Origin: an uncultured Thermococci archaeon | Lineage (GTDB): Archaea > Methanobacteriota_B > Thermococci > Methanofastidiosales > Methanofastidiosaceae | NCBI GenBank assembly: GCA_964500005.1 | Contig: CAZCMP010000005.1 | Span: 77,075-141,074, forward strand | Direction of reading: 5' to 3' | DNA: 64,000 nucleotides | In this document: in pieces, positions 1 through 64,000 of the stretch | How the letters are laid out: each line of letters starts with the position of its first letter | Position numbering within the stretch: position 1 is the first letter of the stretch | Made by a program: the position numbers and the translations under genes | Notes under the pieces: model-generated | Seen by the model: only the letters and a program-made list of their open reading frames with translations | Told to the model about the DNA's origin: nothing | Database searches by the model: none

Positions 1-1
1 T

Positions 2-931
2 GGAGTTTATTATATTTCTAAAATACCGGAGCCAGGAATGTTATTGAAAGCAGAAAGTAATATCCTAAAACTTTTTTCTCAGCCTCTAAGAGATGCAAAT
101 TATAGGAATCTAATAAAATTTTTAGGATCATGGAATTTTGCAGTTAATTTGGCCGCACCTTTCTTTACCGTATATATGTTAAAGAGATTAGACCTGAATA
201 TGTCTATTATTATAATATTTATGGTACTAGGACAGTTGATGACATTTATCTTTCTACATTTTTGGGGGGAAATATCCGATAAATTTAGTAATAAATCTGT
301 ATTGCAATTTTGTGGGCCTCTTTTTATTCTAAGTATACTCGGTTGGACTTTTACAACATTACCGGAAAAATACTTCCTAACAATTCCATTATTGGTAATA
401 GTTCATGCAACTATGGGGGTATCTGCAGCTGGAGTTTCCTTAGCTTCTGGAAATATCACTTTGAAATTAGTACCAGAAGGTAATTCCACTGCATATCTTG
501 CACTTTCAAGCATAATAAATTCTATAACTGCGGCCATAGCCCCAATAATTGGTGGTTTATTTGCCGATTTCTTTGAAAAGAGAGAATTGGCATTAACTCT
601 TGAATGGATATCCCCTGAAAACACACTATTATTTGAAACGTTTAATCTAAAATCTTGGGATTTCTTTTTTTTCTTAGCTTTTTTAATTGGGCTGTATTCA
701 TTACACAGCTTAGCAGTTGTAAAAGAAGGTGAAGAAACAGGCAAAAAAATTATTTTTAATGAATTATTTTTAGAAGCGAGACATGGCATTAGAGGATTTT
801 CCAATATAGGAGGGGGATTAAGATATATGATTCAATTCCCATTTTCAACATTATTACTAGTTAGAAATAACGATTTTATAAAAAGAAGACTCGTGAAAAG
901 AATTAGATTAAAAAAAATCTATAGGTATTAA
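2..931 (+). CDS. MFS-type transporter, C-terminal part (5' end truncated by window edge)
   Basis: The frame is open to the window start. The product is multi-TM and hydrophobic with MFS-like loop motifs. The first in-frame ATG is at 38. Confidence 0.55.
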   Translation, partial: GVYYISKIPEPGMLLKAESNILKLFSQPLRDANYRNLIKFLGSWNFAVNLAAPFFTVYMLKRLDLNMSIIIIFMVLGQLMTFIFLHFWGEISDKFSNKSVLQFCGPLFILSILGWTFTTLPEKYFLTIPLLVIVHATMGVSAAGVSLASGNITLKLVPEGNSTAYLALSSIINSITAAIAPIIGGLFADFFEKRELALTLEWISPENTLLFETFNLKSWDFFFFLAFLIGLYSLHSLAVVKEGEETGKKIIFNELFLEARHGIRGFSNIGGGLRYMIQFPFSTLLLVRNNDFIKRRLVKRIRLKKIYRY

Positions 932-981
932 GAATAGTCAAAAAACTAATAAATTGATATATTCTATTTAATTAAGGTATA

Positions 982-2280
982 ATGGTTTTCAAACTTTATG
1001 ATATTAGAGGGGTATACCCTAATGAGATAGATGAAAAATTTGCATACAGCTTAGGCAGAACGTTAGGTAAAATATATAAAAAAATCCTTTTTGGAATTGA
1101 TTCTAGGATTAGCTCTGAAAAGTTTAAAGATCCATTCTTAACAGGAGTCTTAAACAGTGATGCGGACATAGTTTATGCCGGAATCATATCTACACCTTTG
1201 ATGTATTTTTTGACTAAAAATAGATATGATCTTGGAGTAAGCGCAACAGCTTCTCACAATCCAAAAGAATTTGGAGGATTTAAAATGTGTGATAAAGATG
1301 GTATGCCTCTTTCTCCAATAAATGAAGTAAAACCATTTTTTAAAGAATACGAAATACCTCTAAAACTAGAGAAAGCTAAAAATTACTATCAAAATCTTGG
1401 AAAGGAATATAGAGATTTTTATCTAAAAATATTTAAGGATGTTAACTCAAATATTGGTATAGTGGTTGATTTTTCTAATGGTGCAACAATCCATGAAAAG
1501 AAAGTTATCGAAGATATTTTTTTAGATAAGAATTTCTTGTCTGAAAAACCAGATGGAAATTTTCCAGATCATTTGCCCAATACAATGACAGAAGACAATT
1601 TAAGAAATCTGATGTCTAAGGTAAAAGAAAAGAAAGCAAATATCGGAATCATCTTTGACGGGGATGGCGATAGACTTGGAATAGTAGACGAAAAGGGGAA
1701 TCCTATCAAGGGCGACATTTTAACAGCAATGATTGCAAATCAAATACTAAATGAGAAAAAAGGAACTATAATTTATGATTTACGCTGTAGCAAAGTAGTC
1801 CCTGAAACTGTCATTGAACAAGGTGGAAAACCGATTAAATCACGGGTAGGTCATTATTTCATAAAAAAATTAATGAGAGAAAAAGATGCCATTTTTGCTG
1901 GCGAGTTATCAAATCATTTTTACTTTAAAGAAGCTGGAGGATTTGAAGCCCCTTTATTAGCATTATTTTACATTTTCAAAGAGCTAGAGGATAAAAAACT
2001 AAGTGAAATATCTAAAAGATACCAAAAATATTACCAAAGCGGAGAGATGAACTTTGAAGTTGATAATAAAGAAAAAATAATGAATTCTATTTTACTTAAT
2101 TATAAGGATGCCAAAGTCGAAACTATTGACGGGATTTCAATTTACTATGAGGATTGGTGGGCTAATATAAGGCCTTCTAATACTGAAGCATTGCTTAGGA
2201 TTAATATAGAGTCTTCTAAAAAAAATATATTAGAAGAGAAAATCAAAGAAATTAACTCAATTGTAGAAAATAATATTTAA
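982..2280 (+). CDS. phosphoglucomutase/phosphomannomutase (alpha-D-phosphohexomutase family)
   Basis: The active-site Ser loop SATASHNP and the metal loop FDGDGDRLG are present. Confidence 0.8.
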   Translation: MVFKLYDIRGVYPNEIDEKFAYSLGRTLGKIYKKILFGIDSRISSEKFKDPFLTGVLNSDADIVYAGIISTPLMYFLTKNRYDLGVSATASHNPKEFGGFKMCDKDGMPLSPINEVKPFFKEYEIPLKLEKAKNYYQNLGKEYRDFYLKIFKDVNSNIGIVVDFSNGATIHEKKVIEDIFLDKNFLSEKPDGNFPDHLPNTMTEDNLRNLMSKVKEKKANIGIIFDGDGDRLGIVDEKGNPIKGDILTAMIANQILNEKKGTIIYDLRCSKVVPETVIEQGGKPIKSRVGHYFIKKLMREKDAIFAGELSNHFYFKEAGGFEAPLLALFYIFKELEDKKLSEISKRYQKYYQSGEMNFEVDNKEKIMNSILLNYKDAKVETIDGISIYYEDWWANIRPSNTEALLRINIESSKKNILEEKIKEINSIVENNI

Positions 2281-2295
2281 TATTGTGGTGTGTTT

Positions 2296-3618
2296 ATGTC
2301 AGATTTACCTGAAAATGGGATAATTTATAGCAAGGAAAAAAACATTACCCCTCTAAAAATTCCATCGATAGCCGAATATAGTAAAGTTGTTGGTAAAGAA
2401 AAAATAGATAAAATTAAAGAGATAAGTGAAGAACTAGACGGCATTAGATTGCTTGAACTAAATTCCACTGCTTATGGAGGGGGGGTAGCAGAGATGCTAA
2501 AATCTTCAGTTCCATTTCTAAATGAACTAGGCATACATGACGATTGGAGGGTAATGCAAGGTACAACTGAATTCTTTGCAGTCACAAAATCAATGCACAA
2601 TTTGTTGCAAGGTAAAAAACAGAATTTTACAAAAGAAATGCATGATATTTATATTAATTGTACTAAAAGAAATGCTGATGCAAATATCATTGGCGAAAAT
2701 TACGATATTATTACTATTCATGACCCTCAGCCACTTGGATTAGCTAGCTATCTTAAGAAAAAAAATGAAAAATGGCTTTGGCGGTGCCATATTGACCTAG
2801 ATGTTGAATTCTTTCAGAAAAATGAAAACATTCGAAGCTTGATAAGTAACTGGGCCCATTACTATGATGCTGCGATTTTTTCTAATGTTCAGTATATTGT
2901 TCCAGCTTGGGATTTTCCTAAGTTTATTACGCCCCCTTATATAGATCCTTTATCTGAAAAAAATAGAGACCTAAAAGAAGATTTTATAGATAAGACTTTA
3001 GAAAAACGTGGAATTAATAAAGAAAACCCTATCATCCTTCAAGTCAGCAGATTCGATAAATGGAAAGATCCTTTAGGCTTAGTAAAAATCTATAAAAATG
3101 TAAAACAAAAGGAAGATTGCCAATTAATATTAGTGGGTAGTATGGCATCTGATGACCCTGAAGGTATAGGAGTATTAGAAGAAGTACAGAAAAAGGCCAA
3201 TAGAGATAAGGACATCCATATTCTCACAAATTTGACTGATTTAGAGGTAAATGCATTCCAGCGTGCTGCTACAATCATATCCCAAAATTCAATCAAGGAA
3301 GGTTTTGGATTGACAGTTACCGAGGCTTTATGGAAAGCTAAACCTGTTGTAGGTAGACCTGTAGGCGGTTTAACATTACAGATAGTTCCAGGAAAAAATG
3401 GATTTTTAATTCACAATGACGATACAAGGACTGAAACAATAATATGGCTTCTTCGAAATCCAAAAAAACGAGAGAATGTTGGAAAAGAAGGTAAGAAATA
3501 TGTAAGAGAACATTTCTTGATGCCGGGCAGAGTATTAGATTTCTTACTGTCATTAAAGACTATAGGCAATGTTCCCAAGGAGAGTATAATAAGTTTTCAT
3601 CCATGGTATGAACTTTAA
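2296..3618 (+). CDS. treT: trehalose glycosyltransferring synthase TreT (GT4)
   Basis: Motifs NSTAYGGGVAEML, WRCHIDL, IDPLSEKN, QVSRFDKWKDPLG, VGSMASDDPEG and NAFQRA..EGFGLTVTEALWK match Pyrococcus/Thermococcus TreT as I recall it. The track start at 2290 is GTG, so I use the ATG at 2296, which follows GGTG. Confidence 0.75.
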   Translation: MSDLPENGIIYSKEKNITPLKIPSIAEYSKVVGKEKIDKIKEISEELDGIRLLELNSTAYGGGVAEMLKSSVPFLNELGIHDDWRVMQGTTEFFAVTKSMHNLLQGKKQNFTKEMHDIYINCTKRNADANIIGENYDIITIHDPQPLGLASYLKKKNEKWLWRCHIDLDVEFFQKNENIRSLISNWAHYYDAAIFSNVQYIVPAWDFPKFITPPYIDPLSEKNRDLKEDFIDKTLEKRGINKENPIILQVSRFDKWKDPLGLVKIYKNVKQKEDCQLILVGSMASDDPEGIGVLEEVQKKANRDKDIHILTNLTDLEVNAFQRAATIISQNSIKEGFGLTVTEALWKAKPVVGRPVGGLTLQIVPGKNGFLIHNDDTRTETIIWLLRNPKKRENVGKEGKKYVREHFLMPGRVLDFLLSLKTIGNVPKESIISFHPWYEL

Positions 3619-3772
3619 ATACTTACTTATCCAAGTAAATAAAAAGAAAATTAAAAAATATTTTCGTTCAATTTAAATAAAAATTCTTTTAATTTTACAA
3701 AAGGACTCGATTTATTCTCTTTTTTCAATTCAAAACGAAAATCTTATTTATTTGTTTTTACATAATTATATT

Positions 3773-4798
3773 ATGAAAGCAATAATACTGGCAGGAGGGT
3801 ATGCAACAAGACTTTGGCCAATTACAAGAGAAAGGTCAAAGGTCTTCCTTCCTATAGGAAAAAAAACTATATTAGATTTTGTCTATGAAAAAGTAAAAAA
3901 GTTGAATATTCCTATTATCGTTTCAACAAACGAATTTTTTGAAGAAGATTTCATAGAATGGGCAAAAGATAAGGACGTGAAATTGGCAATAGAAAAGACA
4001 ATCAAGGAAGAAGAGAAACTAGGCGCCGTCAGAGCCTTAGCCCAGTTGGCCAAAGATATAGACGATGAACTTTTTATTATAGCAGGGGATAATTTATTCA
4101 CCTTTGAACTAACAGACTTCTTAGGATACTACAACGATGTCAATGCACCGGTGACAGCTTTGTATGACGTTAAAAGCATGGATCTTGCAAAAAGATACGG
4201 CATTGCAGAGTTAGAAGGCGATAGGATAATAAGATTTCATGAAAAATCTGAAACCCCACCTACTACGATGGCAGGCATAGCTATGTATATATTGCCTAAG
4301 GATTCGGTCAAAATTCTATTAAACTATGTAAAGGAAAATAAAAAAGTAGATAATCTAGGAGATTTTGTAAGTTTTTTATCGGAGAAAACTAATGTTTTTG
4401 GCTATTCTTTTTCAGAAGGCTCATGGCACGATATTGGATCTCCGGATTCTTACATAGACTCACTTAAAACATATATGGAAACATATATCGGAGATTGTGA
4501 AACATCTTATAGTTGCAAGTATAGTTGTAAAATTATCGAGCCAGTCGTAATAGAGGATAAATCAGTAATTAAAGGAAAATCAGTTATAGGCCCTTACACA
4601 TATATAGGAAAAGGATGCGAAATAGATGAATCAAGTATTACTAATTCAGTTATATTTGACAACACTAGTATAACAAAATCATTTTTAGACAAGAGCCTCG
4701 TTGACTCAAAATGCAAATTATTTGGGATAAAGATAAGTAATTCAGCAATCGGCGCTTACTCCAAAATTAATAAAATATTAAAAATTTGTAGTTTTTGA
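3773..4798 (+). CDS. sugar-1-phosphate nucleotidyltransferase (NDP-glucose pyrophosphorylase) with C-terminal left-handed beta-helix domain
   Basis: The N-terminus MKAIILAGGYATRLWPIT is the G-x-G-T-R nucleotidyltransferase signature. The C-terminal third has hexapeptide-like repeats. The likely start is the ATG at 3773, not the 3752 in the track. Confidence 0.75.
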   Translation: MKAIILAGGYATRLWPITRERSKVFLPIGKKTILDFVYEKVKKLNIPIIVSTNEFFEEDFIEWAKDKDVKLAIEKTIKEEEKLGAVRALAQLAKDIDDELFIIAGDNLFTFELTDFLGYYNDVNAPVTALYDVKSMDLAKRYGIAELEGDRIIRFHEKSETPPTTMAGIAMYILPKDSVKILLNYVKENKKVDNLGDFVSFLSEKTNVFGYSFSEGSWHDIGSPDSYIDSLKTYMETYIGDCETSYSCKYSCKIIEPVVIEDKSVIKGKSVIGPYTYIGKGCEIDESSITNSVIFDNTSITKSFLDKSLVDSKCKLFGIKISNSAIGAYSKINKILKICSF

Positions 4799-6508
4799 AT
4801 AGTATTCTATTGCTTTATTCATATAATCTTTTTCAAGTATCCCTGGTAAAGTAGAAGTTTCGAATATTCTATTGGGTAATCTAAGGGATTTTATGTCAAA
4901 TCCCATCTTTTTCTTAATCTTAACTTTTTCAAGATATATTCTCTCTCCGATATCGATAATTTCATCTTTACTAAATTCCATCCCTAGCGGTTTAAAAGCT
5001 TCAACTACTATTTCTGGGGTATAGACATTTCTAGCGAAAAAACATATGACTAAACTTGAGAGAACTTGTCTCCACTTCTCTTCTTCTAAAAGTTCATCGA
5101 TTAACTCTTTGTAACCTATTTCTTTCTTCTTTTGATCAATCGAATACCCAGCATTATCAAGATGACTATGACGTAAACCTATTAGGGTACCTAGATGACA
5201 CCCATAGCCTGTGTGGTACCCAGGCATTTCATTGTTACCAAAAGCCATTGCATAGTCCTTCCCCCCATAAACATCTGAGGCCTTTTCAACGCCTTCAGCG
5301 AGATTTTTGTAAAATTCAGTGGGTTGTTTAACTAAATATTCTATGCCTTTTTCATATTTTTTGTAGTCGCTAAAATCAAAATCTAGAAGTGTATCCTTAT
5401 TAGTAATTAGGCCTTTTTGTAAAGCTTCTGTAGCCCAAGCCAAACAAACTCCGGTGCTTATTGCATCTATGGCATATGCTTCAGCTTTATGGATTAGTTT
5501 TAATAAACCTTTAGCAGATAATATCCCTAACATAGAACCCAAAGAATATATCAATTCGTAATCATAAGATATCATCAAAGTTTTAAAGAAGTAATCTGCA
5601 TTCTCATAAGGCTCTCTTAAAGATGCTATATGTATACATGCTGTGGGACAGTGATTACAGGCAACACGCCTACCGAGATACATTTCCCCTATAGTCTCAC
5701 CACTTATATTCTTCCCATATTCAAACTTTGTAGATTGGAGATTCTTTGTGGGTAGTCCACCAATTTCATTTAATGTCATAATATTAACAGATGTTCCTAT
5801 AAGGTGGTATTTTTTCATAGCATCAGATTCTGTGGCTATTTTGAATATTTTATTATAAATTTCTCTGAAACTCTTGGCATCTTCGGGCATTTTGCTACTC
5901 CGGCCTCTAACCATAACTGCCTTGAGATTCTTTGATCCAAAAACAGCACCCAGACCCAATCTTCCAAAATGTCTGTAAGTCTCAGTAGTAACTGAAGCAT
6001 ATCTAACTAGTTTTTCACCGGCACCTCCAATTGCCATGACAGTTCTCATACCTTTTCCTTCTTCTCTTTCGGCTATTATTCTACCAGTAATCCTAGAATC
6101 TTCAATACCCCAAATAACCCTGGCATCTCTAAAGAATACTTTTCCGTCTTCAATTACAAGATAAACTGGATTTTTGCTAACGCCTTTTATAACAATTGCA
6201 CCATATCCTGCATATGCTATACTTGTTGCAGTTCTTCCCCCAGCGTGGCTTTCTCCCCACTCACCTGTAAGAGGGCTTTTGAAAAGAGCTACCGTCTTAG
6301 TAGCTAAAGGATAAGCGGGAGTAAAAGGTCCAATACTAAAGATAATTACATTATCTTTACTTAGTGGATCTACGGATGGATTTAACTCCTCTTTCAGTAG
6401 TTGTGTACCTAAGCCTACACCGCCAATCCATTCTTTAAATAAATCTTCTCTCTCTTCTATAGTATAACTATTATTTGATAAATCAATAATTAGGACTCTA
6501 TTATTCAA
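4778..6508 (-). CDS. aor: aldehyde:ferredoxin oxidoreductase family tungstoenzyme
   Basis: The N-terminus aligns to the AFOR_N domain. It has the 4Fe-4S ligands CNHCPTAC and a conserved AOR C-domain. It starts at a TTG that overlaps the upstream ferredoxin stop in the sequence TTGA. Confidence 0.8.
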   Translation of the reverse strand: MNNRVLIIDLSNNSYTIEEREDLFKEWIGGVGLGTQLLKEELNPSVDPLSKDNVIIFSIGPFTPAYPLATKTVALFKSPLTGEWGESHAGGRTATSIAYAGYGAIVIKGVSKNPVYLVIEDGKVFFRDARVIWGIEDSRITGRIIAEREEGKGMRTVMAIGGAGEKLVRYASVTTETYRHFGRLGLGAVFGSKNLKAVMVRGRSSKMPEDAKSFREIYNKIFKIATESDAMKKYHLIGTSVNIMTLNEIGGLPTKNLQSTKFEYGKNISGETIGEMYLGRRVACNHCPTACIHIASLREPYENADYFFKTLMISYDYELIYSLGSMLGILSAKGLLKLIHKAEAYAIDAISTGVCLAWATEALQKGLITNKDTLLDFDFSDYKKYEKGIEYLVKQPTEFYKNLAEGVEKASDVYGGKDYAMAFGNNEMPGYHTGYGCHLGTLIGLRHSHLDNAGYSIDQKKKEIGYKELIDELLEEEKWRQVLSSLVICFFARNVYTPEIVVEAFKPLGMEFSKDEIIDIGERIYLEKVKIKKKMGFDIKSLRLPNRIFETSTLPGILEKDYMNKAIEYYSKTTNF

Positions 6509-6861
6509 TCGTTCACCTCCACAAAAGCAAGAACATCATGAGGACAGAATTGAACGCAATACCCACAGTGAATACAAACTGCAGGCTTACCATTTTCCCT
6601 TTCAAATATAGCCCCTATTGAGCATGCTTTCATACAGTTTTGGCAAGCTATACATTTATCTTCAATAAACATCACTCCGCCACCTTTCCGTGGAACTAAC
6701 GCACCAGTAGGGCATACTTCAACGCAGGGTGGCTCTTTACAGGCTCTACAAAATATAATTGTCGCCCCCATCTCAAATCCACTTAGGCTTACTGCTAAGA
6801 TTCCGGACGAGTTTATCCCTATCTCAGGTTTTTTGGGATTTTTTCTAGCACATGCAAACAT
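6505..6861 (-). CDS. 4Fe-4S poly-ferredoxin, putative AOR electron-transfer subunit (N-terminus probably extends to 6927)
   Basis: It carries three cluster motifs: CxxCx4Cx3CP, CxxCxxCx3C and CxxCxxCx3CP. A fourth motif, CVGCSLCMFAC, lies in frame upstream of the annotated ATG (see findings). Confidence 0.7.
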   Translation of the reverse strand: MFACARKNPKKPEIGINSSGILAVSLSGFEMGATIIFCRACKEPPCVEVCPTGALVPRKGGGVMFIEDKCIACQNCMKACSIGAIFERENGKPAVCIHCGYCVQFCPHDVLAFVEVND

Positions 6862-6927
6862 GCATAGGCTGCATCCAACACATTTTTCTATATCTTTAAT
6901 TTGTAGTTGTTTTAATTTACCAACTCC

Positions 6928-8247
6928 TTATAATTCATTTTCTAATATTCTTCTAGTTTCAATTTTGTATTCCTCAACGTTTGGTTGATTAAATGGATTT
7001 ATTCCTAATAAATACCCCAAAAGCATTGTTTCAATCATCATAAATTGTAAAAACTGGCCTATAGAATATTCCGATTTATCAAGCATATGAATCTCTGTAA
7101 AAGGTCTTTTTCGGGCTCTGTAAGCTTTTATAACTCCTTTGTATATAGCCCTCATTATTGTCTGTAATCTTTTTCCAGATATCTCTTTAACTAATTCAGA
7201 GTATTCTCCATTTTCAGACACCTTAACAATATTCTTATTTTTCTTTATTTTGACAAAAGTTGTGAATTTGTCGGCGGGTCCACCCAGATACAACTGTGCC
7301 ATTGAATGAAGGTCAGTTGAGCCTATAGAGATCGTGGGAGTTATGCCTACATTTACGCGCTCTTTTTTTAAATTATACTCTTTTCCTATACTCTCTCCTA
7401 TCAACTGTTTGTACCATTTCCCTAAAGATTCTAAGTCTGGACTAAATATGAATAAATTATGAATATTTTTTCCTCTTTTGTAATGGATGTACTTAAGCGA
7501 AGCACTAATTACTGCAGGATTATCCTTTACTTCAGTATTCAAACATTTCTTGATGATTTCTTTTGCTCCTTTCAATAATTCGGTAATATCAATTTCTATT
7601 AATCCTAGGGGAAATAAGCCTACAGCCGATAAAATAGAATATCTTCCGACTACCTTTTTTGGAATAGGCAGGGTATCAAATCTTTCTTTTTGAGCCAAAT
7701 TCCAAAATTTTGAACCTTCATCTGATGTTACAATTATATACTCTCTGTAGTCTTTTTTGTATTTCTTCAATAATTCAACTAAAATCTCAAAATTTGCAAT
7801 AGTTTCTGTAGTGCTTCCAGATTTACTTATTCCATTAAGTATTATATTTCCTCCATTCTTTAAAACTGGTTCAATTATTTCTATTATATTATTAATCAGG
7901 TCAGAATCAACAGTATCTGCATAAAGTATTTTTGTATTTGGATTTAATTCGTTGTATAATCTCCCATATATGGCTTCTTGAACAGCAATCGTTCCTAGAT
8001 TACTTCCACCAATACCTATTACCACTATATATGAAGGATTCAATTTCTTTTTTTCATTTATTAATTTTTTGATATTTTCGACATATTCTAAATCGTATGG
8101 AAGATTAATAACTGATTCATGCACTTCATAATGTTTTTCCTCTATGTCTGTTAACTTTTCTATTTTTTCTGTTAATTTCTTAGCTACAGCCATCAAATCT
8201 AAATCTAATACCATGCTATCTTTAAAATCAAATTTTAATTCATTCAT
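6928..8247 (-). CDS. pgi: glucose-6-phosphate isomerase
   Basis: PGI family motifs are present: GIGGSNLG, GRYSILSAVG and the sugar-isomerase domain. Confidence 0.85.
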   Translation of the reverse strand: MNELKFDFKDSMVLDLDLMAVAKKLTEKIEKLTDIEEKHYEVHESVINLPYDLEYVENIKKLINEKKKLNPSYIVVIGIGGSNLGTIAVQEAIYGRLYNELNPNTKILYADTVDSDLINNIIEIIEPVLKNGGNIILNGISKSGSTTETIANFEILVELLKKYKKDYREYIIVTSDEGSKFWNLAQKERFDTLPIPKKVVGRYSILSAVGLFPLGLIEIDITELLKGAKEIIKKCLNTEVKDNPAVISASLKYIHYKRGKNIHNLFIFSPDLESLGKWYKQLIGESIGKEYNLKKERVNVGITPTISIGSTDLHSMAQLYLGGPADKFTTFVKIKKNKNIVKVSENGEYSELVKEISGKRLQTIMRAIYKGVIKAYRARKRPFTEIHMLDKSEYSIGQFLQFMMIETMLLGYLLGINPFNQPNVEEYKIETRRILENEL

Positions 8248-8255
8248 TTTAACAC

Positions 8256-9224
8256 TTATTTTATTTTAATAATTTTATGAGGATATTCACTGATTTTAGA
8301 ATTGATCTCCTCTATATCCAAAAATTTATTTTTTGCACCCAAGTATTGAATTACAGATTCGGCTTCAGTTGCCCCATATTCTAAGGCAATTTTGATATTT
8401 TTAGATTTCATGAAACCTGTAAGAAATCCTGCACCAAAACTATCTCCCGCCCCAGTAGTTTCTTTTACATTTACCTCGTTTGGTATAATCATATGTCCTT
8501 CTTTGTTTGTAAATGTATAAGCTCCATGATCGCCATCAGTTATTATTGCTATTTCTGGCCCATAACTAAGTAAATTATCTGCCATAAGTCTTGGATCAGT
8601 ATGGCCAGTAATCATTTTGGCTTCTTCAAAATTTACGCAAACTATATTAGAATTGTTAAGTATTTTTTCAAACTTTTCTATTCCTTTTCTTATTAAATAA
8701 GAACTAGGATTATACATTATCCCAATATTATTTTCATTTGCATATTTTGATATTTTTATCTGGGTGTCTAGTGAATCTTCAAGCATTGTACAAAGATAAA
8801 ACCATTTGGTGTTTAATCTTGATAAGTTAATTTCATTAAATCTAAGTTTATCATTTTTATCTTTTAAGGTAAGGATTGTCCTGTCCCTTCCTTTCGCATC
8901 CAGAATTACAGAATAATCTGAGAGGCCTTCTTCTTGTATCAATAAAGATGTATCACATTGAATAGAGTTTAGATATTTCAATATTTTATCTGCATTGTGA
9001 TCATCGCCTATTTTTCCCAATAATGCAACTTTCAATCCAAATGTTGCAAATGCTCCAGCAGTATTTGTTCCGCCACCTCCAATTTCAAAATTCATTGATT
9101 TAACAAGGATCTTGCTCCCATATGGTACGGATAATTGTCCATCTTTAGTTATTCTAAATAGATCTTTTCCTGTGTCTACAAATAGATCTATAGTACAACT
9201 ACCCATGGTAATAACGTCATACAT
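8256..9224 (-). CDS. PfkB-family carbohydrate kinase, probable ATP-dependent 6-phosphofructokinase
   Basis: It has the GG dipeptide, GGGGTN and the C-terminal TGAGDSFGAGF anion hole. It sits between fba and pgi. A GGTGA SD precedes the ATG. Confidence 0.7.
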   Translation of the reverse strand: MYDVITMGSCTIDLFVDTGKDLFRITKDGQLSVPYGSKILVKSMNFEIGGGGTNTAGAFATFGLKVALLGKIGDDHNADKILKYLNSIQCDTSLLIQEEGLSDYSVILDAKGRDRTILTLKDKNDKLRFNEINLSRLNTKWFYLCTMLEDSLDTQIKISKYANENNIGIMYNPSSYLIRKGIEKFEKILNNSNIVCVNFEEAKMITGHTDPRLMADNLLSYGPEIAIITDGDHGAYTFTNKEGHMIIPNEVNVKETTGAGDSFGAGFLTGFMKSKNIKIALEYGATEAESVIQYLGAKNKFLDIEEINSKISEYPHKIIKIK

Positions 9225-9228
9225 TTTT

Positions 9229-10119
9229 TCACCTTGGGTATTCTTTCATGATGTCTCTAATTTTCTCATTGATTTTCCAGGAATCTTCTCTACTTCTTTG
9301 CCAAATATTTCTTCCAAAAATTATTCCAGTGGCGCCAGCTTCCATGGAAAGTTTAACTTTATTTAAAAGATCTTCATCTCCTAGTTTTGATCCTCCAGAT
9401 ACGAGAACCATCGTATTGCCTGCAGACTTTACTACTTTTTTAATAGCTTCTTCTGGAGACAAATCTAGTTGATTATATGGTTCCGGATACAAATCCATTT
9501 TCGAATTGTCGATAATAGGAAAATTAATCTTTATAATATCTGCGCCCAATTCACACCCTACACGCGCAGCATAGTCTACAGCGTATAGAGATTCTTTTCC
9601 TCCCTTTGCTTCAATGGCCTTTCCTCTTGGATAAGACCAAACTATTATTGGCAGCCCATATCTATCTGCTTCTCTTTTTACTTTTCTAAATTGTTCAATA
9701 TCTTCCTTTTGATTGGGAGTCCCAACATATAAAGTATATCCAACGGCATCTGCACCTAGTCTAATAGCATCTTCTAAACTAGCGGTCAATGGAGAAACTG
9801 GAGCATCGTCTTCTGGTATTGAAGTTTTTCCGTTTAATTTTAAAACTAGAGGTATGATGCCCGCATATTTTTTCATATATTTTTCTGCAAGTCCAATATG
9901 CATTACAATGCCTGATACTCCAAGACTTATAGCCAGATTTAGAACGTATTCAGGATCCAGACTTCCGGGATTTGAAAAGAAGTCTCGTGGCCCATGTTCT
10001 AAACCATGATCAATGGGCAATAGATTCAATGTTCCATTTCTTAATCCATGGCTGTATAATAATCTATACAATCTAACTCTTTTTCCTAAAGCTAGGTCCA
10101 AATTACTTAAAATATCCAT
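9229..10119 (-). CDS. fba: class I fructose-bisphosphate aldolase (archaeal DhnA/FbaB type)
   Basis: Motifs LPIDHGLEHGP and GADAVGYTLYVG...IIKINFP match the archaeal class IA aldolase. The track start at 10140 is TTG. The ATG at 10119 follows GGAGGT. Confidence 0.8.
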   Translation of the reverse strand: MDILSNLDLALGKRVRLYRLLYSHGLRNGTLNLLPIDHGLEHGPRDFFSNPGSLDPEYVLNLAISLGVSGIVMHIGLAEKYMKKYAGIIPLVLKLNGKTSIPEDDAPVSPLTASLEDAIRLGADAVGYTLYVGTPNQKEDIEQFRKVKREADRYGLPIIVWSYPRGKAIEAKGGKESLYAVDYAARVGCELGADIIKINFPIIDNSKMDLYPEPYNQLDLSPEEAIKKVVKSAGNTMVLVSGGSKLGDEDLLNKVKLSMEAGATGIIFGRNIWQRSREDSWKINEKIRDIMKEYPR

Positions 10120-10248
10120 ATTTTTTACCTCCATTATCAAAAATATAACAAAAATAGCGTCTAAACTATCATTGAGATAAAAATATGAATCTATTGCCCA
10201 AACTACTCAATAATTTTTCTTTTTATCTAATATAACTCTTTCGGTAAA

Positions 10249-11337
10249 TTACAAGGAGTTTACAATTGAGTAGAATGCAGCCCCATATAAACTAACGTTA
10301 TAGTCAAGGATTAAATATACTGGGATAGACTTAAGAACTGCTTTTTGAGTCTGACAATAAATAAATTCATCTGAAAACTCTTTACTTTCAATTAGCCCCT
10401 TATTTTTCATTGCTATACCTCCTGCGATATACACACCCCCCAATGCAAGAGAATCTAAAGCAAAATTTTTTGCGCATCTGCCATAAAACATGCCAAATAG
10501 TCTAAAAGTTTCTCTGCATTTTAGATCTATATTTCTGTATTTTGATATGGCGGGAGGTTTATCCATAGATCTTTCTATTATTTCATCGTATTTTGTTTTT
10601 CCATAATTTCCAGTATTTTTTAAGAATGAGTATATACTCTCTATGCCCTGCCCAGACAATATATCCTCGTATCTTAAGGGGCCTTGAAGATTCTTTTTTT
10701 CTTTTATATAATTAATTAATTCAAATTCAAAAATATCTTTAATAGGAAAATCCGAATGTCCCCCTTCACTAGGAAGGGACTCATATATGCCGTTATGGTT
10801 GTTGAAATAAAGTATTGACTTTCCAAGCCCCGTTCCTGCACCGATAATTGCTTTAGTTTTTTCAAGAGTTTTCTCATTAATTCCTGGCCTAATAACCAAA
10901 ATATCTGCTGGCCGATATTTAATAAGATAATTTATTCCGTAACCTATTGCCTGGAAATCATTTATTATATGGACTATATCTAAACCGGTTTCTTTTTTAA
11001 TTTCATTTATATTGATTTTCCAATTTAAATTTGTTAAATTTATTATATTTTCTTTAATATTCACTCCAGCACATCCAAAACATGAAACTTTAATCTCTAT
11101 AGCATGATTATTTTTAGCAAATTTCAGCATTTCTTTTATAGGATGTATAATTGAGTTAAGTTTTTTGCTATTATAGCGCTTAAAAAACATCAAATAGGGA
11201 ATATTTTCACTTATACCACAAATTCCTATAGTAGTATTGGTCCCTCCAATGTCCGCAACAAGAACATATTTAGAATATAAAAGATTGTTATTTGAAACAT
11301 ATTCTATCTCTATTTCATTTACCAAATGAACACCCAA
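10249..11337 (-). CDS. glk: glucokinase (Glk family)
   Basis: Motifs VADIGGTNT, IINDF, GAGTGLG and EGGH are collinear with E. coli Glk. The start is uncertain, either TTG at 11337 or 11325. Confidence 0.75.
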   Translation of the reverse strand: MGVHLVNEIEIEYVSNNNLLYSKYVLVADIGGTNTTIGICGISENIPYLMFFKRYNSKKLNSIIHPIKEMLKFAKNNHAIEIKVSCFGCAGVNIKENIINLTNLNWKININEIKKETGLDIVHIINDFQAIGYGINYLIKYRPADILVIRPGINEKTLEKTKAIIGAGTGLGKSILYFNNHNGIYESLPSEGGHSDFPIKDIFEFELINYIKEKKNLQGPLRYEDILSGQGIESIYSFLKNTGNYGKTKYDEIIERSMDKPPAISKYRNIDLKCRETFRLFGMFYGRCAKNFALDSLALGGVYIAGGIAMKNKGLIESKEFSDEFIYCQTQKAVLKSIPVYLILDYNVSLYGAAFYSIVNSL

Positions 11338-11448
11338 AAAGTCTCTATATTTATTATCATTATATATTAATTTTTATGTTTAAATAGATTAGTAATTTCA
11401 TAATTAATAATTTAAACTAAAAGCCCGTATAATAAATGACTTGGTAAA

Positions 11449-13647
11449 ATGAAAAGATTATTAATAGTTTCAAACAGACTGCCTATTACCATAGAAAAGA
11501 ATAATGAGGGCTTAAATTTTAAGCACAGCGTGGGGGGTCTTGCTACAGGACTTGCATCATTCTATAAAAACTATGATAGCACTTGGATAGGCTGGTGTGG
11601 GCTTTCTTCAGACAAAATAAATATCGATGAAAATAAATATATAAAGTCAAAGTTATTGGAAGAATATCAAAATTACCCAGTTTTTTTATCAAAAAAAGAT
11701 ATTGAACTATATTACAATGGATTTTGTAATAGTACTTTATGGCCACTTTTTCATGGATTCACACAGTATACCGAATATATAAAAAAGAATTGGGAGACTT
11801 ATAAAAGCGTAAACGAGAAGTTCTGTGAAGCCGTATGTGAAATTGCAAATAATGGGGATATAATCTGGATTCATGATTATCATTTAATGCTACTTCCAAA
11901 ACTAATTAGAGAAAAATTGCCCCATACTTCAATAGGATTCTTCTTACATATTCCATTCCCTTCTTTTGAGATCTATAGGCTACTGCCATGGAGAAGAGAT
12001 ATCCTTGAAGGGATTCTTGAAGCTGATTTGATTGGGTTTCATATATCTGATTATTCAAGGCATTTCTTATCAGGAGTATTAAGGATATTGGGATTTGAAA
12101 ACGTTGCAGGTAAAGTCTTCACGGGGAAACATTATTCTGAAGTCGATGCATTTCCTATGGGGATAGAGTATGATAAATTTTCAAGTATGGTAAAAGATGA
12201 AAATGTTCAAAAAAAAATAAATGAGATACGGGAGAAAATAGGGGAATATAAAACTATTTTTTCGATAGATAGGCTTGATTATACAAAAGGAATTCTCCAA
12301 AGACTTGAGGCATATGACTATTTTCTCGATAAGTATCCTACTTATAGGGGAAAGGTCGAATTAATTCTTGTAACAGTCCCATCAAGAACTAAAGTTGAGC
12401 ATTATGAAAAACTTAAAAACAAGATTGATGAATATGTTGGAAAAATAAATGGAAAATATGGAAGAGTAAACTGGACGCCAATTAGATATCTATATCGTTA
12501 TATCTCATATTATTCTCTTCTTTCATTGTACAATCTTTCTGATGTAGGATTGATAACCCCCATAAGAGATGGTATGAATTTAATTGCCAAGGAGTTAATA
12601 GCTTCAAAAAATGATGGAAAGGGAGTGCTTATCCTTAGTGAAATGGCCGGTGCTTCAGTTGAACTTGGAGAGGCATTGATAGTTAATCCAAACAATGCAG
12701 AAGAAATTGCAGATGCAATTAAAAAAGGATTGGAAATGCCAATAGATGAACAGATTGAAAGAAATAGAATCATGCAAAAAAGATTAAAAAAATATAATGT
12801 GACAAGATGGGCAGAAGATTTTATAGAAAAACTTGAAGAAGTAAAAAATGAACAGAAAACACTTGAAGTAAAACTTATTCTACCTTCAACTAAAATTGGC
12901 ATGATAAATAGATACAAAAAAAGTGAAAATCGTTTATTCTTGCTCGATTATGATGGAACTTTAGTTCCATTTTCAAATGCACCCCATAAAGCATTACCGG
13001 ATAATGAATTAATTTCTATTCTAAAAAATCTATCAAATGATCCTAAAAATAATGTTGTCATAATAAGTGGGCGCGATAAAAATACTCTTGAGAATTGGTT
13101 TAAAGGTGTCAATTTAAGTATTATAGCTGAGCATGGTGGGCAAATTAAGGAAAAAGGAAGCAATTGGATTTTAACTAAACCAGAGGAAGTAGAATGGAAA
13201 GGAAGAATCTTGCCTTTATTAGAACTGTATGTTGATAGAACGCCGGGATCATTAATCGAAAGTAAGGAACTTTCTCTTGTTTGGCACTATAGAAAAGTAG
13301 ATCCAGAGTTAGCAGCTATACGGTCTAAAGAACTAAAAGCAGCTTTAATGCACCTAACTTCTAATCTAAATGTGGGAGTTTTTGAAGGTAATAAAATTAT
13401 TGAAGTTAAGAATATAAATATAAATAAAGGACATGCGACTTCAAACTGGCTTAATAAAAATAAATGGGATTTTATAGTTACAATTGGAGACGATTTCACA
13501 GATGAAGATATCTTCAAAGTAGTTCCAGAAAATGCATATTCAATAAAGGTAGGTATTGAGCCTTCTCAAGCCAAGTACAATGTTGAATCGTACAAAGAAG
13601 TTAGGATATTACTAAAAGAATTAACCTCTGTAGAATCAAATGATTAG
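11449..13647 (+). CDS. bifunctional trehalose-6-phosphate synthase (GT20) / trehalose-6-phosphate phosphatase (HAD)
   Basis: The N-terminus LIVSNRLP...GGLATGL and GFFLHIPFP are OtsA-like. The C-terminus LFLLDYDGTL and GDDFTDE is an OtsB-like HAD domain. Confidence 0.85.
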   Translation: MKRLLIVSNRLPITIEKNNEGLNFKHSVGGLATGLASFYKNYDSTWIGWCGLSSDKINIDENKYIKSKLLEEYQNYPVFLSKKDIELYYNGFCNSTLWPLFHGFTQYTEYIKKNWETYKSVNEKFCEAVCEIANNGDIIWIHDYHLMLLPKLIREKLPHTSIGFFLHIPFPSFEIYRLLPWRRDILEGILEADLIGFHISDYSRHFLSGVLRILGFENVAGKVFTGKHYSEVDAFPMGIEYDKFSSMVKDENVQKKINEIREKIGEYKTIFSIDRLDYTKGILQRLEAYDYFLDKYPTYRGKVELILVTVPSRTKVEHYEKLKNKIDEYVGKINGKYGRVNWTPIRYLYRYISYYSLLSLYNLSDVGLITPIRDGMNLIAKELIASKNDGKGVLILSEMAGASVELGEALIVNPNNAEEIADAIKKGLEMPIDEQIERNRIMQKRLKKYNVTRWAEDFIEKLEEVKNEQKTLEVKLILPSTKIGMINRYKKSENRLFLLDYDGTLVPFSNAPHKALPDNELISILKNLSNDPKNNVVIISGRDKNTLENWFKGVNLSIIAEHGGQIKEKGSNWILTKPEEVEWKGRILPLLELYVDRTPGSLIESKELSLVWHYRKVDPELAAIRSKELKAALMHLTSNLNVGVFEGNKIIEVKNININKGHATSNWLNKNKWDFIVTIGDDFTDEDIFKVVPENAYSIKVGIEPSQAKYNVESYKEVRILLKELTSVESND

Positions 13648-14403
13648 CCTTCTTTTCATAAGTTTTATTGAAACAAAGAAGAATATTGTAGTTGTAGCTA
13701 AAATCCAGAGTAGACTAGTTACCATGGAAAAACTGTAAACACCCAGTGTTAACGCCCTGTTTATTATAACTATGTGGGCCAAGGGTAGTATGCTTAAAGC
13801 TACGTATTGTATTGCCTCGGGTAAAACTGTCATAGGAAAGAAAGTACCACTGAACAAAAACATGGGAGTAATAAATAGGAAATTTGGGTAGCTTAAAGCA
13901 TCAATTGTCGGGCTTAATGCAGTAAAACACATGGCGATACAGGAAAACAATAACCCTCCAAGAAATGCAAATGGAATAATAAGTAGAGATGATGGCATTT
14001 CGATAACGCCAAATGCCAAGAGTACAGGCAACATTATTGTGGCATAGATAGTGCTCCTAGTTGCACCCCAGAATAATTCCCCAGCAATAACTTCTTCTAT
14101 GGATATTGGGGTGGCTATCATGGCATCAAATGTCTTTAGATAGTACATTCTGACAAATGAGGTATATGTACACTCAAAAAAGGATGCCGTCATTACAGAT
14201 ATTGACACAAGTGCCGGGGCAATGAATTTTGCATATGGAACCCCGTCAACGCTTTCTATAAATCCGCCTAATCCAAATCCTAATGCCAATAGGTATAGAA
14301 TTGGCTCTAAGAAAGGTGGAACAAAATTTAGCTTCCAAGTCTTGACAAATGTTACAATATTTCTTCTCCAAGGTTTCAAAAGTCTATAGCTTAGCCCAAA
14401 CAT
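13636..14403 (-). CDS. ABC-2 type transporter permease
   Basis: It is a six-TM hydrophobic protein directly downstream of the ABC ATPase. Confidence 0.7.
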   Translation of the reverse strand: MFGLSYRLLKPWRRNIVTFVKTWKLNFVPPFLEPILYLLALGFGLGGFIESVDGVPYAKFIAPALVSISVMTASFFECTYTSFVRMYYLKTFDAMIATPISIEEVIAGELFWGATRSTIYATIMLPVLLAFGVIEMPSSLLIIPFAFLGGLLFSCIAMCFTALSPTIDALSYPNFLFITPMFLFSGTFFPMTVLPEAIQYVALSILPLAHIVIINRALTLGVYSFSMVTSLLWILATTTIFFFVSIKLMKRRLII

Positions 14404-14405
14404 AT

Positions 14406-15314
14406 CTATTCCCTTAGTTTTCTCCCCGTTAGTTTCAAAAATACATCTTCAAGTGTTGCAGGTCTTGCCGTGACCCCACTATCCACACACTCTTTGAGTA
14501 TTAGATTAGTTATATCGGATATATTCTCACTGTATACCTCTACATTTTCATTTGCAACTTCGTAGTTAATATTATTTTTTTCTAGACACGCCTTTATCTC
14601 TAGAGTATTTTCTGCTTCTACAATGTGTTCTCCTACATATTTCTTAACAAGTTCTTTTGGAGTTCCTTGAACTAGTATTTCTCCATTGTCCATAATAACA
14701 AGCCTATCGCATAGCTTTGCAGCTTCTTCCATGTAGTGAGTTGTTATTATAACAGTTATTCCTTTTGAGGAAAGATCCTTTAGTTTTTCCCAGATCAGAT
14801 GTCTTGCCTGAGGGTCAAGACCAGTAGTTGGTTCATCCAAAATCAATAGCTTAGGTTCATTAATCATTGCCCTTGCTAGAACAAGCCTCCTTTTCATCCC
14901 ACCAGAAAGTTTTTCCACTGAACTATCCTTTTTTTCCGTTAGTTGAACATATTCGATAAGTTCATTAGCACGTTTCTTTGCTTCATCTATAGGAATGTCA
15001 AAATACCTTGAGTACTGAATAAGGTTTCCAATAACTGAGAAATCGGGGTCAAGATTATCCATCTGAGGAACGACGCCCATAAGCTTCTTTATTTCTTTTT
15101 GATTGTGTTCAACTTCGAGACCAAATACCTTTAGGGCCCCCCCTGTTTTTGGTGAAACACACTGGATTATCTTCATTGTAGTCGTTTTACCTGCCCCATT
15201 TGGTCCTAAAAAGCCAAAAACTTCTCCTTCCTTTACCTCGAAATTGATCTTATTGACTGCTATAATATCACTGAATTTCTTTTCGAGATTTTTGGCTTCG
15301 AGAACTATTGTCAA
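14406..15314 (-). CDS. ABC transporter ATP-binding protein
   Basis: Walker A GPNGAGKTT, the signature LSGGMKRR and Walker B LLILDEPT are present. Confidence 0.85.
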   Translation of the reverse strand: MTIVLEAKNLEKKFSDIIAVNKINFEVKEGEVFGFLGPNGAGKTTTMKIIQCVSPKTGGALKVFGLEVEHNQKEIKKLMGVVPQMDNLDPDFSVIGNLIQYSRYFDIPIDEAKKRANELIEYVQLTEKKDSSVEKLSGGMKRRLVLARAMINEPKLLILDEPTTGLDPQARHLIWEKLKDLSSKGITVIITTHYMEEAAKLCDRLVIMDNGEILVQGTPKELVKKYVGEHIVEAENTLEIKACLEKNNINYEVANENVEVYSENISDITNLILKECVDSGVTARPATLEDVFLKLTGRKLRE

Positions 15315-15340
15315 TGAAACACCGATTAGGTTAATCTATC

Positions 15341-15641
15341 TTATTTTAAAATCTTTCCGCTTATTTCCCTCTTTTTAACCTGTTTACCCTACCCTAATCG
15401 ACTAAAAAATCAAAGCTTTTTCCGCACTTTTCCACCTAAAACAAGCTCTAAATCACAACATATATCCTCCTCCATACAGCTAAAAAATCGCACTCCCCTC
15501 TGCCCCCAAAACTCCAAAAATCGACCAAATTTTTTCGATCACTCAATTTTTTTTCAATCCCATTTTTTCGAAAAAATTCACTGATGTAACAATATATATG
15601 TTACAACATATATAATTATAAAATTATTACAATATAGACTT
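15341..15641. repeat. left arm of a ~300-bp imperfect inverted repeat (partner 20320-20640)
   Basis: By manual alignment it matches the reverse complement of 20320-20640 at ~80-85% identity. Shared blocks include ttccctctttttaacc.gtttaccc and gatg.aacaatatatatgtt..aacatatataattataaaattattacaat. Confidence 0.7.
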
Positions 15642-15752
15642 TACATCTTTTACATATAATGGTATAAAAAAAACAGAGAAAGTATCCCCTGTTTGATTAT
15701 TAAATATCGCAACCTATTAATTTATATAATTAAAAATTGTTTAAATAATGTG

Positions 15753-16748
15753 ATGCTGGATAATTCTACTTCTTGGAAGCGATACTTTAAATTTAGTCCA
15801 GTTACTCCACTTATTTTTTCTGAAAATCAGGCTATAAACTATTTCGTTAAGCGAGATATTTTAGATGAAGAGCCAAACAATATGGAGTCTTTATGGATTC
15901 TTCCAAAGGTCATATCACTTTTTAATAAACAACAGAAAGATGGATCTTGGAAGTATTCAGGTGCTAGAAAAGATATTAGCTCTCAAATGATTTACAATCA
16001 AATTGAAACTTATAGGATTATCCGAGTATTGGTTGAAAAATATGGGCTAAACAACACAAATGATGAAATCTCCAAAGCTTGCGAATTTCTCTTTTCCTTT
16101 CAGACAGAAGAAGGTGATTTCAGAGGGATATATGGTAATGAATACACGCCAAATTATTCTGCTGCGATTATGGAGATGTTAATAAAAGCAGGATATGAGA
16201 AAGATGATAGAATAGACCTTGGGATCAAATGGCTTATGTCTATTAGGCAAAATGATGGTGGTTGGGCCATACCATTTAGAACAACTAAACACAAGATTAA
16301 TTATGTCTTTAATGAAAATGATAAAAATGCTCCAATCAAAAATGACCCACTTAAACCTTCATCCCATTTAATAACAGGAATAGTTTTGAGGGCATTTGCA
16401 TCACACAACCACTACAAAAAATCAATTGAGGCAAAGAGAGCGGGGAATTTTCTTAAATCTCAATTTTTTAAGAAAGATAATTATCCTGATCGTGGGACAA
16501 CTGATTATTGGGAAAAGTTAGCTTATCCATTCTGGTGGACTGATATAGTTTCCTCTCTTGATTCTCTTTCGAAACTCCAATTTAACCCAAAGGACAGTGA
16601 CATAAAAAAAGGATTAGAGTATCTTATTGATAATCAGAGGTCAGATGGAACCTGGAAAGTATATTATGGCCTCCCAAAAGATGATAACAATGATTTATGG
16701 ATAAATTTGGCTATTTGTAGAATTTTCAAGAGATTTTATTCTATATAA
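15753..16748 (+). CDS. prenyltransferase / squalene-cyclase-like (QW-motif alpha/alpha toroid) repeat protein
   Basis: It has repeated Q-x2-DG(S/G/T)W motifs (QKDGSWKYSG, QNDGGWAIPF, QRSDGTWKV) and GGF-like repeats (EEGDFRGIYG...YS.AIMEML). The track start at 15693 is TTG. The first ATG is at 15753. Confidence 0.6.
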   Translation: MLDNSTSWKRYFKFSPVTPLIFSENQAINYFVKRDILDEEPNNMESLWILPKVISLFNKQQKDGSWKYSGARKDISSQMIYNQIETYRIIRVLVEKYGLNNTNDEISKACEFLFSFQTEEGDFRGIYGNEYTPNYSAAIMEMLIKAGYEKDDRIDLGIKWLMSIRQNDGGWAIPFRTTKHKINYVFNENDKNAPIKNDPLKPSSHLITGIVLRAFASHNHYKKSIEAKRAGNFLKSQFFKKDNYPDRGTTDYWEKLAYPFWWTDIVSSLDSLSKLQFNPKDSDIKKGLEYLIDNQRSDGTWKVYYGLPKDDNNDLWINLAICRIFKRFYSI

Positions 16749-17193
16749 ATTAAATAATTAATCGATTAGGGCGGGCTAATCGACTAAAATAATTATTTTA
16801 GAAAATTATTTATTGATTAAATTTGAAAAATATAAATATCAACATATATATTTTATATAATATATATTTAAATAATTATTGCATTAAATAATTGATAATT
16901 TTTAACATTAGTAGCTAAAAATAGAATATCATGATGTTGTAGTATTTTCCTAAATAGAGATAATGGAATCGGTATTTATTAATCAAAATTTTTCGGTAGT
17001 TAGGATTAAATATTATACTTCCTTGTCAAATGACCGATAATATGGAATCTATCCCTATGCCCGATTAAGTCTTATTAAAAATGAAGGCATTATAGTTCTT
17101 TTTGTTCTATTGTCAATACAGCCACTTTACAGATTTTTAAGATAATCTCCAAAGAAGGACTATTTAAAATCTATTTATACCGGAGTAATTAAG

Positions 17194-17210
17194 ATAATTG
17201 CAATAATTAT
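17194..17210 (+). promoter_or_regulatory. copy of recurrent ATAATTGCAATAATT(TTA) box followed by a TATA-like element
   Basis: Copies of the same ~18-nt semi-palindromic box recur at 18464-18479, 18960-18977 and 20329-20346. Each is followed within 10 nt by a (T)TTATATA-like element. Confidence 0.25.
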
Positions 17211-17415
17211 ATAAAATTATATAATGTAGAATATTATAATGAATAATAATTGCAATTTCCCATTAACCCTGGATTAAATGTTATTATTGAAATTAGATTG
17301 CCATTTATTTTTGGCATAATTTTTTGAATATGATAATGGAATTGGAATTCATTTACCAACTTTTTATAGGGGATAAAAATAAATACTTTGCAATCCTATT
17401 TAATAAGGTGAGAAT

Positions 17416-17613
17416 ATGGGATTAATGTCTTGGGTAGATAAGAAATCAGAAAAAATAAGCGCCTGGGATATTGCGTTTGTAAAAATTGGTGCTATGATAT
17501 TTGGCCTTATTATCGGGGCTTACTTTCCAGTTTTAGTAAAACAGTATGTTATACTGCTTATAGTTCTTTTTATACTATTTTCCGCGAAACCTGTTTATGT
17601 ATTTTTCAAATAG
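17416..17613 (+). CDS. small hypothetical membrane protein
   Basis: The 65-aa ORF has one or two TM segments and a GGTGAG SD 6 nt upstream. Confidence 0.35.
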   Translation: MGLMSWVDKKSEKISAWDIAFVKIGAMIFGLIIGAYFPVLVKQYVILLIVLFILFSAKPVYVFFK

Positions 17614-18047
17614 TTTGCTGAAATACATTTTTATCTAATTACCGGGCTTATTTGAATAAAAAGAAGACTTTAGAGATATTAAAAATAATTTAATATCGCC
17701 AAAAATAACGGGGCGATCTGATATCTAGAACTACCTTTAGTTTGAGTCCTAATTATCCCTAAAAAGGCCCTAATATCGTCCTTTATAGCTAAATATATGA
17801 GAAAATCTGCTTTATTACGTATAATATACATTATACGCAATAAATAATAGGATAAATACTAGAAAAAAGCCAGGGTAAACAAGCCATTTAGGGCCTATTT
17901 TACCTATAATTCATATTATCTCAAGAATTTAAAAATCTTATTATTCGCAAACGGTTTTTTTAGTCGTTTAGGGTGGGCTAGATAAAAATAAAATACCTTT
18001 CTAAGAGGATATTTTTAAATGTAAAAGAACAAATAGTCTATGATATT

Positions 18048-18398
18048 ATGGCCGGAGCTTCGAAAGAAGTAAGCGAGTATATTAACAGTTTACCAGAGGA
18101 TAAAAAAGAGATAGTAAAAGCACTTAGAAAGATTATTTTATCTGTAGACCCTAGCCTAGATGAATCGTTAAAGTGGAAGCAGCCAGTATACTCAAAGAAA
18201 GGAGATATATGTTATTTATTCCCTGCTGGCAATCATGTTAATCTAGGATTCTATAACGGTACAGAGCTTAAAGATCCTAAGAAGATGCTTGATGGGATTG
18301 GAAAGACGATGAGGCATATCAAAATAAGGGATTTAGGAGATATAGATAAAGAATATTTTTGGGAATTGATATCCGATGCCATTTCCAAAGATAGATGA
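18048..18398 (+). CDS. DUF1801 (YdhG-like) domain protein
   Basis: It has the ...GKTMRHIKI.. C-terminal pattern and is a paralog of 27177-27533. Confidence 0.6.
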   Translation: MAGASKEVSEYINSLPEDKKEIVKALRKIILSVDPSLDESLKWKQPVYSKKGDICYLFPAGNHVNLGFYNGTELKDPKKMLDGIGKTMRHIKIRDLGDIDKEYFWELISDAISKDR

Positions 18399-18463
18399 TT
18401 TTGCAATAAATTTACAATAATATATTTCATATAAAATATTTTGAAATAATATTTGCAATTATA

Positions 18464-18479
18464 ACTTGCAATAATTTTA
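18464..18479 (+). promoter_or_regulatory. copy of TTGCAATAATTTTA box + TATA-like element
   Basis: The sequence acttgcaataattttacatttatatat is present here. Confidence 0.25.
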
Positions 18480-18533
18480 CATTTATATATTATTAATAAT
18501 AATGTTTTATATAATTATTGCAATTATTCTTGA

Positions 18534-18857
18534 TTATTCTTTTTCCTTCTTCAATATGAATGGCAGTGTTGTAAATGATGTCCCTATCAGCAATATTCCG
18601 ACAATTCCTATTATCCTTGCTATGGATATCGTATTCGCCCCAAGTAGAGTACCGTTAAACATTAAGAAAGCCCCGATCAAAGCTAATGATAGCCCTATTA
18701 TGAACTGGATAGTAAACCTTTTCTTATGAATATCCCCTTTTCCCTGGAATAAAGACCCTTTTCTATTACTAAATGCTACGAATAGCACTAGTAATAATAA
18801 AATAATCCCGATTATGATGAGTACCATAGCTGGATTCACCATATAAAATATAAGCAT
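18534..18857 (-). CDS. hypothetical integral membrane protein
   Basis: The 107-aa product has three predicted TM helices. The opposite-strand ORF is rejected. Confidence 0.45.
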   Translation of the reverse strand: MLIFYMVNPAMVLIIIGIILLLLVLFVAFSNRKGSLFQGKGDIHKKRFTIQFIIGLSLALIGAFLMFNGTLLGANTISIARIIGIVGILLIGTSFTTLPFILKKEKE

Positions 18858-18959
18858 AACTTCTATTTAAGGTTTTTGTTTATTAGATTAATTAAAAAAT
18901 CTTAAATATTTAATAAATATCGGAAATATGTTACTAAATCCTATTTAATATAATAAGTG

Positions 18960-18977
18960 ATAATTGCAATAATTTTA
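18960..18977 (+). promoter_or_regulatory. copy of ATAATTGCAATAATTTTA box + TATA-like element
   Basis: The sequence ataattgcaataattttatgtttatatatat is present here. Confidence 0.25.
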
Positions 18978-19095
18978 TGTTTATATATATCCTAATATAT
19001 AAATAGTTAAGATCCTAAAATACAATATTTTCCTTGTCTAGGCTACCCTAAACAAGAACAAAATACTATTAAAAATATAGAAAATTAATAATAGA

Positions 19096-20145
19096 TCAAT
19101 TAACGTTGCAGCCTTCTAGATCTGGGTGATTTTTGCATCTGTTGTTTCTTAGTATTGAAAGGAATTTATTCATTGGAAGTGTAGTTGGACAGCCAGTGTT
19201 ACCTCTTGCATTAAGTTTTGGGTCTCCGATAAAGTAACTGTCGTTAGGATCGTCGTATATGTCTATGTCCTTTCCGTTGTTGCAGAACTGATTGTAGTAC
19301 ACTTTTGTCCCTGTTGGATTTCCGTCTGCATGGACAAAGTTATGATCATGGCGTTCCTGTATACCGAATTTTGGATTATTCCTGATAATATTGTTTCTAA
19401 TTAATGTATTTGTTACTATCCCACCGATTTCAATTCCTCTATCCACTGATTTTTCGATTATGTTATTTTCAACTAGAACATCGGAGATTTCTCCATTGCC
19501 CCATGTAACTATGCTTATTCCGATATCGCCCCCACCGAGAATATGATTGTCTTTAATAAGAATGTTTTTCGCTTTTGAATTCCAAGTTACGCCCATTATT
19601 CCGGCGCTATCCCAGCCTTCCTTATAAGGTCCTCCTTCTACTATGTTTCCGATAACTTTTGAATCATTTCCTGCAACTTGAATTCCAACACGAAGATGGT
19701 TAGGTACTTTTATTTTGTTATTTAGTATATTGCAAGTTGTTCCTTCTCCACTGCCCGTTCCCTGAATAATTCCAAAAGATTCAGGCGATGTGCTGGATAA
19801 AATAATAGTAAAGCCTTCCACAGTTATCGTCCCTAGATTCTTACCATCAATATTGATTACCCTATAGCTTGTAACGCTTGTGCCAGGTCCGATTATTGTT
19901 GAATCTCTTCCCCCTACAGATTTTAATGTAATATTTGATTTATTTATCACGACGTTTTCATTATAAGTACCTGGATATACGAGTATGGTGTCACCGGCAG
20001 CTGCTGCAGTGATTGCATCTCCGATCGTTGTATATGTTTTTCCAGCTCCCACTTCACGAGTAGTAGCTGCACTTACTGGATCAATAATAGCCAATATAGA
20101 AACAACTAATAAAATTCCTATAATTATCGATTTTATTTTTTTCAT
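19096..20145 (-). CDS. secreted right-handed parallel beta-helix (pectate-lyase/NosD-like) repeat protein
   Basis: It has a signal peptide MKKIKSIIIGILLVVSILAIIDPVSA. It has beta-helix repeats with N/G/I ladders. The N-terminal TILVYPGTYNENVVI motif is shared with 25720-27084. Confidence 0.75.
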   Translation of the reverse strand: MKKIKSIIIGILLVVSILAIIDPVSAATTREVGAGKTYTTIGDAITAAAAGDTILVYPGTYNENVVINKSNITLKSVGGRDSTIIGPGTSVTSYRVINIDGKNLGTITVEGFTIILSSTSPESFGIIQGTGSGEGTTCNILNNKIKVPNHLRVGIQVAGNDSKVIGNIVEGGPYKEGWDSAGIMGVTWNSKAKNILIKDNHILGGGDIGISIVTWGNGEISDVLVENNIIEKSVDRGIEIGGIVTNTLIRNNIIRNNPKFGIQERHDHNFVHADGNPTGTKVYYNQFCNNGKDIDIYDDPNDSYFIGDPKLNARGNTGCPTTLPMNKFLSILRNNRCKNHPDLEGCNVN

Positions 20146-20319
20146 AATTTTTCACCATTTTTTTTATTAGATATAGATAATTGTACCTAATTATTAGATA
20201 TTTTATTATATATAAAGCTTTTGGTAACGATAATTATAGCTGGTAATTAAAAATTATAATTGTTAATTATTAATAGTTATTAAATATTATTATTGTTAAA
20301 CGATAACTACTAAAAAATA

Positions 20320-20640
20320 TATTGGATAATAATTGTAATAATTTTATAATTATATATGTTACAACATATATATTGTTGCATCTTGAGATTTTTAGAAAAA
20401 AATGCAGAAAAAAAATTGAGCGATGGGGGAAATTTTAATTGAGTTTTGGAAAAAATAGAGGGATAAAATGGTCTAAAGCGGCTGTGCTGGAACAGTATCG
20501 CCTATGATATATGTTGAGTAATCCGAGCCGATTTAAGGCGGAAAAGGAAGGGAAAAGCTCCGATTATTTAACCGATTATGGCGGGGGTAAACGGGTTAAA
20601 AAGAGAGGGAAAAAAGGAAATATTTTAAAATAAAATATAT
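20320..20640. repeat. right arm of the ~300-bp inverted repeat (partner 15341-15641)
   Basis: Its reverse complement aligns with 15341-15641. It also contains an ATAATTGTAATAATTTTA box at 20329-20346. Confidence 0.7.
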
Positions 20641-21866
20641 TATCCGGTGTAACCAAGTTCTCTCGCCCTGTCGAAACACTGTTGAGCTTCAGAGTATCTT
20701 CCTAAGTCCTGAAGTGTTCGCCCTTTGTTATTCCATGCGAGGGCATAGTTAGGGTCTATTGCAATAGCTTTGTCATAGGAAATTAAGGCTTCAGAGTTTT
20801 TTCCAAGGTTTCTGAGTGCTACTCCCCTATTGTTCCATGCTTGTTTATAGTCGGGATCTATTGCAAGCGCTTTATCGTATGAGATTATGGCTTCAGAAGG
20901 CCTTCCAAGGTTTCTGAGTGCTATCCCTCTGCCATACCATGCTTCTTTGATGTTTGGATCCAATGATATCGCCTTGTCGTAGACTTGTAGTGCTTCTGTG
21001 TACCTTTCAAGAAGTCTAAGTGCGGCCCCCTTACCGACCCATGCAAGGGCATAGTTTGAATCTATAGAAATCGCTTTATCAAAATTAGTTATGGCTTCAG
21101 AGTGCCTATCTAGCTCATTGTATGCATATCCCCTCCAATACCATGCTTCTTTGATGTTTGGATCTATAGAAATCGCTTTGTTATAAGATTGTATTGCTTC
21201 AGGATACCTTTCAAGATCTATGAGAGCTTTTCCTTTATTTGTCCATGCATCCTTAAAGTTTGAATCCATAGAAATAGCCTTATCAAAGCAAGTTATGGCT
21301 TCAGAATATTTCTTTTGTCCTTGAAGTAAAATCCCCTTGCCATTCCAGGAATTAACTAGGTATTTCTTAGTTTCTTTGTAATCAGGATCAAGCTCCATAA
21401 CTTTCTCAAAATTTTTTATTGCTTCATCATATTTTGCTTGATCATAAAAAGACACGCCTTCGTTGTATAACTTTTCAGCTTCAGATGCGCCTGGAAATAA
21501 AATAAGGGCGGCTACCAAAATAATAACTACTCCAATGCCCCCTATTGCAATTATCTTTTTTTTGCCTTTAGGCGTGGGAGATTCCTGATAATTTTTTGCT
21601 TCGGCTTTAGGGGGTTCCATTGTTTTTTCAAAAGGAGTCCCACATTGCCCACAAACCTGATCAGACAATGCCATTTTAGATCCACAGTTTTGACATATCT
21701 TACCCTCTGCTTCTACCTTTGTGCCACAAGATGGACAAAAGAGAGAGCCTCTAGGAAAAGAACTATTACATTTACTGCATTTATTTTCGTCCATTATATC
21801 CCATTTAGCCATATTATTTAGCATATATAAGGGTATGGAAAATAAAATAAATATTCTTTCATGCAT
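20640..21866 (-). CDS. double zinc-ribbon / TM / TPR-repeat protein
   Basis: The N-terminus has CxxC...CxxC x2. It has one TM helix and about 8 TPR repeats (AW..KG.AL..L.RY.EA...YDKAI.IDPN). The C-terminus is ELGYTG. It is a paralog of 38103-38837. Confidence 0.8.
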   Translation of the reverse strand: MHERIFILFSIPLYMLNNMAKWDIMDENKCSKCNSSFPRGSLFCPSCGTKVEAEGKICQNCGSKMALSDQVCGQCGTPFEKTMEPPKAEAKNYQESPTPKGKKKIIAIGGIGVVIILVAALILFPGASEAEKLYNEGVSFYDQAKYDEAIKNFEKVMELDPDYKETKKYLVNSWNGKGILLQGQKKYSEAITCFDKAISMDSNFKDAWTNKGKALIDLERYPEAIQSYNKAISIDPNIKEAWYWRGYAYNELDRHSEAITNFDKAISIDSNYALAWVGKGAALRLLERYTEALQVYDKAISLDPNIKEAWYGRGIALRNLGRPSEAIISYDKALAIDPDYKQAWNNRGVALRNLGKNSEALISYDKAIAIDPNYALAWNNKGRTLQDLGRYSEAQQCFDRARELGYTG

Positions 21867-21927
21867 TTAATCTGAATTATTAACATGCATAGGGAAAAGA
21901 TTTATTATATTAATATCCTTAATTTCA

Positions 21928-22167
21928 TTGTTACCAAATTTTATGGAGAGTTGTGTTATGAGGATTGTTAAAAAAGATATGATGAGGCAACAGAAAATAC
22001 AGAGGCAAGAACAAGACCCTGAAAGGCAAGCGCAGGACGAGCAATTGAAAAAGCAACTAGAAGAAATGAAAAAACAGAAGATAAAAAAGCAGAAACTAGA
22101 TGAAAAGGAGATAGAGAAGAGTAAAAATAAACAGGAACAAAATAAAGAAAAGATGAAAATTAAATAA
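21928..22167 (+). CDS. hypothetical K/E/Q-rich low-complexity protein
   Basis: The 79-aa product is highly charged and of low complexity, and may be spurious. Confidence 0.2.
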   Translation: MLPNFMESCVMRIVKKDMMRQQKIQRQEQDPERQAQDEQLKKQLEEMKKQKIKKQKLDEKEIEKSKNKQEQNKEKMKIK

Positions 22168-22233
22168 AATTAAGTTTTATTCTTTCTGTCAAGATCCAGT
22201 ATAACATTAATTATTGCAATAGGAAAGATCTAG

Positions 22234-22679
22234 ATGATTAGACCCCTTCAAAAAGATGAAGAAATTCCTTATAATCTATTATTGCTAGCCGATGAAACAA
22301 TTGATGCTATTAATAGGTATATCAATGATTCTGAAATTTTCATATTTGAAAAGAATAACGAAACTATAGCGATCTATGTACTCCAAAAAATAAGTGATGA
22401 CACTATTGAAATAAAAAATATAGCAGTGGATACAAACATCAAGGGCAAGGCATAGGTAAGCTACTTCTGAGAGATGCTATTTCCAGAGCAAAAGGATTCA
22501 AAACTATTGTTATTGGAACGGGTGATATAGCAATTAAACAGTTGTATCTATACCAGAAAGAAGGTTTTGAGATATTTGACATTAAAAAAAGCTTTTACCT
22601 AGATAACTATCCAAATCCGATATATGAAAATGGGATACAGCTTAAAGATATGGTAATGCTAAAGAAAGAACTGATTTAA
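22234..22679 (+). pseudogene. GNAT family N-acetyltransferase interrupted by a frameshift
   Basis: The N-terminal 73 codons (frame 1) end at TAG 22453. The GNAT motif A continues in frame 3 from ~22443 (G(Q)GIGKLLLRDAISRAKGFKTIVIGTG...EGFEI) and runs to the stop at 22677-22679. Confidence 0.6.
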
Positions 22680-22745
22680 TTTGAAACTAATTATTAAAAA
22701 ATTTTTTCCAATATTCTTATATACAAAAATTCAAAATAAATAACA

Positions 22746-23375
22746 ATGTCACAATTTAGAACCCCCAAAGGATTTTATGGAAGATTATTGGCTAGGGGCA
22801 TGGCATGGGGACATAAAGATTTTTACAAAAATGCTGCAAAGGCCCTTGATCTAAAAGAAGATGATAAATATCTTGAAATAGGGTTTGGCTCTGGATTATT
22901 CATAAAGAGATATGCTTCACATGTTTCAAGAATATCAGGATTAGATTATTCCATAGAGATGGTAAATCTAGCAACAGATACCAATAAAGACCTCGTTACA
23001 TTGGGCAAAGCTGAATTTAAGCTAGGCGATGCATCTTCTTTGCCATGGAAAAATGAGGAATTTTCTGCAGTAGCTGGAATTGAAACATTTTTCTTTTGGA
23101 ATGAGCCGATGAAATCGCTTAAAGAGGTATACCGGGTATTGGCCCCAGGGGGCAGATTGGTAATTGAAATGGCATACAATAAAGAGGACGGATTGGATCA
23201 CTCAAAGCATGTTAAGCAAATGAATCTAAAATTGTATACTGCAGATGAAATGACTAAAATGCTAAATGAAGCTGGATTTAGCGATGTAGCCGTCACTTAT
23301 TTTAAAGGATTTTGGCTTCCCTTGAAAGGGCATGTTGTTCCAAAAGGCATGGTCATTAAAGCTATTAAGAAATAA
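22746..23375 (+). CDS. class I SAM-dependent methyltransferase
   Basis: Motif I YLEIGFGSGLF and post-I VLAPGGRLVIE are present. Confidence 0.8.
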   Translation: MSQFRTPKGFYGRLLARGMAWGHKDFYKNAAKALDLKEDDKYLEIGFGSGLFIKRYASHVSRISGLDYSIEMVNLATDTNKDLVTLGKAEFKLGDASSLPWKNEEFSAVAGIETFFFWNEPMKSLKEVYRVLAPGGRLVIEMAYNKEDGLDHSKHVKQMNLKLYTADEMTKMLNEAGFSDVAVTYFKGFWLPLKGHVVPKGMVIKAIKK

Positions 23376-23418
23376 TGTAAAAATAGTAATATAAAAGAGT
23401 TGTAATAAAAAAATTGAA

Positions 23419-24339
23419 TTAATCTTCCTGATTTTCCTTTAGGATTTTTAATATCTGTGCAATTGGAAGTGAAGGTTTATTTCCTGCTTTTGCCAATCTG
23501 CTTGGATTCCAATTTATTATCTGATTAATTTCTTGGAGGTCGTATTTCATTTTGGCATCTTTATAGTTGTATAGGTCTTGTGCAAGTGCTATGGCATCAT
23601 TGTTGTTAAATGCCATCCCTCCAAAGTGCATTAGGACGACAGTCTGCCCCGGATTAACGGTGACATTCTCCCAACTGTAATTAATATACCCGCTTTCATC
23701 AGAGAACTCCCACAGCGAATCTATTCTGTCAGAACCACCAGGCCCATCCCATACATGAGAAAGAGAAGGGTCATGTGTACCATCGCCATTATCAGTAAGC
23801 TGGTCATACGATACTGCCCAGTAATCGTTTACATCTGCTAATGCATCGCCACTTGAAGTTTTAACAACTCGATTGTTAGAGTCAGAGCCAAAATTTGAAT
23901 ATATCCGCACACCAACTGATATAGGGGATTCTGTGGGATTGTAAAGTATCTCTAAATACCTTACCCAGTTCCGATCTTCAGGGAAGTAAACCTTGCGCCT
24001 AACAATCAGATTAGACATAGTATAATCATCCAAAAAGTATTCTCTGCCATCTGCTTCTGTAGTGTAGTTCTCGCTATCATCGTTATTGTACTGTGGATAA
24101 TCCTTTGGATTTCCGATTCCAACATAAAGGCGGAAAGCATGTTCGTCATATGCATCACGTAAGGATCCATCCTTGCTGTGTGCATCATTAATATGTCCAA
24201 ATTTCGTATCAAAATCATCAAAAATGAAGTCCATAACATCTACGTCAAATTTATCGCCGAAAACAGACGCAATCCCAAACGTACTTACTATAAATAGAAA
24301 GCTTATCAATATCGCCATTATTTTCTTCATAATAATCAC
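23419..24339 (-). CDS. secreted hypothetical protein with conserved C-terminal ILKILKENQED tail
   Basis: It has a signal peptide. There are no recognisable domains. The C-terminal 16 aa are shared with 25720-27084. Confidence 0.55.
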   Translation of the reverse strand: MIIMKKIMAILISFLFIVSTFGIASVFGDKFDVDVMDFIFDDFDTKFGHINDAHSKDGSLRDAYDEHAFRLYVGIGNPKDYPQYNNDDSENYTTEADGREYFLDDYTMSNLIVRRKVYFPEDRNWVRYLEILYNPTESPISVGVRIYSNFGSDSNNRVVKTSSGDALADVNDYWAVSYDQLTDNGDGTHDPSLSHVWDGPGGSDRIDSLWEFSDESGYINYSWENVTVNPGQTVVLMHFGGMAFNNNDAIALAQDLYNYKDAKMKYDLQEINQIINWNPSRLAKAGNKPSLPIAQILKILKENQED

Positions 24340-24428
24340 TGTTGATAATCAGTTCTATATAATGACTAATAGTATATAAATATATCGAATTTTGCCTATA
24401 TAATTTTAAAATAACAGATTATAACCCC

Positions 24429-24626
24429 TTATTTCTTGTTAGCCCACTTCTTGGCTGCTTTTGTGGGGAAAAGAGTTGCAAATACAGTTTGTTGCCATTT
24501 AAGAAATTTATCGATGCAATCTAAACATATGTCTACGCTATGAGATTCATCAATTTTCAATTGATTAAATTTTGGATCATATCTCTCGATTTCTTTCCTA
24601 CATAATATGCAATCCATTGTAATCAC
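24429..24626 (-). CDS. small CxxC...CxxC zinc-finger protein
   Basis: The 65-aa product has CILC...CLDC. Confidence 0.35.
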   Translation of the reverse strand: MITMDCILCRKEIERYDPKFNQLKIDESHSVDICLDCIDKFLKWQQTVFATLFPTKAAKKWANKK

Positions 24627-24660
24627 GTTCCATAATGATATGTTTCAATATACCTCTCAT

Positions 24661-25599
24661 TCATTTTTTATATGCAACGTAAATATCTGCTTCTATCATT
24701 TTGTTATCTTTATAGAAGTGGTGGGTAAAATAGACATTTCCATCAACATCTATAGAAGCCTCCCCTGCGAGAGGTGAGATTATAAGCTCAGGTTCTGTCC
24801 ACTCCCCATTGATCCACTTTGACCTCCAAAGGCCATAGTCTCTACTAATCCACAATTCCTTTCCATCTGGGGAAATAACGGGCCACCCTTCGTCTCTTGC
24901 AGTGTTGACATTTGTAACGTTTTTTGGCTCAGACCATTCACCTTTGGAATCTTTTTCCATTACCCAGATGTCTAATCCCCCCTTTCCACCTGCCCTGGCT
25001 GAATGGAAATACAACTCATCGCCGTAGAAGTGTAGCTCCCCAACTTCATAACTTTCAGGGAAATTGACTTTCAGCCAGTTTTTCCATTTATTGGTCGATG
25101 GGTCAAATTCAGCCGTGAACCAATTCATACCTGGGTACCCCTCTCTTGCAGAACAGAAAAACATTGTATTATCCTTAACAAAGCTGCACCCGTCTAAGGC
25201 CAGTTTTCTAGGATCCTGTAATATAATTCTTTCAGGCTTGCTCCACGTATCTCCAGATTTATGTGAAACGTATATACCAGTTACTCCATCGATAAGTTGT
25301 TTTTCAACGGGTATGTTGACATCAGGGGTAAACCAAAAATAGAGAGTTTTTCCGTCTGGTAGTATAAAAGCAGAATCTTCACCACCTCTAGTATTAATCG
25401 GGTATGGCAAGGGAACTGGATCATAATAGTCTAAAGAGTAAGATTTTGGAGGATTCGAATCTGTTTCAGGCGTGACCTTTATTGCATTTGGCGGGATTTT
25501 GCTTTCCCTGTCAATTAGTTCAATCTCTTTAGTTGCACAGCCCATTACGGAGATCAACAGTAAAATCCCCAATAATAGGACAATTATCTTTTTATTCAT
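24661..25599 (-). CDS. putative lipoprotein with TolB-like PD40 beta-propeller repeats
   Basis: It has a signal plus lipobox-like LLISVMGC. Repeated DGK(T/E)L(Y/W)F-type PD40 motifs are present. The likely start is MNKK at 25599. Confidence 0.55.
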   Translation of the reverse strand: MNKKIIVLLLGILLLISVMGCATKEIELIDRESKIPPNAIKVTPETDSNPPKSYSLDYYDPVPLPYPINTRGGEDSAFILPDGKTLYFWFTPDVNIPVEKQLIDGVTGIYVSHKSGDTWSKPERIILQDPRKLALDGCSFVKDNTMFFCSAREGYPGMNWFTAEFDPSTNKWKNWLKVNFPESYEVGELHFYGDELYFHSARAGGKGGLDIWVMEKDSKGEWSEPKNVTNVNTARDEGWPVISPDGKELWISRDYGLWRSKWINGEWTEPELIISPLAGEASIDVDGNVYFTHHFYKDNKMIEADIYVAYKK

Positions 25600-25719
25600 A
25601 TCTGCGCCCATTTTAACTTATTTTCAAGAGATATAAGTTTACCGGGAAAAGAAAAAAATAAAATCATGAAAATTGTTTTCAATAGTACTAAGTTATCTAA
25701 AAAAAAGTTTAAAATAAAT

Positions 25720-27084
25720 TTATTTTTCTTCGTTTTCCTTTAGGATCTTAATTATCTTATCCACCGGGAGATATTGAGTCTCTGAGCCACCTATAGATGG
25801 GTAGTGGTACCCCATATCTACAGTTCCTCTATCAAATACCCCTTTGACATTTGTCGTAAAACCTGTTGAAAGACTAAGGTTTTTAGCTAAGTCAGAACCA
25901 CTGTCAACACAAGGGCTCAAATTAGAGAGGTAGAATTCCCCTAAGGGCCCTTTGGTGAAAATTGGATCTACAGATATGCATCCTTCACCAGGCTCTACCC
26001 CTCCAAATGCTTGTCCCCAGTTGTCCTTGTTGTTCCAGGAATTAGAATATATAATTGAGTTGAAAAATAATAAGGGGGGTACCCATATGCCGTAAACGGG
26101 TGTTAGGTCATCGCTAGCAGTATTACTGCTTACTATGCAATTTTCAACTGTTATGCCAACACCTATGGCAGAAATTCCATAAACTGATCTTCCGTCAGTA
26201 TAAATATTATTGATGGAATTATTACTAACGGTACAATTGATAATTAAACTGTTTTCCGTTAGATAAGGATTATCCACGTCAAGATTAATACCTTCCAAAT
26301 AAGTTCCCCTTAGGAGCTTATTTCCGCTGATTGAAATATTTTTTATTAAAAAAGGGCTTTTGCCCGCAAGATATACGCCAATTAAGGCCTCCCCATTTTC
26401 TAAAGTGTTATTGTTGACCGTTCCATTTTTTATTGTCCAATTGTTGCCACCCCCAACTACAGGCCTAAATGTAGAAGTAATTTTAAACAAATTTCTGTCA
26501 AATTCAAACCCATCTATCAACCAGTTATTTCCATAGCCTGAAATACCAATAATACGGATTCCATTATAAAAAATATTATCACTCATAGAAACGTTTTTTA
26601 CTGACCAATTGTCTCCTATTCCAAGTATACAAGAAAGATCTCCAGACACAGGAATGACGTCTGTCGTGAGGTCGAATTTACAGTTTTCTATTGTTACATT
26701 GCTTCCCTTAAAGGTAATACCATATAACTGAAAATTTCTTAAACCAAGATTTTTGATTGTTATATCGTTTAGAATCTTATTTGTATAATCATAATTACCT
26801 ATACAAATATCAGATCCTCCTCTACAATCAATTATGGTGTTTAAAGGGTCATCCCCTATTATGGTGACATTTGGATTATTGATTTCGATCCCATTTGGGT
26901 ATGTGCTAATGTCATATGTTCCATAGTGTACATAGACTGTATCCCCCGGTTCTGCTGCACCTATCTTGGCTACAATGTCGTCCCCTGGGTAAACATGTAT
27001 ATTTCCAGCAGAAACTGGATTCAAAAAGATAAGAAAAGCGCCTAAAATAATAAAGACCGTTATAATACTTGATACTTTTTTCAT
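25720..27084 (-). CDS. secreted right-handed parallel beta-helix repeat protein with C-terminal IIKILKENEEK tail
   Basis: It has a signal peptide MKKVSSIITVFIILGAFLIFLNPVSA. It has extensive beta-helix repeats (NN..NN.I....G). It is a paralog-like of 19096-20145. Confidence 0.75.
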   Translation of the reverse strand: MKKVSSIITVFIILGAFLIFLNPVSAGNIHVYPGDDIVAKIGAAEPGDTVYVHYGTYDISTYPNGIEINNPNVTIIGDDPLNTIIDCRGGSDICIGNYDYTNKILNDITIKNLGLRNFQLYGITFKGSNVTIENCKFDLTTDVIPVSGDLSCILGIGDNWSVKNVSMSDNIFYNGIRIIGISGYGNNWLIDGFEFDRNLFKITSTFRPVVGGGNNWTIKNGTVNNNTLENGEALIGVYLAGKSPFLIKNISISGNKLLRGTYLEGINLDVDNPYLTENSLIINCTVSNNSINNIYTDGRSVYGISAIGVGITVENCIVSSNTASDDLTPVYGIWVPPLLFFNSIIYSNSWNNKDNWGQAFGGVEPGEGCISVDPIFTKGPLGEFYLSNLSPCVDSGSDLAKNLSLSTGFTTNVKGVFDRGTVDMGYHYPSIGGSETQYLPVDKIIKILKENEEK

Positions 27085-27176
27085 GAAAAACACCATTATA
27101 ATTGTAAAAATAGATAATCATTAATATTTAAATATTTGCTTAAGTTGAAAAGTAAAATAATTTTGAAAATAAAAAA

Positions 27177-27533
27177 TTATTTTTTGTATTTTGGATGGAC
27201 AGGGGATGCCTTTTCACGCACTAATTGGATAATTTTAACGAGCTCTTCTTTATTAATTGAGTCGATGTTTTCAAATTTCAAGTGGCGCATAGTCTTTCCC
27301 CCACCTTGAAATAATTTAACTTCCTCTGGCGTTAGTCCAACAATTGAGAATCCCATGTTAATTTGTTTAGGGAGATTTGCAATGTAATACAGATCATCAT
27401 AGCACATTACGCCATATTCCATTTTTTCGTTTAGACTAGGGATTGCATCAAGCAGAACTTTGCGTAAGTATAACATTATTTTTTGTCTTTCAAGAGGTTG
27501 TTTTTCTAAATATTGTTTTATCTGTGGATTCAT
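27177..27533 (-). CDS. DUF1801 (YdhG-like) domain protein
   Basis: It has GGGKTMRHLKF.. and is a paralog of 18048-18398. Confidence 0.6.
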   Translation of the reverse strand: MNPQIKQYLEKQPLERQKIMLYLRKVLLDAIPSLNEKMEYGVMCYDDLYYIANLPKQINMGFSIVGLTPEEVKLFQGGGKTMRHLKFENIDSINKEELVKIIQLVREKASPVHPKYKK

Positions 27534-27636
27534 TCTATTACCTATTAATCTTTGAATTTACATAAATATAAAGATATGGAAAAAGAAGAAAATAAAGAAA
27601 ATAAAACCTATAAAATAAAAATAAAAAATTAAATTT

Positions 27637-28956
27637 TTATGAGACAACAAAGTCTATTGTGGCAGTGTCAAATACGCCACTTGGCGAGTATGCGACCATT
27701 GTAACCTTGTATGTGCCTGAAGGAACGTTTGAACCCAATGTGAATAATGCAGAGTATGCGCCTATGTTGTGTGCCTTTAGCTTTTGTGTTTCCGGTACAG
27801 TTTGAACTGTGACGCCTTCTGGAAGCCCGTCAAATCTTAACCTTGTGTCGTTTTGTGTAAAGAACCCTCTGTTCTCTACCTGTAGGAACACCTGTTGGCT
27901 ACCGGGGGACATTTCAAATGATGATATGATCTTACCATCTTGGATTACAGTTTCCCCTCCTGGGACTGAGAATGTCTCAATGTCTACCTTTGGGTAGAGT
28001 ATTGTGGCAGGGAGCGATGGATTCGGTTTGCAGTCGTAGCAGCATTTCTGCTCAAGTGAGAATAATAATCGACCTTTTCCCTCGATTGTGATTGTCCTTG
28101 GAACGCCTTGAATCATGACAACATCAGGCATTTGGTCAAAAGGCCTCTCACCATTGTACCAGACAACCATGTGTGGGTAATTATTGGCTAGTACTGCAAA
28201 GCTTCGGACTTCACATGTAGGAAGGCTTAATGGTACGCCGTTTATCACAATTTCTCCACATCCAGCAAATAGCATAATCACATACTCGTTGACATCACAT
28301 TTGTAGTTTGCAGGCATGTTGTATCCGCTGCAATTTGTTGCACATTCAAGTGAAGGGTTGCTTCCACACCCCCTCATGTCAAAGCAACAGCTATTTATCA
28401 GCTTTCTATCCTCTGAACTAAAATCCCCTTCGCCAGCACACGGTGGAGGCTCATTAAAGAATGTTCTGGAGTCGTTGCATGATGGAACATTGATAACCAA
28501 TGATTTAATTTCTGCTCCACCCACATATTCAAAGTATGATTGTTTACCATATAGATAACATTCAGAGCTTTCACAACTTTCAAGGCATTGATTAAAAAAT
28601 GGCATATCGCCACAAGATTCATAGCAGTAAGCTAAGCATGACTGTGTGGATTTTGGCATATTTACACATAATAGATCCCTTGCATAGCATCCTTTCACAT
28701 TGCTAATGTATATCTCCATCCAGTAAGGATGGAACCATCTTTGTTGGCACTCAAAAAAAGCATTGTATGAGCAGTCATCACATGGATCATATTGGTCAAC
28801 TGTTTGAGGTTGAGAACACGACTTCATGCAATCATTGAAGATGCATTCTTGACATCCCGAAGGAAGAGTATCTTCGCATGGTTCTTGTGAACTTGCAATA
28901 GAAAAACTTGCTATTCCCATAAGGAAAACTATAGTTAAAGCTAATATTTTTTTCAT
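27637..28956 (-). CDS. cysteine-rich secreted protein with C-terminal Ig-like/CARDB-like beta-sandwich domain (paralog A)
   Basis: It has a signal peptide MKKILALTIVFLMGIASFSIASS. More than 40 Cys lie in the N-terminal two-thirds. The C-terminal ~170 aa are ~95% identical to 45926-47329. Confidence 0.75.
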   Translation of the reverse strand: MKKILALTIVFLMGIASFSIASSQEPCEDTLPSGCQECIFNDCMKSCSQPQTVDQYDPCDDCSYNAFFECQQRWFHPYWMEIYISNVKGCYARDLLCVNMPKSTQSCLAYCYESCGDMPFFNQCLESCESSECYLYGKQSYFEYVGGAEIKSLVINVPSCNDSRTFFNEPPPCAGEGDFSSEDRKLINSCCFDMRGCGSNPSLECATNCSGYNMPANYKCDVNEYVIMLFAGCGEIVINGVPLSLPTCEVRSFAVLANNYPHMVVWYNGERPFDQMPDVVMIQGVPRTITIEGKGRLLFSLEQKCCYDCKPNPSLPATILYPKVDIETFSVPGGETVIQDGKIISSFEMSPGSQQVFLQVENRGFFTQNDTRLRFDGLPEGVTVQTVPETQKLKAHNIGAYSALFTLGSNVPSGTYKVTMVAYSPSGVFDTATIDFVVS

Positions 28957-28964
28957 ATTTTACA

Positions 28965-28976
28965 CTATCCGGATAG
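28965..28976. promoter_or_regulatory. perfect 12-bp palindrome CTATCCGGATAG in conserved 5' leader (also at 47338-47349)
   Basis: It is identical in sequence and position (9-20 nt upstream of ATG) in both Cys-rich paralogs. Confidence 0.4.
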
Positions 28977-29082
28977 TGACTACTAATGTAGTCTCATATT
29001 ATAAGATAATTATATTATATATCCCTTTTGGTAAAACCACGCACTTAGTTGATTATAAAAAAGTCTGAAATAAAAAATAAAT

Positions 29083-29547
29083 TTATTCCTTTTCTTTTAC
29101 ATATTTTACATCTTCAGGGGCTTCATATTTTGTTCGCATGACAATTGTATTTGAAATTCTGTTAAAAAGTCGTAATTTACTGTTAGACATGGCGAGCCAA
29201 CCGATGAGGCAGTCCAAAGGTAAGATAAATGCTTTGCCAAAACTTTCTAATGCCGCGATGCCATAATCTATTTTCTCTCCTTTTCTATCCGTAACTTTTA
29301 GATTCAATGCCATCTTTCCAATAGATTGTCCGCTATAACCTTCAAATATAGTCCAATAAGCAAACAATAAAATCCCGTTAACACCAAAACTCTTGACATT
29401 GATAATGGAAAGAATATTAATGAAGCTGAACTCACCTAAAAATCCTAGAAAATTTGTAAGAAAATTTGATACTACGCCTATCAATATGATGTCAATAAGC
29501 CACGCCCAAAATCTACTTTCCCACTTAGCCAAATATATTGTTTCCAT
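29083..29547 (-). CDS. RDD family membrane protein
   Basis: It has three TM helices and an RDD-domain-like arrangement (WLIDIIL...R.D...G..). Confidence 0.6.
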   Translation of the reverse strand: METIYLAKWESRFWAWLIDIILIGVVSNFLTNFLGFLGEFSFINILSIINVKSFGVNGILLFAYWTIFEGYSGQSIGKMALNLKVTDRKGEKIDYGIAALESFGKAFILPLDCLIGWLAMSNSKLRLFNRISNTIVMRTKYEAPEDVKYVKEKE

Positions 29548-29602
29548 TTTATCGCCTTTTAATATGATTATAGAAAATATATTTAGTTATAATAATATAA
29601 GC

Positions 29603-30340
29603 TTATTCACTAGATACCTTTGTCTTCCCCACAGGCGCAGCATATATTGTGAACTCATCTTCTCCATCAACACCTAAAAGATTGTCCATCAGCTCTTGAT
29701 TGTATGCGGCAATTGCACATGTCCCACACCCAATGGCCTCACATGCTAAATAAAGATTTTGGCATGCATGACCTGCATCAAGGGCTATGACTTTGTAAGA
29801 TGCCTGCCCATACCTCCATTCCATCCTATAAGGAATTGTGGTCCATATGAAGGTGACTGCGGCCTTGCCAGCAAATTCTTGTCCCAAAGCTGCTGCTGAA
29901 GTCTTTGCTTCTAGATCTTTCGGTTGGCTTATGAAAAGTAATTGATGAGTTAAGGGTAGGTATCGATATATGCCCTTCTTAAGGCCTTTGATATTAAAAA
30001 CTACTAGGTAAGTCTCAAAGCTGTGCCTGCATCCCGCTGAAGGAACGTTTCTAAAGGCATGGCCATAATCAAGTACCTCCCTTACACCCTGTGTAGACCA
30101 GACCAGAAAGGATAGCTCCTCCATTGAGAGGGGCTCATTTTTAAATATGCGTCTTGATCTCCTCTCTGCTATTGCTTTAGTGAGATTAAACTCTGGCGTG
30201 TATCCTTTTGGAAGGTCTACAATTACAGCATTTTCAGGCACAGATTTTTGTAAAGGTGGTGGTGAAACCCCCATGTTTTGGTCTGTTTTGGAAAAATCTG
30301 TACTTAAGCGTACATTATCTTTTAGAAATTCTCTGCTCAT
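29603..30340 (-). CDS. SagB/ThcOx-type dehydrogenase (nitroreductase superfamily)
   Basis: It has ERRSRRIF, PSAGCRH and a C-terminal nitroreductase fold with a GCG motif. Confidence 0.7.
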   Translation of the reverse strand: MSREFLKDNVRLSTDFSKTDQNMGVSPPPLQKSVPENAVIVDLPKGYTPEFNLTKAIAERRSRRIFKNEPLSMEELSFLVWSTQGVREVLDYGHAFRNVPSAGCRHSFETYLVVFNIKGLKKGIYRYLPLTHQLLFISQPKDLEAKTSAAALGQEFAGKAAVTFIWTTIPYRMEWRYGQASYKVIALDAGHACQNLYLACEAIGCGTCAIAAYNQELMDNLLGVDGEDEFTIYAAPVGKTKVSSE

Positions 30341-30439
30341 TGCATCGTATATTATTAAAGAAAATAAAAATTTAATCCCTGTAATTTGAATTTATTTTTT
30401 TATAATTACCTTTGTTTTATTGTTCTTTTACCATATTTT

Positions 30440-31855
30440 CTATGTTCCACAATAAGTCTTGTATCCAACTTCTGACTCAGGCGGTTGTTGAAACTCTTTA
30501 TTGACATTTTTATAGTCATAAGGCTTTTTTAGAGCTTTAAGTAACCTTTCAAACTCTGTTTTGTCCCTTATTGCTTTTTCAACATGATGATTTCTGGGTA
30601 TTAGGGCAGGATTAGTCTTCTGCATTACCTTCTGAGTTTTTGAGGGATTTTGTTTTTCAATTCTTTTTTTCCACCTAATAAGCCAATCCCTTCCTTGATC
30701 TTCGGTAAAAGGATCTTTATTATTAGAGAGCTTGAAAAAAGTATTGGTGTAATCCATTTTGTATTTCTTCATTAAATCAAGAAGTTCTTTGATTAGTTGT
30801 ACATCCCCCTCCTGTTTTGAGAGAAGACCCAATTTTTTACTCATCATTTTGATATATGCATTTTGAAACTTTTCATCAAAACTTTCTATAATCTTCTCTG
30901 CAATTTTAATGGATTTTTCTTCATTTTCATGAATTAGGGGAAGGAGTGCTTCAGCTAATTTTACAATGTTCCATTTTATGATATTGGCTTGGTTTCCAAA
31001 TGAATATCTGCCTTGTTTATCTATTGAGCTATAAACAGTTTTCTCATCATATGAATTCATAAATGCGCATGGCCCATAATCTATTGTCTCTCCAGCTATA
31101 CTTGTATTGTCCGTATTCATAACACCATGAATGAAGCCGACCCGAAGCCATTCTACTATTAGTTTTATTTGCTTTTCAATGACTTTTTTTAGTAATGCTT
31201 GTGCGGGATAATTGGATTTTTTTAATTCGGGGTAATGCCTTTCTATTGTATACTTAAGCAATTGCTTGAGTTGTTTTATTTCCAAAAGGGATGCATACTC
31301 AAAAGTGCCTATTCGTATATGGCTTTCGGCTATTCGTGTCAGTACTGCTCCTGATTGCTCTGCTTGCCTGTATACTTTGTCCTTAGTTTCGATAACGCAC
31401 AAACTTCTTGTAGTTGGTATTTTCAAATAATGCATCGCCTCACTTATCAGGTATTCTCTAAGCATTGCTTGAAGTGTTGCACGTCCGTCACCCCCTCTAC
31501 TATAGGGTGTCCTCCCCGAGCCTTTTAGCTGTATATCGTACAGTTTATCTTTGAACAGAATTTCACCTAAAATAATTGCCCTGCCATCTCCAAGTACAGT
31601 AAAATAGCCAAATTGATGGCCGGCATATGCCTGGGCAAAAGGCTTTGTATTTGGGATTATCCTGTTTCCTGAAAAGTAATCTACAATCTCCTTTTCATTC
31701 AAATTAATCTTGAGTTTTTTAGCCAACTCCTTATTGTAATAAAAAATGCTTGGTTCCTTTACAGGTAGCGGATCCTGTAGCGTGTAAAAAATTTCGTCAA
31801 GATTAAGATAAGTTTTATCTAATTTGATGTTATACTCAGTATTTCCATTATCCAT
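30440..31855 (-). CDS. selO: protein adenylyltransferase SelO (YdiU/UPF0061)
   Basis: Motifs YAGHQFG, LGDGRAIILGE, LKGSGRTPYSRGGDGRA, EYLISEAMHYLKIPTTR and HGVMNTDN are present. Confidence 0.85.
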   Translation of the reverse strand: MDNGNTEYNIKLDKTYLNLDEIFYTLQDPLPVKEPSIFYYNKELAKKLKINLNEKEIVDYFSGNRIIPNTKPFAQAYAGHQFGYFTVLGDGRAIILGEILFKDKLYDIQLKGSGRTPYSRGGDGRATLQAMLREYLISEAMHYLKIPTTRSLCVIETKDKVYRQAEQSGAVLTRIAESHIRIGTFEYASLLEIKQLKQLLKYTIERHYPELKKSNYPAQALLKKVIEKQIKLIVEWLRVGFIHGVMNTDNTSIAGETIDYGPCAFMNSYDEKTVYSSIDKQGRYSFGNQANIIKWNIVKLAEALLPLIHENEEKSIKIAEKIIESFDEKFQNAYIKMMSKKLGLLSKQEGDVQLIKELLDLMKKYKMDYTNTFFKLSNNKDPFTEDQGRDWLIRWKKRIEKQNPSKTQKVMQKTNPALIPRNHHVEKAIRDKTEFERLLKALKKPYDYKNVNKEFQQPPESEVGYKTYCGT

Positions 31856-31967
31856 TTTTCTTTATTTATATCCCCTATATTTAACTTGGCCTACTTTAGA
31901 AAAAGAAACCTATTGATTATTTAATTGGAAAATATTTATTAAGATTAAAAGAAACCTATATTTTAAT

Positions 31968-32846
31968 ATGAAAATAGGGTACCCTTGTATCAACAGAGGC
32001 ATTGGATGCACAGCAAATTCTACCTTTAGATTGGTAAATTATTCTGAAAGTAATCTAATTGAAAAAGTTACCAATAATCTTGATTGTCTTAGTAAGATAC
32101 TAAGATACAACGTAGATAATGGTTTGCTCTTCTTTAGAATAAGTTCAGACTTAATCCCTTTTGCAAGCCACCCCGTATGCACTTTTAATTGGCAAGAATA
32201 TTTTAAAGAAAGATTTCAGGACATTGGAAATTTCATATTAAAAAACGAGATTAGGATTTCAATGCACCCTGACCAGTTTGTATTGATAAATTCAAACAAT
32301 GAATCAATCGTGACAAAAAGCATTCTGGATTTAAAATGGCATTGTGAAGTTTTGGATTTAATGGGGCTTAATGAAACGGCCAAAGTACAGATTCATGTAG
32401 GGGGCGTTTATGGCGACAAAGAATCTGCAATCGGTAGATTTGTAGACAACTACAAAAAACTTCCAGATTTTATTAAGAGAAGATTGGCGATAGAAAACGA
32501 TGAAAGATTATATTCTCTTAAAGATTGTCTTTCTGTATCTAAAAAAACAGGTATTCCAGTTATTTTTGATTCTTTTCACCATAGCTGTCTGAATAATGGT
32601 GAAACAATGAAAGAGGCTATAGAGTTATCTGAAAAAACATGGAGCAAAAAAGATGGCATACTAATGACAGACTACAGCTCACAAGCGCCAAATGAAAGAT
32701 TTGGAAAGCATGTAGATCACATTGATGTAGAAAAGTTCAGACAATACTTAAAAGAAACTAAGGAACATGATTTTGACATAATGCTTGAAATTAAAGATAA
32801 AGAAAAAAGTGCCTTAAAGGCTATAGAGGTAATCAATGATAGTTAA
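31968..32846 (+). CDS. uvdE: UV damage endonuclease UvdE
   Basis: Motifs FRISSDLIPFASHP, MHPDQF, IHVGG and FDSFHH are collinear with the UvsE/UVDE family. Confidence 0.8.
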   Translation: MKIGYPCINRGIGCTANSTFRLVNYSESNLIEKVTNNLDCLSKILRYNVDNGLLFFRISSDLIPFASHPVCTFNWQEYFKERFQDIGNFILKNEIRISMHPDQFVLINSNNESIVTKSILDLKWHCEVLDLMGLNETAKVQIHVGGVYGDKESAIGRFVDNYKKLPDFIKRRLAIENDERLYSLKDCLSVSKKTGIPVIFDSFHHSCLNNGETMKEAIELSEKTWSKKDGILMTDYSSQAPNERFGKHVDHIDVEKFRQYLKETKEHDFDIMLEIKDKEKSALKAIEVINDS

Positions 32847-32885
32847 AGTGCATAGGAATCTATTGGCTAAAAAATTAAACTTAAA

Positions 32886-33788
32886 TCATCCTTTCAGACA
32901 GTTCTTCAAGGCGACAATAAATGTTTTTGGATCCTCAAACATGGGCAAATGCCCTACGCCTGGTATAACTTCCAATTGACTATTTGGGATTCTTTCCTTT
33001 AAGTAATAACCCTTAGAAAGCGGTACCCACGTATCCTCCTCACCCCATATCATAAATGTAGGTACATCTATTTCTTCTATAGGCTTTTGCAATACATTTT
33101 TATAGCGTGTTGAGGTGATTTTAATTAAAACATACTCCCAGCCTTTAAAGATCGTTGGATTTACAAAAAGCGGTTCTTTAATCTCCACTTTTTTGTACAT
33201 TGCACTAGTAAACGTTTCTGAAATCCTAGACTCATTATAAAATAATTTCATGATAATCCTCACATATTCTCTAACAATTGGCCAATCTAAAATTTTAGTA
33301 GCTTTGATATTCAAAGAATCATCATCCGCTTTATCCATAATTGAACCGGAAACTAAGACTAGCCTTTCAACTTTTTGTGGGTATTTCTGGCAATACATCG
33401 TTGCTATGTTGCCCCCCATACTGTGACCTACAAGTGTAAATTTATTTAACTCTAGTTTATTGACAAAAGAGTTTACAAATTCTGTTTGAGATGGGTGTGA
33501 ATAATCTTCATCCCTCTTTTTTTCTGAAAGGCCAAATCCTTTTAGATCAACAGCAACTACCCTGTACCCCTCTTCAGCGAGCGCGGGTATTACAGGTATC
33601 CAATTTGTAGATGACCCACCAAACCCATGTAACAAAAGAATAGTTTTCTCAGATTCTGGATTTACATCAATGTAAAAAGTTTTGTAATTATTTATTTCTA
33701 TAAAATTAGCCCCTTTTATTTCAAAATTAGAGATATAATCTTCTGGAGTAATGCCGGTGTCTCTTACAAAAATAGGAGAAAGGATCAA
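32886..33788 (-). CDS. alpha/beta-fold hydrolase
   Basis: HGFGGS and GHSMGG define the nucleophile elbow. The C-terminus has a His. Confidence 0.75.
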   Translation of the reverse strand: MILSPIFVRDTGITPEDYISNFEIKGANFIEINNYKTFYIDVNPESEKTILLLHGFGGSSTNWIPVIPALAEEGYRVVAVDLKGFGLSEKKRDEDYSHPSQTEFVNSFVNKLELNKFTLVGHSMGGNIATMYCQKYPQKVERLVLVSGSIMDKADDDSLNIKATKILDWPIVREYVRIIMKLFYNESRISETFTSAMYKKVEIKEPLFVNPTIFKGWEYVLIKITSTRYKNVLQKPIEEIDVPTFMIWGEEDTWVPLSKGYYLKERIPNSQLEVIPGVGHLPMFEDPKTFIVALKNCLKG

Positions 33789-33883
33789 AATAATTAGAAA
33801 CGTACAAATAGTATATTTTACTATCTTCTTAGATGAAGTTTTCTCTTTAATAAAATCACCTTCTATTGATTAAGAATATTAAT

Positions 33884-34288
33884 TCATTTTTTGGTTCCGC
33901 ACTCGCTACAATATTTTCTGTGAACATTTATAGTGCCACCACATTCTGGGCATCTCCACCTTATCCTTTCATTTTTTACAAATTGTCTTATTCCCAATTC
34001 TCTAATATTTTCTAGATTCTCAATCATGCTCATAGCATATTTAGTCCTGTACCTCTTATCAAGATTTTTAAGCCTCTTGCATGGATATTTTTCACATCTA
34101 AAACAGAATTTGGTCTTTTTAATAGTCTCACAATTTTTAATTATGCATCTAACACAGCTCACCGCTTTATTTTCATCAGATTCATTGCATCCAGGACAAT
34201 GATTTTTCTCTCTTAAATACGCCATGCATATACCACAGTTCATTCCGCATGGAGCAATGAGTTTAGAGGTAATTGTATTTATTGCCAT
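33884..34288 (-). CDS. Cys-rich DUF3795-like protein
   Basis: It has the APCGMNCGICMAY start pattern, many CxxC pairs, and a C-terminal zinc ribbon CPECGG...CSECG. Confidence 0.45.
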   Translation of the reverse strand: MAINTITSKLIAPCGMNCGICMAYLREKNHCPGCNESDENKAVSCVRCIIKNCETIKKTKFCFRCEKYPCKRLKNLDKRYRTKYAMSMIENLENIRELGIRQFVKNERIRWRCPECGGTINVHRKYCSECGTKK

Positions 34289-34361
34289 GTATATATCTAG
34301 GCGTAAAAGAATAAAAATGTAATTATTTTTAAGAATTTAGAGCGCTATATTATAAATAAAA

Positions 34362-34709
34362 TTATTCTAAGTTGATGTTCTCTGCACCTTTTTGGATTTT
34401 TCTGAATAGCTTTTCAAATTCAATGGGCTTTAGGCCCTCCTCTTCACATTCGTTTGAACAGTAGTAGTTGTCATCATATGCGGGCAAATGGAGCCAGCCA
34501 TTTTGAAAATCCCATACCTCAACATAGTACCTAAATCGAACGCCTCCACATTTTCTGCATGTCTCGTCCTCTGCTATCAGCCAAAGCTTGTATGTGAACT
34601 CCTCTCCACCCTTCCCAGCCAAAGTTATCTTTTTTGTGTATGTTTCCGTGTATGCTTGGGTATCCATCTCCCATTTATCCTCTGGATTTCCAATCTCAAA
34701 AAATGCCAT
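34362..34709 (-). CDS. hypothetical protein
   Basis: The 115-aa product has CRKCGG...CSNEC and no family I recognise. Confidence 0.4.
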   Translation of the reverse strand: MAFFEIGNPEDKWEMDTQAYTETYTKKITLAGKGGEEFTYKLWLIAEDETCRKCGGVRFRYYVEVWDFQNGWLHLPAYDDNYYCSNECEEEGLKPIEFEKLFRKIQKGAENINLE

Positions 34710-34751
34710 CTGCTCACCTTTATATCTTAAGTAGATAAATATAAGAAAATA

Positions 34752-35204
34752 TCAAACTTTCTCCAATGTAAGATCCCATGTCAACTCTGCAGTCAAACCC
34801 AATATAACGGTTATTGGACAGAACTTTGTTACAACTTCTTTTGTTATTTCTTCCATAAGATCTTTTTCAAGATCCCCTCTTATTTTAATTTTTGCATGAA
34901 TCTTATCAAAAATTCTTGGGTACTCATCTACCCTAGTGCCTTCAATGTCCACATGACAATATGTGTAATCCTTTCCCTGCTGCCTAAGTAAGATCTGTGT
35001 ATTAACAGCTATGCACGCACCTGCTGTAGCGAGCAATCCTTCTAAGGGTATGGGATGATCTCCACTTCCACCGAATGCTTTTGAAGCTGCAAAAGGTATT
35101 TCGTGACCAACACTATCCTTGCCTAAATACTCCATGTCTTTTTGCCAGCTTACTGAAGCCCTTAATATATCTTTAGGTTTTGGAATCATAAAATAATTTT
35201 CCAA
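34752..35204 (-). CDS. OsmC/Ohr family protein
   Basis: Motifs LLATAGACIA and KFCPIT are in the OsmC-like arrangement. Confidence 0.6.
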   Translation of the reverse strand: MENYFMIPKPKDILRASVSWQKDMEYLGKDSVGHEIPFAASKAFGGSGDHPIPLEGLLATAGACIAVNTQILLRQQGKDYTYCHVDIEGTRVDEYPRIFDKIHAKIKIRGDLEKDLMEEITKEVVTKFCPITVILGLTAELTWDLTLEKV

Positions 35205-35283
35205 TTTTCAATATATAAATATATGGAAAATAAAATATATGCTATAAATCTTATTATATTATAGCAACCAAGTTGTATTTAAT

Positions 35284-35574
35284 TTAGCATTGTGTATTGT
35301 ATGTCCCTAATCCCCCTTTGTTTGCATAGTTCCACATTAAGTTTACACCTTTTGCTTTCTCATAAACCTCAATTTGGTCTAAAAGATCAAGGTATCCTTT
35401 AGCCTCTATTGTGTCTATTAATGCGTTATCCCTTGCATCATACACACCGTATGCTATTGTATCGCCAACTCTACATAGTTCCCTTATAGTGACATTCATT
35501 GTTGGTACTGCGCTTGCCATTCCCAATGTTGTTAAAAAGAATAGAAATACTAACGCTATAGCAATCTTTTTCAT
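35284..35574 (-). CDS. small secreted hypothetical protein
   Basis: It has a signal peptide MKKIAIALVFLFFLTTLGMASA. Confidence 0.45.
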   Translation of the reverse strand: MKKIAIALVFLFFLTTLGMASAVPTMNVTIRELCRVGDTIAYGVYDARDNALIDTIEAKGYLDLLDQIEVYEKAKGVNLMWNYANKGGLGTYNTQC

Positions 35575-35755
35575 ATTATATTCCTCCTTTATTTTTTTAT
35601 ACCTAAGCCATATAATTATTCTCTTTCTGATATATAAATATATTGAAAAAATAGAAATAAAGAAAAATTGACATTAATTTTAAATAGGGTTTACCGATAA
35701 ATAGCTTGTAGATTATATCTATTATAAAATTAGAGTAATATAGGAGGTTATATTT

Positions 35756-37024
35756 ATGGGTATTAGTTTAGATTCACAGGAGCCCCCAGGTGGCCGGTGG
35801 ACAATTGTAATCGTAGGGATCATATTACAACTCTGTCTTGGAGCGATATATGCCTATGGTGTTTTGAGAAATCCTTTACTTGAATACTTCAAATCCAAAG
35901 GATTAAACCCTACGGCAATGGATATGACGTGGCCATTCATTGTATTCTTGGCATTTTTTGCCATATTGATGCCATTGGCAGGGCCCTATATCAAAAAGCT
36001 TGGCCCTATGAAAGTATGTATGGCTGGCGGAGTTCTCTGTGGATTAGGATGGCTTGCAGCTTCCTTTGCAACTTCACCTTTGATGCTCATTCCGTTATAC
36101 GGGATAATTGGCGGTGTGGGTGTTGGTATTGCATATGGGGCACCGATTGCTGCCTCCACACAATGGTTTCCTGATAAATGTGGACTTGCTGTTGGATTGA
36201 CAGTCCTAGGCTTTGGATTCTCCTCAGCTATCATCACTTATGCAACTAGATTTCTATTGGGAAGTGGCTGGGGCATAATGAGCATTATGCAGATATTCGG
36301 AATAGTTTTTATAATCCTAAGTATTGTGCTTTCACTACTACTTAAATTTCCGCCAACTGGATGGAAGCCAGCTTGTATGATCGCATCTAAAGCTGGAGCT
36401 AGTAGTGTTGATTTCATGAGAGATCAGATGGCTAAGACCTCAACCTTCAAAGGGTTATGGATATGTTATACTATTGGTGCACTTGCTGGCCTAACTGCTA
36501 TTGGAATTGCAGGTCCTGTTGGGGCAGAGGTATTTGCCAATGCAGGTATGAACCCTGATGTAGCAAATGGATTAATATTTACTTTGATATTGCCCTTTGC
36601 AATATGTAACGGTGCAGGAAGGCCAATCTTTGGCTCGCTTACAGACAAACTCACGCCCAAGAATACTGCAATATTATCGTATGTTCTGATTATCGTAGCC
36701 TGTTTAGTAATGTACACAGGGTACAATAGTGTCTTGGCATATATCGTTTGCTTCTCACTTCTTTGGGGATGCCTTGGGGGTTGGCTTGCAATAGCTCCAA
36801 CTGCCACAGCAAGCTATTTCGGTAGAAAAGACAATTCTAGAAACTACGGGCTTGTCTTTACAGCATACGGCGCAGGGGCCATCATTGGCGGTATTGTATC
36901 CGCACAAGCAAAGGACCTCTTGGGAGCCTTTCAGCCATTTTTCTTGATAGTAGCTGGACTTGCTGTAGTAGGAATAATAATTGCCTTTATTCTATTGAAG
37001 CAACCTATTGTTAAGAAAGTATAA
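35756..37024 (+). CDS. MFS transporter, oxalate/formate antiporter-like
   Basis: It has 12 TM helices. GGAGGT is 8 nt upstream of the ATG. An OFA-like N-terminus is present. Confidence 0.75.
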   Translation: MGISLDSQEPPGGRWTIVIVGIILQLCLGAIYAYGVLRNPLLEYFKSKGLNPTAMDMTWPFIVFLAFFAILMPLAGPYIKKLGPMKVCMAGGVLCGLGWLAASFATSPLMLIPLYGIIGGVGVGIAYGAPIAASTQWFPDKCGLAVGLTVLGFGFSSAIITYATRFLLGSGWGIMSIMQIFGIVFIILSIVLSLLLKFPPTGWKPACMIASKAGASSVDFMRDQMAKTSTFKGLWICYTIGALAGLTAIGIAGPVGAEVFANAGMNPDVANGLIFTLILPFAICNGAGRPIFGSLTDKLTPKNTAILSYVLIIVACLVMYTGYNSVLAYIVCFSLLWGCLGGWLAIAPTATASYFGRKDNSRNYGLVFTAYGAGAIIGGIVSAQAKDLLGAFQPFFLIVAGLAVVGIIIAFILLKQPIVKKV

Positions 37025-37092
37025 AAAATAAATTTTTATTTTTATTAACTATAAATAATTCAAGCGCAGATGTGGGTGGAGATATACAAATA

Positions 37093-37266
37093 TTAGGCCT
37101 TCTTAAGTTGTTTTAATCCGAGTGAAACAAGAGCAATTCCTATTACTATTACCAATACGTTGTTTATTAGGGCGCCCATATTAGGGTTCTGTAGTAAGCC
37201 TGTTATTGCAGACAACGCTGCTACCACTCCAATAGTTAAAAGTATGTATCCTAAAACTTTTCCCAT
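37093..37266 (-). CDS. small (57 aa) membrane protein not in ORF track
   Basis: The product reads MGKVLGYILLTIGVVAALSAITGLLQNPNMGALINNVLVIVIGIALVSLGLKQLKKA. A GGTGA SD is 6 nt upstream of the ATG. Confidence 0.35.
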   Translation of the reverse strand: MGKVLGYILLTIGVVAALSAITGLLQNPNMGALINNVLVIVIGIALVSLGLKQLKKA

Positions 37267-37302
37267 ATTTAATCACCGTCAAAATATCTTCCTAATTTTT
37301 CG

Positions 37303-37530
37303 CTATTTCTTAGATTCTTCTTGCTCTTGTGTTATCTGTTTAGAATATTTTCCCCAGTTATTCTGACAAGATTTACAGTGCCAACAAGGTGAGTCCTCGT
37401 TTACTAAACACCCTCCTAAAAGAACTTCATGAATCTCTTCCTTCTCAAATAACTCATCTGATGGCATACCGTATACTATAGGCACTATATCATTTGATCC
37501 ACATTTTGGGCATTTCGAGTTTTTTTCCAT
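37303..37530 (-). CDS. small zinc-ribbon protein
   Basis: It has CPKCGS...CWHCKSC. Confidence 0.45.
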   Translation of the reverse strand: MEKNSKCPKCGSNDIVPIVYGMPSDELFEKEEIHEVLLGGCLVNEDSPCWHCKSCQNNWGKYSKQITQEQEESKK

Positions 37531-37667
37531 ATAATAAATATTGAATATATATCTATTTAAGTTTATCGAAACACTAGATGTGACATCACTAATTTGAATT
37601 AGATTTATAAATAAAAGTAATATTTTATATGTAAGGCCTTAGTGGCCAAACAAAGGGAGTAGTTAAA

Positions 37668-38006
37668 ATGTATGGTGAAAGAAGAGGGGCACGTGATAGG
37701 CCTCCTCGTGAAATGCATAAAGTGGTTTGTCAAGAATGCGGACAAGAAACTGAAGTCCCATTCGAGCCAGATGGTACAAGACCTGTTTACTGCAAAGAAT
37801 GCTTCCAGAAAAAGAATCCAAGAAGAGGGGAAGGTAGGCCCCATCGTGGCGGAAGAATGGGTGGGCGTGATAGGCCTCCCCGTGAAATGCATAAGACAGT
37901 TTGTCAAGAATGCGGACAAGAAACTGAAGTCCCATTCGAGCCAGATGGTACAAAACCTGTTTATTGCAAAGAATGCTTCCAGAAAAAGAAACCAAGAAGA
38001 TTCTAA
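37668..38006 (+). CDS. tandemly duplicated C4 zinc-ribbon protein with Arg/Gly-rich linkers
   Basis: It has two copies of RDRPPREMHK.VCQECGQETEVPFEPDGT.PVYCKECFQKK. A GGAG-like SD is upstream. The three overlapping ORFs in this interval are rejected as repeat artefacts. Confidence 0.6.
   Translation: MYGERRGARDRPPREMHKVVCQECGQETEVPFEPDGTRPVYCKECFQKKNPRRGEGRPHRGGRMGGRDRPPREMHKTVCQECGQETEVPFEPDGTKPVYCKECFQKKKPRRF
37692..38003. repeat. 174-bp tandem direct repeat (1.8 copies) inside the zinc-ribbon gene
   Basis: Copies 37692-37865 and 37866-38003 are more than 95% identical at the nucleotide level. Confidence 0.8.
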
Positions 38007-38102
38007 AAGTATTTTTTGGAAAGATTACTTTCTGAATAGAAATGTACTTTTATTTTTTATATTTAATTCTTTAATCATAATTAAAAATAGATAAAATTAA
38101 GT

Positions 38103-38837
38103 TTATCCTGTATACCCAAGTTCCTTAGCCTTTTCATAACACGCCTTTGCTTCTGTAGTTCTCCCAAGTAATTCAAGCGCGATTCCTTTGTAGGCCCAAG
38201 CCTCCGCATCATTTGGGTTTATAGCAATGACCTTATCAAAGCAAGTGATTGCGTCTTGGTATTTTCCTTGGTTCCCAAGTATAATTCCTTTGTTAAACCA
38301 TGGAACTGCATAATTTGGATTTAGGGTGATAGCCTTGTCATAGGATGCAATCGCTTCAGAGTATCTGCCAAGATCATCAAGTGTGTTACCTTTGTAAATC
38401 CAAGCGTCTATGTTATTCGGCTCCATCTCTAAAGCTTTTTCAAATTTTGATAATGCCTCACTATATCTTCCTTGGTTATATAGTGATACGCCTTCATTGT
38501 AGTACTCTACGGCGCTAATTGTACTATCGACTTGTACTGAAGTCTGAGGCTCCTGTGATTCATCCTCATAAGATAAAGATTCAGGAGGATTTGAGAATAA
38601 AAAAAATCCAGCTACTGTCACTAAAACTACAATCCCAATAACTGCGGCCACAATCATCTTTTCATTGCTCTTTTTGGGAACAGGTTTTTCTGTGTAGACT
38701 TTTGTTTCTTCTTCTCTTGGCAAACTAGTCCCTGTTTGAACATTACTTTTAACATCTGCCCCACAGTTTGGACAAAAAGTAGAATCCCTAGGTATTTCTT
38801 CACCGCACACAAGGCAGAATATTTTCTTACCTATCAT
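38103..38837 (-). CDS. zinc-ribbon / TM / TPR-repeat protein (paralog of 20640-21866)
   Basis: It has CLVCGEEIPRDSTFCPNCG, a TM helix and 4-5 TPR repeats. The C-terminus is ELGYTG. Confidence 0.8.
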   Translation of the reverse strand: MIGKKIFCLVCGEEIPRDSTFCPNCGADVKSNVQTGTSLPREEETKVYTEKPVPKKSNEKMIVAAVIGIVVLVTVAGFFLFSNPPESLSYEDESQEPQTSVQVDSTISAVEYYNEGVSLYNQGRYSEALSKFEKALEMEPNNIDAWIYKGNTLDDLGRYSEAIASYDKAITLNPNYAVPWFNKGIILGNQGKYQDAITCFDKVIAINPNDAEAWAYKGIALELLGRTTEAKACYEKAKELGYTG

Positions 38838-38959
38838 AATATCACTAACTTAATTTAAATTACACCCAACTAATTTTACTGAGATTTAGATATATAAGTT
38901 TATGGAAGCATATCTAAATTCTTAAATACAAGTACAGGATTATCTAATCTGGTGAAAAT

Positions 38960-39277
38960 ATGGTACTATACATCACAAGTTGGATGAAACAAAGTAGAGA
39001 TGGAAATTATAAAACTATTAAAAGAATTGTAAATTTGCCAGAAATAGTAGCAAATGATATTATAGATTGTTTTGGGATTACCAATGTCCTCCTAGGCAAA
39101 TCTGAAGGTAGTAACTCAGATAGATTTTATGTTGAATTAATCTCTAAAGATATGTCTATCGAATATAAAAATGATAAAATTACTATTATGAAAAATAGTG
39201 AATCTACTACAGTTTACTCTATGCAAATTGTAAATCCATTCCAAGAAATCGAAGAAGATGATTCAAACGAACAATAA
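38960..39277 (+). CDS. hypothetical protein
   Basis: The 105-aa product has no motifs I recognise. Confidence 0.3.
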   Translation: MVLYITSWMKQSRDGNYKTIKRIVNLPEIVANDIIDCFGITNVLLGKSEGSNSDRFYVELISKDMSIEYKNDKITIMKNSESTTVYSMQIVNPFQEIEEDDSNEQ

Positions 39278-39282
39278 AAATA

Positions 39283-40314
39283 TTATTTAATTACGGCCTT
39301 TCTTACAAAGTCTAATTGGTCTGAGATTGCCTTTTCAAAGTATTCGCCTTTGTAAAGATCATAATGGCCTATTGGATATTTAATGACTGTTACCTTCTCT
39401 TTTAATATCTCAGCAACTCTTTTATGAGAATCCGGGGATACAAGAGTATCCTTCTCGCATATAATCAGTAGTACAGGACATCTAACTTTAGGGGCGGTTT
39501 TTATAGGGTCTGGCCCAGGTGGAATAAGTAAGCTCCTCGCACATAACCTATTGATAAAATAATCAGATTCAGAAAAAATATTTTCATATCCGGCAAATGC
39601 TTCTGGTGCATTCAAAAAGGCTAAAGTTCCAGGTCTCCCAACGATAGGGATATAATGGGGGGAGAGTCCAAACCTCGAACGTCCTTTGTCCCTTTGAGCA
39701 TGTATAAAAAGTTTTAGGAAATAACCTCTTCCTTCTCTTTCAAAAATAATCTTGTCATCTTTGCTATGGTCTAGACTTGGGCACTGGGCTATAACGCCTG
39801 CAATTTTTTCATCTACGGATGCTGAATTGATTCCATACCCCCCTGCCGCAGAGGTGCTCCACAGTACAATCTTATCGCCATTTATTTTTTTATTGCTCCT
39901 CGCATAATTAATAACGGCTTTTAGATCTTCCTGCTGTTTTTTTCCGTGAAATAGTTGCCTTGGCTCGCCTCCACTTTCACCAAAATAACGGTAGTCATAG
40001 GTGATTGCAGCAATTCCATTTTTTGCAAATCGAACGGCATATGGCTCTAACAATACATCCTTTGTTCCCCCAAACCCTGTGCTTAAAATAACACAAGGCA
40101 CAGGTTTCTTTGTATTTAGGGGCATATATACCCACGCACTGATAAATGTATTATCTATATCTATATTAATATCATACCTGGACTTTGGCACGGTTTTTTC
40201 TACTTTTTTCTTCTTAATTACTTCTGGCTCAACTGAAATACCGGGATAAAAGATAACTACGGCCAAGTAACATATAACAATCCCCAAAAGAATCAACAAA
40301 ATTTGTAATAACAT
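39283..40314 (-). CDS. membrane-anchored alpha/beta hydrolase (dienelactone hydrolase/peptidase S9-like)
   Basis: It has an N-terminal TM helix, ILSTGFGG, the nucleophile region WSTSAAGG, and a C-terminal HY. Confidence 0.65.
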   Translation of the reverse strand: MLLQILLILLGIVICYLAVVIFYPGISVEPEVIKKKKVEKTVPKSRYDINIDIDNTFISAWVYMPLNTKKPVPCVILSTGFGGTKDVLLEPYAVRFAKNGIAAITYDYRYFGESGGEPRQLFHGKKQQEDLKAVINYARSNKKINGDKIVLWSTSAAGGYGINSASVDEKIAGVIAQCPSLDHSKDDKIIFEREGRGYFLKLFIHAQRDKGRSRFGLSPHYIPIVGRPGTLAFLNAPEAFAGYENIFSESDYFINRLCARSLLIPPGPDPIKTAPKVRCPVLLIICEKDTLVSPDSHKRVAEILKEKVTVIKYPIGHYDLYKGEYFEKAISDQLDFVRKAVIK

Positions 40315-40390
40315 CTTAATGGGCCTCCAAAATAATAATCAGGTATTTAATATAAGACCTTAACTATTTTTAGACTGGATAAACCTAAAA

Positions 40391-40855
40391 TTAAAATAAT
40401 CTGCCTAGTTCTTCTGAAACTTTTGCAATCTGTTTCTCTTTATCTTTGTTACATATCACAATTTCTGACCTGCAGAACTCCCCACCCTTTGATTCACAGA
40501 TGCCCTTCATTTTTGAAATGGCCTGATTACCACCCGTTCCCTTTAATGGTAGTCCTTTAGTGACAAAGCATGATACTTTTTTACCTTCTAAGGATTTGAG
40601 TTGAGACAAGAAGGCAGTCATGACGGACGAAAGAGAGAATGCGTGAACAGGTGAACCAAAGATCAAAGCATCGTATTTTGATATATCTGGGCCATTAATA
40701 ATCTGTATTTTTTTTATGTCCCGCTCCTTTTCATTTTTCACATCTATCCTCTCAATTTTTACACTGTTTCCTTTTTTGGTAAGGAGCTCTTGAATCTTCT
40801 GAGCCACCTCATAAGTATTCCCGGTTTGAGAATAGACTATTATTCCTATTTTCAT
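40391..40855 (-). CDS. flavodoxin-like protein
   Basis: It has MKIGIIVYSQTGNTYEVAQ and YDALIFGSPVH. Confidence 0.7.
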   Translation of the reverse strand: MKIGIIVYSQTGNTYEVAQKIQELLTKKGNSVKIERIDVKNEKERDIKKIQIINGPDISKYDALIFGSPVHAFSLSSVMTAFLSQLKSLEGKKVSCFVTKGLPLKGTGGNQAISKMKGICESKGGEFCRSEIVICNKDKEKQIAKVSEELGRLF

Positions 40856-40876
40856 ATTTAATCTCCTTAAAAATAA

Positions 40877-41293
40877 CTATAGTGCTAGTCCAGCTTTTTC
40901 ATCTGAAGTCGAGTAGAAAATATCTGTGACTTTGATTAACAGAGCTCCTTTTGCAGGATATCTATCCCCTTTGGCCTTCATCCATTTTCTTGCTTCTTCG
41001 TAAATAGGCCCCTCCGTTAGATATTCACATTTTCCCCTAATTTGATAGGCCTCTTTTTCCCTAATTATTGCTATTGCAACCTTGGGATTTTCAAGAATGT
41101 TCTTTAATGTTTTTTTCATAAAGTTGTCTAATACTATAATTGTTTCGTCGTCCAAAAGGTATTTGCCCCCAATGTATGAGCAGTTCGGCTCCCCCTCCTT
41201 TGAAGCAGTTGCAAGTACGTGAAACCTTTCCTTTTCAAAAATATCCTTAACATTTGTAGGCATTTTCATAATTACACCAAACCTATTTCTCAA
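40877..41293 (-). CDS. pyridoxamine 5'-phosphate oxidase-like FMN-binding split-barrel protein
   Basis: It has FHVLATASKEGEPNCSYIG...IIVLDNFM. The true start is likely MKMPTNV near 41269. Confidence 0.6.
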   Translation of the reverse strand: MRNRFGVIMKMPTNVKDIFEKERFHVLATASKEGEPNCSYIGGKYLLDDETIIVLDNFMKKTLKNILENPKVAIAIIREKEAYQIRGKCEYLTEGPIYEEARKWMKAKGDRYPAKGALLIKVTDIFYSTSDEKAGLAL

Positions 41294-41352
41294 ATATTAT
41301 TTATAAATATCTCTGATGACAGTTCAGTAAAAATAAATTCTTATGTTAATTT

Positions 41353-41622
41353 TCAAGTATTCTTTTTATTTGTCAAATATTCATTTAACGCCTTTCCAAT
41401 TTTATCCCAGAATACGAATGGAATAAAAAGGAATGCAAAGACCCCAACAATTGACCATCCTATAGTCAATCCAACAGCTATAATTATAATTAAAATAGAT
41501 AAGACTTTTTTTAATGTATTTGATTTTTCATCCTTTGGCAAAGTTTCTGCTCCACAGTAAGGGCATGCCTCTAAACTACCTTCCATTAAGCTCCCACAGT
41601 TTGGGCATTTATGGTCTTCCAT
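41353..41622 (-). CDS. zinc-ribbon membrane protein
   Basis: It has CPNCGS...CPYCG followed by two TM helices. Confidence 0.45.
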   Translation of the reverse strand: MEDHKCPNCGSLMEGSLEACPYCGAETLPKDEKSNTLKKVLSILIIIIAVGLTIGWSIVGVFAFLFIPFVFWDKIGKALNEYLTNKKNT

Positions 41623-41694
41623 AAGAATCGTTATATATTAGTTTTTCATATATTTAAAGATATTGAGAAAATTAATAATAAAAAAGAAAAAAAA

Positions 41695-42015
41695 TTAAAA
41701 TTCCTCTATTCGAGATTCGTACTCATCGATCCCATATTTTAGATTTTCTAATAATCTAGCAATAGGAGTATAATCCTCATTCTTGTTCTTATCTCTTTGC
41801 TCGCAAATTAAATTATCACATTTAGCCACATGATTTCTTAACGCTCTTACCTTCTCTCTTTCACTTTCAAAACTTTGTTCATAAATGCTCTGTAAAGAAT
41901 ATATTTCTTTTTTCATTATATCTGCAAATTCCCCTAATCTTCCTTCTCCAAAAGAGGTTACAAATTGATTGAAATCTTCTTTTGCTTTATCTATATCCCT
42001 TTCAAAAGATTCCAT
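41695..42015 (-). CDS. hypothetical coiled-coil protein
   Basis: The 106-aa product is charged and helical. Confidence 0.35.
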   Translation of the reverse strand: MESFERDIDKAKEDFNQFVTSFGEGRLGEFADIMKKEIYSLQSIYEQSFESEREKVRALRNHVAKCDNLICEQRDKNKNEDYTPIARLLENLKYGIDEYESRIEEF

Positions 42016-42210
42016 AACCCCACCTAAATATTTTGTGTGGTTAATCTATTTAGAATAAACTAACCACCATATTATAGGCAGTACAAATATATAGTTTTAA
42101 CTGCAATAGATTCAACATTTAAATGACAATATTAAATAAAATATATATTATGAATATATATTTATTATAAAATCAAAGGTAGCTTATTTATCTCTTTTAG
42201 CAAGATATTA

Positions 42211-42747
42211 ATGGAGATTTGGGTAGGATTATCCTTTAATATAAAACTCATAATTATTCTAAGGGGAAGAAAAATGCCTCAAATATCAAAGGGAGGAAAA
42301 TTTGTATTTGGTTGGTCAATAATAAATCCAAAAGGATACGTAAAAATACCAGAAATTACATTTAACGAATACGGGTTGTCCACAGATGAAAATGTTATAT
42401 TGTTTTCTGGAAGCAAAACGTCAGGAGGTTTTTGTGTATCCAACCGTACATTGATTAATAAATCAATAATTAAAGGTTTATTTGTTGAGCATCCAGAAAT
42501 TAATGATTACTCGTTAAATGAAGGGGATTGTGTAAAATATAAGGGAAGGCTATACTCTTGGTCAAAGATCCATCCAGAGGGCATATTAAGGCTATTTCCT
42601 CATACAATGAAGCTATTCAGTGTGAAACCGGGGGATAAGCTTCTCTCAATTAGAGGTAGTAACATAGCTTTTGTATTGGCGGTAAAAGGACCTATAATCG
42701 AAGCTGCAAATAGATACGGCGGGATAATTGATGAGTACCTCTGTTAG
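42211..42747 (+). CDS. hypothetical protein
   Basis: The ORF is 178 aa. The likely start is the MPQISKGG ATG at 42274. Confidence 0.4.
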   Translation: MEIWVGLSFNIKLIIILRGRKMPQISKGGKFVFGWSIINPKGYVKIPEITFNEYGLSTDENVILFSGSKTSGGFCVSNRTLINKSIIKGLFVEHPEINDYSLNEGDCVKYKGRLYSWSKIHPEGILRLFPHTMKLFSVKPGDKLLSIRGSNIAFVLAVKGPIIEAANRYGGIIDEYLC

Positions 42748-42804
42748 AAATAAAACTAAGTAAATTATATATACTAGCTGGATTATTATTCACAATAGTT
42801 GTAG

Positions 42805-43380
42805 GTGATTTTTTTGAGTAATCTCAAAGCAGAGATGTTTAATAGAAAGGCTTCAAATCCTAAATCCAAGCCTTTTGAAGTAATTGAGATTCTATCAATA
42901 AAAGAAGGAGAAAGTATATTGGACATAGGTTCAGGTGGCGGATTTTTTAGTTTTCTTTTTGCTGAAAAAGTGGGAAAAAGTGGAATGGTATATGCTTCTG
43001 ATATGAAGAAAGATTTTTTAGATTATATTGAAGAAACAAAAACTTCCAGAGGGATTTCAAACATAAAAACAGTTTACATTTCTAGGGAAATCCCTGAAGT
43101 AAGTGAGGGGAGCATAGATCTTATTTTCATGAGAAATGTCTACCATCATTTGAAAAATCGTGCAGAATATTTTTCAGATATAAAAAAGGTGTTAAAGCCT
43201 AAAGGAAGGGTGGCCATAATTGATTATATTGGAAACAGAGGCTTTAGTTTTCATCGAATGATGGGCCATTCGACTAGTAAAGAAATCATGATAGAGGATC
43301 TTGGAAAATCAGGGTTTAAATTGATGAAAGATGCAAATATACTTCCAGAACAGAATTTCCTGATATTTGGATTAAAATAA
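42805..43380 (+). CDS. class I SAM-dependent methyltransferase
   Basis: It has ILDIGSGGGFF and an acidic loop ASDM. Confidence 0.75.
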   Translation: MIFLSNLKAEMFNRKASNPKSKPFEVIEILSIKEGESILDIGSGGGFFSFLFAEKVGKSGMVYASDMKKDFLDYIEETKTSRGISNIKTVYISREIPEVSEGSIDLIFMRNVYHHLKNRAEYFSDIKKVLKPKGRVAIIDYIGNRGFSFHRMMGHSTSKEIMIEDLGKSGFKLMKDANILPEQNFLIFGLK

Positions 43381-43462
43381 CATATTTGAGATAAACAAGG
43401 AAAGGTAAAAACCTATTAATTTATCTGAATAAATATTTAAATATATTTATTAAATTCTAGTT

Positions 43463-43822
43463 GTGTTATCTGATGACGATGAGATTTCTATAAAACATAT
43501 CGGATGCTGCGGTGCATATTGCAAGACATGTCCTGCTTTAATTGACAAAAGTTGCAGAGGCTGTAAACTAGGATATGAAACTAAAGAGAGGGACATCAGT
43601 AAAGCAAAATGTTCGATAAAGGTCTGCTGTATTAATAAAAATTACGAAACTTGTGCAGATTGTAATGAGTATCCTATTTGCGAAATAATTCAGGGATTTT
43701 ATAGTAAGAATGGGTATAAATACAAGAAGTATAGGAAAGCAACAGAATTTATTAGAGAAAATGGGTATGTAAAATTTATCGAAATTGCAGATAAATGGAA
43801 TTATGCCCATGGAAAATATTAA
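43463..43822 (+). CDS. Cys-rich DUF3795-like protein
   Basis: It has GCCGAYCKTCP...CRGCK...CADCNEYPIC and is a paralog of 33884-34288. Confidence 0.45.
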   Translation: MLSDDDEISIKHIGCCGAYCKTCPALIDKSCRGCKLGYETKERDISKAKCSIKVCCINKNYETCADCNEYPICEIIQGFYSKNGYKYKKYRKATEFIRENGYVKFIEIADKWNYAHGKY

Positions 43823-44259
43823 TCTTTTTTAATTTTTGGTTTAGTTATTGGGCTAACAATCCACCACCAGCCACCAGAATACGAACGATTGCCAAATACG
43901 AATTGGCTAAGATTTTTTGCCCATAAATACCATGGGGCGTAACTTAAGAATAATAGTGCAGCAATCCAATCGAATCCTAAATAATTGTATGTGATATTAA
44001 AATCTAAGTCTAGTATCATAAAAGGATTCCACATAAAGTCCTTGCCATTTTGTATATTGGACCAAGGTATTCTAATGAGAATGTTGTCAAAAAAACCTAT
44101 ATATATAAGTATATCAAAAATCATAAAGAATGCTACAACTAAAATCGAATACCAGGCAATAAAGGTTTTGTGTTTAGTCCTTAATTTTTGGTAGAATTTA
44201 TGAGAGAAGAATCCTAAAATCATTATTAATATATAACTGTCCACAAAGCCCATTAGCAT
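43819..44259 (-). CDS. hypothetical integral membrane protein
   Basis: It has four TM helices. Confidence 0.4.
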   Translation of the reverse strand: MLMGFVDSYILIMILGFFSHKFYQKLRTKHKTFIAWYSILVVAFFMIFDILIYIGFFDNILIRIPWSNIQNGKDFMWNPFMILDLDFNITYNYLGFDWIAALLFLSYAPWYLWAKNLSQFVFGNRSYSGGWWWIVSPITKPKIKKD

Positions 44260-45419
44260 TCCTCTGGCTTAATGATTTTATCCAACAAATGAAATTCTTC
44301 TTGATCAAACCACCCTGCGTTTACATACCATTTTATAGTTTGTCTTACTCCTTCAAACGGATTAGCATATTTGAATTGAAAGCCTAGATTTTTGATCTTT
44401 TTATTTGAAAAGTAGTACTGATGATTAATGTATTCTGACATTGCTTCATCTATTTTAGGGCGTAATCCCCATTTTCGAGCTTTTTTATTCTCATTTTTTA
44501 TATAGGCCGATGCGATAGACCCACATAATTTATAGATAGGATACCATATTGGGATAATTGCATAATTAATTCCAAGTTCTTGGTAAATAAATTCGAGGAA
44601 ATCTTCTTGTGTTACATTGTCTCCGCCGACATTGAATACTTCTCCTATAGCTTTGTCATTTTGAGACAAGAATAACGCTGCATTTACAAGATCTTCAACG
44701 TGAACCATTGGCATGACCAATTTATTTTTCTTTGGATATATTATTGGCAAAGGCATTGATCGCATCTTATTAATCATATAAAAAACATGAAACATTCCGT
44801 AAGTTTGATGTGGCCCATAAATCGGCATACTCCTGAGGATAGTATATTCTAATCCTGAACTTTTTGCAAATTCAATTATTATTTTCTCTTGCTCAGTTTT
44901 TGATATAGAGTAGTTATTTAGTGGATTGCAAGGAGTACTCTCATCAGCTTCGAGAATGAATCCATTTTCATTACTATTATATTTTGGTATCCCATATACT
45001 CCACATGTACTCCAATGAATAAATCTTGGATATTTCTCTAAATTTTCATAGGCAGCTTTCATCACTGTGATTAGATTAGATAGGCCTTTGACATTAATAT
45101 TCATAAGTAATTCATAAGATGCAAAATAATCGTACAAACTTGCAGTATGAAATATTACATCATAATTATTGTTACCAAGAGAAAAAAGAGGTTCTAGCGA
45201 TTTTGGATCAGTTAAGTCTGCAGCGATGAATTTAACTTTCGGATGGTCAACTGACCTATTCTTGAAGTTACCATTAAAAATAGTTTCTTTACACATTATA
45301 GATTTTCTTTTAGGGCCGTCAAGGTCAGTTCCTACAACATCCCATCCTTTTTTTACAAGAAGATCAATCATGAACGTGCCAGTATGCCCCAATGCTCCTG
45401 TCACTAACGCTTTTGGCAT
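44253..45419 (-). CDS. NAD-dependent epimerase/dehydratase (extended SDR)
   Basis: It has an N-terminal TGALGHTG Rossmann motif and YxxxK downstream. Confidence 0.75.
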   Translation of the reverse strand: MPKALVTGALGHTGTFMIDLLVKKGWDVVGTDLDGPKRKSIMCKETIFNGNFKNRSVDHPKVKFIAADLTDPKSLEPLFSLGNNNYDVIFHTASLYDYFASYELLMNINVKGLSNLITVMKAAYENLEKYPRFIHWSTCGVYGIPKYNSNENGFILEADESTPCNPLNNYSISKTEQEKIIIEFAKSSGLEYTILRSMPIYGPHQTYGMFHVFYMINKMRSMPLPIIYPKKNKLVMPMVHVEDLVNAALFLSQNDKAIGEVFNVGGDNVTQEDFLEFIYQELGINYAIIPIWYPIYKLCGSIASAYIKNENKKARKWGLRPKIDEAMSEYINHQYYFSNKKIKNLGFQFKYANPFEGVRQTIKWYVNAGWFDQEEFHLLDKIIKPEEC

Positions 45420-45470
45420 CTAATCTATAGATATTATTTTCTTTTTATTTAAGTATTTTGATAATTCGCC

Positions 45471-45854
45471 CTAGTTTAATAACACCAAGAAAAGTCCAAT
45501 TCCAACAATTAAGAAGATCATGCTTAATATTAACAACTTTCTCATCATTTTAAATTGAGCCATGGTCTTGGGTTTACTTAATCCTCCAAAAGAAACGGCC
45601 ATTGAGAGTCCTATCCCTATTCCTGCTGGGATACCCAACGCTAGATTATTGAATGTGACTTGCCCATATATTAATCCCAATGCAACACCTATTACCAACC
45701 ACACTAGCATTGGTTTTGTAAATCCTACTCGTTCTGGGATTAAAGATTCTTTATCCTCTCTTATAGGAATTCGGATAAGGGACAATAAGATATAAACGCC
45801 CATGATTATAACAAACGCACCCACCATCAAAGAAACGTCTTGAATATCTATCAT
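45471..45854 (-). CDS. hypothetical membrane protein
   Basis: It has 3-4 TM helices. Confidence 0.4.
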   Translation of the reverse strand: MIDIQDVSLMVGAFVIIMGVYILLSLIRIPIREDKESLIPERVGFTKPMLVWLVIGVALGLIYGQVTFNNLALGIPAGIGIGLSMAVSFGGLSKPKTMAQFKMMRKLLILSMIFLIVGIGLFLVLLN

Positions 45855-45925
45855 GATAAGGGAATAATATTATTCGTTAAAAAGTTAGTGGTTTAGAAAA
45901 GAGAAAAAAATTAAAAATTAAATTT

Positions 45926-47329
45926 TTAGGGGACAACAAAGTCTATTGTGGCCGTGTCAAACACGCCGCTTGACGAGTATGCGACCATTGTAACCTTGTA
46001 TGTGCCTGAAGGAACGTTTGAACCCAATGTGAATAATGCAGAGTATGTGCCTATATTGTGTGCCTTTAGCTTTTGTGTTGCTGGGGTTGTTTCAACTGTG
46101 ACGCCTTCTGGAAGCCCGTCAAATCTTAACCTTGTGTCGTTTTGTGTGAAGAACCCTCTGTTCTCTACCTGTAGGAATACCTGTTGGCTACCGGGGGACA
46201 TTTCAAATGAGGACAGTATTTTACCATCTTGGATTACTGTTGTGCCTCCTGGGACTGAGAATGTCTCAATGTCGACCTTTGGGTAAAGGATTGTGGCAGG
46301 GAGCGATGGTTTCGGCTTGCAGTCGTAGCAGCACTTTTGTTCAAGTGAAAATTCTAGATAACCGTCTCCTTCGATTGTAATTGTCCTTGGAACGCCTTGA
46401 ATCATAACAACGCCGGGTGTTGGGTCAAAAGGCCTCTCACCATTGTACCAGACAATATAATTTGTACATGTGTATCCATTCAAAGCTGCGCTTACATCTT
46501 GCGTACATGAATCATAAGGTATTCCGTTTATTTTAACTCCGCCTCCATAAATAAGTTTCATGATGACGTACTCGTTGACATCACATTTGTAGTTTGCAGG
46601 CATGTTGTATCCGCTGCAATTTGTTGCACATTCAAGTGAAGGGTTGCTTCCGCATCCTCTCATGTCAAAGCAACACCCCTCTATAATAATAGGTTCAATA
46701 TCATTGAGTATTTGTACTTCCTTATTAATAAAGTCTTCATCACTAGTGTCTGTTTCAAATACCCTCCCACACGGCGGGGGGCTTTGGAAGAATGTTCTGG
46801 AGTCGTTGCATGATGGAACTTTAATAATCAAAGGTGGATTTGTGCCCCCTTTGGGGTCTATCTGTTGTAAAGGGTACTCTATATGTAAAGGTTCTCTGTA
46901 TAAATAACAAGTGGCACTGTCAAAACATCCATCCATACATTCGTCATAGTGCTCAACATCGGCACAAATTTTATTACATGCATCTTCTGGGTAGTATTGA
47001 TTTTCAACTAAATCATTGATACACAGCAGATCCCTTGCATAGCACCCTTTCACATTGCCATCGTATATCTCCATCCAGTAAGGATGGAACCATCTTTTTT
47101 GACACTCAAAGAAAGATCTGATTGAGCAGTCACAGGGGCCATATCCATTTAGGGATTCTAAGTCTAGCTCAGGAGATTCAGAACACCACTTAATACAATC
47201 ATTGAAAAAGCATTCTTGGCATTGCGAAGGTGGTGTGTACCCAAATAAGCATGGATTTTGAGAACTCACAATAGAAACACTGGCTATTCCCATAAGGAAA
47301 ACTATAGTTAAAGCTAATATTTTTTTCAT
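45926..47329 (-). CDS. cysteine-rich secreted protein with C-terminal beta-sandwich domain (paralog B)
   Basis: The signal peptide MKKILALTIVFLMGIAS is identical to paralog A. The conserved C-terminal ~170 aa are shared. The track start at 47338 is GTG. The ATG at 47329 matches the start of paralog A. Confidence 0.75.
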   Translation of the reverse strand: MKKILALTIVFLMGIASVSIVSSQNPCLFGYTPPSQCQECFFNDCIKWCSESPELDLESLNGYGPCDCSIRSFFECQKRWFHPYWMEIYDGNVKGCYARDLLCINDLVENQYYPEDACNKICADVEHYDECMDGCFDSATCYLYREPLHIEYPLQQIDPKGGTNPPLIIKVPSCNDSRTFFQSPPPCGRVFETDTSDEDFINKEVQILNDIEPIIIEGCCFDMRGCGSNPSLECATNCSGYNMPANYKCDVNEYVIMKLIYGGGVKINGIPYDSCTQDVSAALNGYTCTNYIVWYNGERPFDPTPGVVMIQGVPRTITIEGDGYLEFSLEQKCCYDCKPKPSLPATILYPKVDIETFSVPGGTTVIQDGKILSSFEMSPGSQQVFLQVENRGFFTQNDTRLRFDGLPEGVTVETTPATQKLKAHNIGTYSALFTLGSNVPSGTYKVTMVAYSSSGVFDTATIDFVVP

Positions 47330-47486
47330 ATTTTTCACTATCCGGATAGTGACTACTAATGTAGTCTAATTTTACTGAGATTTAGACTATTTATCTCTTT
47401 TGGTATATCTAACAAAATTTTAGGAAGTTAGCGATAGAAAAATTAGATATAATTATAAACTTCAACTGAACGGATAATATGTTAAA

Positions 47487-48602
47487 ATGGATATTAAAGA
47501 TAAATTAACTCTCTGTAATTGCGTAACTCTCTCTAGGATATTGATTATATTCTTTTTAATTTATTTTGCTTATGTGAAGGAACTTCTGATTTTTTCCATT
47601 TTATTCTATGTTGCTGCAGCCTCTGATTATATTGACGGCCCTATTTCTAGAAAACAAAAAAACTCTTCTAAATTTGGAAGCGATCTAGATTATTCTGCAG
47701 ATAAGATTATAGCTTTATTGTCCTTTTTATTCGTCTACCTATTTAAGCCAGAGATAATAATAGACAACAAAATACCATATTTTATACTAATAACAATAAT
47801 CATTCTTCACGAAATGGTATTCCAATTAAAAAATAAGAGCAAAATAATGTTACATACAAATTCCGCGAGGATTTTTATTGGGTATTATTATGCTTCGCTG
47901 CCAATAATCTTCTTATTGGACTCATACCGGCCCCTGTTCTATCTTTCTATATTCCTTGGATCCTGGTCCATAGCTGAGATGACTATCTTGGGGTATGTCA
48001 AAAAAGATTTAACACTTGAAGTAAAATCAATTTTAAAGGACAAGTATGACCCTTTCTACTACTTAACTTATGCTTTTCCAATGAAGGCGATGTTGTTTCC
48101 ATTCATGGCTTATTTCGTTTATTTGGGAGAATACGGCCTATTTATATTCAGCTTTTATATCGCATCATTTTTGGATTTTATTGATGGGGTTCTGATTAAT
48201 AGAATTGTTAGGTCAAACCCTATCGCTTTAAGAATCAACGAATTTTTGGACAACTATTTCATTATAGCTTTTGTGTCAACTCTTTTAGTTTTTAGAGACT
48301 ATTTATATGAAATGGATACATTATACCTATACGGATTAATTTTTATTATGGCTATTTTTTTAATAATTAATCTTCAAAAAAGATATTCTATTATTGAAGA
48401 CAATAGCACTGTAAATAGGTTATTTCTAATAGTTACTTATGCCCTATTGCCATTGCCAATAGTAATACCCTACCTTAAATTAGTTCTATTGGCTATAATC
48501 ACTCTAGGTTTATTTTCTATAGCATATCACTTTACTTCATATTTATTCTACGGAAAAAGTGATTCGGAATATCCGTCTCCTTTGCCGGAACAATTAAATT
48601 AA
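47487..48602 (+). CDS. CDP-alcohol phosphatidyltransferase family membrane protein (apparent tandem domain)
   Basis: It has D(47)-x2-DG-x2-SR-x8-G-x3-D-x3-D (DYIDGPISRKQKNSSKFGSDLDYSAD). A degenerate second copy DFIDGVLINR lies in the C-terminal half. It has about 10 TM helices. Confidence 0.6.
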   Translation: MDIKDKLTLCNCVTLSRILIIFFLIYFAYVKELLIFSILFYVAAASDYIDGPISRKQKNSSKFGSDLDYSADKIIALLSFLFVYLFKPEIIIDNKIPYFILITIIILHEMVFQLKNKSKIMLHTNSARIFIGYYYASLPIIFLLDSYRPLFYLSIFLGSWSIAEMTILGYVKKDLTLEVKSILKDKYDPFYYLTYAFPMKAMLFPFMAYFVYLGEYGLFIFSFYIASFLDFIDGVLINRIVRSNPIALRINEFLDNYFIIAFVSTLLVFRDYLYEMDTLYLYGLIFIMAIFLIINLQKRYSIIEDNSTVNRLFLIVTYALLPLPIVIPYLKLVLLAIITLGLFSIAYHFTSYLFYGKSDSEYPSPLPEQLN

Positions 48603-50008
48603 GAAGATAGGCAAGAAGGGTCAGCGCCCATTACCTTGCCTGATTCGACATACGCCCTTGCCCGGCATCCCCCGCATAAAATCTTATACTTACAGCTGCC
48701 ACAGTTTTCTTCCAGATTTTTCCTGTCTCTCAACAAAGCCAAATTTTGATTCTCTCTCCAAATCTGTAATATATCATCTGTAAAAATGTTCCCTAGTTTA
48801 ATCCTAAAAAATGGACACGGTAGAATATCCCCAGAACTTGTTATGGCAACTATGAATCTTCCGGCAAAACATCCACCAACGTAATCAAGCAAATACTCTG
48901 ATTTTTTAAACTTAGTAAATCCTATCTGTTTTAGTTCTGACTTTTCTTCATTTTGAACTGCATAGTGAAGTCTTGCAACTTCCGGTGCCTGGAGTATTGT
49001 AATTTCTTTGAAATATTTATCATATTGTCTTCTTTTTACAAGCATTTCACTTATCAATTTTTCTTTTTCTATGCTGCTAAGTTCTAATGGATCATCACCC
49101 TTTGACATAGGAATATAGTTAAAAAAGCTACATACATCACAATTAAGGGATTTGGCAAGCTCTAAAAAATCTTCAACTTCATCTTTTACAAGGTTAGTCA
49201 TTGTAATAGCCAGACCTACAGACAATCCTACTTCTTTGCAATATTTTGCCGCCTCGATAGCTTTCATAAATGAACCCTTTTCTCTATGTAAATCATTTTT
49301 CTCCTCATTTGAACTAAAGAGACTTATCTCTACATACTTAAGTCCTACGTCATAGAGTTTTTTTGCATTCTTTTGTCCAATCATTGTCCCATTTGTACCA
49401 AGAGACGTACTCAAGCCCTTATTATTTGCATAATCTATTAGCGTAAAAAGATCTTTCCTTACCAAGGGCTCTCCTCCAGAGAAAGATATGGCTGAAACAC
49501 CGGCTTCGTCTAGTTTGTCTATAATTGTTAGCCATTGTTCAGTTGTTAATTCGTCGTGCCCCCCTACCTTGTTTATATAACAATAACTGCAATCGAGATT
49601 ACATTTTTTAGAAATTTCAAGAACTGCAGACAAAGGGGAGCCTGAAACCATTGGCTTTCTTAATCCATATTCCATAATTCCTCTTAGGATAGAATTAAGG
49701 CCCTTAGAATAAGAAGGGACAGAATAGTTATCATTGAGCTTAGAAAATGATATAAAGAAATCTAGACCAGATCCACTATTTTTCTTGATAATGAAATTAA
49801 AAAAAGGTTTGTAAAATTTATATGTAGCATTACATCGGTCACATAATTTTACATCGTTTCCTGTTTTTGGGTTTCCCATCAACTGCTCTAAAACAGAAGA
49901 ATTACAAGATTCACACTTGGAAGTCAATTGTTTTATAATGTGTATTGTCAAAGGATTTTTTGTAATTAAAAATAGTCCTAAGTTGCCTAGATATTTGTTA
50001 ATGCGCAT
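48599..50008 (-). CDS. radical SAM / SPASM-domain protein with N-terminal zinc-ribbon extension
   Basis: It has CNLDCSYC (CxxxCxxC) and GGEPL. The C-terminal SPASM cysteines are CPFF...CGSCKYKILCGGC. The N-terminal ~110 aa carry CESC...CDRC. Confidence 0.8.
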   Translation of the reverse strand: MRINKYLGNLGLFLITKNPLTIHIIKQLTSKCESCNSSVLEQLMGNPKTGNDVKLCDRCNATYKFYKPFFNFIIKKNSGSGLDFFISFSKLNDNYSVPSYSKGLNSILRGIMEYGLRKPMVSGSPLSAVLEISKKCNLDCSYCYINKVGGHDELTTEQWLTIIDKLDEAGVSAISFSGGEPLVRKDLFTLIDYANNKGLSTSLGTNGTMIGQKNAKKLYDVGLKYVEISLFSSNEEKNDLHREKGSFMKAIEAAKYCKEVGLSVGLAITMTNLVKDEVEDFLELAKSLNCDVCSFFNYIPMSKGDDPLELSSIEKEKLISEMLVKRRQYDKYFKEITILQAPEVARLHYAVQNEEKSELKQIGFTKFKKSEYLLDYVGGCFAGRFIVAITSSGDILPCPFFRIKLGNIFTDDILQIWRENQNLALLRDRKNLEENCGSCKYKILCGGCRARAYVESGKVMGADPSCLSS

Positions 50009-50069
50009 ATAAATTCTTAAAATATTGGTTATATATGTCTATTGTAAGATGTCATAAAAAGAATAGAAC

Positions 50070-50360
50070 TTAATTTACTAAAGCTATGTATATTATACTT
50101 GCTATTGCAACGATAGTGACTATAAATGAGTATTTTCTATAAGACGATACCTCTTTTGATGTAGAGTCGCATGCTAGAACTTCTATTATAAGGCCGGTAT
50201 AATGGCCAACTGCAAGACCTATTGCAATGAAAACAAAATGATTGAGTAGACTGCCGATTATAATCCCAATGAGAAGGCCAAAAATAATTCCGAGTACCAT
50301 ACCTTCTCCTTTCTTGAGCCTTGATCTAGGCCTTATAAGATGGCTATTTTCAAGTTCCAT
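50070..50360 (-). CDS. small Gly/Ile-rich membrane protein
   Basis: The 96-aa product has three TM helices and lies adjacent to the rSAM gene. Confidence 0.4.
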   Translation of the reverse strand: MELENSHLIRPRSRLKKGEGMVLGIIFGLLIGIIIGSLLNHFVFIAIGLAVGHYTGLIIEVLACDSTSKEVSSYRKYSFIVTIVAIASIIYIALVN

Positions 50361-50470
50361 AATGATTCATTTTTAATATGGACTTTCTTATATATAATTC
50401 TTTTATATAAAAGGTATACAATAAATATGCAAATAACAAGTTATATAAATGAATCAAATATTTTAAAAAC

Positions 50471-50671
50471 ATGGAAATAACAAGCAGTCAGATTTTAGGT
50501 GCGTTGATAGCTATCTTTGGATTTATCCTACTTGTTTCAAGCATAATTAAAATATCTTTGGATTTCTTACCTTTAGAACAGGATGGGCTTTTTGCCGTGG
50601 GGTTTGTTCTAGTTATACTAGGTCTTCTTCTAGCCTACCATTCTAAAAAATCCGAAGATGAATTTCCTTAA
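50471..50671 (+). CDS. small membrane protein
   Basis: The 66-aa product has two TM helices. Confidence 0.3.
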   Translation: MEITSSQILGALIAIFGFILLVSSIIKISLDFLPLEQDGLFAVGFVLVILGLLLAYHSKKSEDEFP

Positions 50672-50687
50672 ATAAATATTTATTTTT

Positions 50688-51554
50688 TTAATAATTTTCT
50701 AATTCTAATACCTTGATTACCACAGAGAAATCTTCTTCATCATAACCAAAGTCTTTGGCTTTTAGGTACATCTCAAGGTTTAGATCAGTTAGCGGAATAT
50801 ACGCCCCAATCTCCTTAGCTGTTTTTGTTATCAATTTAAGGTCTTTTATGCCATTTTTAACTGAGCCCTGAACTGGGAACTCTTCTCTGATGAAGTTCTT
50901 ATGTTTCATCTTATAGAGATCGTTTGATACTTGGCCTGAAAGAACTATTTCAAATAAAAAACTTAGATCAATTCCTCCTTTCTTTGCAAAATTAACCATT
51001 TCAGAAAATCCTTCCATCATATGTAGTATCAAAAGATTAACAGATAATTTGATCATTGAAGCTTTGGGGATTTCACCACAGTATGTTATCTTGTTGCCCA
51101 TAGTCTTGAATAATGGATTAAGGCCATCAATAATTTTGTGATCCCCGCTTGTCATGATAATTAAATTTCCATCCTCTGCCGGTTTTTTGGATCCTGAAAC
51201 AGGGGCGTCGACATATTTTGCATTGAATTTCTCTAATTGTTCTTTTAATTTAGTTGAAAAAGATGGTGATATTGTTCCCATGTTGATAATTGTTTTGCCT
51301 TGATAAATATTTAGATCTTTTATATTTTTTATCAATGTAGACTCGATTATTTCAGGAGTTGTCAACATGAAAATTATTGTATCTGCCCATTGAATTACAT
51401 CATCAACTGAATCTGCAATTAAAGCTCCTTTGTCCTTTAGAGCGGATAACTTTTCTTTTGTACGATTATAACAGATAAGCTCATATCCGGATTTTAATAT
51501 ATTTGTGGCCATTGGCTTTCCCATCACACCAATTCCAATAAAACCGATTTTCAT
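50688..51554 (-). CDS. NAD(P)-dependent beta-hydroxyacid dehydrogenase (3-hydroxyisobutyrate dehydrogenase-like)
   Basis: It has MKIGFIGIGVMG and a 6PGDH-type NAD-binding and C-terminal domain. The longer track ORF runs to 51647. The ATG at 51554 gives the canonical N-terminus. Confidence 0.75.
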   Translation of the reverse strand: MKIGFIGIGVMGKPMATNILKSGYELICYNRTKEKLSALKDKGALIADSVDDVIQWADTIIFMLTTPEIIESTLIKNIKDLNIYQGKTIINMGTISPSFSTKLKEQLEKFNAKYVDAPVSGSKKPAEDGNLIIMTSGDHKIIDGLNPLFKTMGNKITYCGEIPKASMIKLSVNLLILHMMEGFSEMVNFAKKGGIDLSFLFEIVLSGQVSNDLYKMKHKNFIREEFPVQGSVKNGIKDLKLITKTAKEIGAYIPLTDLNLEMYLKAKDFGYDEEDFSVVIKVLELENY

Positions 51555-51656
51555 TGCATCGCCTATTGTATATTGTGCCATATTAACTTTATATTTATTA
51601 GTATCAGAGTTTAATAAAACTGTAAATTTTATAAAAGCTAATCCCATCTATATTTT

Positions 51657-51881
51657 GTGGTTATAATGAAAGTTCATATAAAACAGGAAGAATGTATCCT
51701 TTGCGGAAATTGTAGTGAAACTTGTCCTGAAGTTTTTATTGTAGATCCTGGAGAAAATTCTAAAATAACTAAGGAATACATGGGAAAAAATGATTCTGAA
51801 GGAGAAATAGATGAAAGTTTGATAGATTGTGTACAAGCAGCTGTTGATTCTTGTCCAGTTGGCATCATAACTTTAGAGTAA
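51657..51881 (+). CDS. single-cluster ferredoxin
   Basis: It has CILCGNCSETCP...CP, a Pyrococcus-type 7-8Fe ferredoxin pattern. Confidence 0.65.
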   Translation: MVIMKVHIKQEECILCGNCSETCPEVFIVDPGENSKITKEYMGKNDSEGEIDESLIDCVQAAVDSCPVGIITLE

Positions 51882-51987
51882 AAGCTAATTTGCATCCTAT
51901 TTTTTATGTCTGACAATTATTCCTTTTAGAATCTCGACACAGAAAAGATTAAAAACAGATAGATTTATTGATTTCAATTCATAATGG

Positions 51988-53031
51988 GTGACTTCTTTGA
52001 CAAATGTTTACTTTATTCCAATTTCATCATATTCTGATACTCAAAAAATTAGCAATGCTGCAAAAGAATTACTGAAGAGAATTATCATAGATGAAGGCAT
52101 TACTCTCGAAAAAAAAATTCCGCTAAAAGTTCACTTTGGAGAAAAGGGAAACCTTACTTTTATCAAATCTGAAAACTACGAAGGAATAATAAATTACTTA
52201 AAAGAAAATAAAAATGAGCCGTTCTTTATAGAAACAAATGTTTTGTATAGAGGACAAAGAACTAACAAGAAAAACCACATCAAACTAGCATTAAAGCATG
52301 GATTCAAACAGATACCAATAGTTATAGCAGATGGGGAGAGGGGAGAGGACTACGAAGAAGTTGAGGTGGGACTTAAGAACCTTAACAAATGCAAAATAGC
52401 TAAAGAGATTTCAAAGCAAAAACAAATGATAGTTTTATCCCATTTCAAAGGACATATAGGTGCTGGTTTTGGAGGGGCTATAAAGCAGCTTGGCATGGGA
52501 TGTGCTGCGAGAGGCGGAAAACTTGAACAGCACTCAAATACTATACCGATACTTAATTTTCTTCAATGCAAAAAATGTAAAACTTGTACAAAAAAATGTC
52601 CTACTGATGCCATAAATATCGGTTTGATTCCTAGAATTGATAGGAAAAAATGCATAGGTTGTGCGGCATGTATATCAGTTTGCCCCCATGGAACAATTAA
52701 AATTAATTGGATTGGAACAATATCTAAAAAATTCTACGAAAGAATGGCAGAGTACGCATATGCCGCTCAAAAAGACAAACAGATGATATACATCTCATTT
52801 GCCCTGAACATAACTAAGAATTGTGACTGTGAGGGGCATAACATGAAGCCCTTTGTAAGGGATTTAGGGATATTTGCATCAACAGATCCTGTAGCAATTG
52901 ATATGGCGTGTCTTGATAAACTATCTCAAAGGGAAGATAGGACTGTTTTTAGGAGAGGCAGGTACATTCTTGATTACTGTGAAACAATAGGTTTAGGAAA
53001 AAAAGATTATAATTTAATTGAAATTAAATAA
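51988..53031 (+). CDS. DUF362 domain Fe-S protein with inserted 4Fe-4S ferredoxin domain
   Basis: It has CKKCKTCTKKCP and CIGCAACISVCP within a DUF362-like scaffold. Confidence 0.6.
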   Translation: MTSLTNVYFIPISSYSDTQKISNAAKELLKRIIIDEGITLEKKIPLKVHFGEKGNLTFIKSENYEGIINYLKENKNEPFFIETNVLYRGQRTNKKNHIKLALKHGFKQIPIVIADGERGEDYEEVEVGLKNLNKCKIAKEISKQKQMIVLSHFKGHIGAGFGGAIKQLGMGCAARGGKLEQHSNTIPILNFLQCKKCKTCTKKCPTDAINIGLIPRIDRKKCIGCAACISVCPHGTIKINWIGTISKKFYERMAEYAYAAQKDKQMIYISFALNITKNCDCEGHNMKPFVRDLGIFASTDPVAIDMACLDKLSQREDRTVFRRGRYILDYCETIGLGKKDYNLIEIK

Positions 53032-53043
53032 ATATTCTAGCAT

Positions 53044-53661
53044 TCAAACTTCAACAATAACCCTACAAGGTATTGCCTCTAAATCTTCAATGCTTAATGG
53101 AAAACAGTACACTCTAAAAGTTTCTTTTTTGATTACTTCTAAGTTAATAAGGTTCTCAATGATATATATCCCGTTGTTTGATAAGTACTTATCATACGCC
53201 CCGTGATTCTTTCCCTTACCTAATCCTAGTGCATCTATCCCCACCATATTTACCTTCTTTTTTGTAATCCATTCAAGAACTTCAAAGGATATCTCAGGAT
53301 GATCAAAATATTCCTCTTTCCCTAAGTATTTACTCCAATTTGTTTTGAAAAAAACAAAGTCATTTCTTTTCACTGAAAGTTTATTACTAATATGATCTAT
53401 TGAAATAGTACTTTCTTTAATCTTAGAAACATCAATTAGAATGCCTCTACCGATAAACCTATCTAACTCTATTAAATTATCTTTACTAATAATATCTATA
53501 TGGGTGCCTATGTGTGAAGGTGTGTTTATAATTGAAGTGTAATAGTATCCTTCCGTCTCGTGATAGCATTTAAGATTATTAATGGAAAGTTGAGGGGAGC
53601 CTTTTCGAAAAATCATGCCTTCTTTTAATTTTAGAGAAACATCTATTAACATATCGTGCAC
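53044..53661 (-). CDS. cyclase family protein (kynurenine formamidase-like)
   Basis: It has the PSHIGTHIDI (HxGTHxD) motif. Confidence 0.65.
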   Translation of the reverse strand: MHDMLIDVSLKLKEGMIFRKGSPQLSINNLKCYHETEGYYYTSIINTPSHIGTHIDIISKDNLIELDRFIGRGILIDVSKIKESTISIDHISNKLSVKRNDFVFFKTNWSKYLGKEEYFDHPEISFEVLEWITKKKVNMVGIDALGLGKGKNHGAYDKYLSNNGIYIIENLINLEVIKKETFRVYCFPLSIEDLEAIPCRVIVEV

Positions 53662-53687
53662 CGTTGGATAATAATCTTGATATTGTC

Positions 53688-53894
53688 TTATTTATTCCAT
53701 TTTGACGCCGGTATACCACCCTTTCCCCAGTTAGCCTTTGGTATTTCAGTAACCAATATCTCGACTGCATCAAGGGGTGCACCGGTGATCTCACTTACGC
53801 ATTTTGATACTTCTTTAATCAATTTTTCATTTTTCTTTTCATCTGTAAATTCTTTCCACAAATATATTTCTACAAGAGGTATAATATCACCCAT
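53688..53894 (-). CDS. tautomerase (4-oxalocrotonate tautomerase-like) family protein
   Basis: It is 68 aa long with a beta-alpha-beta length and layout. The call is tentative. Confidence 0.4.
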   Translation of the reverse strand: MGDIIPLVEIYLWKEFTDEKKNEKLIKEVSKCVSEITGAPLDAVEILVTEIPKANWGKGGIPASKWNK

Positions 53895-53938
53895 TATACA
53901 TGGAAGATTTGTAATTAAAAAGTTAATTATCCAGAAAT

Positions 53939-54334
53939 CTATCTCAAACTTTTTTCTTTTCTGTACGCCATGCCCTGAAATGTTGCTATCAACTCATTTT
54001 TCTCATTAAACACGCGAATGTTATAAGTTGCAATTTTTGGATTAATTGATACTTCTTCTGCGTCAGCAAACAAAGTGCCTTCAGATACTGCTTTTAAAAA
54101 AGAAATATTAACATTTAAGGCTACGGCAATGCTACCGTGGCTATTTGCTGCAATTGCAAAGGCAAAATCAGCCAAGGTGAATATTGCACCACCATGAACA
54201 GTATTGACTGAATTAAGGTGAATGTCTTTGATATCCATTTTTACCCTTGCACGCCCATCTGATACTTCAACTAATTCTATACCTAGCTGCTTTGCAAGTC
54301 TGTCATTTTCAGAGAACTCTTTTATGAAATCCAT
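53939..54334 (-). CDS. PaaI-family hotdog thioesterase
   Basis: It has the NSVNTVHGGAIFTLADFAFA motif. Confidence 0.75.
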   Translation of the reverse strand: MDFIKEFSENDRLAKQLGIELVEVSDGRARVKMDIKDIHLNSVNTVHGGAIFTLADFAFAIAANSHGSIAVALNVNISFLKAVSEGTLFADAEEVSINPKIATYNIRVFNEKNELIATFQGMAYRKEKSLR

Positions 54335-54467
54335 AAAATCAATACAATATTAGGATTTTGGATATTTATTATTAATTGATTATCCTAGATTAGCCTTATA
54401 AGAAGGACACTTACATTTTGGATATATTAAATCTCAAAATTAGATAAAGATAAAACTGGGGCTAATT

Positions 54468-54671
54468 ATGAACGGGAATAACAGAAATACCATTAAACGA
54501 GGAATGCATGTATCAATTGTATTAAAACAAGATCAACGCTCAGGAAAATTGACAAGTGGTATAGTAAAAGACATACTAACTAATTCTCAAACTCATCCCC
54601 ATGGAATAAAAGTTCGCCTTACGACTGGAGAAGTTGGAAGAGTGAAAGAAATACTTCCAAATAAAGTATGA
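54468..54671 (+). CDS. YwbE/DUF2196-like small protein
   Basis: It has RGMHVSIVLKQDQRSGKLTSGIVKDILT...HPHGIKVRLTTGEVGRV. Confidence 0.5.
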   Translation: MNGNNRNTIKRGMHVSIVLKQDQRSGKLTSGIVKDILTNSQTHPHGIKVRLTTGEVGRVKEILPNKV

Positions 54672-54690
54672 ATCACTATCAAAAAATCTC

Positions 54691-55239
54691 TTACTCTTTT
54701 TTTACTTTTATCCTATAATGGCTAGGCGTGCCTTCTTTCTCTTTTACTAGCCCTTTATCCAAAACTATATATCTCTCGGTAGCCCCATTTTCTAGATTCC
54801 TTTCAATAACATTTCCCTTGTTAACAATTATGGTGGTATCAGCTATAAATATTACATCTTTTCCTATTGATGCTTCTAAAAACAAAGTTTTATTTTCATC
54901 TTTTTTTATCAGTTTTATAGGCTCCCATGGATTTTCCTTAAATATGCTCTTTATATCGTCCTGCTTTTTACTCTCTAATTCATCTTCAACTAATTTAATT
55001 GCATAAGGATAAAGGCCTTGAATCCAAAAATCAAAAACACCATTATAGTTTGAGGGTAAGGATATTGATTTTAAGAAATGATTGTCTCTTAAATGCACGT
55101 AAGCATTGTTAATTCTTTCAGGACCCCAGTCCTTAAACTCTTCAACAACATTCTTTGGTCCAATCCCATCTTTTTTATTATTAATTAATTCCCTGTATAT
55201 ATAGAGAAGTAATTTATTGTAGTCTTCTTTACTGTTCAT
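54691..55239 (-). CDS. hypothetical protein
   Basis: The 182-aa product has no motifs I recognise. Confidence 0.35.
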   Translation of the reverse strand: MNSKEDYNKLLLYIYRELINNKKDGIGPKNVVEEFKDWGPERINNAYVHLRDNHFLKSISLPSNYNGVFDFWIQGLYPYAIKLVEDELESKKQDDIKSIFKENPWEPIKLIKKDENKTLFLEASIGKDVIFIADTTIIVNKGNVIERNLENGATERYIVLDKGLVKEKEGTPSHYRIKVKKE

Positions 55240-55359
55240 GATACAGTTTCTGTTGGATTATCCCCTTAAATAGATAACTATAACAAATAAAAAAATACAA
55301 ATTCAAAGGTATATAGATAATAATATATATGTAAAAATATAATAATTGTTGACAATAAT

Positions 55360-55818
55360 ATGTCGGGAAATGATCTTATGAAACATAAAGTATTTTTAAT
55401 TATTTCAATGTTGTTAATACTGGCTATGGCGGTTGGATGTGCTAATAAGGCGCCGCCAAAAATTGAAACAATAAATTTTGAAGGCACTTCATGGAAATTG
55501 GATACCTATTTGAGTAATTTAAACAATCTAGTAAGTCCAATTGCAAATACTAAGATGACCCTTGAATTTGAAGATGAGAGGATATCTGGAATGTCTGGAT
55601 GCAACAGCTTTTTTGCTAAATATACTGTTGAAGGACAATCTATGTCTTTTGGATTGATTGGAGCAACAAAGATGAACTGTAGTAATGTGGGGGTAATGGA
55701 GCAGGAACAAACATATTTTAAGAGACTAGAATCAGTTAAATCTTATAAAGTTGAAGGAAACAAACTTACCCTACTTGATGGAAACGGTAAAACTGTACTT
55801 ATATTCTCTAAGAGTTGA
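55360..55818 (+). CDS. META/HslJ-like (DUF306) lipoprotein
   Basis: It has the lipobox LAMAVGC. It has ISGMSGCNSFFAKY and GATKMNC patterns. The likely start is MKHK at 55378. Confidence 0.6.
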   Translation: MSGNDLMKHKVFLIISMLLILAMAVGCANKAPPKIETINFEGTSWKLDTYLSNLNNLVSPIANTKMTLEFEDERISGMSGCNSFFAKYTVEGQSMSFGLIGATKMNCSNVGVMEQEQTYFKRLESVKSYKVEGNKLTLLDGNGKTVLIFSKS

Positions 55819-56173
55819 ATTAAAACCTAAAAATCAGGTGCTGACCCTATTAATGTGCAAAAAAATAATGAATACTATAAATATTATTAAAACTAAAATT
55901 ATTTTTATTCTATGAAGCCTTTCATCCTCTGGGTTAGTTTCTTCAAAATCTTTTGGAGGCAGTAATCTTGGTAGTTTCATATATTCTTCAGAATCTTTAG
56001 ATTTAGGAGTTGATTTAGGAATTTTCTTTTCTGTTTCACCGGTTGGCAGTAATGGCATTTTTAGTCCCCAACTTTGAATTTATTTAATCCTTTTTAATTC
56101 TTTTGATAAATAAGTTTTATAAAAAAGATAGCAAAAGATATTCTTATAAATAAATTAATTAACTAAATTTTGT

Positions 56174-56377
56174 ATGGAAAACGAAGGTAGATCCCTATTA
56201 AAAGAGCCAAAATCAATAGCTGCAATAGTATTTTTTATTTTAAGTTTGATTTATGTTATAAGCCCAATTGATTTAATACCAGATTTCATTCCAATAGTTG
56301 GTTGGATTGATGATATTATTGCATTATTGATAGCGATTAGTATAGGCATAAAGTATTTTATAAAAAAGAGGTATTAA
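56174..56377 (+). CDS. DUF1232 (YkvA-like) membrane protein
   Basis: It has ISPIDLIPDFIPIVGWIDD. Confidence 0.5.
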   Translation: MENEGRSLLKEPKSIAAIVFFILSLIYVISPIDLIPDFIPIVGWIDDIIALLIAISIGIKYFIKKRY

Positions 56378-56381
56378 TTAC

Positions 56382-56798
56382 TTATTCTCCAATTATTTTT
56401 ACAAGCACTCTTTTTTTTCTTTGGCCATCAAATTCCCCATAGTATATTTCTTCCCAAGGCCCAAAGTCAAGTTTTCCATTTGTAATAGCTATTACAACTT
56501 CTCTGCCCATAAACTGCCTTTTAATGTGAGCATCACCATTTGTTTCACCGGTTCTATTGTGCCTGTAAAGGTCAGGGTTGTGGGGTATATTTCTTTCTAG
56601 CCAGTCTTTGAAATCCTGGTGTAGTCCTGACTCTGCGTCATTTATGAAAACACTTGCAGTTATGTGCATAGAATTTACAAGACACAACCCTTCTTTTATT
56701 TTGCTCTCAATCATAGCATCTTCTACTAAGGAAGTTATATTAACAAATTCAACTTTACTTTTAGTATTAAACCAGAGTTCTTTTTTATAACTCTTCAT
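56382..56798 (-). CDS. YjbQ/UPF0047 family (secondary thiamine-phosphate synthase-like) protein
   Basis: It has NITS...[21 protein letters not shown]...HIKRQ.MGREVV in the YjbQ arrangement. Confidence 0.7.
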
Positions 56799-56842
56799 AA
56801 ATAATACTAGAAGAAATCAATTTAAAATTTTAATTGTATTAC

Positions 56843-56870
56843 TCATGTGGGGAGTACAACCCCCACATGA
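56843..56870. other. perfect 10-bp stem / 8-nt loop hairpin in intergenic DNA
   Basis: The stem tcatgtgggg pairs with ccccacatga around the loop agtacaac. Confidence 0.4.
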
Positions 56871-56997
56871 CCTGCACAAAATATTAGGAAAAGGTGATAA
56901 ATCTTTTGCGCAGTTGATTTTGAGTAAGGCCACTGTTTTAAAAATATATCGTTTCTTTTTTAACAATATATTTAGATAATGTTAGGTTTGAAACATT

Positions 56998-57453
56998 TTA
57001 TCTCACTATCATAACTGATGAAGTTGCATTGTGCAGTACCTTCTCTGAAACACTGCCTAAGAAAATCCTATCTATCGCAGAAATACCTTTTGCCCCCATC
57101 ACGATTAAATCATTCTTTTTCGATAACTTGATAATTTCCTCATCAGGCGCCCCTTCTTTTATTTTTTTAGTAATCTTTAATCCGTATTTAGATGCCATTT
57201 TCTCTATTTCGTCCAGTAAAAGGACCCCTTCTTTTTTCATTTTTTTTCTAATCTCTTTTATCTCAGTATCATCGGTATAAATCACAGGAGAATATGGTGG
57301 GCCAACATAAGCGCTTATTGGTACATGTACTACATACAGTGCAATTAACTCGAGATTCGTTTTGCTTGCTAAATATATTGCTTTCTTTGCAGACCTCTTT
57401 GACGGTTCTGAACCGTCAACGGGCGTTATAATTCTTCTAAATTCATTTTCCAT
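56998..57453 (-). CDS. universal stress protein UspA
   Basis: It has ILVAVDGS-like ITPVDGSEPS and C-terminal GS.SEKV...VMIV. Confidence 0.8.
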   Translation of the reverse strand: MENEFRRIITPVDGSEPSKRSAKKAIYLASKTNLELIALYVVHVPISAYVGPPYSPVIYTDDTEIKEIRKKMKKEGVLLLDEIEKMASKYGLKITKKIKEGAPDEEIIKLSKKNDLIVMGAKGISAIDRIFLGSVSEKVLHNATSSVMIVR

Positions 57454-57515
57454 CTTACTATATTGGAAATTGTATTTTATATATCTTACCTAATGAGAAA
57501 GGCTAAATAGATCAT

Positions 57516-58019
57516 TTGTTAAGGGAATATGTGAAAGAAACTAAATTTTCAATGCCTGTGATTTTTGTAGAGGACATACAAATCTCAAAAAAATTTTACC
57601 AAAATTTATTCTCTCTGGAAGTTGAAATGGATTTTGGCCAGAATATTGTATTTAAAGAAGCTTTTTCAATATGGGAAAAGAACCGTGCAAAAGAAATAAT
57701 CTTCCAAAACAAATTAATTGATCAAGAAGAAAAAAGATACAACAACGTTGAACTTTATTTTGAAACATTGGATATTCAATCAATTTGGGAAAAGATACTT
57801 TCCTCAAAAGTTGAAATTATTCACCCTATAAAAGAAGAGGCATGGGGCCAAAGAGTTTTTAGAGTTTACGATCCTGATAAGTTTATCATAGAGGTGGCAG
57901 AACCGATGGCAGAGGTAGTAAAAAGACTTTCCAAATTAGGTCTTTCTAGAGAGAATATATCGATTAAGACACAGATGGCGCTAGAAACAATTGTCCATAT
58001 TCTAGACGGAAACAGTTAA
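57516..58019 (+). CDS. VOC (glyoxalase/bleomycin-resistance-like) family protein
   Basis: It has two beta-alpha-beta-beta-beta modules. The match is weak. Confidence 0.45.
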   Translation: MLREYVKETKFSMPVIFVEDIQISKKFYQNLFSLEVEMDFGQNIVFKEAFSIWEKNRAKEIIFQNKLIDQEEKRYNNVELYFETLDIQSIWEKILSSKVEIIHPIKEEAWGQRVFRVYDPDKFIIEVAEPMAEVVKRLSKLGLSRENISIKTQMALETIVHILDGNS

Positions 58020-58186
58020 AGATTTATCCCCCTATGTCAATCCATATTCGATAAACTTTTTTTCCCTCTTGCATAATGGACATCTAAAAGTTCTAAGTAT
58101 TAGATTTCTCGAAATTTGTTTCTTTTCTAATTCCTCCATGGGGATTTCATGGACATCGCAATTATAGTTGGGGTTCATTACACTAC

Positions 58187-58978
58187 CTACTCGTATCTCT
58201 TTGCATAAGTTTTATTACAAAAACTGCACTTGTAAAACTTAACGTAATCTCCTTTGTACTCTCCTTCCTTTGTAAAATCTAGAATGCCTCCACAATCTTT
58301 ACAATATTTTGGCTCTTCCTCTTTCTTTTCTTCGTCTTCATTTGAATCTATTCTAAGTTGGCTTTCGTTTTCTTCGATTATTCTTTTTTTCAGGATATTA
58401 AATTCTTCTAGTGTTATCACATTAGATTTTTTTAATTCATTTAGTCGTTCCAGATTAGAAATTGTTTCAGCAGTTTTATTCTCTTTTTCTTTTATATCCA
58501 TATAATCGTTTGTGCTTTCATCGTATTTTAAATCAATATTTGAATCGTATTCTTCTTTTGGATTAAAATTCCCATATATTCCATTTCTTATAAGCCTAAC
58601 AACAATTTCAGCATCTTCATGGGAGAGTCCGGAAATAATGACTTCATCAGATTCAAATCTGCTATTTAGATAGACTTCAGTTGAGAGAACTCCTTTTTTC
58701 ATTCTAACGTTTGAAATATCTTTGAAATGATAATCATTAATTAATTTTTTTAGGCCCAATATGGTAGGATCTCTAAAAATAATACGATAGTTTGTCACAT
58801 ATATCTTGGCCGGAGTTGTAAAGGAACCACCTTTCTTAACTCTTGATTGTTGTGCAGCATACAATACTTCCTCACTTGGGAGAAGTATGCTTTCAATATC
58901 CTTCTCAACTTTAAAATCTCTCATATTCTCTATTATAATGGGAAGTATTAATTTAAAAATATATTTAATTTGTGACAA
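58187..58978 (-). CDS. bacterial-PH-like / SHOCT / C-terminal zinc-ribbon protein
   Basis: The N-terminal YcxB/bPH-like core reads KIYVTNYRIIF. An SHOCT-like ITLEEFNILKKRII is present. The C-terminus has CKDCGG...CSFC. Confidence 0.45.
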   Translation of the reverse strand: MSQIKYIFKLILPIIIENMRDFKVEKDIESILLPSEEVLYAAQQSRVKKGGSFTTPAKIYVTNYRIIFRDPTILGLKKLINDYHFKDISNVRMKKGVLSTEVYLNSRFESDEVIISGLSHEDAEIVVRLIRNGIYGNFNPKEEYDSNIDLKYDESTNDYMDIKEKENKTAETISNLERLNELKKSNVITLEEFNILKKRIIEENESQLRIDSNEDEEKKEEEPKYCKDCGGILDFTKEGEYKGDYVKFYKCSFCNKTYAKRYE

Positions 58979-59582
58979 TTTAACTAATTAGACATATATA
59001 GATATATATACTTTTAACCAAATCCAAATAGAATGACTAACATTAATTCATTTTTTCTAAGTATTGATTTAAAATTAGTATATACTATTAACAAACAATT
59101 CATGTTAAAAATTAAATAATGTGAATAATACAAAACTATTTTTTGAATATTTTAATATTTTATAACGGAAAGTTTTAAATAATCTAAGGATCTTATCTAA
59201 TATTGCACAGGTCGAAACTTCACTGGAATAATGCTGAAGTAACTCTCTCATGATTGCTTTGCTTTTTTATATCAAGACCTCAAAAATCTTGTTATAAAAG
59301 CCTTGTAATCTTTTGAGATACGCTCTAGTCATGGTCAAATCCTTAATCAAACACTGCGTTTGAAGGAAAGAAAAGGCATGCTTCATGCTTATTTCTTTTG
59401 TCTCCTTGGATTTAGATTGTTTCGAGACGTCGAAACAAACTAGGGTCTTCACATAATCTAGTGAAGCGACAAACTGTGCATTTCTTTTATTATTACTTCT
59501 TAAGAATATATTATTTATTAAAATAATAATATTTTTATAGATTTAAAACTTTTAAGTTAAGAGACTTTATGGAAGGATATTT

Positions 59583-60245
59583 ATGAAAAGAATAGCTCTG
59601 TTTGGAATAGTATTAATTGCTATATTGTTTTTTTCTGGATGTGCTACAGAAACACAGACACCGCCTGCTCAAGATTCTAAACCTATAGAGGAGCCCAAAA
59701 CAACACCGACGCCAGAAGAAAAACCAGTTGAAGTGCCTAAAACTGATACACAAACTATTGTATGGAAAGCAGATGGCATTATAACTCAAAATGAGTACAA
59801 AAACAGTAATGAATTTGGAAACGGAAGATTTACTGTATACTGGTCAAACGATGATGATTATCTCTATATGGGATTAAAAGGACAGTCTTCAGGCTGGGTT
59901 TCAATAGGATTTGAACCTACCTTTGCTATGCAAGATTCAGATATGGTATTTGGATGGGTAAGGAGTGGGACACCAACTGTTTTAGATATATATTCAACAG
60001 GTGCATTTGGACCTCATCCACCTGACCAAGACCTTGGAGGAACTAATGATCTAATTGAAGCTGGAGGCAGCGAAGCCGGCGGATTTACGATAATAGAATT
60101 CAAAAGAAAACTCAGTACAGGAGACAAGTATGATAAGTCATTTGCTAAAGCTCAAAATATTAACATAATATGGGGCCTAGGCTCTTCTGATTCTCTTGAA
60201 TCCCCACATACTACAAGAGGTAGCGGAACTATAAAATTAGATTAA
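59583..60245 (+). CDS. DOMON-like domain lipoprotein
   Basis: It has the lipobox FFSGC and a Pro/Thr linker. It has a DOMON-like core (GWVSIGFEP...MQDSDMVFGW...DIYSTG). Confidence 0.55.
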   Translation: MKRIALFGIVLIAILFFSGCATETQTPPAQDSKPIEEPKTTPTPEEKPVEVPKTDTQTIVWKADGIITQNEYKNSNEFGNGRFTVYWSNDDDYLYMGLKGQSSGWVSIGFEPTFAMQDSDMVFGWVRSGTPTVLDIYSTGAFGPHPPDQDLGGTNDLIEAGGSEAGGFTIIEFKRKLSTGDKYDKSFAKAQNINIIWGLGSSDSLESPHTTRGSGTIKLD

Positions 60246-60412
60246 TTTTTTATTTTCTTTATTTTAAATACTATTAATTGCGTTTTTAGTATAAATTTTA
60301 CTTGGGAGTAATTTCATTCATAATATGTTCAGTTTCAATTACTCTGACTTTTAGGAATAATATGTTTATTGAATACTCTTAAATATCTAAAAATCTTCTA
60401 TTAATTGATATA

Positions 60413-60907
60413 GTGTCCAATATTAAATCGAGAAAGAGAATAAAGTGGAACAATAACGAAGAGGATTGGGACTGTGGAGTTCAGGCACTGCACAATTTGC
60501 ACAAAATCACCGGAACTAAAAAGAAGGTTAATCCTAGAAAACTTAAAATAACAAAGAAAGAAGGAGTTTCGGATTTTCTGAAATACCGAAAAGCCTTGAA
60601 AGAAGACCCTAAAGTAAAAGAGTTAAAAGTCAAGACTGAGCCCAAGCCCAAAGAAATTAAAAAATGGCTTGAAGAAGACAAACCCTCTGGCAAAACACAG
60701 AATGTTGCAATAATCCATACAAAAGAAAAAAATGATAGATATGGCCACTTATCTCTAGCTTACAAATCAGAGGGTGACGAAATAAGAGTTGCAAATCTAG
60801 TTGACGAAGAACCGAGCTCAAAAGTGCATATTAAAAAATTAAGTAATAAAAAGACTAAATTAAAACGTGCTTATTTTCTAAAAGTAAAAAGAAAACAAAA
60901 GAATTAA
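60413..60907 (+). CDS. lysine-rich hypothetical protein
   Basis: The product is 164 aa. It has a possible Cys/His dyad (WDCGVQAL...YGHLSL) that might indicate a papain-like fold. I do not call it. Confidence 0.35.
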
Positions 60908-61449
60908 TTTTTGATATACATTTTTTTGATTAAAACAACTTCCTTAGGAACATCATTGTGTACATAACCATCGAAAGTTCTCTTTGATGTTGTAGGAACT
61001 TCTTTGATTTTATCAATTACTTCTGTTCCTTTTACTACCTTGCCAAAAACAGCATAGCCAAATCCTTGTGGAGTTTTGTCAACATGGTCTAAGAAAGAAT
61101 TATCTGCTACATTAATAAAAAATTGGGAAGTTGCACTATCAACAATACTTGTTCTTGCCATTGCAATTGTATATTTGCTATTCTTAAGTCCGTTAGTAGC
61201 TTCATTTTTTATAGGGGCATTGGTCAATTTCTCTTTCATATCGTGATCTAGGCCACCGCCCTGAATCATGAATCCATCTATGACCCTGTGAAAAATAAGA
61301 CCATCATAAAATCCATCTTTTACATAAGCTAAGAAATTTTCTACCGTTAAGGGTGCATTTTTTTCATCTAATTCAATTTCAAAGTCTCCAAGTGAAGTTT
61401 CAACAATAACAATATCTTCCATATCATCACCTAAGAAATCTAATAACAA
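60904..61449 (-). CDS. cyclophilin-type peptidyl-prolyl cis-trans isomerase
   Basis: It has [14 protein letters not shown] and ...MAR......SQFFI. Confidence 0.85.
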
Positions 61450-61493
61450 TTTATTTAAAAGCGTAGTGATATTTAATTAAAAAGTCAGTAATC

Positions 61494-62270
61494 GTGGATA
61501 TTATGACAGATGAATCTCACAAGAAGATAATTAAAGAAGAATTCGCTAAACAGTCTTCAACTTTAGAATCCTCCAACATCTTCACGGATGCTGAGATAAC
61601 AGAAAAAATAAAAAACGCTTTAGAGTTAGAAAATCAAATGACTGTTCTTGACCTAGGATGCGGCCCGGGTATTTTAACTTCGTGTATTGCGCCTTTTTCT
61701 AAGATGGTAATAGGTTTTGACATAACCCCAGAGATGACTATTAAGGCAAAAGTAAGATGCAGTACTAGCAAAAATGCAGTTTTCTTGATAGGCGATGCTG
61801 AATGCCTTCCCTTTAACGATAATTCACTTGATAGAATAGTGACTAGACTAACTTTTCATCATTTTATAAATGTTGAAAAGGTATTGTCAGAAATGCACAG
61901 GATATTAAAAGTTGGTGGAAAGGCGATTATTGTAGATATAATCTCCTCAGAAAAAAAGAGTGAAGCCGAAATACATAATGCCCTTGAGAAAATACGGGAT
62001 CCTTCCCATGTTAAGATGTTGCCAAAGAGTGAATTATTATCCCTTACTAAAAATTCAGGATTTACTATAATCTCACAAGATGCATGGGTAAAACAAAGGT
62101 ATTTTGATGAATGGATAAATATAACTTCGCAGAATGAAAACGCTTATTCTTTGGGCATAATAATGAAAGTTCTTGCAATTTCAGGAATCAATGCAGGAAT
62201 AGATTTAGACGTCAAAAAATCAATGATTAAGTTTAATCATAATTGGGTTATGATTACAGGTATAAAGTAA
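61494..62270 (+). CDS. class I SAM-dependent methyltransferase
   Basis: It has VLDLGCGPGILT and LKVGGKAIIVD. Confidence 0.75.
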   Translation: MDIMTDESHKKIIKEEFAKQSSTLESSNIFTDAEITEKIKNALELENQMTVLDLGCGPGILTSCIAPFSKMVIGFDITPEMTIKAKVRCSTSKNAVFLIGDAECLPFNDNSLDRIVTRLTFHHFINVEKVLSEMHRILKVGGKAIIVDIISSEKKSEAEIHNALEKIRDPSHVKMLPKSELLSLTKNSGFTIISQDAWVKQRYFDEWINITSQNENAYSLGIIMKVLAISGINAGIDLDVKKSMIKFNHNWVMITGIK

Positions 62271-62305
62271 ACAAAACTTATTAAGGCAAACTCAAATGTT
62301 TTTTT

Positions 62306-63133
62306 ATGAAGCGTCTAGGGGTTATTCTCTGTGAAGTCTTTGAAGAGGAAATACTTTATTTGCTAGGGAAGGAGGATATTTTTGACAAAATAATAATTGT
62401 CAACAATGAATCCTCAAAATACTTTCAACATATTCTCGAAAAAAAATTTAATCATGAGAAAATAAAAATAGCAAGAGAATTATGTTCTCCACGTTTTTTA
62501 AAAAGAGAGTCCCCTCTAGAGATTCTTATATATATTCTACCATTTTATTTACATACTAGCCCGCAAGAAATCAAAACCCAACTTATTAATGCTTCAAAAG
62601 AGATAGAAAAACACGTTGATAAACTTTTACTGTTATATGGCCTATGCGGTAATTCTCTTTCAGATATCCAAAATCTTCTAAAAGAGAATAGAATAAAAGT
62701 TCCCATATCCATACTTTTAGATGAAAAGAAAGAGATTGTTGATGATTGCATATGTGCCTTATTGGGATCTAGAGAGGAGTACGCAAAAGAACTTTATAAA
62801 GAGGGTGGAACTTGGTTTATGACAATAGGTTGGTCAAGACACTGGGATAAGATAGCTAAAGAAAGGGCTGAGATTTTAGGACCTGAACATATGGAGCAAC
62901 TTGCAAAGAGATTAGGCATAAAAAAACTTGATGGTTTAGAAAATCTAAAGTTAATTTTTGACCATACCAAATACAAAAGGCTTCTTGCGCTAGAACTAGG
63001 CATTGAAAAAAATTCAGAATATAAGAGTAAATGTGAAGATTTTGCTTCTTGTTTAAATCTAGACCTTTGTTATAGGAAAGGAACTTTAGAATTAATAGAA
63101 TCTGCTATAAGACAACCTCTAATTGATTTGTAA
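62306..63133 (+). CDS. DUF1638-like protein
   Basis: It has the LLLLYGLCGNSL core. The call is tentative. Confidence 0.4.
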   Translation: MKRLGVILCEVFEEEILYLLGKEDIFDKIIIVNNESSKYFQHILEKKFNHEKIKIARELCSPRFLKRESPLEILIYILPFYLHTSPQEIKTQLINASKEIEKHVDKLLLLYGLCGNSLSDIQNLLKENRIKVPISILLDEKKEIVDDCICALLGSREEYAKELYKEGGTWFMTIGWSRHWDKIAKERAEILGPEHMEQLAKRLGIKKLDGLENLKLIFDHTKYKRLLALELGIEKNSEYKSKCEDFASCLNLDLCYRKGTLELIESAIRQPLIDL

Positions 63134-63476
63134 TGTTAAGAAAAGTATTTATAATATTAGAATCCGTAAATAATTCTTAGTGCCGCTACAAATGCTAGAG
63201 ACCCTACCCATATGCCAAAGGGAATTAAAAACCCACTTTTGGTAAAACAACTTAGAGATGATCCGCCCATATAAACTCCTCATTTTTTGATGTTTTCATA
63301 TTGATAAGCAATAATCTACAATATTATTGAAACCTTAATGAATCCATCTAGACTATCTAGAACTTGGAATCAATTTAAAAAGTTATGGACAACAGATGAT
63401 TCGGCAATCAACGTATTAAACAGTACTTTTGAAAAAATTTATAAATAATTAAAAAAGTTAGTAATGAGGTAAAACT

Positions 63477-63692
63477 ATGTTTAATCAAATATCTTATTAC
63501 CCAATTTTTGGATATCCTTTTATAATCTATTTAGGCATATTGGCCATAATCCTTTTTTTAATTGCCGTTTCAATATCTACAATATTTAAAGGAAAAATAA
63601 AAAGTCATTTTAAAACTCACAGAGCTATTGCAATTGTTTCAATTGTGATTGCATTGATACATGGATTAATGGGACTATTGGCATATATATAG
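63477..63692 (+). CDS. small membrane protein
   Basis: The 71-aa product has two TM helices. Confidence 0.3.
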   Translation: MFNQISYYPIFGYPFIIYLGILAIILFLIAVSISTIFKGKIKSHFKTHRAIAIVSIVIALIHGLMGLLAYI

Positions 63693-63712
63693 TATTTATT
63701 CTCTATTTTTTA

Positions 63713-64000
63713 TTATCCACATTTAAAAAATAACCAATTTTTTTCTTGATCTTTTAATTTAATAAGGCAGTATCTCCCCTTAAGCCTATTGCCATTTAAA
63801 TTTACGACTATCTTGTCATTCTCATTTTCAATTAGTAAAAATGTTCCTTTGTCCCATATTTCTACTTTTCCTGCCCCATATTGTCCCTCTGGTATAGTAC
63901 CTTCAAAAGCAGCATAACCTAAAGGATGATCTTCAGTAAATACAGCAAGTCGTTTTACGCCTTTCTCAGTTGGAGGTATCTTTGGAATAGCCCAAGACTT
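63713..64000 (-). CDS. DNA ligase D 3'-phosphoesterase (LigD_N/PE) domain protein, N-terminus beyond window
   Basis: The reverse-strand translation ...KSWAIPKIPPTEKGVKRLAVFTEDHPLGYAAFEGTIPEGQYGAGKVEIWDKGTF... matches the PE-domain signature. The stop is at 63713-63715. The gene runs off the right edge. Confidence 0.55.
   Translation of the reverse strand, partial: KSWAIPKIPPTEKGVKRLAVFTEDHPLGYAAFEGTIPEGQYGAGKVEIWDKGTFLLIENENDKIVVNLNGNRLKGRYCLIKLKDQEKNWLFFKCG

Follow-up and report, generated by a model that had tools for sequence, protein, structure and literature searches.

A predicted GOR-type tungsten/pyranopterin oxidoreductase at the end of a glycolytic gene string in a Methanofastidiosaceae archaeon

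Described relatives of the enzyme

Only 5 of the 92 WOR clades in a 2026 classification paper include a member whose physiological role is defined. The type of enzyme reported here is already known, its nearest characterised relative being a bacterial glyceraldehyde-3-phosphate (GAP):ferredoxin oxidoreductase (GOR). The GOR of Caldicellulosiruptor bescii (GOR-L/GOR-S; WOR clade 20, Class II) is encoded by two genes, the one for the small, 4-cluster subunit lying immediately upstream of that for a ~580-aa catalytic subunit, and has been described as an enzyme that oxidises GAP and takes the place of GAPDH (PMC13328260). Sister to the bacterial cluster that holds this enzyme is a large archaeal cluster labelled 'GAPOR-like', a label based on phylogeny only; the published tree of the cluster includes a Methanofastidiosum orthologue and A. 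fulgidus Aor-2 (AF_0077) (Buessecker et al. 2022, PMC9246946).

The GAPOR of Pyrococcus furiosus (WOR clade 23, Class I) shares with our enzyme the proposed ferredoxin-linked conversion of GAP to 3-phosphoglycerate (3-PG), a route that circumvents GAPDH and PGK. It is, however, an independent lineage, a monomer of ~650 aa that has no WorS and lacks the Tyr/His pair of the second shell; of this residue quartet, all four are retained in GOR and only Thr and Glu in GAPOR (PMC12096430). P. furiosus AOR (PfAOR, 1AOR) is likewise a Class I enzyme; it lacks a small subunit and accepts a broad range of aldehydes.

The gene string and its trehalose/glucose island

We analysed a stretch of 64,000 nucleotides (the window) from an uncultured archaeon of the Methanofastidiosaceae. 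The original prediction placed in it six minus-strand genes separated by gaps of 4-110 bp and ending in a 576-aa AOR-family enzyme. All six open reading frames (ORFs) are present at 4778-11337, in the order glk-fba-pfkB-pgi-worS-worL (ORF coordinates checked), and domain profiles bear out the families assigned to them (Glk, class I aldolase, PfkB, PGI, Fe-S protein, AOR family). The predicted spacing holds for the first four junctions (108, 4, 8 and 66 bp) and fails at the last, where worS and worL overlap by 4 bp. The six genes are probably co-transcribed. They sit within a larger trehalose/glucose island (OtsAB, TreT, sugar-1-phosphate nucleotidyltransferase, PGM), which comprises the following features:

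982..2280, plus strand: phosphoglucomutase/phosphomannomutase (PGM_PMM domains I-IV)
2290..3618, plus strand: treT, trehalose glycosyltransferring synthase (PF21269, 4.8e-48, and Glycos_transf_1)
3752..4798, plus strand: sugar-1-phosphate nucleotidyltransferase, convergent with worL with a 21-bp overlap (PF00483, 5.3e-39)
4778..6508, minus strand: worL, 576-aa pyranopterin/[4Fe-4S] catalytic subunit, Class II WOR, of the GOR-related 'GAPOR-like' archaeal cluster (AFOR_N and AFOR_C)
6505..6927, minus strand: worS, small Fe-S subunit (4Fe-4S protein), 118 aa from ATG 6861 (CxxCxxCxxxC-type motifs)
6928..8247, minus strand: pgi, glucose-6-phosphate isomerase, PGI/SIS superfamily (PF00342, 1.4e-21)
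8256..9224, minus strand: pfkB, PfkB-family sugar kinase (PF00294, 6.7e-38)
9229..10140, minus strand: fba, class I aldolase, DhnA/DeoC-type, probably an archaeal-type class I FBP aldolase (PF01791, 2.2e-43)
10249..11337, minus strand: glk, bacterial-type Glk-family glucokinase, first gene of the string (PF02685, 1.2e-72)
11449..13647, plus strand: otsAB fusion (trehalose-6-P synthase/phosphatase), divergent from glk (NF011071, 1028 bits against a cutoff of 634)

Several members of the string score below curated NCBIfam thresholds: Glk reaches 197 bits with TIGR00749 (cutoff 225) and PGI 263 bits with NF010697 (cutoff 443). Among NCBIfam profiles the aldolase matches the class I FBP aldolase model NF006704 best, at 225 bits, and because this lies below the cutoff of 277, its FBP specificity is a prediction. 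The PfkB kinase reached no NCBIfam equivalog in the profile search, and its closest solved structures are ribokinase-like or IolC-like (2e-17 or weaker); its place between the aldolase and PGI suggests a 6-phosphofructokinase. That the PfkB and aldolase specificities fall under curated cutoffs counts against a GAP role for the string's last enzyme.

WorL carries the AFOR_N (PF02730, 4.8e-68) and AFOR_C (PF01314, 5.9e-55) domains. Its residues C284/C287/C291/C489 align with the [4Fe-4S] cluster ligands C288/291/295/494 of PfAOR, and T239/E318/Y431/H449 with the PfAOR second-shell residues T243/E313/Y427/H448. The cluster cysteines and the Glu/Tyr/His of the second shell are invariant in 33 clade members, and T239 is found in >90% of sequences. 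In fold, cluster ligands and second-shell residues WorL thus resembles PfAOR, and it also resembles C. bescii GOR in having all four second-shell residues.

Upstream, WorS shares 67% identity with A. fulgidus AF_0076 (136 aa) and 41% with the small subunit of the GOR-cluster member from Pseudobacteroides cellulosolvens. From ATG 6861, worS encodes 118 aa with 13 Cys and room for three complete motifs; the in-frame segment preceding this ATG (6862-6927), which has no canonical start codon, carries the conserved first CxxCxxCxxxC motif, and 16 Cys in four [4Fe-4S] motifs are obtained only if this segment is translated. The worS start codon is anomalous in this strain, unlike in C. bescii GOR. 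No twin-arginine motif was noted by eye in the N-terminal stretch.

Because worS-worL, flanked by pgi and the nucleotidyltransferase gene, has neither WorN nor WorABC genes beside it, the pair fits the definition of a Class II WOR (PMC13328260), and the enzyme is a Class II WOR (WorL+WorS) with the two-gene layout of C. bescii GOR. The original prediction had correctly contrasted its separate Fe-S subunit with the monomeric GAPOR; it did not name the heterodimeric bacterial GOR (Class II WOR), of which this subunit is a defining trait. We infer the metal, the substrate (GAP) and the electron acceptor of WorLS.

Placement of WorL and conservation of the locus

In phmmer comparisons WorL scored 413-715 bits against its own super-clade and at most 318 bits against every other cluster representative. 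It shares 48.7% identity with the GOR-cluster member P0376, 45% with the Methanosarcinaceae protein P0292 and ~31-33% with other WORs (for the GOR-cluster member, 49% in WorL against 41% in WorS). A neighbour-joining (NJ) tree groups window WorL with P. cellulosolvens (a named bacterial GOR-cluster member) and the Methanosarcinaceae protein in a super-clade at 99% bootstrap, within which WorL's own clade is separate with 100% support. At 31 signature positions WorL agrees with the GOR-related clusters (both proxies) and differs from other WORs.

Within its clade, WorL pairs at 100% bootstrap (NJ) with the Methanofastidiosum orthologue NPV51226.1 (P0005), to which it is 79-80% identical, and it is 55-57% identical to the Geocrenenecus and Nitrososphaeria members of the 'GAPOR-like' cluster. 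In the published maximum-likelihood tree NPV51226.1 falls in that cluster (Buessecker et al. 2022, Supplementary Data 7, PMC9246946); the placement near GOR rests on a published tree with an 80% orthologue and on two proxies (for the GOR and Methanosarcinales clusters) rather than on C. bescii GOR-L itself. On this sequence-based placement the window enzyme is assigned to the archaeal 'GAPOR-like' cluster: it shares a super-clade with C. bescii GOR but falls in the sister, mostly archaeal cluster, outside bacterial GOR clade 20. Like the Wolframiiraptor/Thermoproteota 'GAPOR-like' lineage of the same cluster (Wolframiiraptor AOR1), it has a predicted function.

Two other identities were rejected. 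With NF040818, the archaeal GAPOR model, WorL scores 34.5 bits where the cutoff is 1300, the match covering only the N-terminal 120 residues, and a WorS gene is present. An AOR or FOR identity, a possibility raised with the original prediction, is contradicted by the 99% bootstrap grouping with GOR-related proteins; PfAOR, the best solved-structure match (6.8e-64), reaches only 220 bits in phmmer.

Methanofastidiosum MAGs preserve the island in full synteny, and their large subunit shares 80-90% identity with that of the window. Relatives with WorL 80% and 90% identical retain the order fba-pfkB-pgi-worS-worL, and the arrangement is therefore not a chance juxtaposition. Wherever the contig extends so far (L001 and L008), glk heads the string; the otsAB fusion has the same position in L001, and the nucleotidyltransferase adjoins worL in L001, L008, L091 and L092. 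The full string with trehalose genes is conserved in three Methanofastidiosa lineages.

Across the clade's 80 genome loci, the worS-worL pair is conserved in nearly all. Its neighbours include bona fide FBP aldolase/phosphatase (L006, L010), bona fide phosphoribulokinase (PRK; 9 Archaeoglobaceae loci), a GpsA-like G3P dehydrogenase (9 loci) and, in a Thermoplasmata MAG (L065), a ROK kinase with TreT and OtsA/B. The metabolite common to all such sugar-gene neighbours is GAP, 3-PG or triose phosphate. In most Archaeoglobi no sugar-metabolism genes flank worS-worL; those beside the A. fulgidus pair encode a DHH protein and BirA. The GOR-cluster proxy locus of P. cellulosolvens (L090) has the same worS-worL layout, followed, unlike the glycolytic and trehalose genes of the window, by pterin-biosynthesis (MoeA) and Tup-like transporter genes, as in L006.

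Predicted function and its alternatives

With a probability of about 0.6, we propose that the last two genes of the string encode a GOR-type heterodimeric tungsten/pyranopterin oxidoreductase that would complete a ferredoxin-linked glycolysis bypassing GAPDH and PGK. Its most likely function would be the ferredoxin-linked oxidation of GAP to 3-PG, closing a trehalose/glucose catabolic module and paralleling the glycolytic role of C. bescii GOR. Glk would phosphorylate glucose, possibly freed from trehalose by TreT acting in reverse; PGI would isomerise the product, the PfkB kinase phosphorylate it and the class I aldolase cleave it. WorL would then oxidise GAP directly to 3-PG at a tungstopterin site, with electrons passing from its [4Fe-4S] cluster through the WorS clusters to ferredoxin. 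One ATP per triose would be forgone and low-potential reduced ferredoxin gained. Physiologically, the module may serve to recycle trehalose or stored sugar.

The glyceraldehyde-3-P-oxidising role put forward in the original prediction is, as a prediction, well supported by the GOR-related phylogeny and the conserved operon. WOR clades are known to switch substrates; this, and an identity of only 45-49% to the bacterial GOR cluster, count against the GAP role. As first predicted, the operon has no GAPDH or PGK, and a domain search found neither among window ORFs of >=209 aa. This absence is a weak test because C. bescii runs GOR alongside GAPDH (PMC13328260). Further points against the GAP role are the absence of TPI and the lower glycolytic genes from the window, the anomalous worS start, the placement by way of an orthologue and proxies, and the Archaeoglobi loci that lack sugar-metabolism neighbours.

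An unlikely alternative is that the enzyme serves detoxification as a broad-specificity aldehyde:ferredoxin oxidoreductase, in the manner of PfAOR or gut WORs, and that its place behind glycolytic genes is incidental. The structural match to PfAOR, the complete AOR-type second shell and the many clade loci without sugar-gene neighbours are consistent with it, whereas identity is ~31-33% to AOR-type enzymes against 45-49% to GOR-related clusters, three lineages retain the closely packed string, and five different sugar-phosphate linkages are found across the clade.

We also consider it improbable that the enzyme works mainly in reverse or in both directions, converting 3-PG to GAP with low-potential ferredoxin and so supplying gluconeogenesis and the synthesis of trehalose, or in Archaeoglobaceae a PRK/RuBisCO route, with no need for PGK and GAPDH. 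Anabolic neighbours in other lineages (FBP aldolase/phosphatase, phosphoribulokinase) and the trehalose-synthesis genes of the island itself (OtsAB, TreT, PGM, nucleotidyltransferase) point in this direction, and AOR-family enzymes are able to reduce acids when given low-potential donors (PMC9295118). Yet Glk and PfkB, both catabolic kinases, are encoded in the operon, whereas an FBPase is not; the estimate for ferredoxin-linked GAP oxidation is ~-26 kJ/mol, and GAPOR is considered to work in one direction only (PMC12525153). The PRK linkage needs no reversal, since PRK/RuBisCO and an oxidative GOR would both yield 3-PG. That the GOR-like WorLS clade as a whole forms a reversible ferredoxin:3-PG/GAP couple, able to run towards GAP in strict anaerobes with very low-potential ferredoxin, is similarly improbable. 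It would explain the presence of the clade beside FBP aldolase/phosphatase and phosphoribulokinase in Archaeoglobi-related genomes and, if true, would provide an entry to gluconeogenesis, trehalose synthesis or the PRK/RuBisCO cycle independent of ATP and NAD(P)H.

Oxidation of a non-phosphorylated sugar aldehyde, for instance glyceraldehyde or glucose (the latter giving gluconate), as an offshoot of trehalose/glucose catabolism, an option the original prediction had raised too, is very improbable. In its favour, the enzyme is linked to TreT and to glucokinase-type genes in two unrelated lineages (the window and Thermoplasmata L065). Against it, phosphorylating EMP enzymes lie adjacent, the island showed none of the ED-type genes (KDG aldolase, gluconate dehydratase), and the nearest characterised relative is described as GAP-oxidising (PMC13328260).

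Buessecker et al. (2022) named the 'GAPOR-like' cluster from phylogeny and modelled structures only; the window member, in contrast, lies in a glycolytic operon and adds independent genomic-context support. The conserved glucokinase/PGI/PfkB/class I aldolase/WorLS operon makes the clearest case yet from genomic context for GAP/3-PG handling by the archaeal cluster, and it offers a concrete target to express. In which direction the reaction runs is a testable question posed by the linkages to PRK and to FBP aldolase/phosphatase. Methanofastidiosa are described as fastidious methyl-reducing methanogens; the operon suggests that they may also burn trehalose or glucose via a modified EMP pathway that yields reduced ferredoxin.

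Gene string and sugar island

ORF calling combined with Pfam and NCBIfam searches recovered six minus-strand ORFs between 4778 and 11337, bearing out the six-gene string claimed by the original prediction. In order, the string comprises:

10249–11337, minus strand: glk, Glk-family glucokinase (PF02685)
minus strand: fba, DhnA/DeoC-type class I aldolase
minus strand: pfkB, PfkB-family kinase
minus strand: pgi, PGI-superfamily isomerase
minus strand, ATG at 6861: worS, small 4Fe-4S protein
4778–6508, minus strand: worL, 576-aa protein carrying both AOR-family domains

Successive genes in the string are 108, 4, 8 and 66 bp apart, except that the last two, worS and worL, overlap by 4 bp. Because the aldolase, PfkB kinase and PGI-superfamily isomerase score below the NCBI equivalog cutoffs, their precise specificities are deduced from the family and place of each gene. 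The string belongs to a larger sugar island, in which an OtsA-OtsB fusion is divergent from glk, and a plus-strand co-directional set (MFS transporter, PGM/PMM, TreT and sugar-1-P nucleotidyltransferase) converges on worL. The operon had also been described as lacking GAPDH and PGK, and neither was found among the window ORFs of at least 209 aa, every one of which was scanned. Archaea usually have an ADP-dependent or ROK-type glucokinase. The window enzyme (10249–11337) belongs instead to the bacterial Glk family (PF02685), which suggests that the operon was acquired horizontally, at least in part.

The nearest named relative of WorL is a protein from a Candidatus Methanofastidiosum MAG (NPV51226.1, 79–80% identity), followed by many Archaeoglobi proteins at 62–71% identity. 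On a Methanofastidiosum contig (L001) the whole island matches gene for gene, and the same island is found on contigs with a 90%-identical large subunit; an independent assembly (L091) matches the window at 99.93% identity over 6 kb. Because the island is shared with both the 80%- and the 90%-identical relatives, the order fba-pfkB-pgi-worS-worL is kept in at least three diverged lineages, and glk heads the string wherever the relatives' contigs extend far enough. Genes for MscS-type mechanosensitive channels are inserted at differing positions in the relatives' islands (L001 13132–14166; 1470–2528 of a second related locus, L008), and the window copy of the island is without one.

worS has a single canonical start, ATG 6861, and its first Cys motif is encoded ahead of it (6862–6930, minus strand). 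The reading frame stays open as far back as the stop codon of pgi, which is in frame with worS, and no ATG, GTG or TTG occurs between that stop and ATG 6861 in that frame. This upstream sequence is identical in the independent assembly L091. In the 90%-identical relatives the worS ATG overlaps the pgi stop, giving 141 aa, and the 80%-identical MAG has ATT at the position of the relatives' start. Four substitutions in the upstream codons can be assigned to the window lineage, and all are synonymous.

Elsewhere in the window, two ORFs with no Pfam match (27637–28956, 439 aa; 45926–47338, 470 aa) have nearly the same signal-peptide-like N-terminus (MKKILALTIVFLMGIAS...SSQ..PC), and the two resemble secreted paralogues; further secreted-looking ORFs without matches lie nearby (19096–20145, 23419–24339 and 25720–27096). 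In two other proteins (20640–21866 and 38103–38837) TPR repeats accompany a zinc ribbon at the N-terminus. At 61494–63133 a DUF1638 gene comes after one for a SAM-methyltransferase, and no tRNA gene was found anywhere in the 64 kb.

Enzyme class and phylogenetic position

The window pair has the WorL+WorS architecture of Class II WORs as defined in a 2026 classification, in which two members are characterised, P. furiosus ASOR and C. bescii GOR (PMC13328260). Of the 80 species-level genome loci found for the clade, nearly all have the small Fe-S gene immediately before the gene for the large subunit. Alignment against PfAOR shows that WorL retains each of the four cluster cysteines and every residue of the Thr/Glu/Tyr/His second shell; these residues are invariant across 33 clade members, save Thr, which is kept in >90% of sequences. 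According to a 2025 review, GOR likewise has all four second-shell residues, and archaeal GAPOR retains just two of them, Thr and Glu (PMC12096430). WorL does not match the archaeal GAPOR model (34.5 bits against a cutoff of 1300). An AF2 model, without cofactors, has a pLDDT of 76.7, with low confidence around the cofactor-binding loops.

An exhaustive phmmer search of WorL against 1.8 billion cluster representatives returned its own 50% cluster first (715 bits), then about fifteen representatives at 413–576 bits and 37–46% identity; the remainder all score 318 bits or less, a clear step below. PfAOR, the best solved structure, scores 220 bits. A Methanosarcinaceae protein, NOR48359.1, belongs to one of the near clusters, and a profile search with the near clusters led to Clostridia proteins, among them that of Pseudobacteroides cellulosolvens, whose WorL was used as GOR-cluster proxy in place of the C. 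bescii GOR-L sequence. Both names recur in the ML tree of Buessecker et al., 2022 (Supplementary Data 7; PMC9246946). In that tree, P. cellulosolvens belongs to the bacterial cluster containing the characterised C. bescii GOR (B9MQI2), and this cluster joins the Methanosarcinales cluster at 97.7/100 support. One subclade (100/100) unites NPV51226.1 with A. fulgidus Aor-2 (AF_0077), A. veneficus and Ferroglobus; it is nested among sequences from Bathyarchaeota, Korarchaeota and Thermoprotei and lies in the same region of the tree file as the Wolframiiraptor ‘GAPOR-like’ gene. The authors describe the archaeal ‘GAPOR-like’ cluster as monophyletic with the bacterial GOR cluster, with high support, and as distinct from P. 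furiosus GAPOR (PMC9246946).

Our own tree (575 columns, 100 bootstraps, distance/NJ method in numpy) groups the window protein, the P. cellulosolvens and Methanosarcinaceae proxies and the near representatives in a super-clade with 99% bootstrap, and the window protein's own clade with 100%. The interpretation originally offered, a GAP- or sugar-aldehyde-oxidising role, withstands its phylogenetic test of AOR/FOR clade membership. Full-length identity of WorL is 48.7% to P. cellulosolvens WorL and 31–33% to other WORs; WorS is 40.6% identical to the P. cellulosolvens small subunit. Across the super-clade, 31 positions are conserved but differ in other WORs, several of them flanking catalytic or pterin-binding residues (H180, K233, H235, Y315 and H447), and we conjecture that these residues could bind phosphate. 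One WorL from a 5-kb contig binned as Thermotoga sp. (L014, QNAT01000104.1, RKX54575.1) nests in the Archaeoglobus subclade at 67% identity to the window protein; this is probably a mis-binned archaeal contig.

Neighbours of worSL across the clade

In A. fulgidus and many other Archaeoglobi the arrangement is DHH-worS-worL, and sugar genes are absent. Other loci place worSL beside sugar-phosphate or trehalose genes:

L006 6388–13076, also L007 and L010: FBP aldolase/phosphatase-worS-worL, in one uncultured archaeal lineage
L044 8572–11734, also L018, L024, L040, L050, L052, L054 and L057: phosphoribulokinase-worSL, in Archaeoglobaceae MAGs
L065 9561–16270: worSL converging on a ROK-family kinase and TreT, then OtsA/OtsB, in a Thermoplasmata MAG

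The first lineage (72% identity to window WorL) has a bona fide FBP aldolase/phosphatase (572 bits, cutoff 520) directly upstream of worS, and two MoeA genes downstream of worL, one with a periplasmic-binding-protein-like domain. The P. cellulosolvens locus, where worS (139 aa) and worL are followed by pterin-biosynthesis and Tup-like transporter genes, resembles this MoeA-linked arrangement. In nine Archaeoglobaceae loci worS-worL adjoins or overlaps a phosphoribulokinase gene, also bona fide (286–301 bits, cutoff 236), an arrangement that suggests an operon of PRK and worSL; the genes immediately around it showed no RuBisCO. Nine loci, most of them Geoglobus, have a gene for a GpsA-like glycerol-3-P dehydrogenase convergent with worL. 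The Thermoplasmata locus returns to the trehalose theme of the window, with a glucokinase of a non-homologous type. What the clade's sugar-phosphate neighbours have in common is triose-phosphate/3-PG chemistry. The loci of any one group are unlikely to be independent, so our tally is about five separate juxtapositions, not dozens.

Proposed role of WorLS

We infer that trehalose or free glucose would enter via Glk, PGI, the PfkB kinase and the aldolase, and that WorLS would then convert GAP to 3-PG with reduction of ferredoxin, as C. bescii GOR does. The string has two catabolic kinases and lacks an FBPase, which indicates the catabolic direction, as does the estimate of −26 kJ/mol for ferredoxin-linked GAP oxidation (PMC12525153). 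The PRK and FBP aldolase/phosphatase neighbours suggest that WorLS could instead be reversible or reductive, which we consider unlikely. It is just as improbable that the enzyme oxidises a non-phosphorylated sugar aldehyde, and a generic aldehyde-detoxifying function is no less doubtful. One published activity was rejected as support, the GAP:ferredoxin oxidoreductase reported from A. fulgidus 7324 grown on starch: a later paper, which names strain 7324 throughout, describes isolation of a starch-degrading Thermococcus from a mixed culture, and this Thermococcus may be linked to A. fulgidus 7324.

The surrounding trehalose-synthesis genes and the relatives' channel genes are compatible with a module that would make and recycle an osmolyte. 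The operon is not described in the literature searched, where the Methanofastidiosa papers do not cover glycolysis, trehalose or aldehyde oxidoreductases. The heterodimeric GOR enzyme type is already known from bacteria, and the archaeal cluster already carries the label ‘GAPOR-like’; the new elements are the operon in which the pair sits and the range of neighbours that worSL has in the clade.

Follow-up and report, generated by a model that had tools for sequence, protein, structure and literature searches.

How translation begins on a gene that lacks a canonical initiation codon ahead of its first conserved motif is the question raised by a ferredoxin-like gene in the window, i.e., the whole stretch of 64,000 nucleotides analysed here, which derives from an uncultured, methanogen-related archaeon of the Methanofastidiosum group. 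The gene encodes the iron-sulfur partner of a tungsten aldehyde oxidoreductase (AOR) and forms with the AOR gene a pair that lies inside a glycolytic operon (aldolase, PfkB kinase, glucose-6-phosphate isomerase). The first of its predicted cluster-binding motifs straddles the only in-frame ATG, such that a protein begun at this codon would lack most of the motif.

Layout of the locus and family of the gene product

The features of the locus, all on the minus strand, are as follows.

6928..8247 (-): pgi, glucose-6-phosphate isomerase, 439 aa, from the ORF list, with Pfam PGI; stop TAA 6930..6928
6505..6915 (-): proposed full coding sequence of the ferredoxin-like small subunit, 136 aa with 16 Cys in four motifs, then stop TGA 6507..6505
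6862..6912 (-): 17 codons, KQLQIKDIEKCVGCSLC, 5' of the annotated ATG, with the first three Cys of cluster motif 1
6850..6882 (-): first CxxCxxCxxxC motif, spanning the annotated ATG (TGT 6882..6880, TGC 6873..6871, TGC 6864..6862, TGT 6852..6850)
6859..6861 (-): only in-frame ATG, the gene callers' start; conserved internal Met of C-x2-C-M-[FY]-A-C
4778..6508 (-): AOR-family catalytic subunit (aldehyde:ferredoxin oxidoreductase), 576 aa, TTG start, with Pfam AFOR_N and AFOR_C

The pgi product matches the NCBIfam glucose-6-phosphate isomerase models (E = 4e-78, under the curated cut-off), while the best PDB sequence matches of the AOR product are 1aor_A (E = 7e-64) and 9mqx_D (E = 1e-62). An earlier note on this DNA had described a run of 22 in-frame codons that follows the pgi stop (TAA 6930..6928), reaches to the only ATG (6861..6859) and contains no ATG, GTG or TTG; this layout is confirmed on the minus strand. 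The codons (6927..6862) read GGA GTT GGT AAA TTA AAA CAA CTA CAA ATT AAA GAT ATA GAA AAA TGT GTT GGA TGC AGC CTA TGC, followed by ATG, and none of the three canonical codons was found in frame among them in the window sequence. They translate to IKDIEKCVGCSLC(MFAC), and their product GVGKLKQLQIKDIEKCVGCSLC, together with the subsequent MFAC, makes up a whole CxxCxxCxxxC motif. At the other end of the gene, the overlap of the ferredoxin stop with the AOR TTG start as TTGA (6508..6505) is likewise as reported in the earlier note, and this arrangement is kept in six related loci.

The claim that the upstream motif represents the fourth cluster motif of an AOR-type polyferredoxin is borne out by both sequence and structure comparisons. 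The four motifs comprise 16 cysteines (C12/15/18/22, C56/59/64/68, C88/91/94/98 and C114/117/120/124), all invariant in 51 homologues, and this four-motif, 16-Cys pattern is obtained only when the 22-codon upstream stretch is counted in. Alignment to orthologues, which the earlier note had suggested as a check, shows that homologues do carry the N-terminal Cys motif, which is located at least ten residues past Met1 in all 112 homologous proteins carrying it. A phmmer search against solved small subunits aligned query residues 5-133 to residues 5-133 of 9mqx_E (E = 2e-15), with further matches to 8c0z_C (E = 2e-8) and 6x1o_B (E = 5e-7). The AlphaFold2 model of the 136-aa protein has a mean pLDDT of 90.8; its residues 2-6 (KQLQI) are predicted as a β-strand, and its first ten residues average a pLDDT of 90. 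The best PDB matches of this model in Foldseek, which extend along its whole length, are the Fe-S subunits of the tungsten AOR complexes 9mqx_G/E, 8c0z_C and 6x6u_B/6x1o_B, with a query TM of 0.78-0.83. By homology, fold and gene neighbourhood, the gene product is a four-[4Fe-4S] AOR-type small subunit, for which both cluster binding and a complex with AOR are predicted.

The sole ATG, in turn, corresponds to an internal methionine, M19, that is nearly invariant in full-length homologues. The same internal methionine has been miscalled as the start in P0043 and P0115, both of which have canonical starts further upstream. Additionally, the survey of the window for Shine-Dalgarno (SD) sequences found none ahead of ATG 6861..6859. 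Hence, this codon is unlikely to be the true ferredoxin start.

Selection on the upstream motif and conservation of the missing start

Six species-level Methanofastidiosum-type sequence variants were compared, namely the window, L008, L018, L025, L032 and L033, and a usable canonical start is missing in five of the six. In the window, L008, L033 and L032, the stretch from the pgi stop to the Cys motif was found to hold no in-frame ATG, GTG or TTG; in L025 the sole in-frame canonical codon is a distant TTG inside pgi, without an SD; and L018 alone has an ATG, which has arisen by a 1-nt deletion. The earlier note had allowed for a local sequencing error, and the sequence does come from a metagenome-assembled genome in which a start would reappear upon a single base change from TTA to TTG. 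However, the 121-nt junction is 100% identical in five other assemblies (ERZ724100, ERZ724101, SRR6007446, SRR6007447 and SRR32971144) representing at least three run or assembly series, and the start is also absent in four other sequence types. Three sequence types occur in more than one assembly, and each is identical throughout (5, 6 and 8 assemblies, the last being the L025 type). The absence of a canonical start is thus conserved across both lineages and assemblies, and the chance that a sequencing or assembly error removed it is negligible.

Across the six variants, the codons at 6862..6912 comprise six invariant, ten that vary only synonymously and a single one that varies nonsynonymously. 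Between AAA 6912..6910 and the ATG, 11 of the 12 variable sites are synonymous, as against 19% expected (binomial P = 1.1e-7), whereas all four codons upstream of this AAA vary nonsynonymously (Fisher P = 0.004 for the contrast with the downstream region). Further, the three upstream Cys codons are retained while TGC and TGT alternate, in lineages whose nucleotide sequences diverge by 15-22%. These substitution patterns argue clearly that the upstream motif is under purifying selection, i.e., that it is translated.

This bears directly on the supposition that only a truncated protein of 118 aa is made from ATG 6861, a three-cluster ferredoxin in which the upstream motif would be the relic of a decaying gene. 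The ATG is, after all, the sole canonical start and the one chosen by the gene callers (P0001). However, such a relic is at odds with the strong purifying selection on the 17 upstream codons over these divergences and with the retention of the Cys codons despite their TGC/TGT switching. The missing SD also counts against this start, and one cluster would lose three of its ligands, though all 16 Cys are invariant in the homologues; a truncated product is therefore very improbable. Because the motif must be translated and yet no NTG codon is present, initiation is in all likelihood non-canonical and located upstream of the Cys motif.

An alternative source of the upstream residues would be a pgi-ferredoxin fusion, produced either by readthrough of the TAA, as the earlier note had entertained, or by programmed frameshifting, including from an out-of-frame TTG or ATT in the SD or spacer. 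In the window, L008, L033 and L032, the two genes share a reading frame interrupted by only one stop, and the spacer has a conserved TTG (GTG in L018) and a conserved ATT, each out of frame. However, pgi lies in another frame in L018 and L025, leaving the in-frame relation to four of the six lineages; moreover, the stop in L008 is displaced by one codon relative to the window, and TAA and TGA interchange. No slippery heptamer of the form X XXY YYZ was found at the pgi-ferredoxin junction, and the out-of-frame TTG/ATG/ATT reading frames span only 3-13 codons, with peptides unconserved between lineages. The TTG itself adjoins GGAG without any intervening base and is accounted for as a piece of an extended SD (GGAGtTGAT as compared with GGAGGTGAT). 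Additionally, no counterpart of an isomerase-polyferredoxin fusion was found among the retrieved homologues (114-179 aa). Both the readthrough fusion and programmed frameshifting were rejected on account of the unconserved frame and the lack of a slippery sequence, and a fusion of either kind is exceedingly improbable.

The Shine-Dalgarno element and the candidate initiation codons

The elements that bear on the position of the start, again on the minus strand, are as follows.

6919..6927 (-): SD-like element GGAGTTGGT, directly 3' of the pgi stop
6913..6915 (-): TTA, inferred non-canonical initiation codon, at the SD-defined P-site position
6898..6900 (-): ATT, near-cognate rival start; conserved Ile codon (ATT; ATC in L025)
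6889..6891 (-): ATA, near-cognate rival start; conserved Ile codon (ATA; ATT in L025)
6513..6520 (-): canonical SD of the AOR gene, GGAGGTGA, 12 nt before the AOR TTG start

The SD-like AAGGAGTTGGT abuts the pgi stop, in agreement with the earlier note, and the element GGAGTTGGT is kept at each of the six Methanofastidiosum-type junctions, where it takes the form GGAGTTGAT, GGGGTTGAT, GGATTGAT or GGGGTGGT. In the window, the element matches GGAGGTGAT at seven of nine positions, the consensus being derived from genes in the window, which is devoid of rRNA, and not from the 16S rRNA 3' end of this organism. From the first G of GGAGTTGGT to TTA the distance is 12 nt, which equals the spacing in the AOR gene (GGAGGTGAacgaTTG), whose own SD reads GGAGG[TC]GA in six of six related loci. 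The SD-led starts flagged in the window (n = 17, one of them a chance match inside the ferredoxin gene) show a spacing of 12 nt in nine cases, 13 nt in six and 14 nt in two, with a mode of 12; in a P. abyssi model mRNA, GGAGGUGAUUUAA-AUG, it is 13 nt (PMC6237735). The 12-nt register is kept in the six variants, the orthologous codon being TTA in L018 and TTC in L008, L033, L032 and L025. Further, in the alignment with the solved homologues 9mqx_E and 6cz7_B, TTA takes the position of their Met1, and a start at this codon places 11 residues before the first Cys, which is the family mode (45 of 112 homologues, with none below 10). Variation also flips from all-nonsynonymous to synonymous-only just downstream of TTA, a boundary that at codon level rests on few sites (three variable codons between TTA and ATT). 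On this comparative evidence, TTA 6915..6913, the SD-defined codon and one that did not figure among the candidates of the earlier note, has roughly an even chance of being the ferredoxin initiation codon.

Certain considerations weigh against TTA. UUA and UUC each have two mismatches to AUG, so that only the central U-A pair remains, and we know of no archaeal example of initiation at UUA or UUC. Factor aIF1 discriminates against non-canonical codons (PMC6237735). Judged from E. coli, in which non-near-cognate codons initiate at 0.01-1% of AUG (10.1101/063800), the efficiency would be expected to be at most 1% of that of AUG, and such low output fits awkwardly with a subunit presumably required 1:1 with AOR. 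Moreover, each of the six variants has an out-of-frame ATT that begins one base before TTA/TTC, at a distance of 11 nt from the first G of the SD; its pairing with the initiator tRNA should be better than that of TTA/TTC, with which it could compete.

The earlier note had instead named the in-frame near-cognate codons ATT (6900..6898) and ATA (6891..6889), which would give (M)KDIEKC or (M)EKC. Among non-NTG starts, AUU, AUA and AUC have the best documentation, and fluorescence in E. coli puts them at 1-2% of AUG (10.1101/063800); a value of 0.3% for ATT initiation is cited in PMC10666635. Both positions are ATH in all six variants, and a hydrolase gene of the same window probably starts at ATT (see below). 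However, these codons are located 27 and 36 nt downstream of the SD's first base, as against 12-14 nt for SD-led genes here, and they would leave only six or three residues before the first Cys where all 112 homologues have at least ten. A start at either would also delete the confidently predicted β-strand of the model. The synonymous changes CAA/CAG and CTA/TTA upstream of ATT suggest translation of that segment, albeit weakly and alongside one Q/E change, while the conserved Ile residues suffice to explain the ATH conservation. Hence, the non-canonical initiation proposed in the earlier note stands, given a translated motif without an NTG codon, but ATT and ATA are unlikely to provide it, having no SD at a working distance and yielding too short an N-terminus.

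Another possibility is re-initiation coupled to pgi termination, whereby an SD-held ribosome would restart at a weak codon other than TTA, e.g., GTT 6924..6922 or AAA. The pgi stop is separated from the SD by 0-6 nt in all lineages; the in-frame ATG of L018 overlaps the pgi stop as ATGA; and L025 has, in the ferredoxin frame, an ATT overlapping the pgi TGA (ATTGA). Archaeal termination-reinitiation is documented for overlaps and very short gaps, with ATTGA/ATTAA overlaps noted as possible (PMC10666635). However, the post-stop codon is unconserved (GTT, GTT, GTT, GTT, ATT, GGT), and GTT does not count as near-cognate. Such a start would add three codons to the coding sequence (G/D, K/R, L/F), each of which shows nonsynonymous variation, and it would leave the 12-nt SD register with TTA/TTC in six variants unexplained. 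In the window, the gap from the pgi stop to TTA is 12 nt and is devoid of a canonical restart codon. Re-initiation at such a codon is accordingly quite improbable.

Under initiation at TTA, the original NTG start of the ferredoxin gene would have decayed while the product remained the full-length 136-residue subunit. The conserved SD GGAGTTGGT (6927..6919) would hold the small ribosomal subunit such that TTA 6915..6913 occupies its P site, and the initiator tRNA would read TTA (TTC in the sister lineages) despite the mispairing. A local supply of ribosomes from the termination of pgi, 12 nt upstream, may aid the process. Ferredoxin output would be expected to lie below that from an ATG. The downstream AOR gene possesses a perfect SD of its own and the TTG start that overlaps the ferredoxin stop.

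Comparison with known systems

In its product, the gene resembles chains E/G of 9MQX (an electron-bifurcating W-AOR), AorA of Aromatoleum aromaticum AorABC (8C0Z chain C) and WOR5-S of Pyrococcus furiosus (6X1O/6X6U chain B), with which it shares four Cys motifs, 16 Cys and a similar length and fold. As with those AOR small subunits, the gene lies directly upstream of, and here overlaps, an AOR-family catalytic gene. However, identity to 9MQX-E, AorA and WOR5-S is only about 30%, and unlike them the present gene is placed in a glycolytic operon and lacks a canonical start.

With regard to translational coupling, the 4-nt TTGA overlap of ferredoxin and AOR and the ATGA of pgi and ferredoxin in L018 are like the archaeal termination-reinitiation cases (Huber et al. 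2019/2023, PMC10666635). Unlike in those cases, the pgi stop and the presumed ferredoxin start of the window are 12 nt apart, with no canonical restart codon.

A parallel for the codon itself comes from Streptomyces sigR (Feeney et al. 2017, PMC5472188), in which an extended RBS, AGGAGGTG, precedes a GTC start codon that is replaced by GTT in 2 of 34 species. In both instances an SD-defined NTN codon has a third base other than G that varies between species (GTC/GTT there, TTA/TTC here), the SD is unusually extended and translation of the gene is linked to that of its neighbours. However, sigR is bacterial, under IF3 control and demonstrated by mutagenesis and Western blots (PMC5472188), whereas the present case involves the archaeal aIF1/aIF2, is proposed from comparative evidence and has U rather than G as the first base.

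Two further genes point to departures from canonical initiation of a more ordinary kind. The hydrolase gene, a second gene in the window without a usable canonical start, shows GAAGGTGAT followed by 3 nt and ATT, which is probably its start; a relative has GTA in place of the ATT. In L057, a distant ferredoxin orthologue, CTG occupies the SD-defined position. Both look like members of the ordinary near-cognate-start class (AUU/AUA/AUC/CUG, as in the AUU of infC). The SD-defined TTA/TTC of the ferredoxin gene differs from infC-type starts in not being a near-cognate of AUG, but would resemble them as a conserved non-NTG start of a gene for which dosage may be important.

Gene layout and the upstream cysteine motif

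The ferredoxin, an Fe-S small subunit gene, lies on the minus strand between pgi and an aldehyde:ferredoxin oxidoreductase (AOR)-family gene.

Features at the junction (window coordinates)
6928..8247, minus strand: pgi, with stop codon TAA at 6930..6928
6505..6915, minus strand: ferredoxin, proposed coding sequence; annotated start ATG 6861..6859
4778..6508, minus strand: AOR-family gene, with the Pfam domains AFOR_N and AFOR_C

ORF finders and public gene calls (protein P0001) begin the ferredoxin at ATG 6861..6859, giving a 118-aa product. The 22 codons 3' of the pgi stop, in the pgi frame, read GGA GTT GGT AAA TTA AAA CAA CTA CAA ATT AAA, followed by GAT ATA GAA AAA TGT GTT GGA TGC AGC CTA TGC; none of the 22 is ATG, GTG or TTG, and together with the downstream MFAC the stretch completes a CxxCxxCxxxC motif. 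At the other end of the gene, its stop TGA and the TTG that starts AOR overlap. The earlier note had described this arrangement (the in-frame stretch, the lack of NTG codons, the cysteine motif and the AOR overlap), and sequence and translation bear out each factual element. The observation of a ferredoxin without a canonical start upstream of the motif is real.

The motif is present in 112 homologous proteins, in which 10-32 residues, and never fewer than 10, precede the first cysteine (11 in 45 proteins, the mode; 10 in 24; 12 in 22). An alignment of 51 homologues, a comparison of the kind proposed in the earlier note, shows no variation at any of the 16 cysteines that make up the four motifs. 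The extended ferredoxin aligns end to end with the Fe-S subunits of tungsten AORs, namely 9mqx_E (E 2e-15), 8c0z_C/AorA (E 2e-8) and 6x1o_B/WOR5-S (E 5e-7). Further, the AlphaFold2 model of the 136-aa version has a mean pLDDT of 90.8, and its best Foldseek matches in the PDB are subunits of the 9mqx_E, 8c0z_C and 6x1o_B type (TM 0.78-0.83); the PDB chains nearest to the AOR partner are 1aor_A and 9mqx_D. Motifs, homology, fold and gene context all place the ferredoxin among the four-cluster small subunits of tungsten AOR complexes. It shares motifs, homology and fold with the solved subunits 9mqx_E, AorA and WOR5-S, and its initiation is the unusual part.

The ferredoxin-AOR pair is terminal in a conserved glycolytic-type operon, behind class I aldolase, PfkB-family kinase and pgi (window 4778-10140, minus strand; also at the related loci L018, L024-L026 and L032). 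AOR scores 34 bits against the NCBIfam model of archaeal GAPOR, with a cut-off of 1300, and by that model is not an orthologue; it could have an analogous aldehyde-oxidising role connected with the breakdown of sugars. At L009, a locus from a more distant relative, the pair lies downstream of ABC-transporter genes (periplasmic binding protein, permease, ATPase).

Conservation and coding constraint across six junction types

The comparative set consists of six sequence types, all from exact-protein look-ups: that of the window and five further species-level types obtained from members of the neighbouring 90% cluster, one of which is Candidatus Methanofastidiosum sp. (NPV51225.1). The aldolase-PfkB-pgi-ferredoxin-AOR operon is common to these five. 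A ferredoxin scan of a genome collection (GTDB representatives) returned distant relatives only, with identities of 53% or less, and metagenome scans with a DNA pattern and with the protein P0125 found no close relatives.

pgi-ferredoxin junctions in the ferredoxin frame, between the preceding stop (or ATG) and the invariant KQ
Window: TAA GGA GTT GGT AAA TTA AAA CAA...
L008, L033: TAA TAT GGA GTT GAT AAA TTC AAA CAA...
L032: TGA TAT GGG GTT GAT AAA TTC...
L025: ...AGG GGG ATT GAT AGA TTC...
L018: ATG ATA TGG GGT GGT AAA TTA...

The sequencing error raised as one explanation in the earlier note is contradicted by the 121-nt junction of the window, which is identical in five other assemblies, and by four of the six types, in which a canonical in-frame start upstream of the motif is absent altogether. 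The three types represented by several assemblies (5, 6 and 8) are each identical within the type. The sole canonical candidate in L025 is a TTG inside pgi, 20 codons upstream and without a Shine-Dalgarno (SD) sequence. In L018, an ATG overlapping the pgi stop (as ATGA) has come into frame with the ferredoxin through a 1-nt deletion, and may represent a canonical start regained secondarily. The deletion, which characterises the L018 lineage (P0125, 12 contigs), lies in the SD region (GGGGTTGAT to GGGGTGGT; L018:2495-2520 versus L032:2425-2450) and keeps the SD-to-TTA register.

From AAA 6912..6910 up to the ATG there are 17 codons; across the six types, 6 of them are invariant, 10 show synonymous variation only and 1 has a nonsynonymous change (Q/E). 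Variation is synonymous at 11 of the 12 variable sites, where random change would give 19% (binomial P = 1.1e-7), and the three upstream cysteine codons alternate between TGC and TGT. This largely synonymous pattern rules out a relic motif ahead of a truncated product. In the four codons directly upstream of this block all variation is nonsynonymous (GTT/GGT/ATT, GGT/GAT, AAA/AGA and TTA/TTC; Fisher P = 0.004 versus the downstream block), which puts the 5' limit of coding constraint at or adjoining the TTA/TTC codon. Initiation that is non-canonical and upstream of the cysteine motif is very probable.

Coupling to pgi by readthrough, as the earlier note had also suggested, or by a conserved fusion would require a shared frame, and pgi is in the ferredoxin frame in only four of the six types. 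Moreover, the pgi stop is TAA or TGA and in L008 lies one codon away from its position in the window, and no slippery heptamer is present; the frame mismatch, the moving stop and the missing heptamer together leave a pgi-ferredoxin fusion or programmed frameshift unsupported. Frameshifting at the out-of-frame TTG/GTG of the SD, or at an out-of-frame ATT before TTA/TTC, is likewise rejected: a slippery site is lacking, and the short ORFs involved are unconserved. That TTG (GTG in L018) is conserved and adjoins GGAG with zero spacing; an extended SD that includes it (GGAGtTGAT versus GGAGGTGAT) is the better reading. A-to-I editing of TTA to TTG is ruled out by the TTC found in four lineages.

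In all six types an out-of-frame ATT one base 5' of TTA/TTC (window 6898-6916, minus strand) opens an ORF of 6-9 codons, the stop of which overlaps the in-frame ferredoxin ATT (ATTAA in five types, ATTGA in L025). Its peptides are unconserved and the arrangement is judged coincidental. Use of this short upstream ORF to reach the in-frame ATT at the overlap was rejected as unparsimonious, the resulting N-terminus being far too short.

SD spacing and the candidate start codon

Rfam and tRNA scans of the window found nothing, and with no 16S 3' end at hand there, the SD consensus was inferred from the window's gene starts, within GGAGGTGAT. Seventeen canonical starts in the window have at least 5 contiguous SD bases, one being a chance match inside the ferredoxin gene; among these 17, the first G of the SD lies 12 nt from the start codon in 9, 13 nt in 6 and 14 nt in 2. 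A comparable spacing of 13 nt is found in a Pyrococcus abyssi model mRNA, GGAGGUGAUUUAA-AUG (PMC6237735). The SD of AOR, GGAGGTGAacgaTTG, has a spacing of 12 nt and is conserved in all six loci.

Behind pgi lies the SD-like GGAGTTGGT (7/9 matches), which places TTA 6915..6913 exactly at 12 nt, and the other five types, L018 included, keep their TTC or TTA in the same register. Further, Met1 of both 9mqx_E and 6cz7_B aligns with this TTA, a start there leaves 11 residues before the first cysteine (the family mode), and the predicted N-terminal β-strand (residues 2-6, AlphaFold2) is retained. The starts offered in the earlier note fare poorly on both spacing and length: ATT 6900..6898 and ATA 6891..6889 lie 27 and 36 nt from the first SD base and leave 6 and 3 residues before the first cysteine, in either case fewer than in any of the 112 homologues. 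The SD register, the Met1 alignment, the family-mode N-terminus and the kept strand therefore favour SD-directed initiation at TTA, which we would name as the start codon with middling confidence. UUA and UUC pair with the initiator anticodon by the central U-A only, and a TTA start could face competition from the out-of-frame ATT that every type has one base before it.

Other atypical starts and relation to known systems

A second candidate in the window is an alpha/beta hydrolase (32886-33869, minus strand), where the SD GAAGGTGAT (33855-33863) is followed by TTT and by an ATT (33849-33851) at 12 nt, ahead of KEKTSSKK and an N-terminal transmembrane helix. There is no canonical start before the called TTG (33788), which would cut through this helix, a feature of every homologue inspected. 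In an 87% identical relative (L059:331-350) the SD defines a GTA, and CTG replaces the TTG; a 77% identical one bears the name Ca. Methanofastidiosum methylothiophilum. Taken with the cluster member NPV51225.1, this name suggests that the window stems from a Methanofastidiosum-like archaeon. The remaining matches in the window scan for an SD with a non-canonical start are weak or explained: ORF 2..931 extends past the window edge, an internal ATG is plausible for the methyltransferase 61470..62270, and a further match is an ACA at 37581. Separately, the ORF 37672..38094 contains a 154-nt direct repeat in two copies (90% identical, 174-nt spacing; 37673-38000, plus strand), indicating an internal duplication in a 140-aa protein.

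Short calls in the ferredoxin family (114-123 aa) were examined for P0043, P0115 and P0117. The distant orthologue P0117 (54% identity; L057:440-490) has GGTGAT, ATAAA and CTG at the expected start, with no in-frame ATG, GTG or TTG before the first cysteine motif, and is probably a CTG start miscalled at an internal Met. The other two were rejected as non-canonical: the 118-aa P0043 (L006) is miscalled at a conserved internal Met with an ATG upstream (L006:325-327), and the 114-aa P0115 (L058) at an internal Met with a TTG and an AGGTGA SD upstream (about 1450-1500).

The codons at the SD-defined P sites of the two genes (TTA, TTC, ATT and GTA) are all NUN. This pattern is in keeping with the third base of NTG starts having eroded under AT bias (the genome has about 33% GC), the loss being tolerated by way of a strong SD; with two genes, it is a lead and not a result. 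A broader proposal, which we advance tentatively and with some doubt, is that in Methanofastidiosum-type archaea a strong SD at 12-13 nt would be enough for initiation at NUN codons non-near-cognate to AUG (UUA/UUC in the ferredoxin, AUU/GUA in the membrane-anchored hydrolase). Start-codon stringency would then be relaxed lineage-wide, perhaps as an adaptation to AT-biased NTG erosion in the 33% GC genome; or else NUN starts would set subunit dosage, as an archaeal, aIF1-dependent counterpart of the IF3-controlled sigR GTC start.

Gene callers rely on the AUG/GUG/UUG assumption for archaea, and in these lineages all automated calls (proteins of 118 or 123 aa in NCBI, ENA and Logan) omit a cluster-binding motif that is essential and under selection. 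The ferredoxin should be re-annotated as a four-cluster subunit of 136 aa. In metabolic reconstructions of Methanofastidiosia, AOR should appear as an enzyme of two subunits, linked to a polyferredoxin and encoded in a glycolytic operon. Should initiation at TTA/TTC prove real, it would be the first case in archaea of a start codon that is not near-cognate and yet is retained between species, and a concrete substrate on which to test start-codon fidelity by aIF1/aIF2.

Archaeal start codons are given as AUG, GUG and UUG only (review PMC7531240), and aIF1 discriminates against non-canonical codons (PMC6237735). Non-near-cognate codons in E. coli support initiation at 0.01-1% of the AUG level (10.1101/063800). 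The closest likeness among known non-canonical starts is Streptomyces sigR, where a GTC start (GTT in 2 of 34 species) with an extended RBS lowers SigR output under IF3 control (PMC5472188). The ferredoxin differs from sigR and the other known cases in being archaeal, in its UUA/UUC codons, which are not near-cognates of AUG, and in having been kept through several speciation events.

Follow-up and report, generated by a model that had tools for sequence, protein, structure and literature searches.

An inverted pair of conserved non-coding modules, possibly cis-regulatory, in a gene island of Candidatus Methanofastidiosum

Why should two arms of about 310 bp of intergenic DNA stand in inverted orientation, 4.7 kb apart, around a few small archaeal genes? 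In the window, which is the whole 64-kb stretch of Candidatus Methanofastidiosum DNA analysed here, the self-blastn called for by the original prediction gives an inverted match of 319 columns between 15329-15633 and 20645-20332 (E 1.2e-37). The long imperfect inverted repeat predicted at this place is thus real, and the sequence blocks quoted for it are found in the sequence. Local alignment of arm against arm scores 162, while 300 shuffles give 20.8 ± 2.7 (z about 53) and no other AT-rich intergenic region of the window scores above 41; hence the match is not low-complexity AT similarity. Several details had to be revised. Overall identity had been put at 80-85%, but is 72% over the full alignment, with 82-85% reached in the best ungapped blocks only (15561-15633/20332-20404 at 85%; 15329-15389/20585-20645 at 82%), and the supposed diverged insert of ~40 bp is instead a diverged stretch with an 8-nt indel in the poorly aligned middle (about 15470-15520 versus 20445-20500). 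Nor do the arms sit immediately 5' of their genes: 119 nt on the left (15634-15752) and 186 nt on the right (20146-20331) separate arm from start codon, and since these spacers are unrelated in sequence, each with a BRE/TATA-like promoter of its own, the upstream regions of the two cargo genes cannot be called identical. Neither the blastn self-comparison nor nhmmer finds a third full copy in the 64-kb window.

Both arms have the same anatomy, reading toward the adjoining gene: a T-rich stretch, Box 1, Box 2, Box 3 (two direct ACTCAATT repeats) and Box 4/5 (a palindromic AT-rich unit ending in AATTATTGCAAT). Their features are as follows.

15324..15638, plus strand: left arm, the left module copy (nhmmer 209 bits; blastn inverted repeat)
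15341..15356, minus strand: TATA-like TTTTAAAATAAG of the ABC ATPase gene (start 15314), inside the left arm's outer end (read from sequence; homologous position in L004 and L035)
15382..15411, plus strand: Box 1 of the left arm, GTTTACCCTACCCTAATCGACTAAAAAATC (arm alignments)
15454..15478, plus strand: Box 2 of the left arm, CACAACATATATCC..CATACA (alignment)
15513..15554, plus strand: Box 3 of the left arm, a degenerate version of the family consensus CCAAAACTCAATTAAAATTTnCCCCATCACTCAATTTTT (alignments)
15584..15633, plus strand: Box 4/5 of the left arm, palindromic AT-rich unit TGTAACA-ATATATA-TGTTACA ... AATTATTACAAT (alignments)
20328..20654, minus strand: right arm, the right module copy (nhmmer 229 bits)
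20332..20382, minus strand: Box 4/5 of the right arm
20408..20450, minus strand: Box 3 of the right arm
20491..20518, minus strand: Box 2 of the right arm
20562..20592, minus strand: Box 1 of the right arm

The outer ~45 nt of the left arm doubles as the promoter region of the divergent ABC ATPase gene, its outer 30 nt being an 87-92% match to the ABC upstream region of L035 (L numbers denote loci in related contigs), and TTTTAAAATAAG is also present at the right arm's outer end (about 20619-20634). The CCTAATCGACTAAAA core of Box 1 is found again at 16775(+), 16756(-) and 17958(-). All five matches to the motif ACAAYATATAT, against 0.08 expected, lie in the arms.

Between the arms lie genes, short modules and palindromic units.

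15717..15731, plus strand: TATA-like box TTAATTTATATAATT of the QW gene, about 25 nt before its ATG at 15753 and outside the repeat (sequence; spacing as at other window promoters)
15753..16748, plus strand: QW-repeat alpha/alpha-toroid protein, 331 aa (Pfam SQHop_cyclase_C 7.7e-13; homologues; AlphaFold model pLDDT 91, Foldseek)
16757..16888, plus strand: short module just past the stop codon of QW, with a Box 1-like hairpin at 16757-16790 and a Box 4/5-like unit at 16826-16888 but no Boxes 2-3 (blastn)
17196..17257, no strand: palindromic unit C of 62 bp, TTGCAATAAT...ATTATTGCAA, conserved in 12 loci and here 159 nt ahead of the 65-aa gene
17416..17613, plus strand: 65-aa membrane protein gene, island core (orthologues in 17 loci; codon-position-3 substitution bias)
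18048..18398, plus strand: DUF1801/DUF5655 protein, island core (Pfam 3e-19; orthologues)
18399..18533, no strand: two tandem 62-bp palindromic units (18401-18462 and 18466-18527) with four TTGCAA-type sites, between convergent gene ends
18534..18842, minus strand: ~102-aa membrane protein gene (annotated as 107 aa from an upstream ATG), island core (orthologues; substitutions concentrated at codon position 3)
18963..19064, no strand: short module made of a Box 4/5-like part (18963-19009) and a Box 1-like part (19028-19064); it precedes the 102-aa gene and flanks the beta-helix gene on its 3' side (blastn)
19096..20145, minus strand: secreted right-handed beta-helix protein (sequence searches, locus comparison)
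20205..20222, minus strand: BRE/TATA-like AAAGCTTTATATATAAT of the beta-helix gene, outside the repeat (sequence)

The 1.3-kb and 0.7-kb stretches once taken as non-coding each hold a real small gene, the 65-aa and the ~102-aa frame, both conserved with substitutions concentrated at codon position 3. The QW, DUF1801 and 102-aa genes have TATA-like boxes at the customary distance (-25 to -35); the beta-helix gene has its BRE/TATA at about -70 (the TATA, TTTATATA, ends 63 nt before the ATG) and a GGTGA ribosome-binding site. The QW protein, whose homologues are widely conserved in archaea, had been proposed as a prenyl/terpenoid-like toroid; the second half of that idea survives as a weak likeness of the predicted model to class II terpene cyclases, while Foldseek gives none to protein prenyltransferases.

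What the arms are becomes clearer from the related genomes, where nhmmer with an arm profile recovers full copies in about 15 distinct Methanofastidiosum contigs, all at one locus, beside a NodIJ-like ABC exporter that also adjoins the locus here. The module is ~250-310 nt long and non-coding, and five boxes are conserved across copies, with the proviso that the invariance of Box 3 is partly built in for the many loci retrieved by the exact Box 3 pattern, a bias that spares only L003, L004, L008, L086 and the window. In every full copy the Box 5 end points to a gene that lies 125-207 nt off and encodes a TM protein of 101-108 aa in L003, L004, L008, L039 and L068 (the orthologue of the window's ~102-aa gene) and a signal-peptide protein in the window, L038, L084, L112 and L086. 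Inverted pairs are present in L086 (1716-1954(+) and 6323-6052(-)), L112 (543-798(+) and 4592-4434(-)) and L094 (7-200(+) and 2379-2217(-)), and in these three other lineages they enclose the window's core. The island thus has two inward-facing modules, one on the left and one on the right, with the 65-aa TM, DUF1801 and about 105-aa TM genes bracketed between them. Adjacency of module and QW is seen in this genome alone, every relative examined having a 63-67-aa gene there, and a QW gene with its own predicted promoter behind the left module is by this comparison an arrangement unique to this lineage. The left arm shares a degenerate Box 3 with the other secondary copies (L086a, L094b, L112b) and may thus be a decaying relic, a point against the regulatory reading given below.

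The original prediction also entertained arms that are the terminal inverted repeats of a non-autonomous or invertible element; this would be a transposon, or a segment turned over by a site-specific recombinase. Like the terminal repeats of IS elements, MITEs and invertible segments, they are an inverted pair of ~310-bp copies around a few kilobases of cargo (4.7 kb here), the pairs in three other lineages fit, and the outer flanks vary from genome to genome, with ABC, rSAM or ICMT to the left and TPR, RNase H/HerA, a second ABC or YgjP to the right. Unlike such repeats, however, these are only 72% identical and come without transposase, integrase or invertase in or beside the segment; the predicted lack of a transposase or integrase holds, with no recombinase found within the segment by Pfam or PHROGs. 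No target-site duplication was found at the arms, and no direct repeat lies outside them, where the inverted match simply continues. All copies occupy one fixed chromosomal locus by the ABC1 operon rather than being dispersed, and each GTDB Methanofastidiosum genome matched has a single exact Box 3 match. The orientation of the core relative to ABC1 and QW is constant in every lineage, with no inversion variant among those compared; ERZ724101 NODE_4408, with arms 100% identical, is oriented like the window. The locus comparison proposed with the prediction finds the segment neither inverted nor wholly absent, relatives lacking the left arm only. We consider a mobile or invertible element very improbable.

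A remnant of an integrated virus or plasmid, also raised at the outset, or a replication origin with inverted origin-recognition boxes, we find scarcely credible. The long AT-rich non-coding stretches are rich in inverted repeats, as either would have them, and the G-runs beside conserved boxes bear a loose likeness to archaeal ORB elements. Yet there is no similarity to phage or plasmid records and no phage-family gene, PHROG matches being repeat-domain noise only, and the four IMG/VR contigs with the 19-mer are without the module. Moreover, orc1/cdc6, rep and par were not seen among the ORFs scanned, a GC-skew inflection is absent, and the core genes are at this locus in all Methanofastidiosum contigs examined.

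Conservation of the module speaks to function. The right arm's inner half and the 5' region are orthologous to L086 (85% over 327 nt), and from Box 3 to Box 5 there are 4 differences in about 127 positions, about 97% identity against 85-87% for the neighbouring genes, which points to functional DNA. The tandem units at 18399-18533 likewise show 94.8% identity to L086 versus 85-87% for neighbouring CDS, and 19024-19098 shows 88-96%. The TTGCAA-type unit of Box 4/5 also occurs alone at other intergenic positions of the island, and as read from the sequence the spacing of its cores is 52 bp within the palindromic units, as against 41 bp in Box 4/5. As short intergenic palindromes, often at 3' ends, duplicable and substrates for recombination, these units resemble REP/BIME and Correia/NEMIS-like elements; unlike those, they are confined to one island rather than dispersed through the genome (7 of the 9 TTGYAATAWT matches in the 64-kb window fall within 15.6-22.2 kb), are more conserved than neighbouring genes, and are without hairpin-preserving compensatory changes (0 among 28 predicted pairs at 18399-18533 in 11 genomes).

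Is the conserved product an RNA? Each arm could be the gene for a small RNA with little structure, such as a C-rich transcript that extends from Box 2 across Box 3 as far as the T-run, and the repeat a duplicated RNA gene. The sense strand is indeed C-rich and G-poor (GC skew -0.4 to -0.5), a run of at least five T right after Box 3 is invariant in 12 copies, an ATATAT core in Box 2 precedes Box 3 by about 60-70 nt, and the island holds one comparable, plausible small transcription unit at 17850-17962, with a TATA-like box, a conserved hairpin and a T7 run. Against this, neither conserved secondary structure (RNAalifold -1.7 and -3.1 kcal/mol) nor covariation appears in the module on either strand, and Rfam gives no match even at E <= 1. 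Box 2 fits poorly to the TATA boxes before this genome's genes, runs of five to eight T on both strands should stop archaeal RNA polymerase early, and the Box 2-Box 3 interval is not conserved between subgroups. An RNA gene is accordingly, in our judgement, quite improbable.

The alternative that deserves most attention is recombination. Over 4,014 nt the window and L004 share 92% identity, and this similarity stops precisely at the start codon of the ABC ATPase (15314), at the left arm's outer edge; beyond it, QW has only 74% nucleotide identity to L004. By this comparison the left arm lies exactly at a recombination breakpoint. The arms themselves are mosaic, the right outer half resembling the left arm rather than the L086 orthologue that the inner half follows, and from these alignments they are evidently paralogues of long standing, made mosaic by recombination or gene conversion. 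The secreted gene's body differs between genomes (beta-helix, a 276-aa protein, a 407-aa beta-propeller), replaced while the signal peptide, the 5' region with the inner module, and the last 28 codons with the 3' flank stay at 80-96% identity; the beta-helix protein's signal peptide and last 28 aa are thus common to unrelated secreted proteins at the same position. Short modules stand behind stop codons of different genes, elements homologous to 16757-16888 following the rSAM gene in L004 and the QW and cupredoxin genes in L003, and the genes beside modules vary (67aa-QW-411aa-rSAM, ICMT, cupredoxin, CorA). Module copies and short modules might then be mainly portable homology arms, recombination between them swapping, inserting or deleting adjoining genes in a cassette-exchange island for exported proteins, with the inverted repeat both by-product and substrate of gene turnover. 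Integron cassette arrays (gene plus attC) are similar in having variable genes flanked by a recurrent imperfect palindrome, with content differing between close relatives; the island differs in having no integron integrase and genes in both orientations with their own promoters, and the R''/R' core of attC (RYYYAAC/GTTRRRY) is not visible by eye in its elements. Homology arms need not exceed coding conservation, yet Boxes 3-5 and the TTGCAA units do, which points to a sequence-specific function beyond homology; moreover, Pfam and PHROGs find no site-specific recombinase, and the breakpoints come from few metagenomic contigs. As the main explanation, we hold this unlikely, if worth keeping in view, and it is compatible with a regulatory role.

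The reading we prefer, with modest confidence, is that each arm is a copy of a lineage-specific, non-coding intergenic module of Candidatus Methanofastidiosum, probably protein-binding control DNA. A regulatory role, read from position and conservation only, is most likely: the module lies 115-210 nt upstream of genes that have their own proximal BRE/TATA promoters. The earlier proposal of a duplicated regulatory region, the nearest of the three made, thus stands in part, for a paralogous conserved non-coding module does lie upstream of genes in relatives, but the sequences directly upstream are not shared, the link to QW is confined to this genome, and a functional partnership of QW with the beta-helix protein finds no support. 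Some features count against a cis-regulatory module: at ~250 nt, the conserved upstream region exceeds what is usual for archaeal promoter-proximal control, the next gene is about 600 nt off for the left-hand copies in L053, L035 and L112, and a role in promoter control is not obvious for two palindromic units between convergent 3' ends.

In archaea, regulators of the Lrp type bind arrays in which degenerate AT-rich palindromes recur at regular spacing, as at the three regularly spaced boxes of Ss-LrpB, consensus TTGCAAAATTTGCAA (PMC1802622). Like that control region of Sulfolobus solfataricus, the module has several degenerate semi-palindromes, AT-rich and with TTGCAA-type arms, which are set whole helical turns from one another and precede a core BRE/TATA promoter. 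It differs in that each putative site is one TTGCAA core flanked by AT-rich sequence, at a spacing of 41 or 52 bp, rather than a 15-bp TTGCA-N5-TGCAA box, in joining them to three further conserved boxes over about 250 nt, and in having no regulator gene adjacent; none, Lrp-like or other, is among the window ORFs scanned. By analogy with Lrp, a transcription factor or factor array would bind the phased TTGCAA sites and the boxes cooperatively, and such binding would co-regulate the genes of the island, mostly small membrane proteins and exported proteins.

The two arms of the inverted repeat (left, 15324-15638 on the + strand; right, 20328-20654 on the - strand) are most likely paralogues, each a copy of an intergenic control module specific to the genus, probably a stretch of protein-binding DNA, as judged from comparison of related contigs. 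The long imperfect inverted repeat of the original prediction is present: in a blastn self-comparison, 15329-15633 pairs with 20645-20332 over 319 columns (E 1.2e-37). The overall identity is 72%, lower than the 80-85% first estimated, and the best ungapped blocks reach 85% (15561-15633 with 20332-20404) and 82% (15329-15389 with 20585-20645). The arms match with a score of 162, against 20.8 +/- 2.7 in 300 shuffles of one arm, and the next-best score of an arm against other AT-rich intergenic stretches of the window is 41, in a stretch that itself holds a partial copy; since the shuffle and intergenic control scores are far lower, the similarity is real and not compositional. No third full copy is found in the 64 kb by blastn self-comparison or nhmmer. 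The inverted match may run about 25 nt further outward (15300-15328 and 20646-20668; GAGAACT ... ACACCG), a length too short for statistics, taking in the opening codons of the ABC ATPase gene at the left side and the closing codons of the TPR gene at the right side; the stop codon of the TPR gene lies inside the right arm.

The genes in and around the repeat are the following.

11449-13647, +, OtsAB fusion
13636-14403, -, NodJ-like ABC-2 permease
14406-15314, -, NodI-like ATPase (with the permease, the exporter ABC1)
15753-16748, +, QW-repeat alpha/alpha-toroid protein (QW), between the left arm and the 65-aa TM gene
17416-17613, 65-aa TM protein, followed by the DUF1801 protein gene
18534-18842, -, TM protein of about 102 aa, after the DUF1801 gene
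19096-20145, -, secreted beta-helix protein
20640-21866, -, zinc-ribbon/TPR protein, beyond the right arm

The arms had been described as lying immediately 5′ of their genes within identical upstream regions. The QW start (15753) is 119 nt and the beta-helix start (20145) 186 nt from the respective arm, and the two arm-to-gene spacers are unrelated, each with its own TATA-like promoter at a distance typical for the genome. Nor are the two supposedly long non-coding stretches empty: each contains a genuine small membrane-protein gene (17416-17613 and 18534-18842), conserved and with substitutions mostly at codon position 3.

The gene order left of the repeat is common to the window and contigs from Candidatus Methanofastidiosum, the name that QW homologues also carry in NCBI records. 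In the relatives a two-helix membrane protein of 63-67 aa is encoded between the ABC ATPase gene and QW, with no arm there; this gene stands 8-20 nt upstream of QW in all of them (L003 9789-9992, L004 5917-6120, L007 9790-9981 and L117 7179-7382, the L numbers denoting loci on related contigs). The idea that the left arm is the decayed remains of this gene was rejected because tblastn finds no trace of it in the window. Downstream of QW, the relatives encode a 411-419-aa protein without a Pfam match and a radical SAM/SPASM enzyme (L004 7185-9923). The window lacks all three genes at the QW locus and has paralogues of the latter two elsewhere (27637-28956, 45926-47338 and 48599-50008); a second DUF1801 gene, 27177-27533(-), adjoins the paralogue of the 414-aa protein at 27637-28956, repeating the island association. 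An assignment of the ABC ATPase, ABC-2 permease and beta-helix protein to a NosDFY-like system was also dropped, the transporter being NodIJ/DrrAB-like and the beta-helix protein scoring 32 bits as NosD, far below the cut-off of 300. On the right, the TPR protein has no orthologue in the relatives, and a homologue search returned generic TPR proteins that carry no synteny information. The genes right of the right arm have no orthologues on any related contig.

A nhmmer profile was built from the two arms and three arm-like segments elsewhere in related contigs, and further loci were gathered with a 19-mer of the best-conserved block (Box 3); full copies of the module were found by nhmmer on about 15 distinct contigs. 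The 19-mer gave mostly chance matches in GTDB genomes and JGI metagenomes, from which nhmmer separated the true copies, and an exact 27-mer of the arm core had 0 matches in GTDB genomes, the source species not being among the representatives. The aligned copies, read toward the neighbouring gene, show five boxes with these consensus sequences.

Box 1, GTTTACC-CTACCCTAATCRGTTAAAAAA
Box 2, ACAAYATATATCCTnnGCGATACTATT
Box 3, CCAAAACTCAATTAAAATTTnCCCCATCACTCWATTTTT
Box 4, GTAACAATATATAT
Box 5, ATATATRATTAAAWAATTATTGCAAT

Orientation and position upstream of genes are fixed, as in a cis-regulatory region: in 12 of the 16 distinct copies a start codon follows the Box 5 end at a distance of 115-210 nt, the next gene being about 600 nt away in the others. 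The gene behind the Box 5 end, which starts after 125-207 nt, is an orthologue of the 102-aa membrane protein in L003, L004, L008, L039 and L068, a gene for a signal-peptide protein in the window, L038/L084/L112 and L086, and that of a cupredoxin lipoprotein behind one L086 copy; the pairing of module and QW occurs in the window only. About 45 nt at the outer end of each window arm carry the ABC1 promoter's TATA region, TTATTTTAAAAT, which is also found upstream of ABC1 in L035. The module contains no conserved ORF, and indels between copies are not multiples of three.

As the ends of a mobile or invertible element, which was one of the readings first offered, the arms have in their favor that they do form an inverted repeat of 315 and 327 nt (72% identity, E 1e-37). 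The terminal repeats of IS elements, MITEs and transposons, however, are typically far shorter and less diverged. No rve, DDE, Y1, serine- or tyrosine-recombinase match was obtained with Pfam and PHROGs among all ORFs from 13.6 to 25.6 kb, and no site-specific recombinase of the kind an invertible segment would have is found next to the arms. There is no target-site duplication, the bases outside the arms (…ACACCGATTAG| and |TATCCGGTGT…) weakly extending the inverted match instead of forming direct repeats. Moreover, no copies were found at unrelated loci: all copies of the module lie in the same ABC1-linked island, and exact Box 3 matches number one per GTDB Methanofastidiosum genome hit. When the segment is compared across related genomes, what is missing is the left arm alone, never the whole segment, and no inversion is seen; in the window, L003, L004, L008 and L086, the core of the 65-aa(+), DUF1801(+) and approximately 105-aa(-) genes has one and the same orientation with respect to ABC1 and QW. 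An independently assembled contig has the same genes, layout and orientation, with arms 100% identical to those of the window. A novel mobile or invertible cassette is not supported. An origin as the remnant of an integrated element fares no better, given the absence of phage or plasmid similarity and of any phage or plasmid family among the ORFs; the IMG/VR contigs with the Box 3 19-mer lack the module. Two further candidates were set aside: an integron cassette array (no integrase, genes in both orientations, attC core sites absent by eye) and an archaeal replication origin (no orc1/cdc6 among the scanned ORFs, and no turning point of cumulative GC skew at 15-21 kb).

Inward-facing pairs of modules occur in three lineages besides that of the window.

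L086, left 1716-1954(+), right 6323-6052(-)
L112, left 543-798(+), right 4592-4434(-)
L094, left 7-200(+), right 2379-2217(-)

Each pair encloses the same core, namely the 65-aa TM protein, DUF1801 (or a DUF1801 fragment) and the TM protein of about 105 aa. Because such pairs recur around this core in three other lineages, the inverted pair is an old feature of one island type, and neither a recent duplication in the window nor the ends of an insertion. In L003, L004 and L008 the right module has no full counterpart; the left side carries short copies of Box 4/5. In L094 (2651-4392), L112 (4839-6589) and L038 (6750-7721), a second ABC ATPase and ABC-2 permease, 40% identical to the first, are divergent from the right module, which suggests that the island layout was originally symmetric. 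In the window the TPR gene takes the place of this second pair, but an ABC1-type TATA persists in the right arm, at its outer end. The right module of L086 is immediately followed, on its outer side, by an RNase H-like gene and a gene for a large P-loop ATPase, HerA-like by eye (6333-8295, -); the DNA right of the module is different in every lineage, as in an accessory-gene hotspot.

The history of the two arms is that of a mosaic. Over 4,014 nt the window matches L004 at 92% identity, and this match breaks off precisely at the ATPase start codon of ABC1 (15314/15315; L004 5820), beyond which QW is 74% identical in nucleotide and 73% in protein sequence; since the identity stops at 15314 and drops to 74% in QW, the left arm lies at a sharp boundary, one of recombination or replacement, that divides a conserved flank from the variable island. 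Orthology to L086 (85% over 327 nt) takes in the inner half of the right arm along with the 5′ region and signal peptide; the outer half of this arm is similar to the left arm and not to L086. The secreted gene has an entirely different body from one lineage to the next, being a beta-helix in the window (19183-20088), an unrelated 276-aa protein in L086 (5127-5816) and a beta-propeller in L038 (3931-4989), while the first 19 or so and the last 28 codons are common, and signal peptide, tail and both flanks are 80-96% conserved. This looks like cassette replacement between conserved gene ends. Short modules, consisting of Box 1 and Box 4/5, come after stop codons, and the gene concerned varies from genome to genome. 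By comparison with L053-like lineages, it looks as if QW had been set down between the left module and the unit that follows, complete with a promoter of its own and a 3′ hairpin resembling Box 1.

Sequence constraint was assessed against L086, the closest relative for the island region. From Box 3 to Box 5 the right arm shows 4 differences in about 127 positions (about 97% identity), and identity is 94.8% in the 135-nt spacer that separates the DUF1801 gene from the 102-aa gene, compared with 85-87% for the 65-aa, DUF1801 and 102-aa genes themselves; the non-coding DNA is thus conserved above the neighbouring coding DNA, as is characteristic of a cis-regulatory region. The spacer consists of two 62-bp palindromic units, TTGCAATAAT...ATTATTGCAA, with four TTGCAA-type sites that are kept across 11 genomes. 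Because the stretches between the sites vary with no compensatory change, the units are conserved as sequence and not as hairpins. Box 4/5 of the module is itself one such unit, and further ones lie at 17196-17257, 16826-16888 and 18963-19009. Of the nine window matches to TTGYAATAWT, seven fall within 15.6-22.2 kb, and ACAAYATATAT occurs five times (0.08 expected), in the arms only. The distance between TTGCAA cores is 52 bp in the units, or about five helical turns, and 41 bp in Box 4/5, or about four. Regularly spaced arrays of degenerate AT-rich palindromes with TTGCAA arms serve archaeal regulators of the Lrp type, among them Ss-LrpB, as binding sites (PMC1802622), and the phased sites of the module may be likened to such operators, as a matter of resemblance only. 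Another non-coding stretch, 17818-17962(+), is 90-98% identical to L086. It begins with a perfect palindrome, CGTATAAT-ATAC-ATTATACG (17818-17837), invariant in 7 genomes, followed by a TATA-like GGATAAATACTAG (17850-17862), a conserved hairpin GGGUAAA...UUUACC and a run of seven T (17955-17961). It has no Rfam match and is a candidate for a small transcription unit some 90 nt long.

Rfam gives 0 matches at the gathering threshold in the whole window and 0 at E <= 1 in 15200-20800, and RNAalifold on 12 copies finds no conserved structure (-1.66 kcal/mol in the gene sense, -3.1 kcal/mol on the other strand), only tiny AT hairpins. Several runs of five to eight T, which are expected to terminate archaeal transcription, are present on both strands of the arms; a small unstructured RNA extending from Box 2 as far as the invariant run of T that follows Box 3 is a weakly supported alternative. 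A C/D-box sRNA and a G-quadruplex on the G-rich strand were dropped by eye, the required motifs not being conserved.

A quite different reading concerns what the island encodes. Exported proteins (window 19096-19182(-), 23419-24339(-) and 25720-27096(-); L086 5040-5126; L038 3766-3930) share a C-terminal motif, (S)LPxxxhhKILKxN, to which the module-linked subfamily adds RCKNHxDxEGC and three residues. The module-linked proteins thus end in ...NRCKNHPDLEGC plus three residues, with a CaaX-like placement of a Cys at position -4; in the small sample of complete tails (the window, L086, L038, L084, L108/L112 and P0122) the endings are CNVN, CNVI or CQAG, which have the Cys and three terminal residues of a CaaX substrate. 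A search with the 66-aa tail found one fragment, and an exhaustive search with the 46-aa tail found only four relevant proteins; the tail family is therefore small and lineage-restricted, limited in that search to a few Methanofastidiosum-like proteins. L035 alone has a gene for an ICMT/PEMT-family membrane methyltransferase (PF04140, 9e-9; 5815-6513, +), located after the ABC ATPase gene and before the left module; the window has no ICMT-family gene. CaaX processing is called to mind because Cys tails, a QW toroid and, in that one lineage, an ICMT-family gene occur at the same locus. The QW toroid would attach an isoprenoid to the Cys at position -4, and in the window the shared module would co-regulate enzyme (left arm) and substrate (right arm). 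Against this, the QW model (pLDDT 91) weakly resembles class II terpene cyclases, its best match (TM ~0.46), and is unlike prenyltransferase beta subunits, no protein prenyltransferase being among its top 50 structural matches; other exported proteins have the LPxxxxKILKxN part of the tail without the Cys; and the proposed substrates are Sec-exported. We consider it very improbable that the island encodes a prokaryotic counterpart of CaaX processing with QW enzyme and tailed substrate co-regulated by the module. If it did, archaeal surface proteins would have a C-terminal lipid anchor acquired by a route different from archaeosortase. The TPR protein was also rejected as a prenyltransferase alpha subunit, its PPTA matches being summed sub-threshold repeat matches and an orthologue being absent from the relatives.

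The control module remains the preferred account of the arms. A regulator would bind the module and the genes would be co-regulated, such that the module would coordinate expression of the island's membrane-protein and exported-protein genes, and the repeated copies would double as substrates for recombination that reshuffles the neighbouring genes. Several features sit awkwardly with this account, namely the unusual length of the module, the copies with no close gene, and the units between convergent gene ends; Box 3 of the left arm, moreover, is degenerate, and the left copy may be decaying. No regulator gene was found nearby among the scanned ORFs. Within an archaeal lineage of which little is known, the module adds an undescribed case to a commonplace category, that of conserved cis-elements that have been duplicated at one locus. 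For genome scanning, the lesson is one of caution, in that a long inverted repeat around cargo genes may be two convergent copies of a conserved intergenic region.

Methyl-reducing methanogens of the class Methanofastidiosa, none of them cultured, are common in digesters, and to our knowledge almost nothing is known of their gene regulation and genome plasticity. On the regulatory side, the conserved multi-box element with its phased TTGCAA sites could be used as bait for the binding protein. On the side of plasticity, the locus offers a mapped recombination breakpoint exactly at a gene start and an example of an island in which genes for exported proteins have apparently been swapped between conserved ends.
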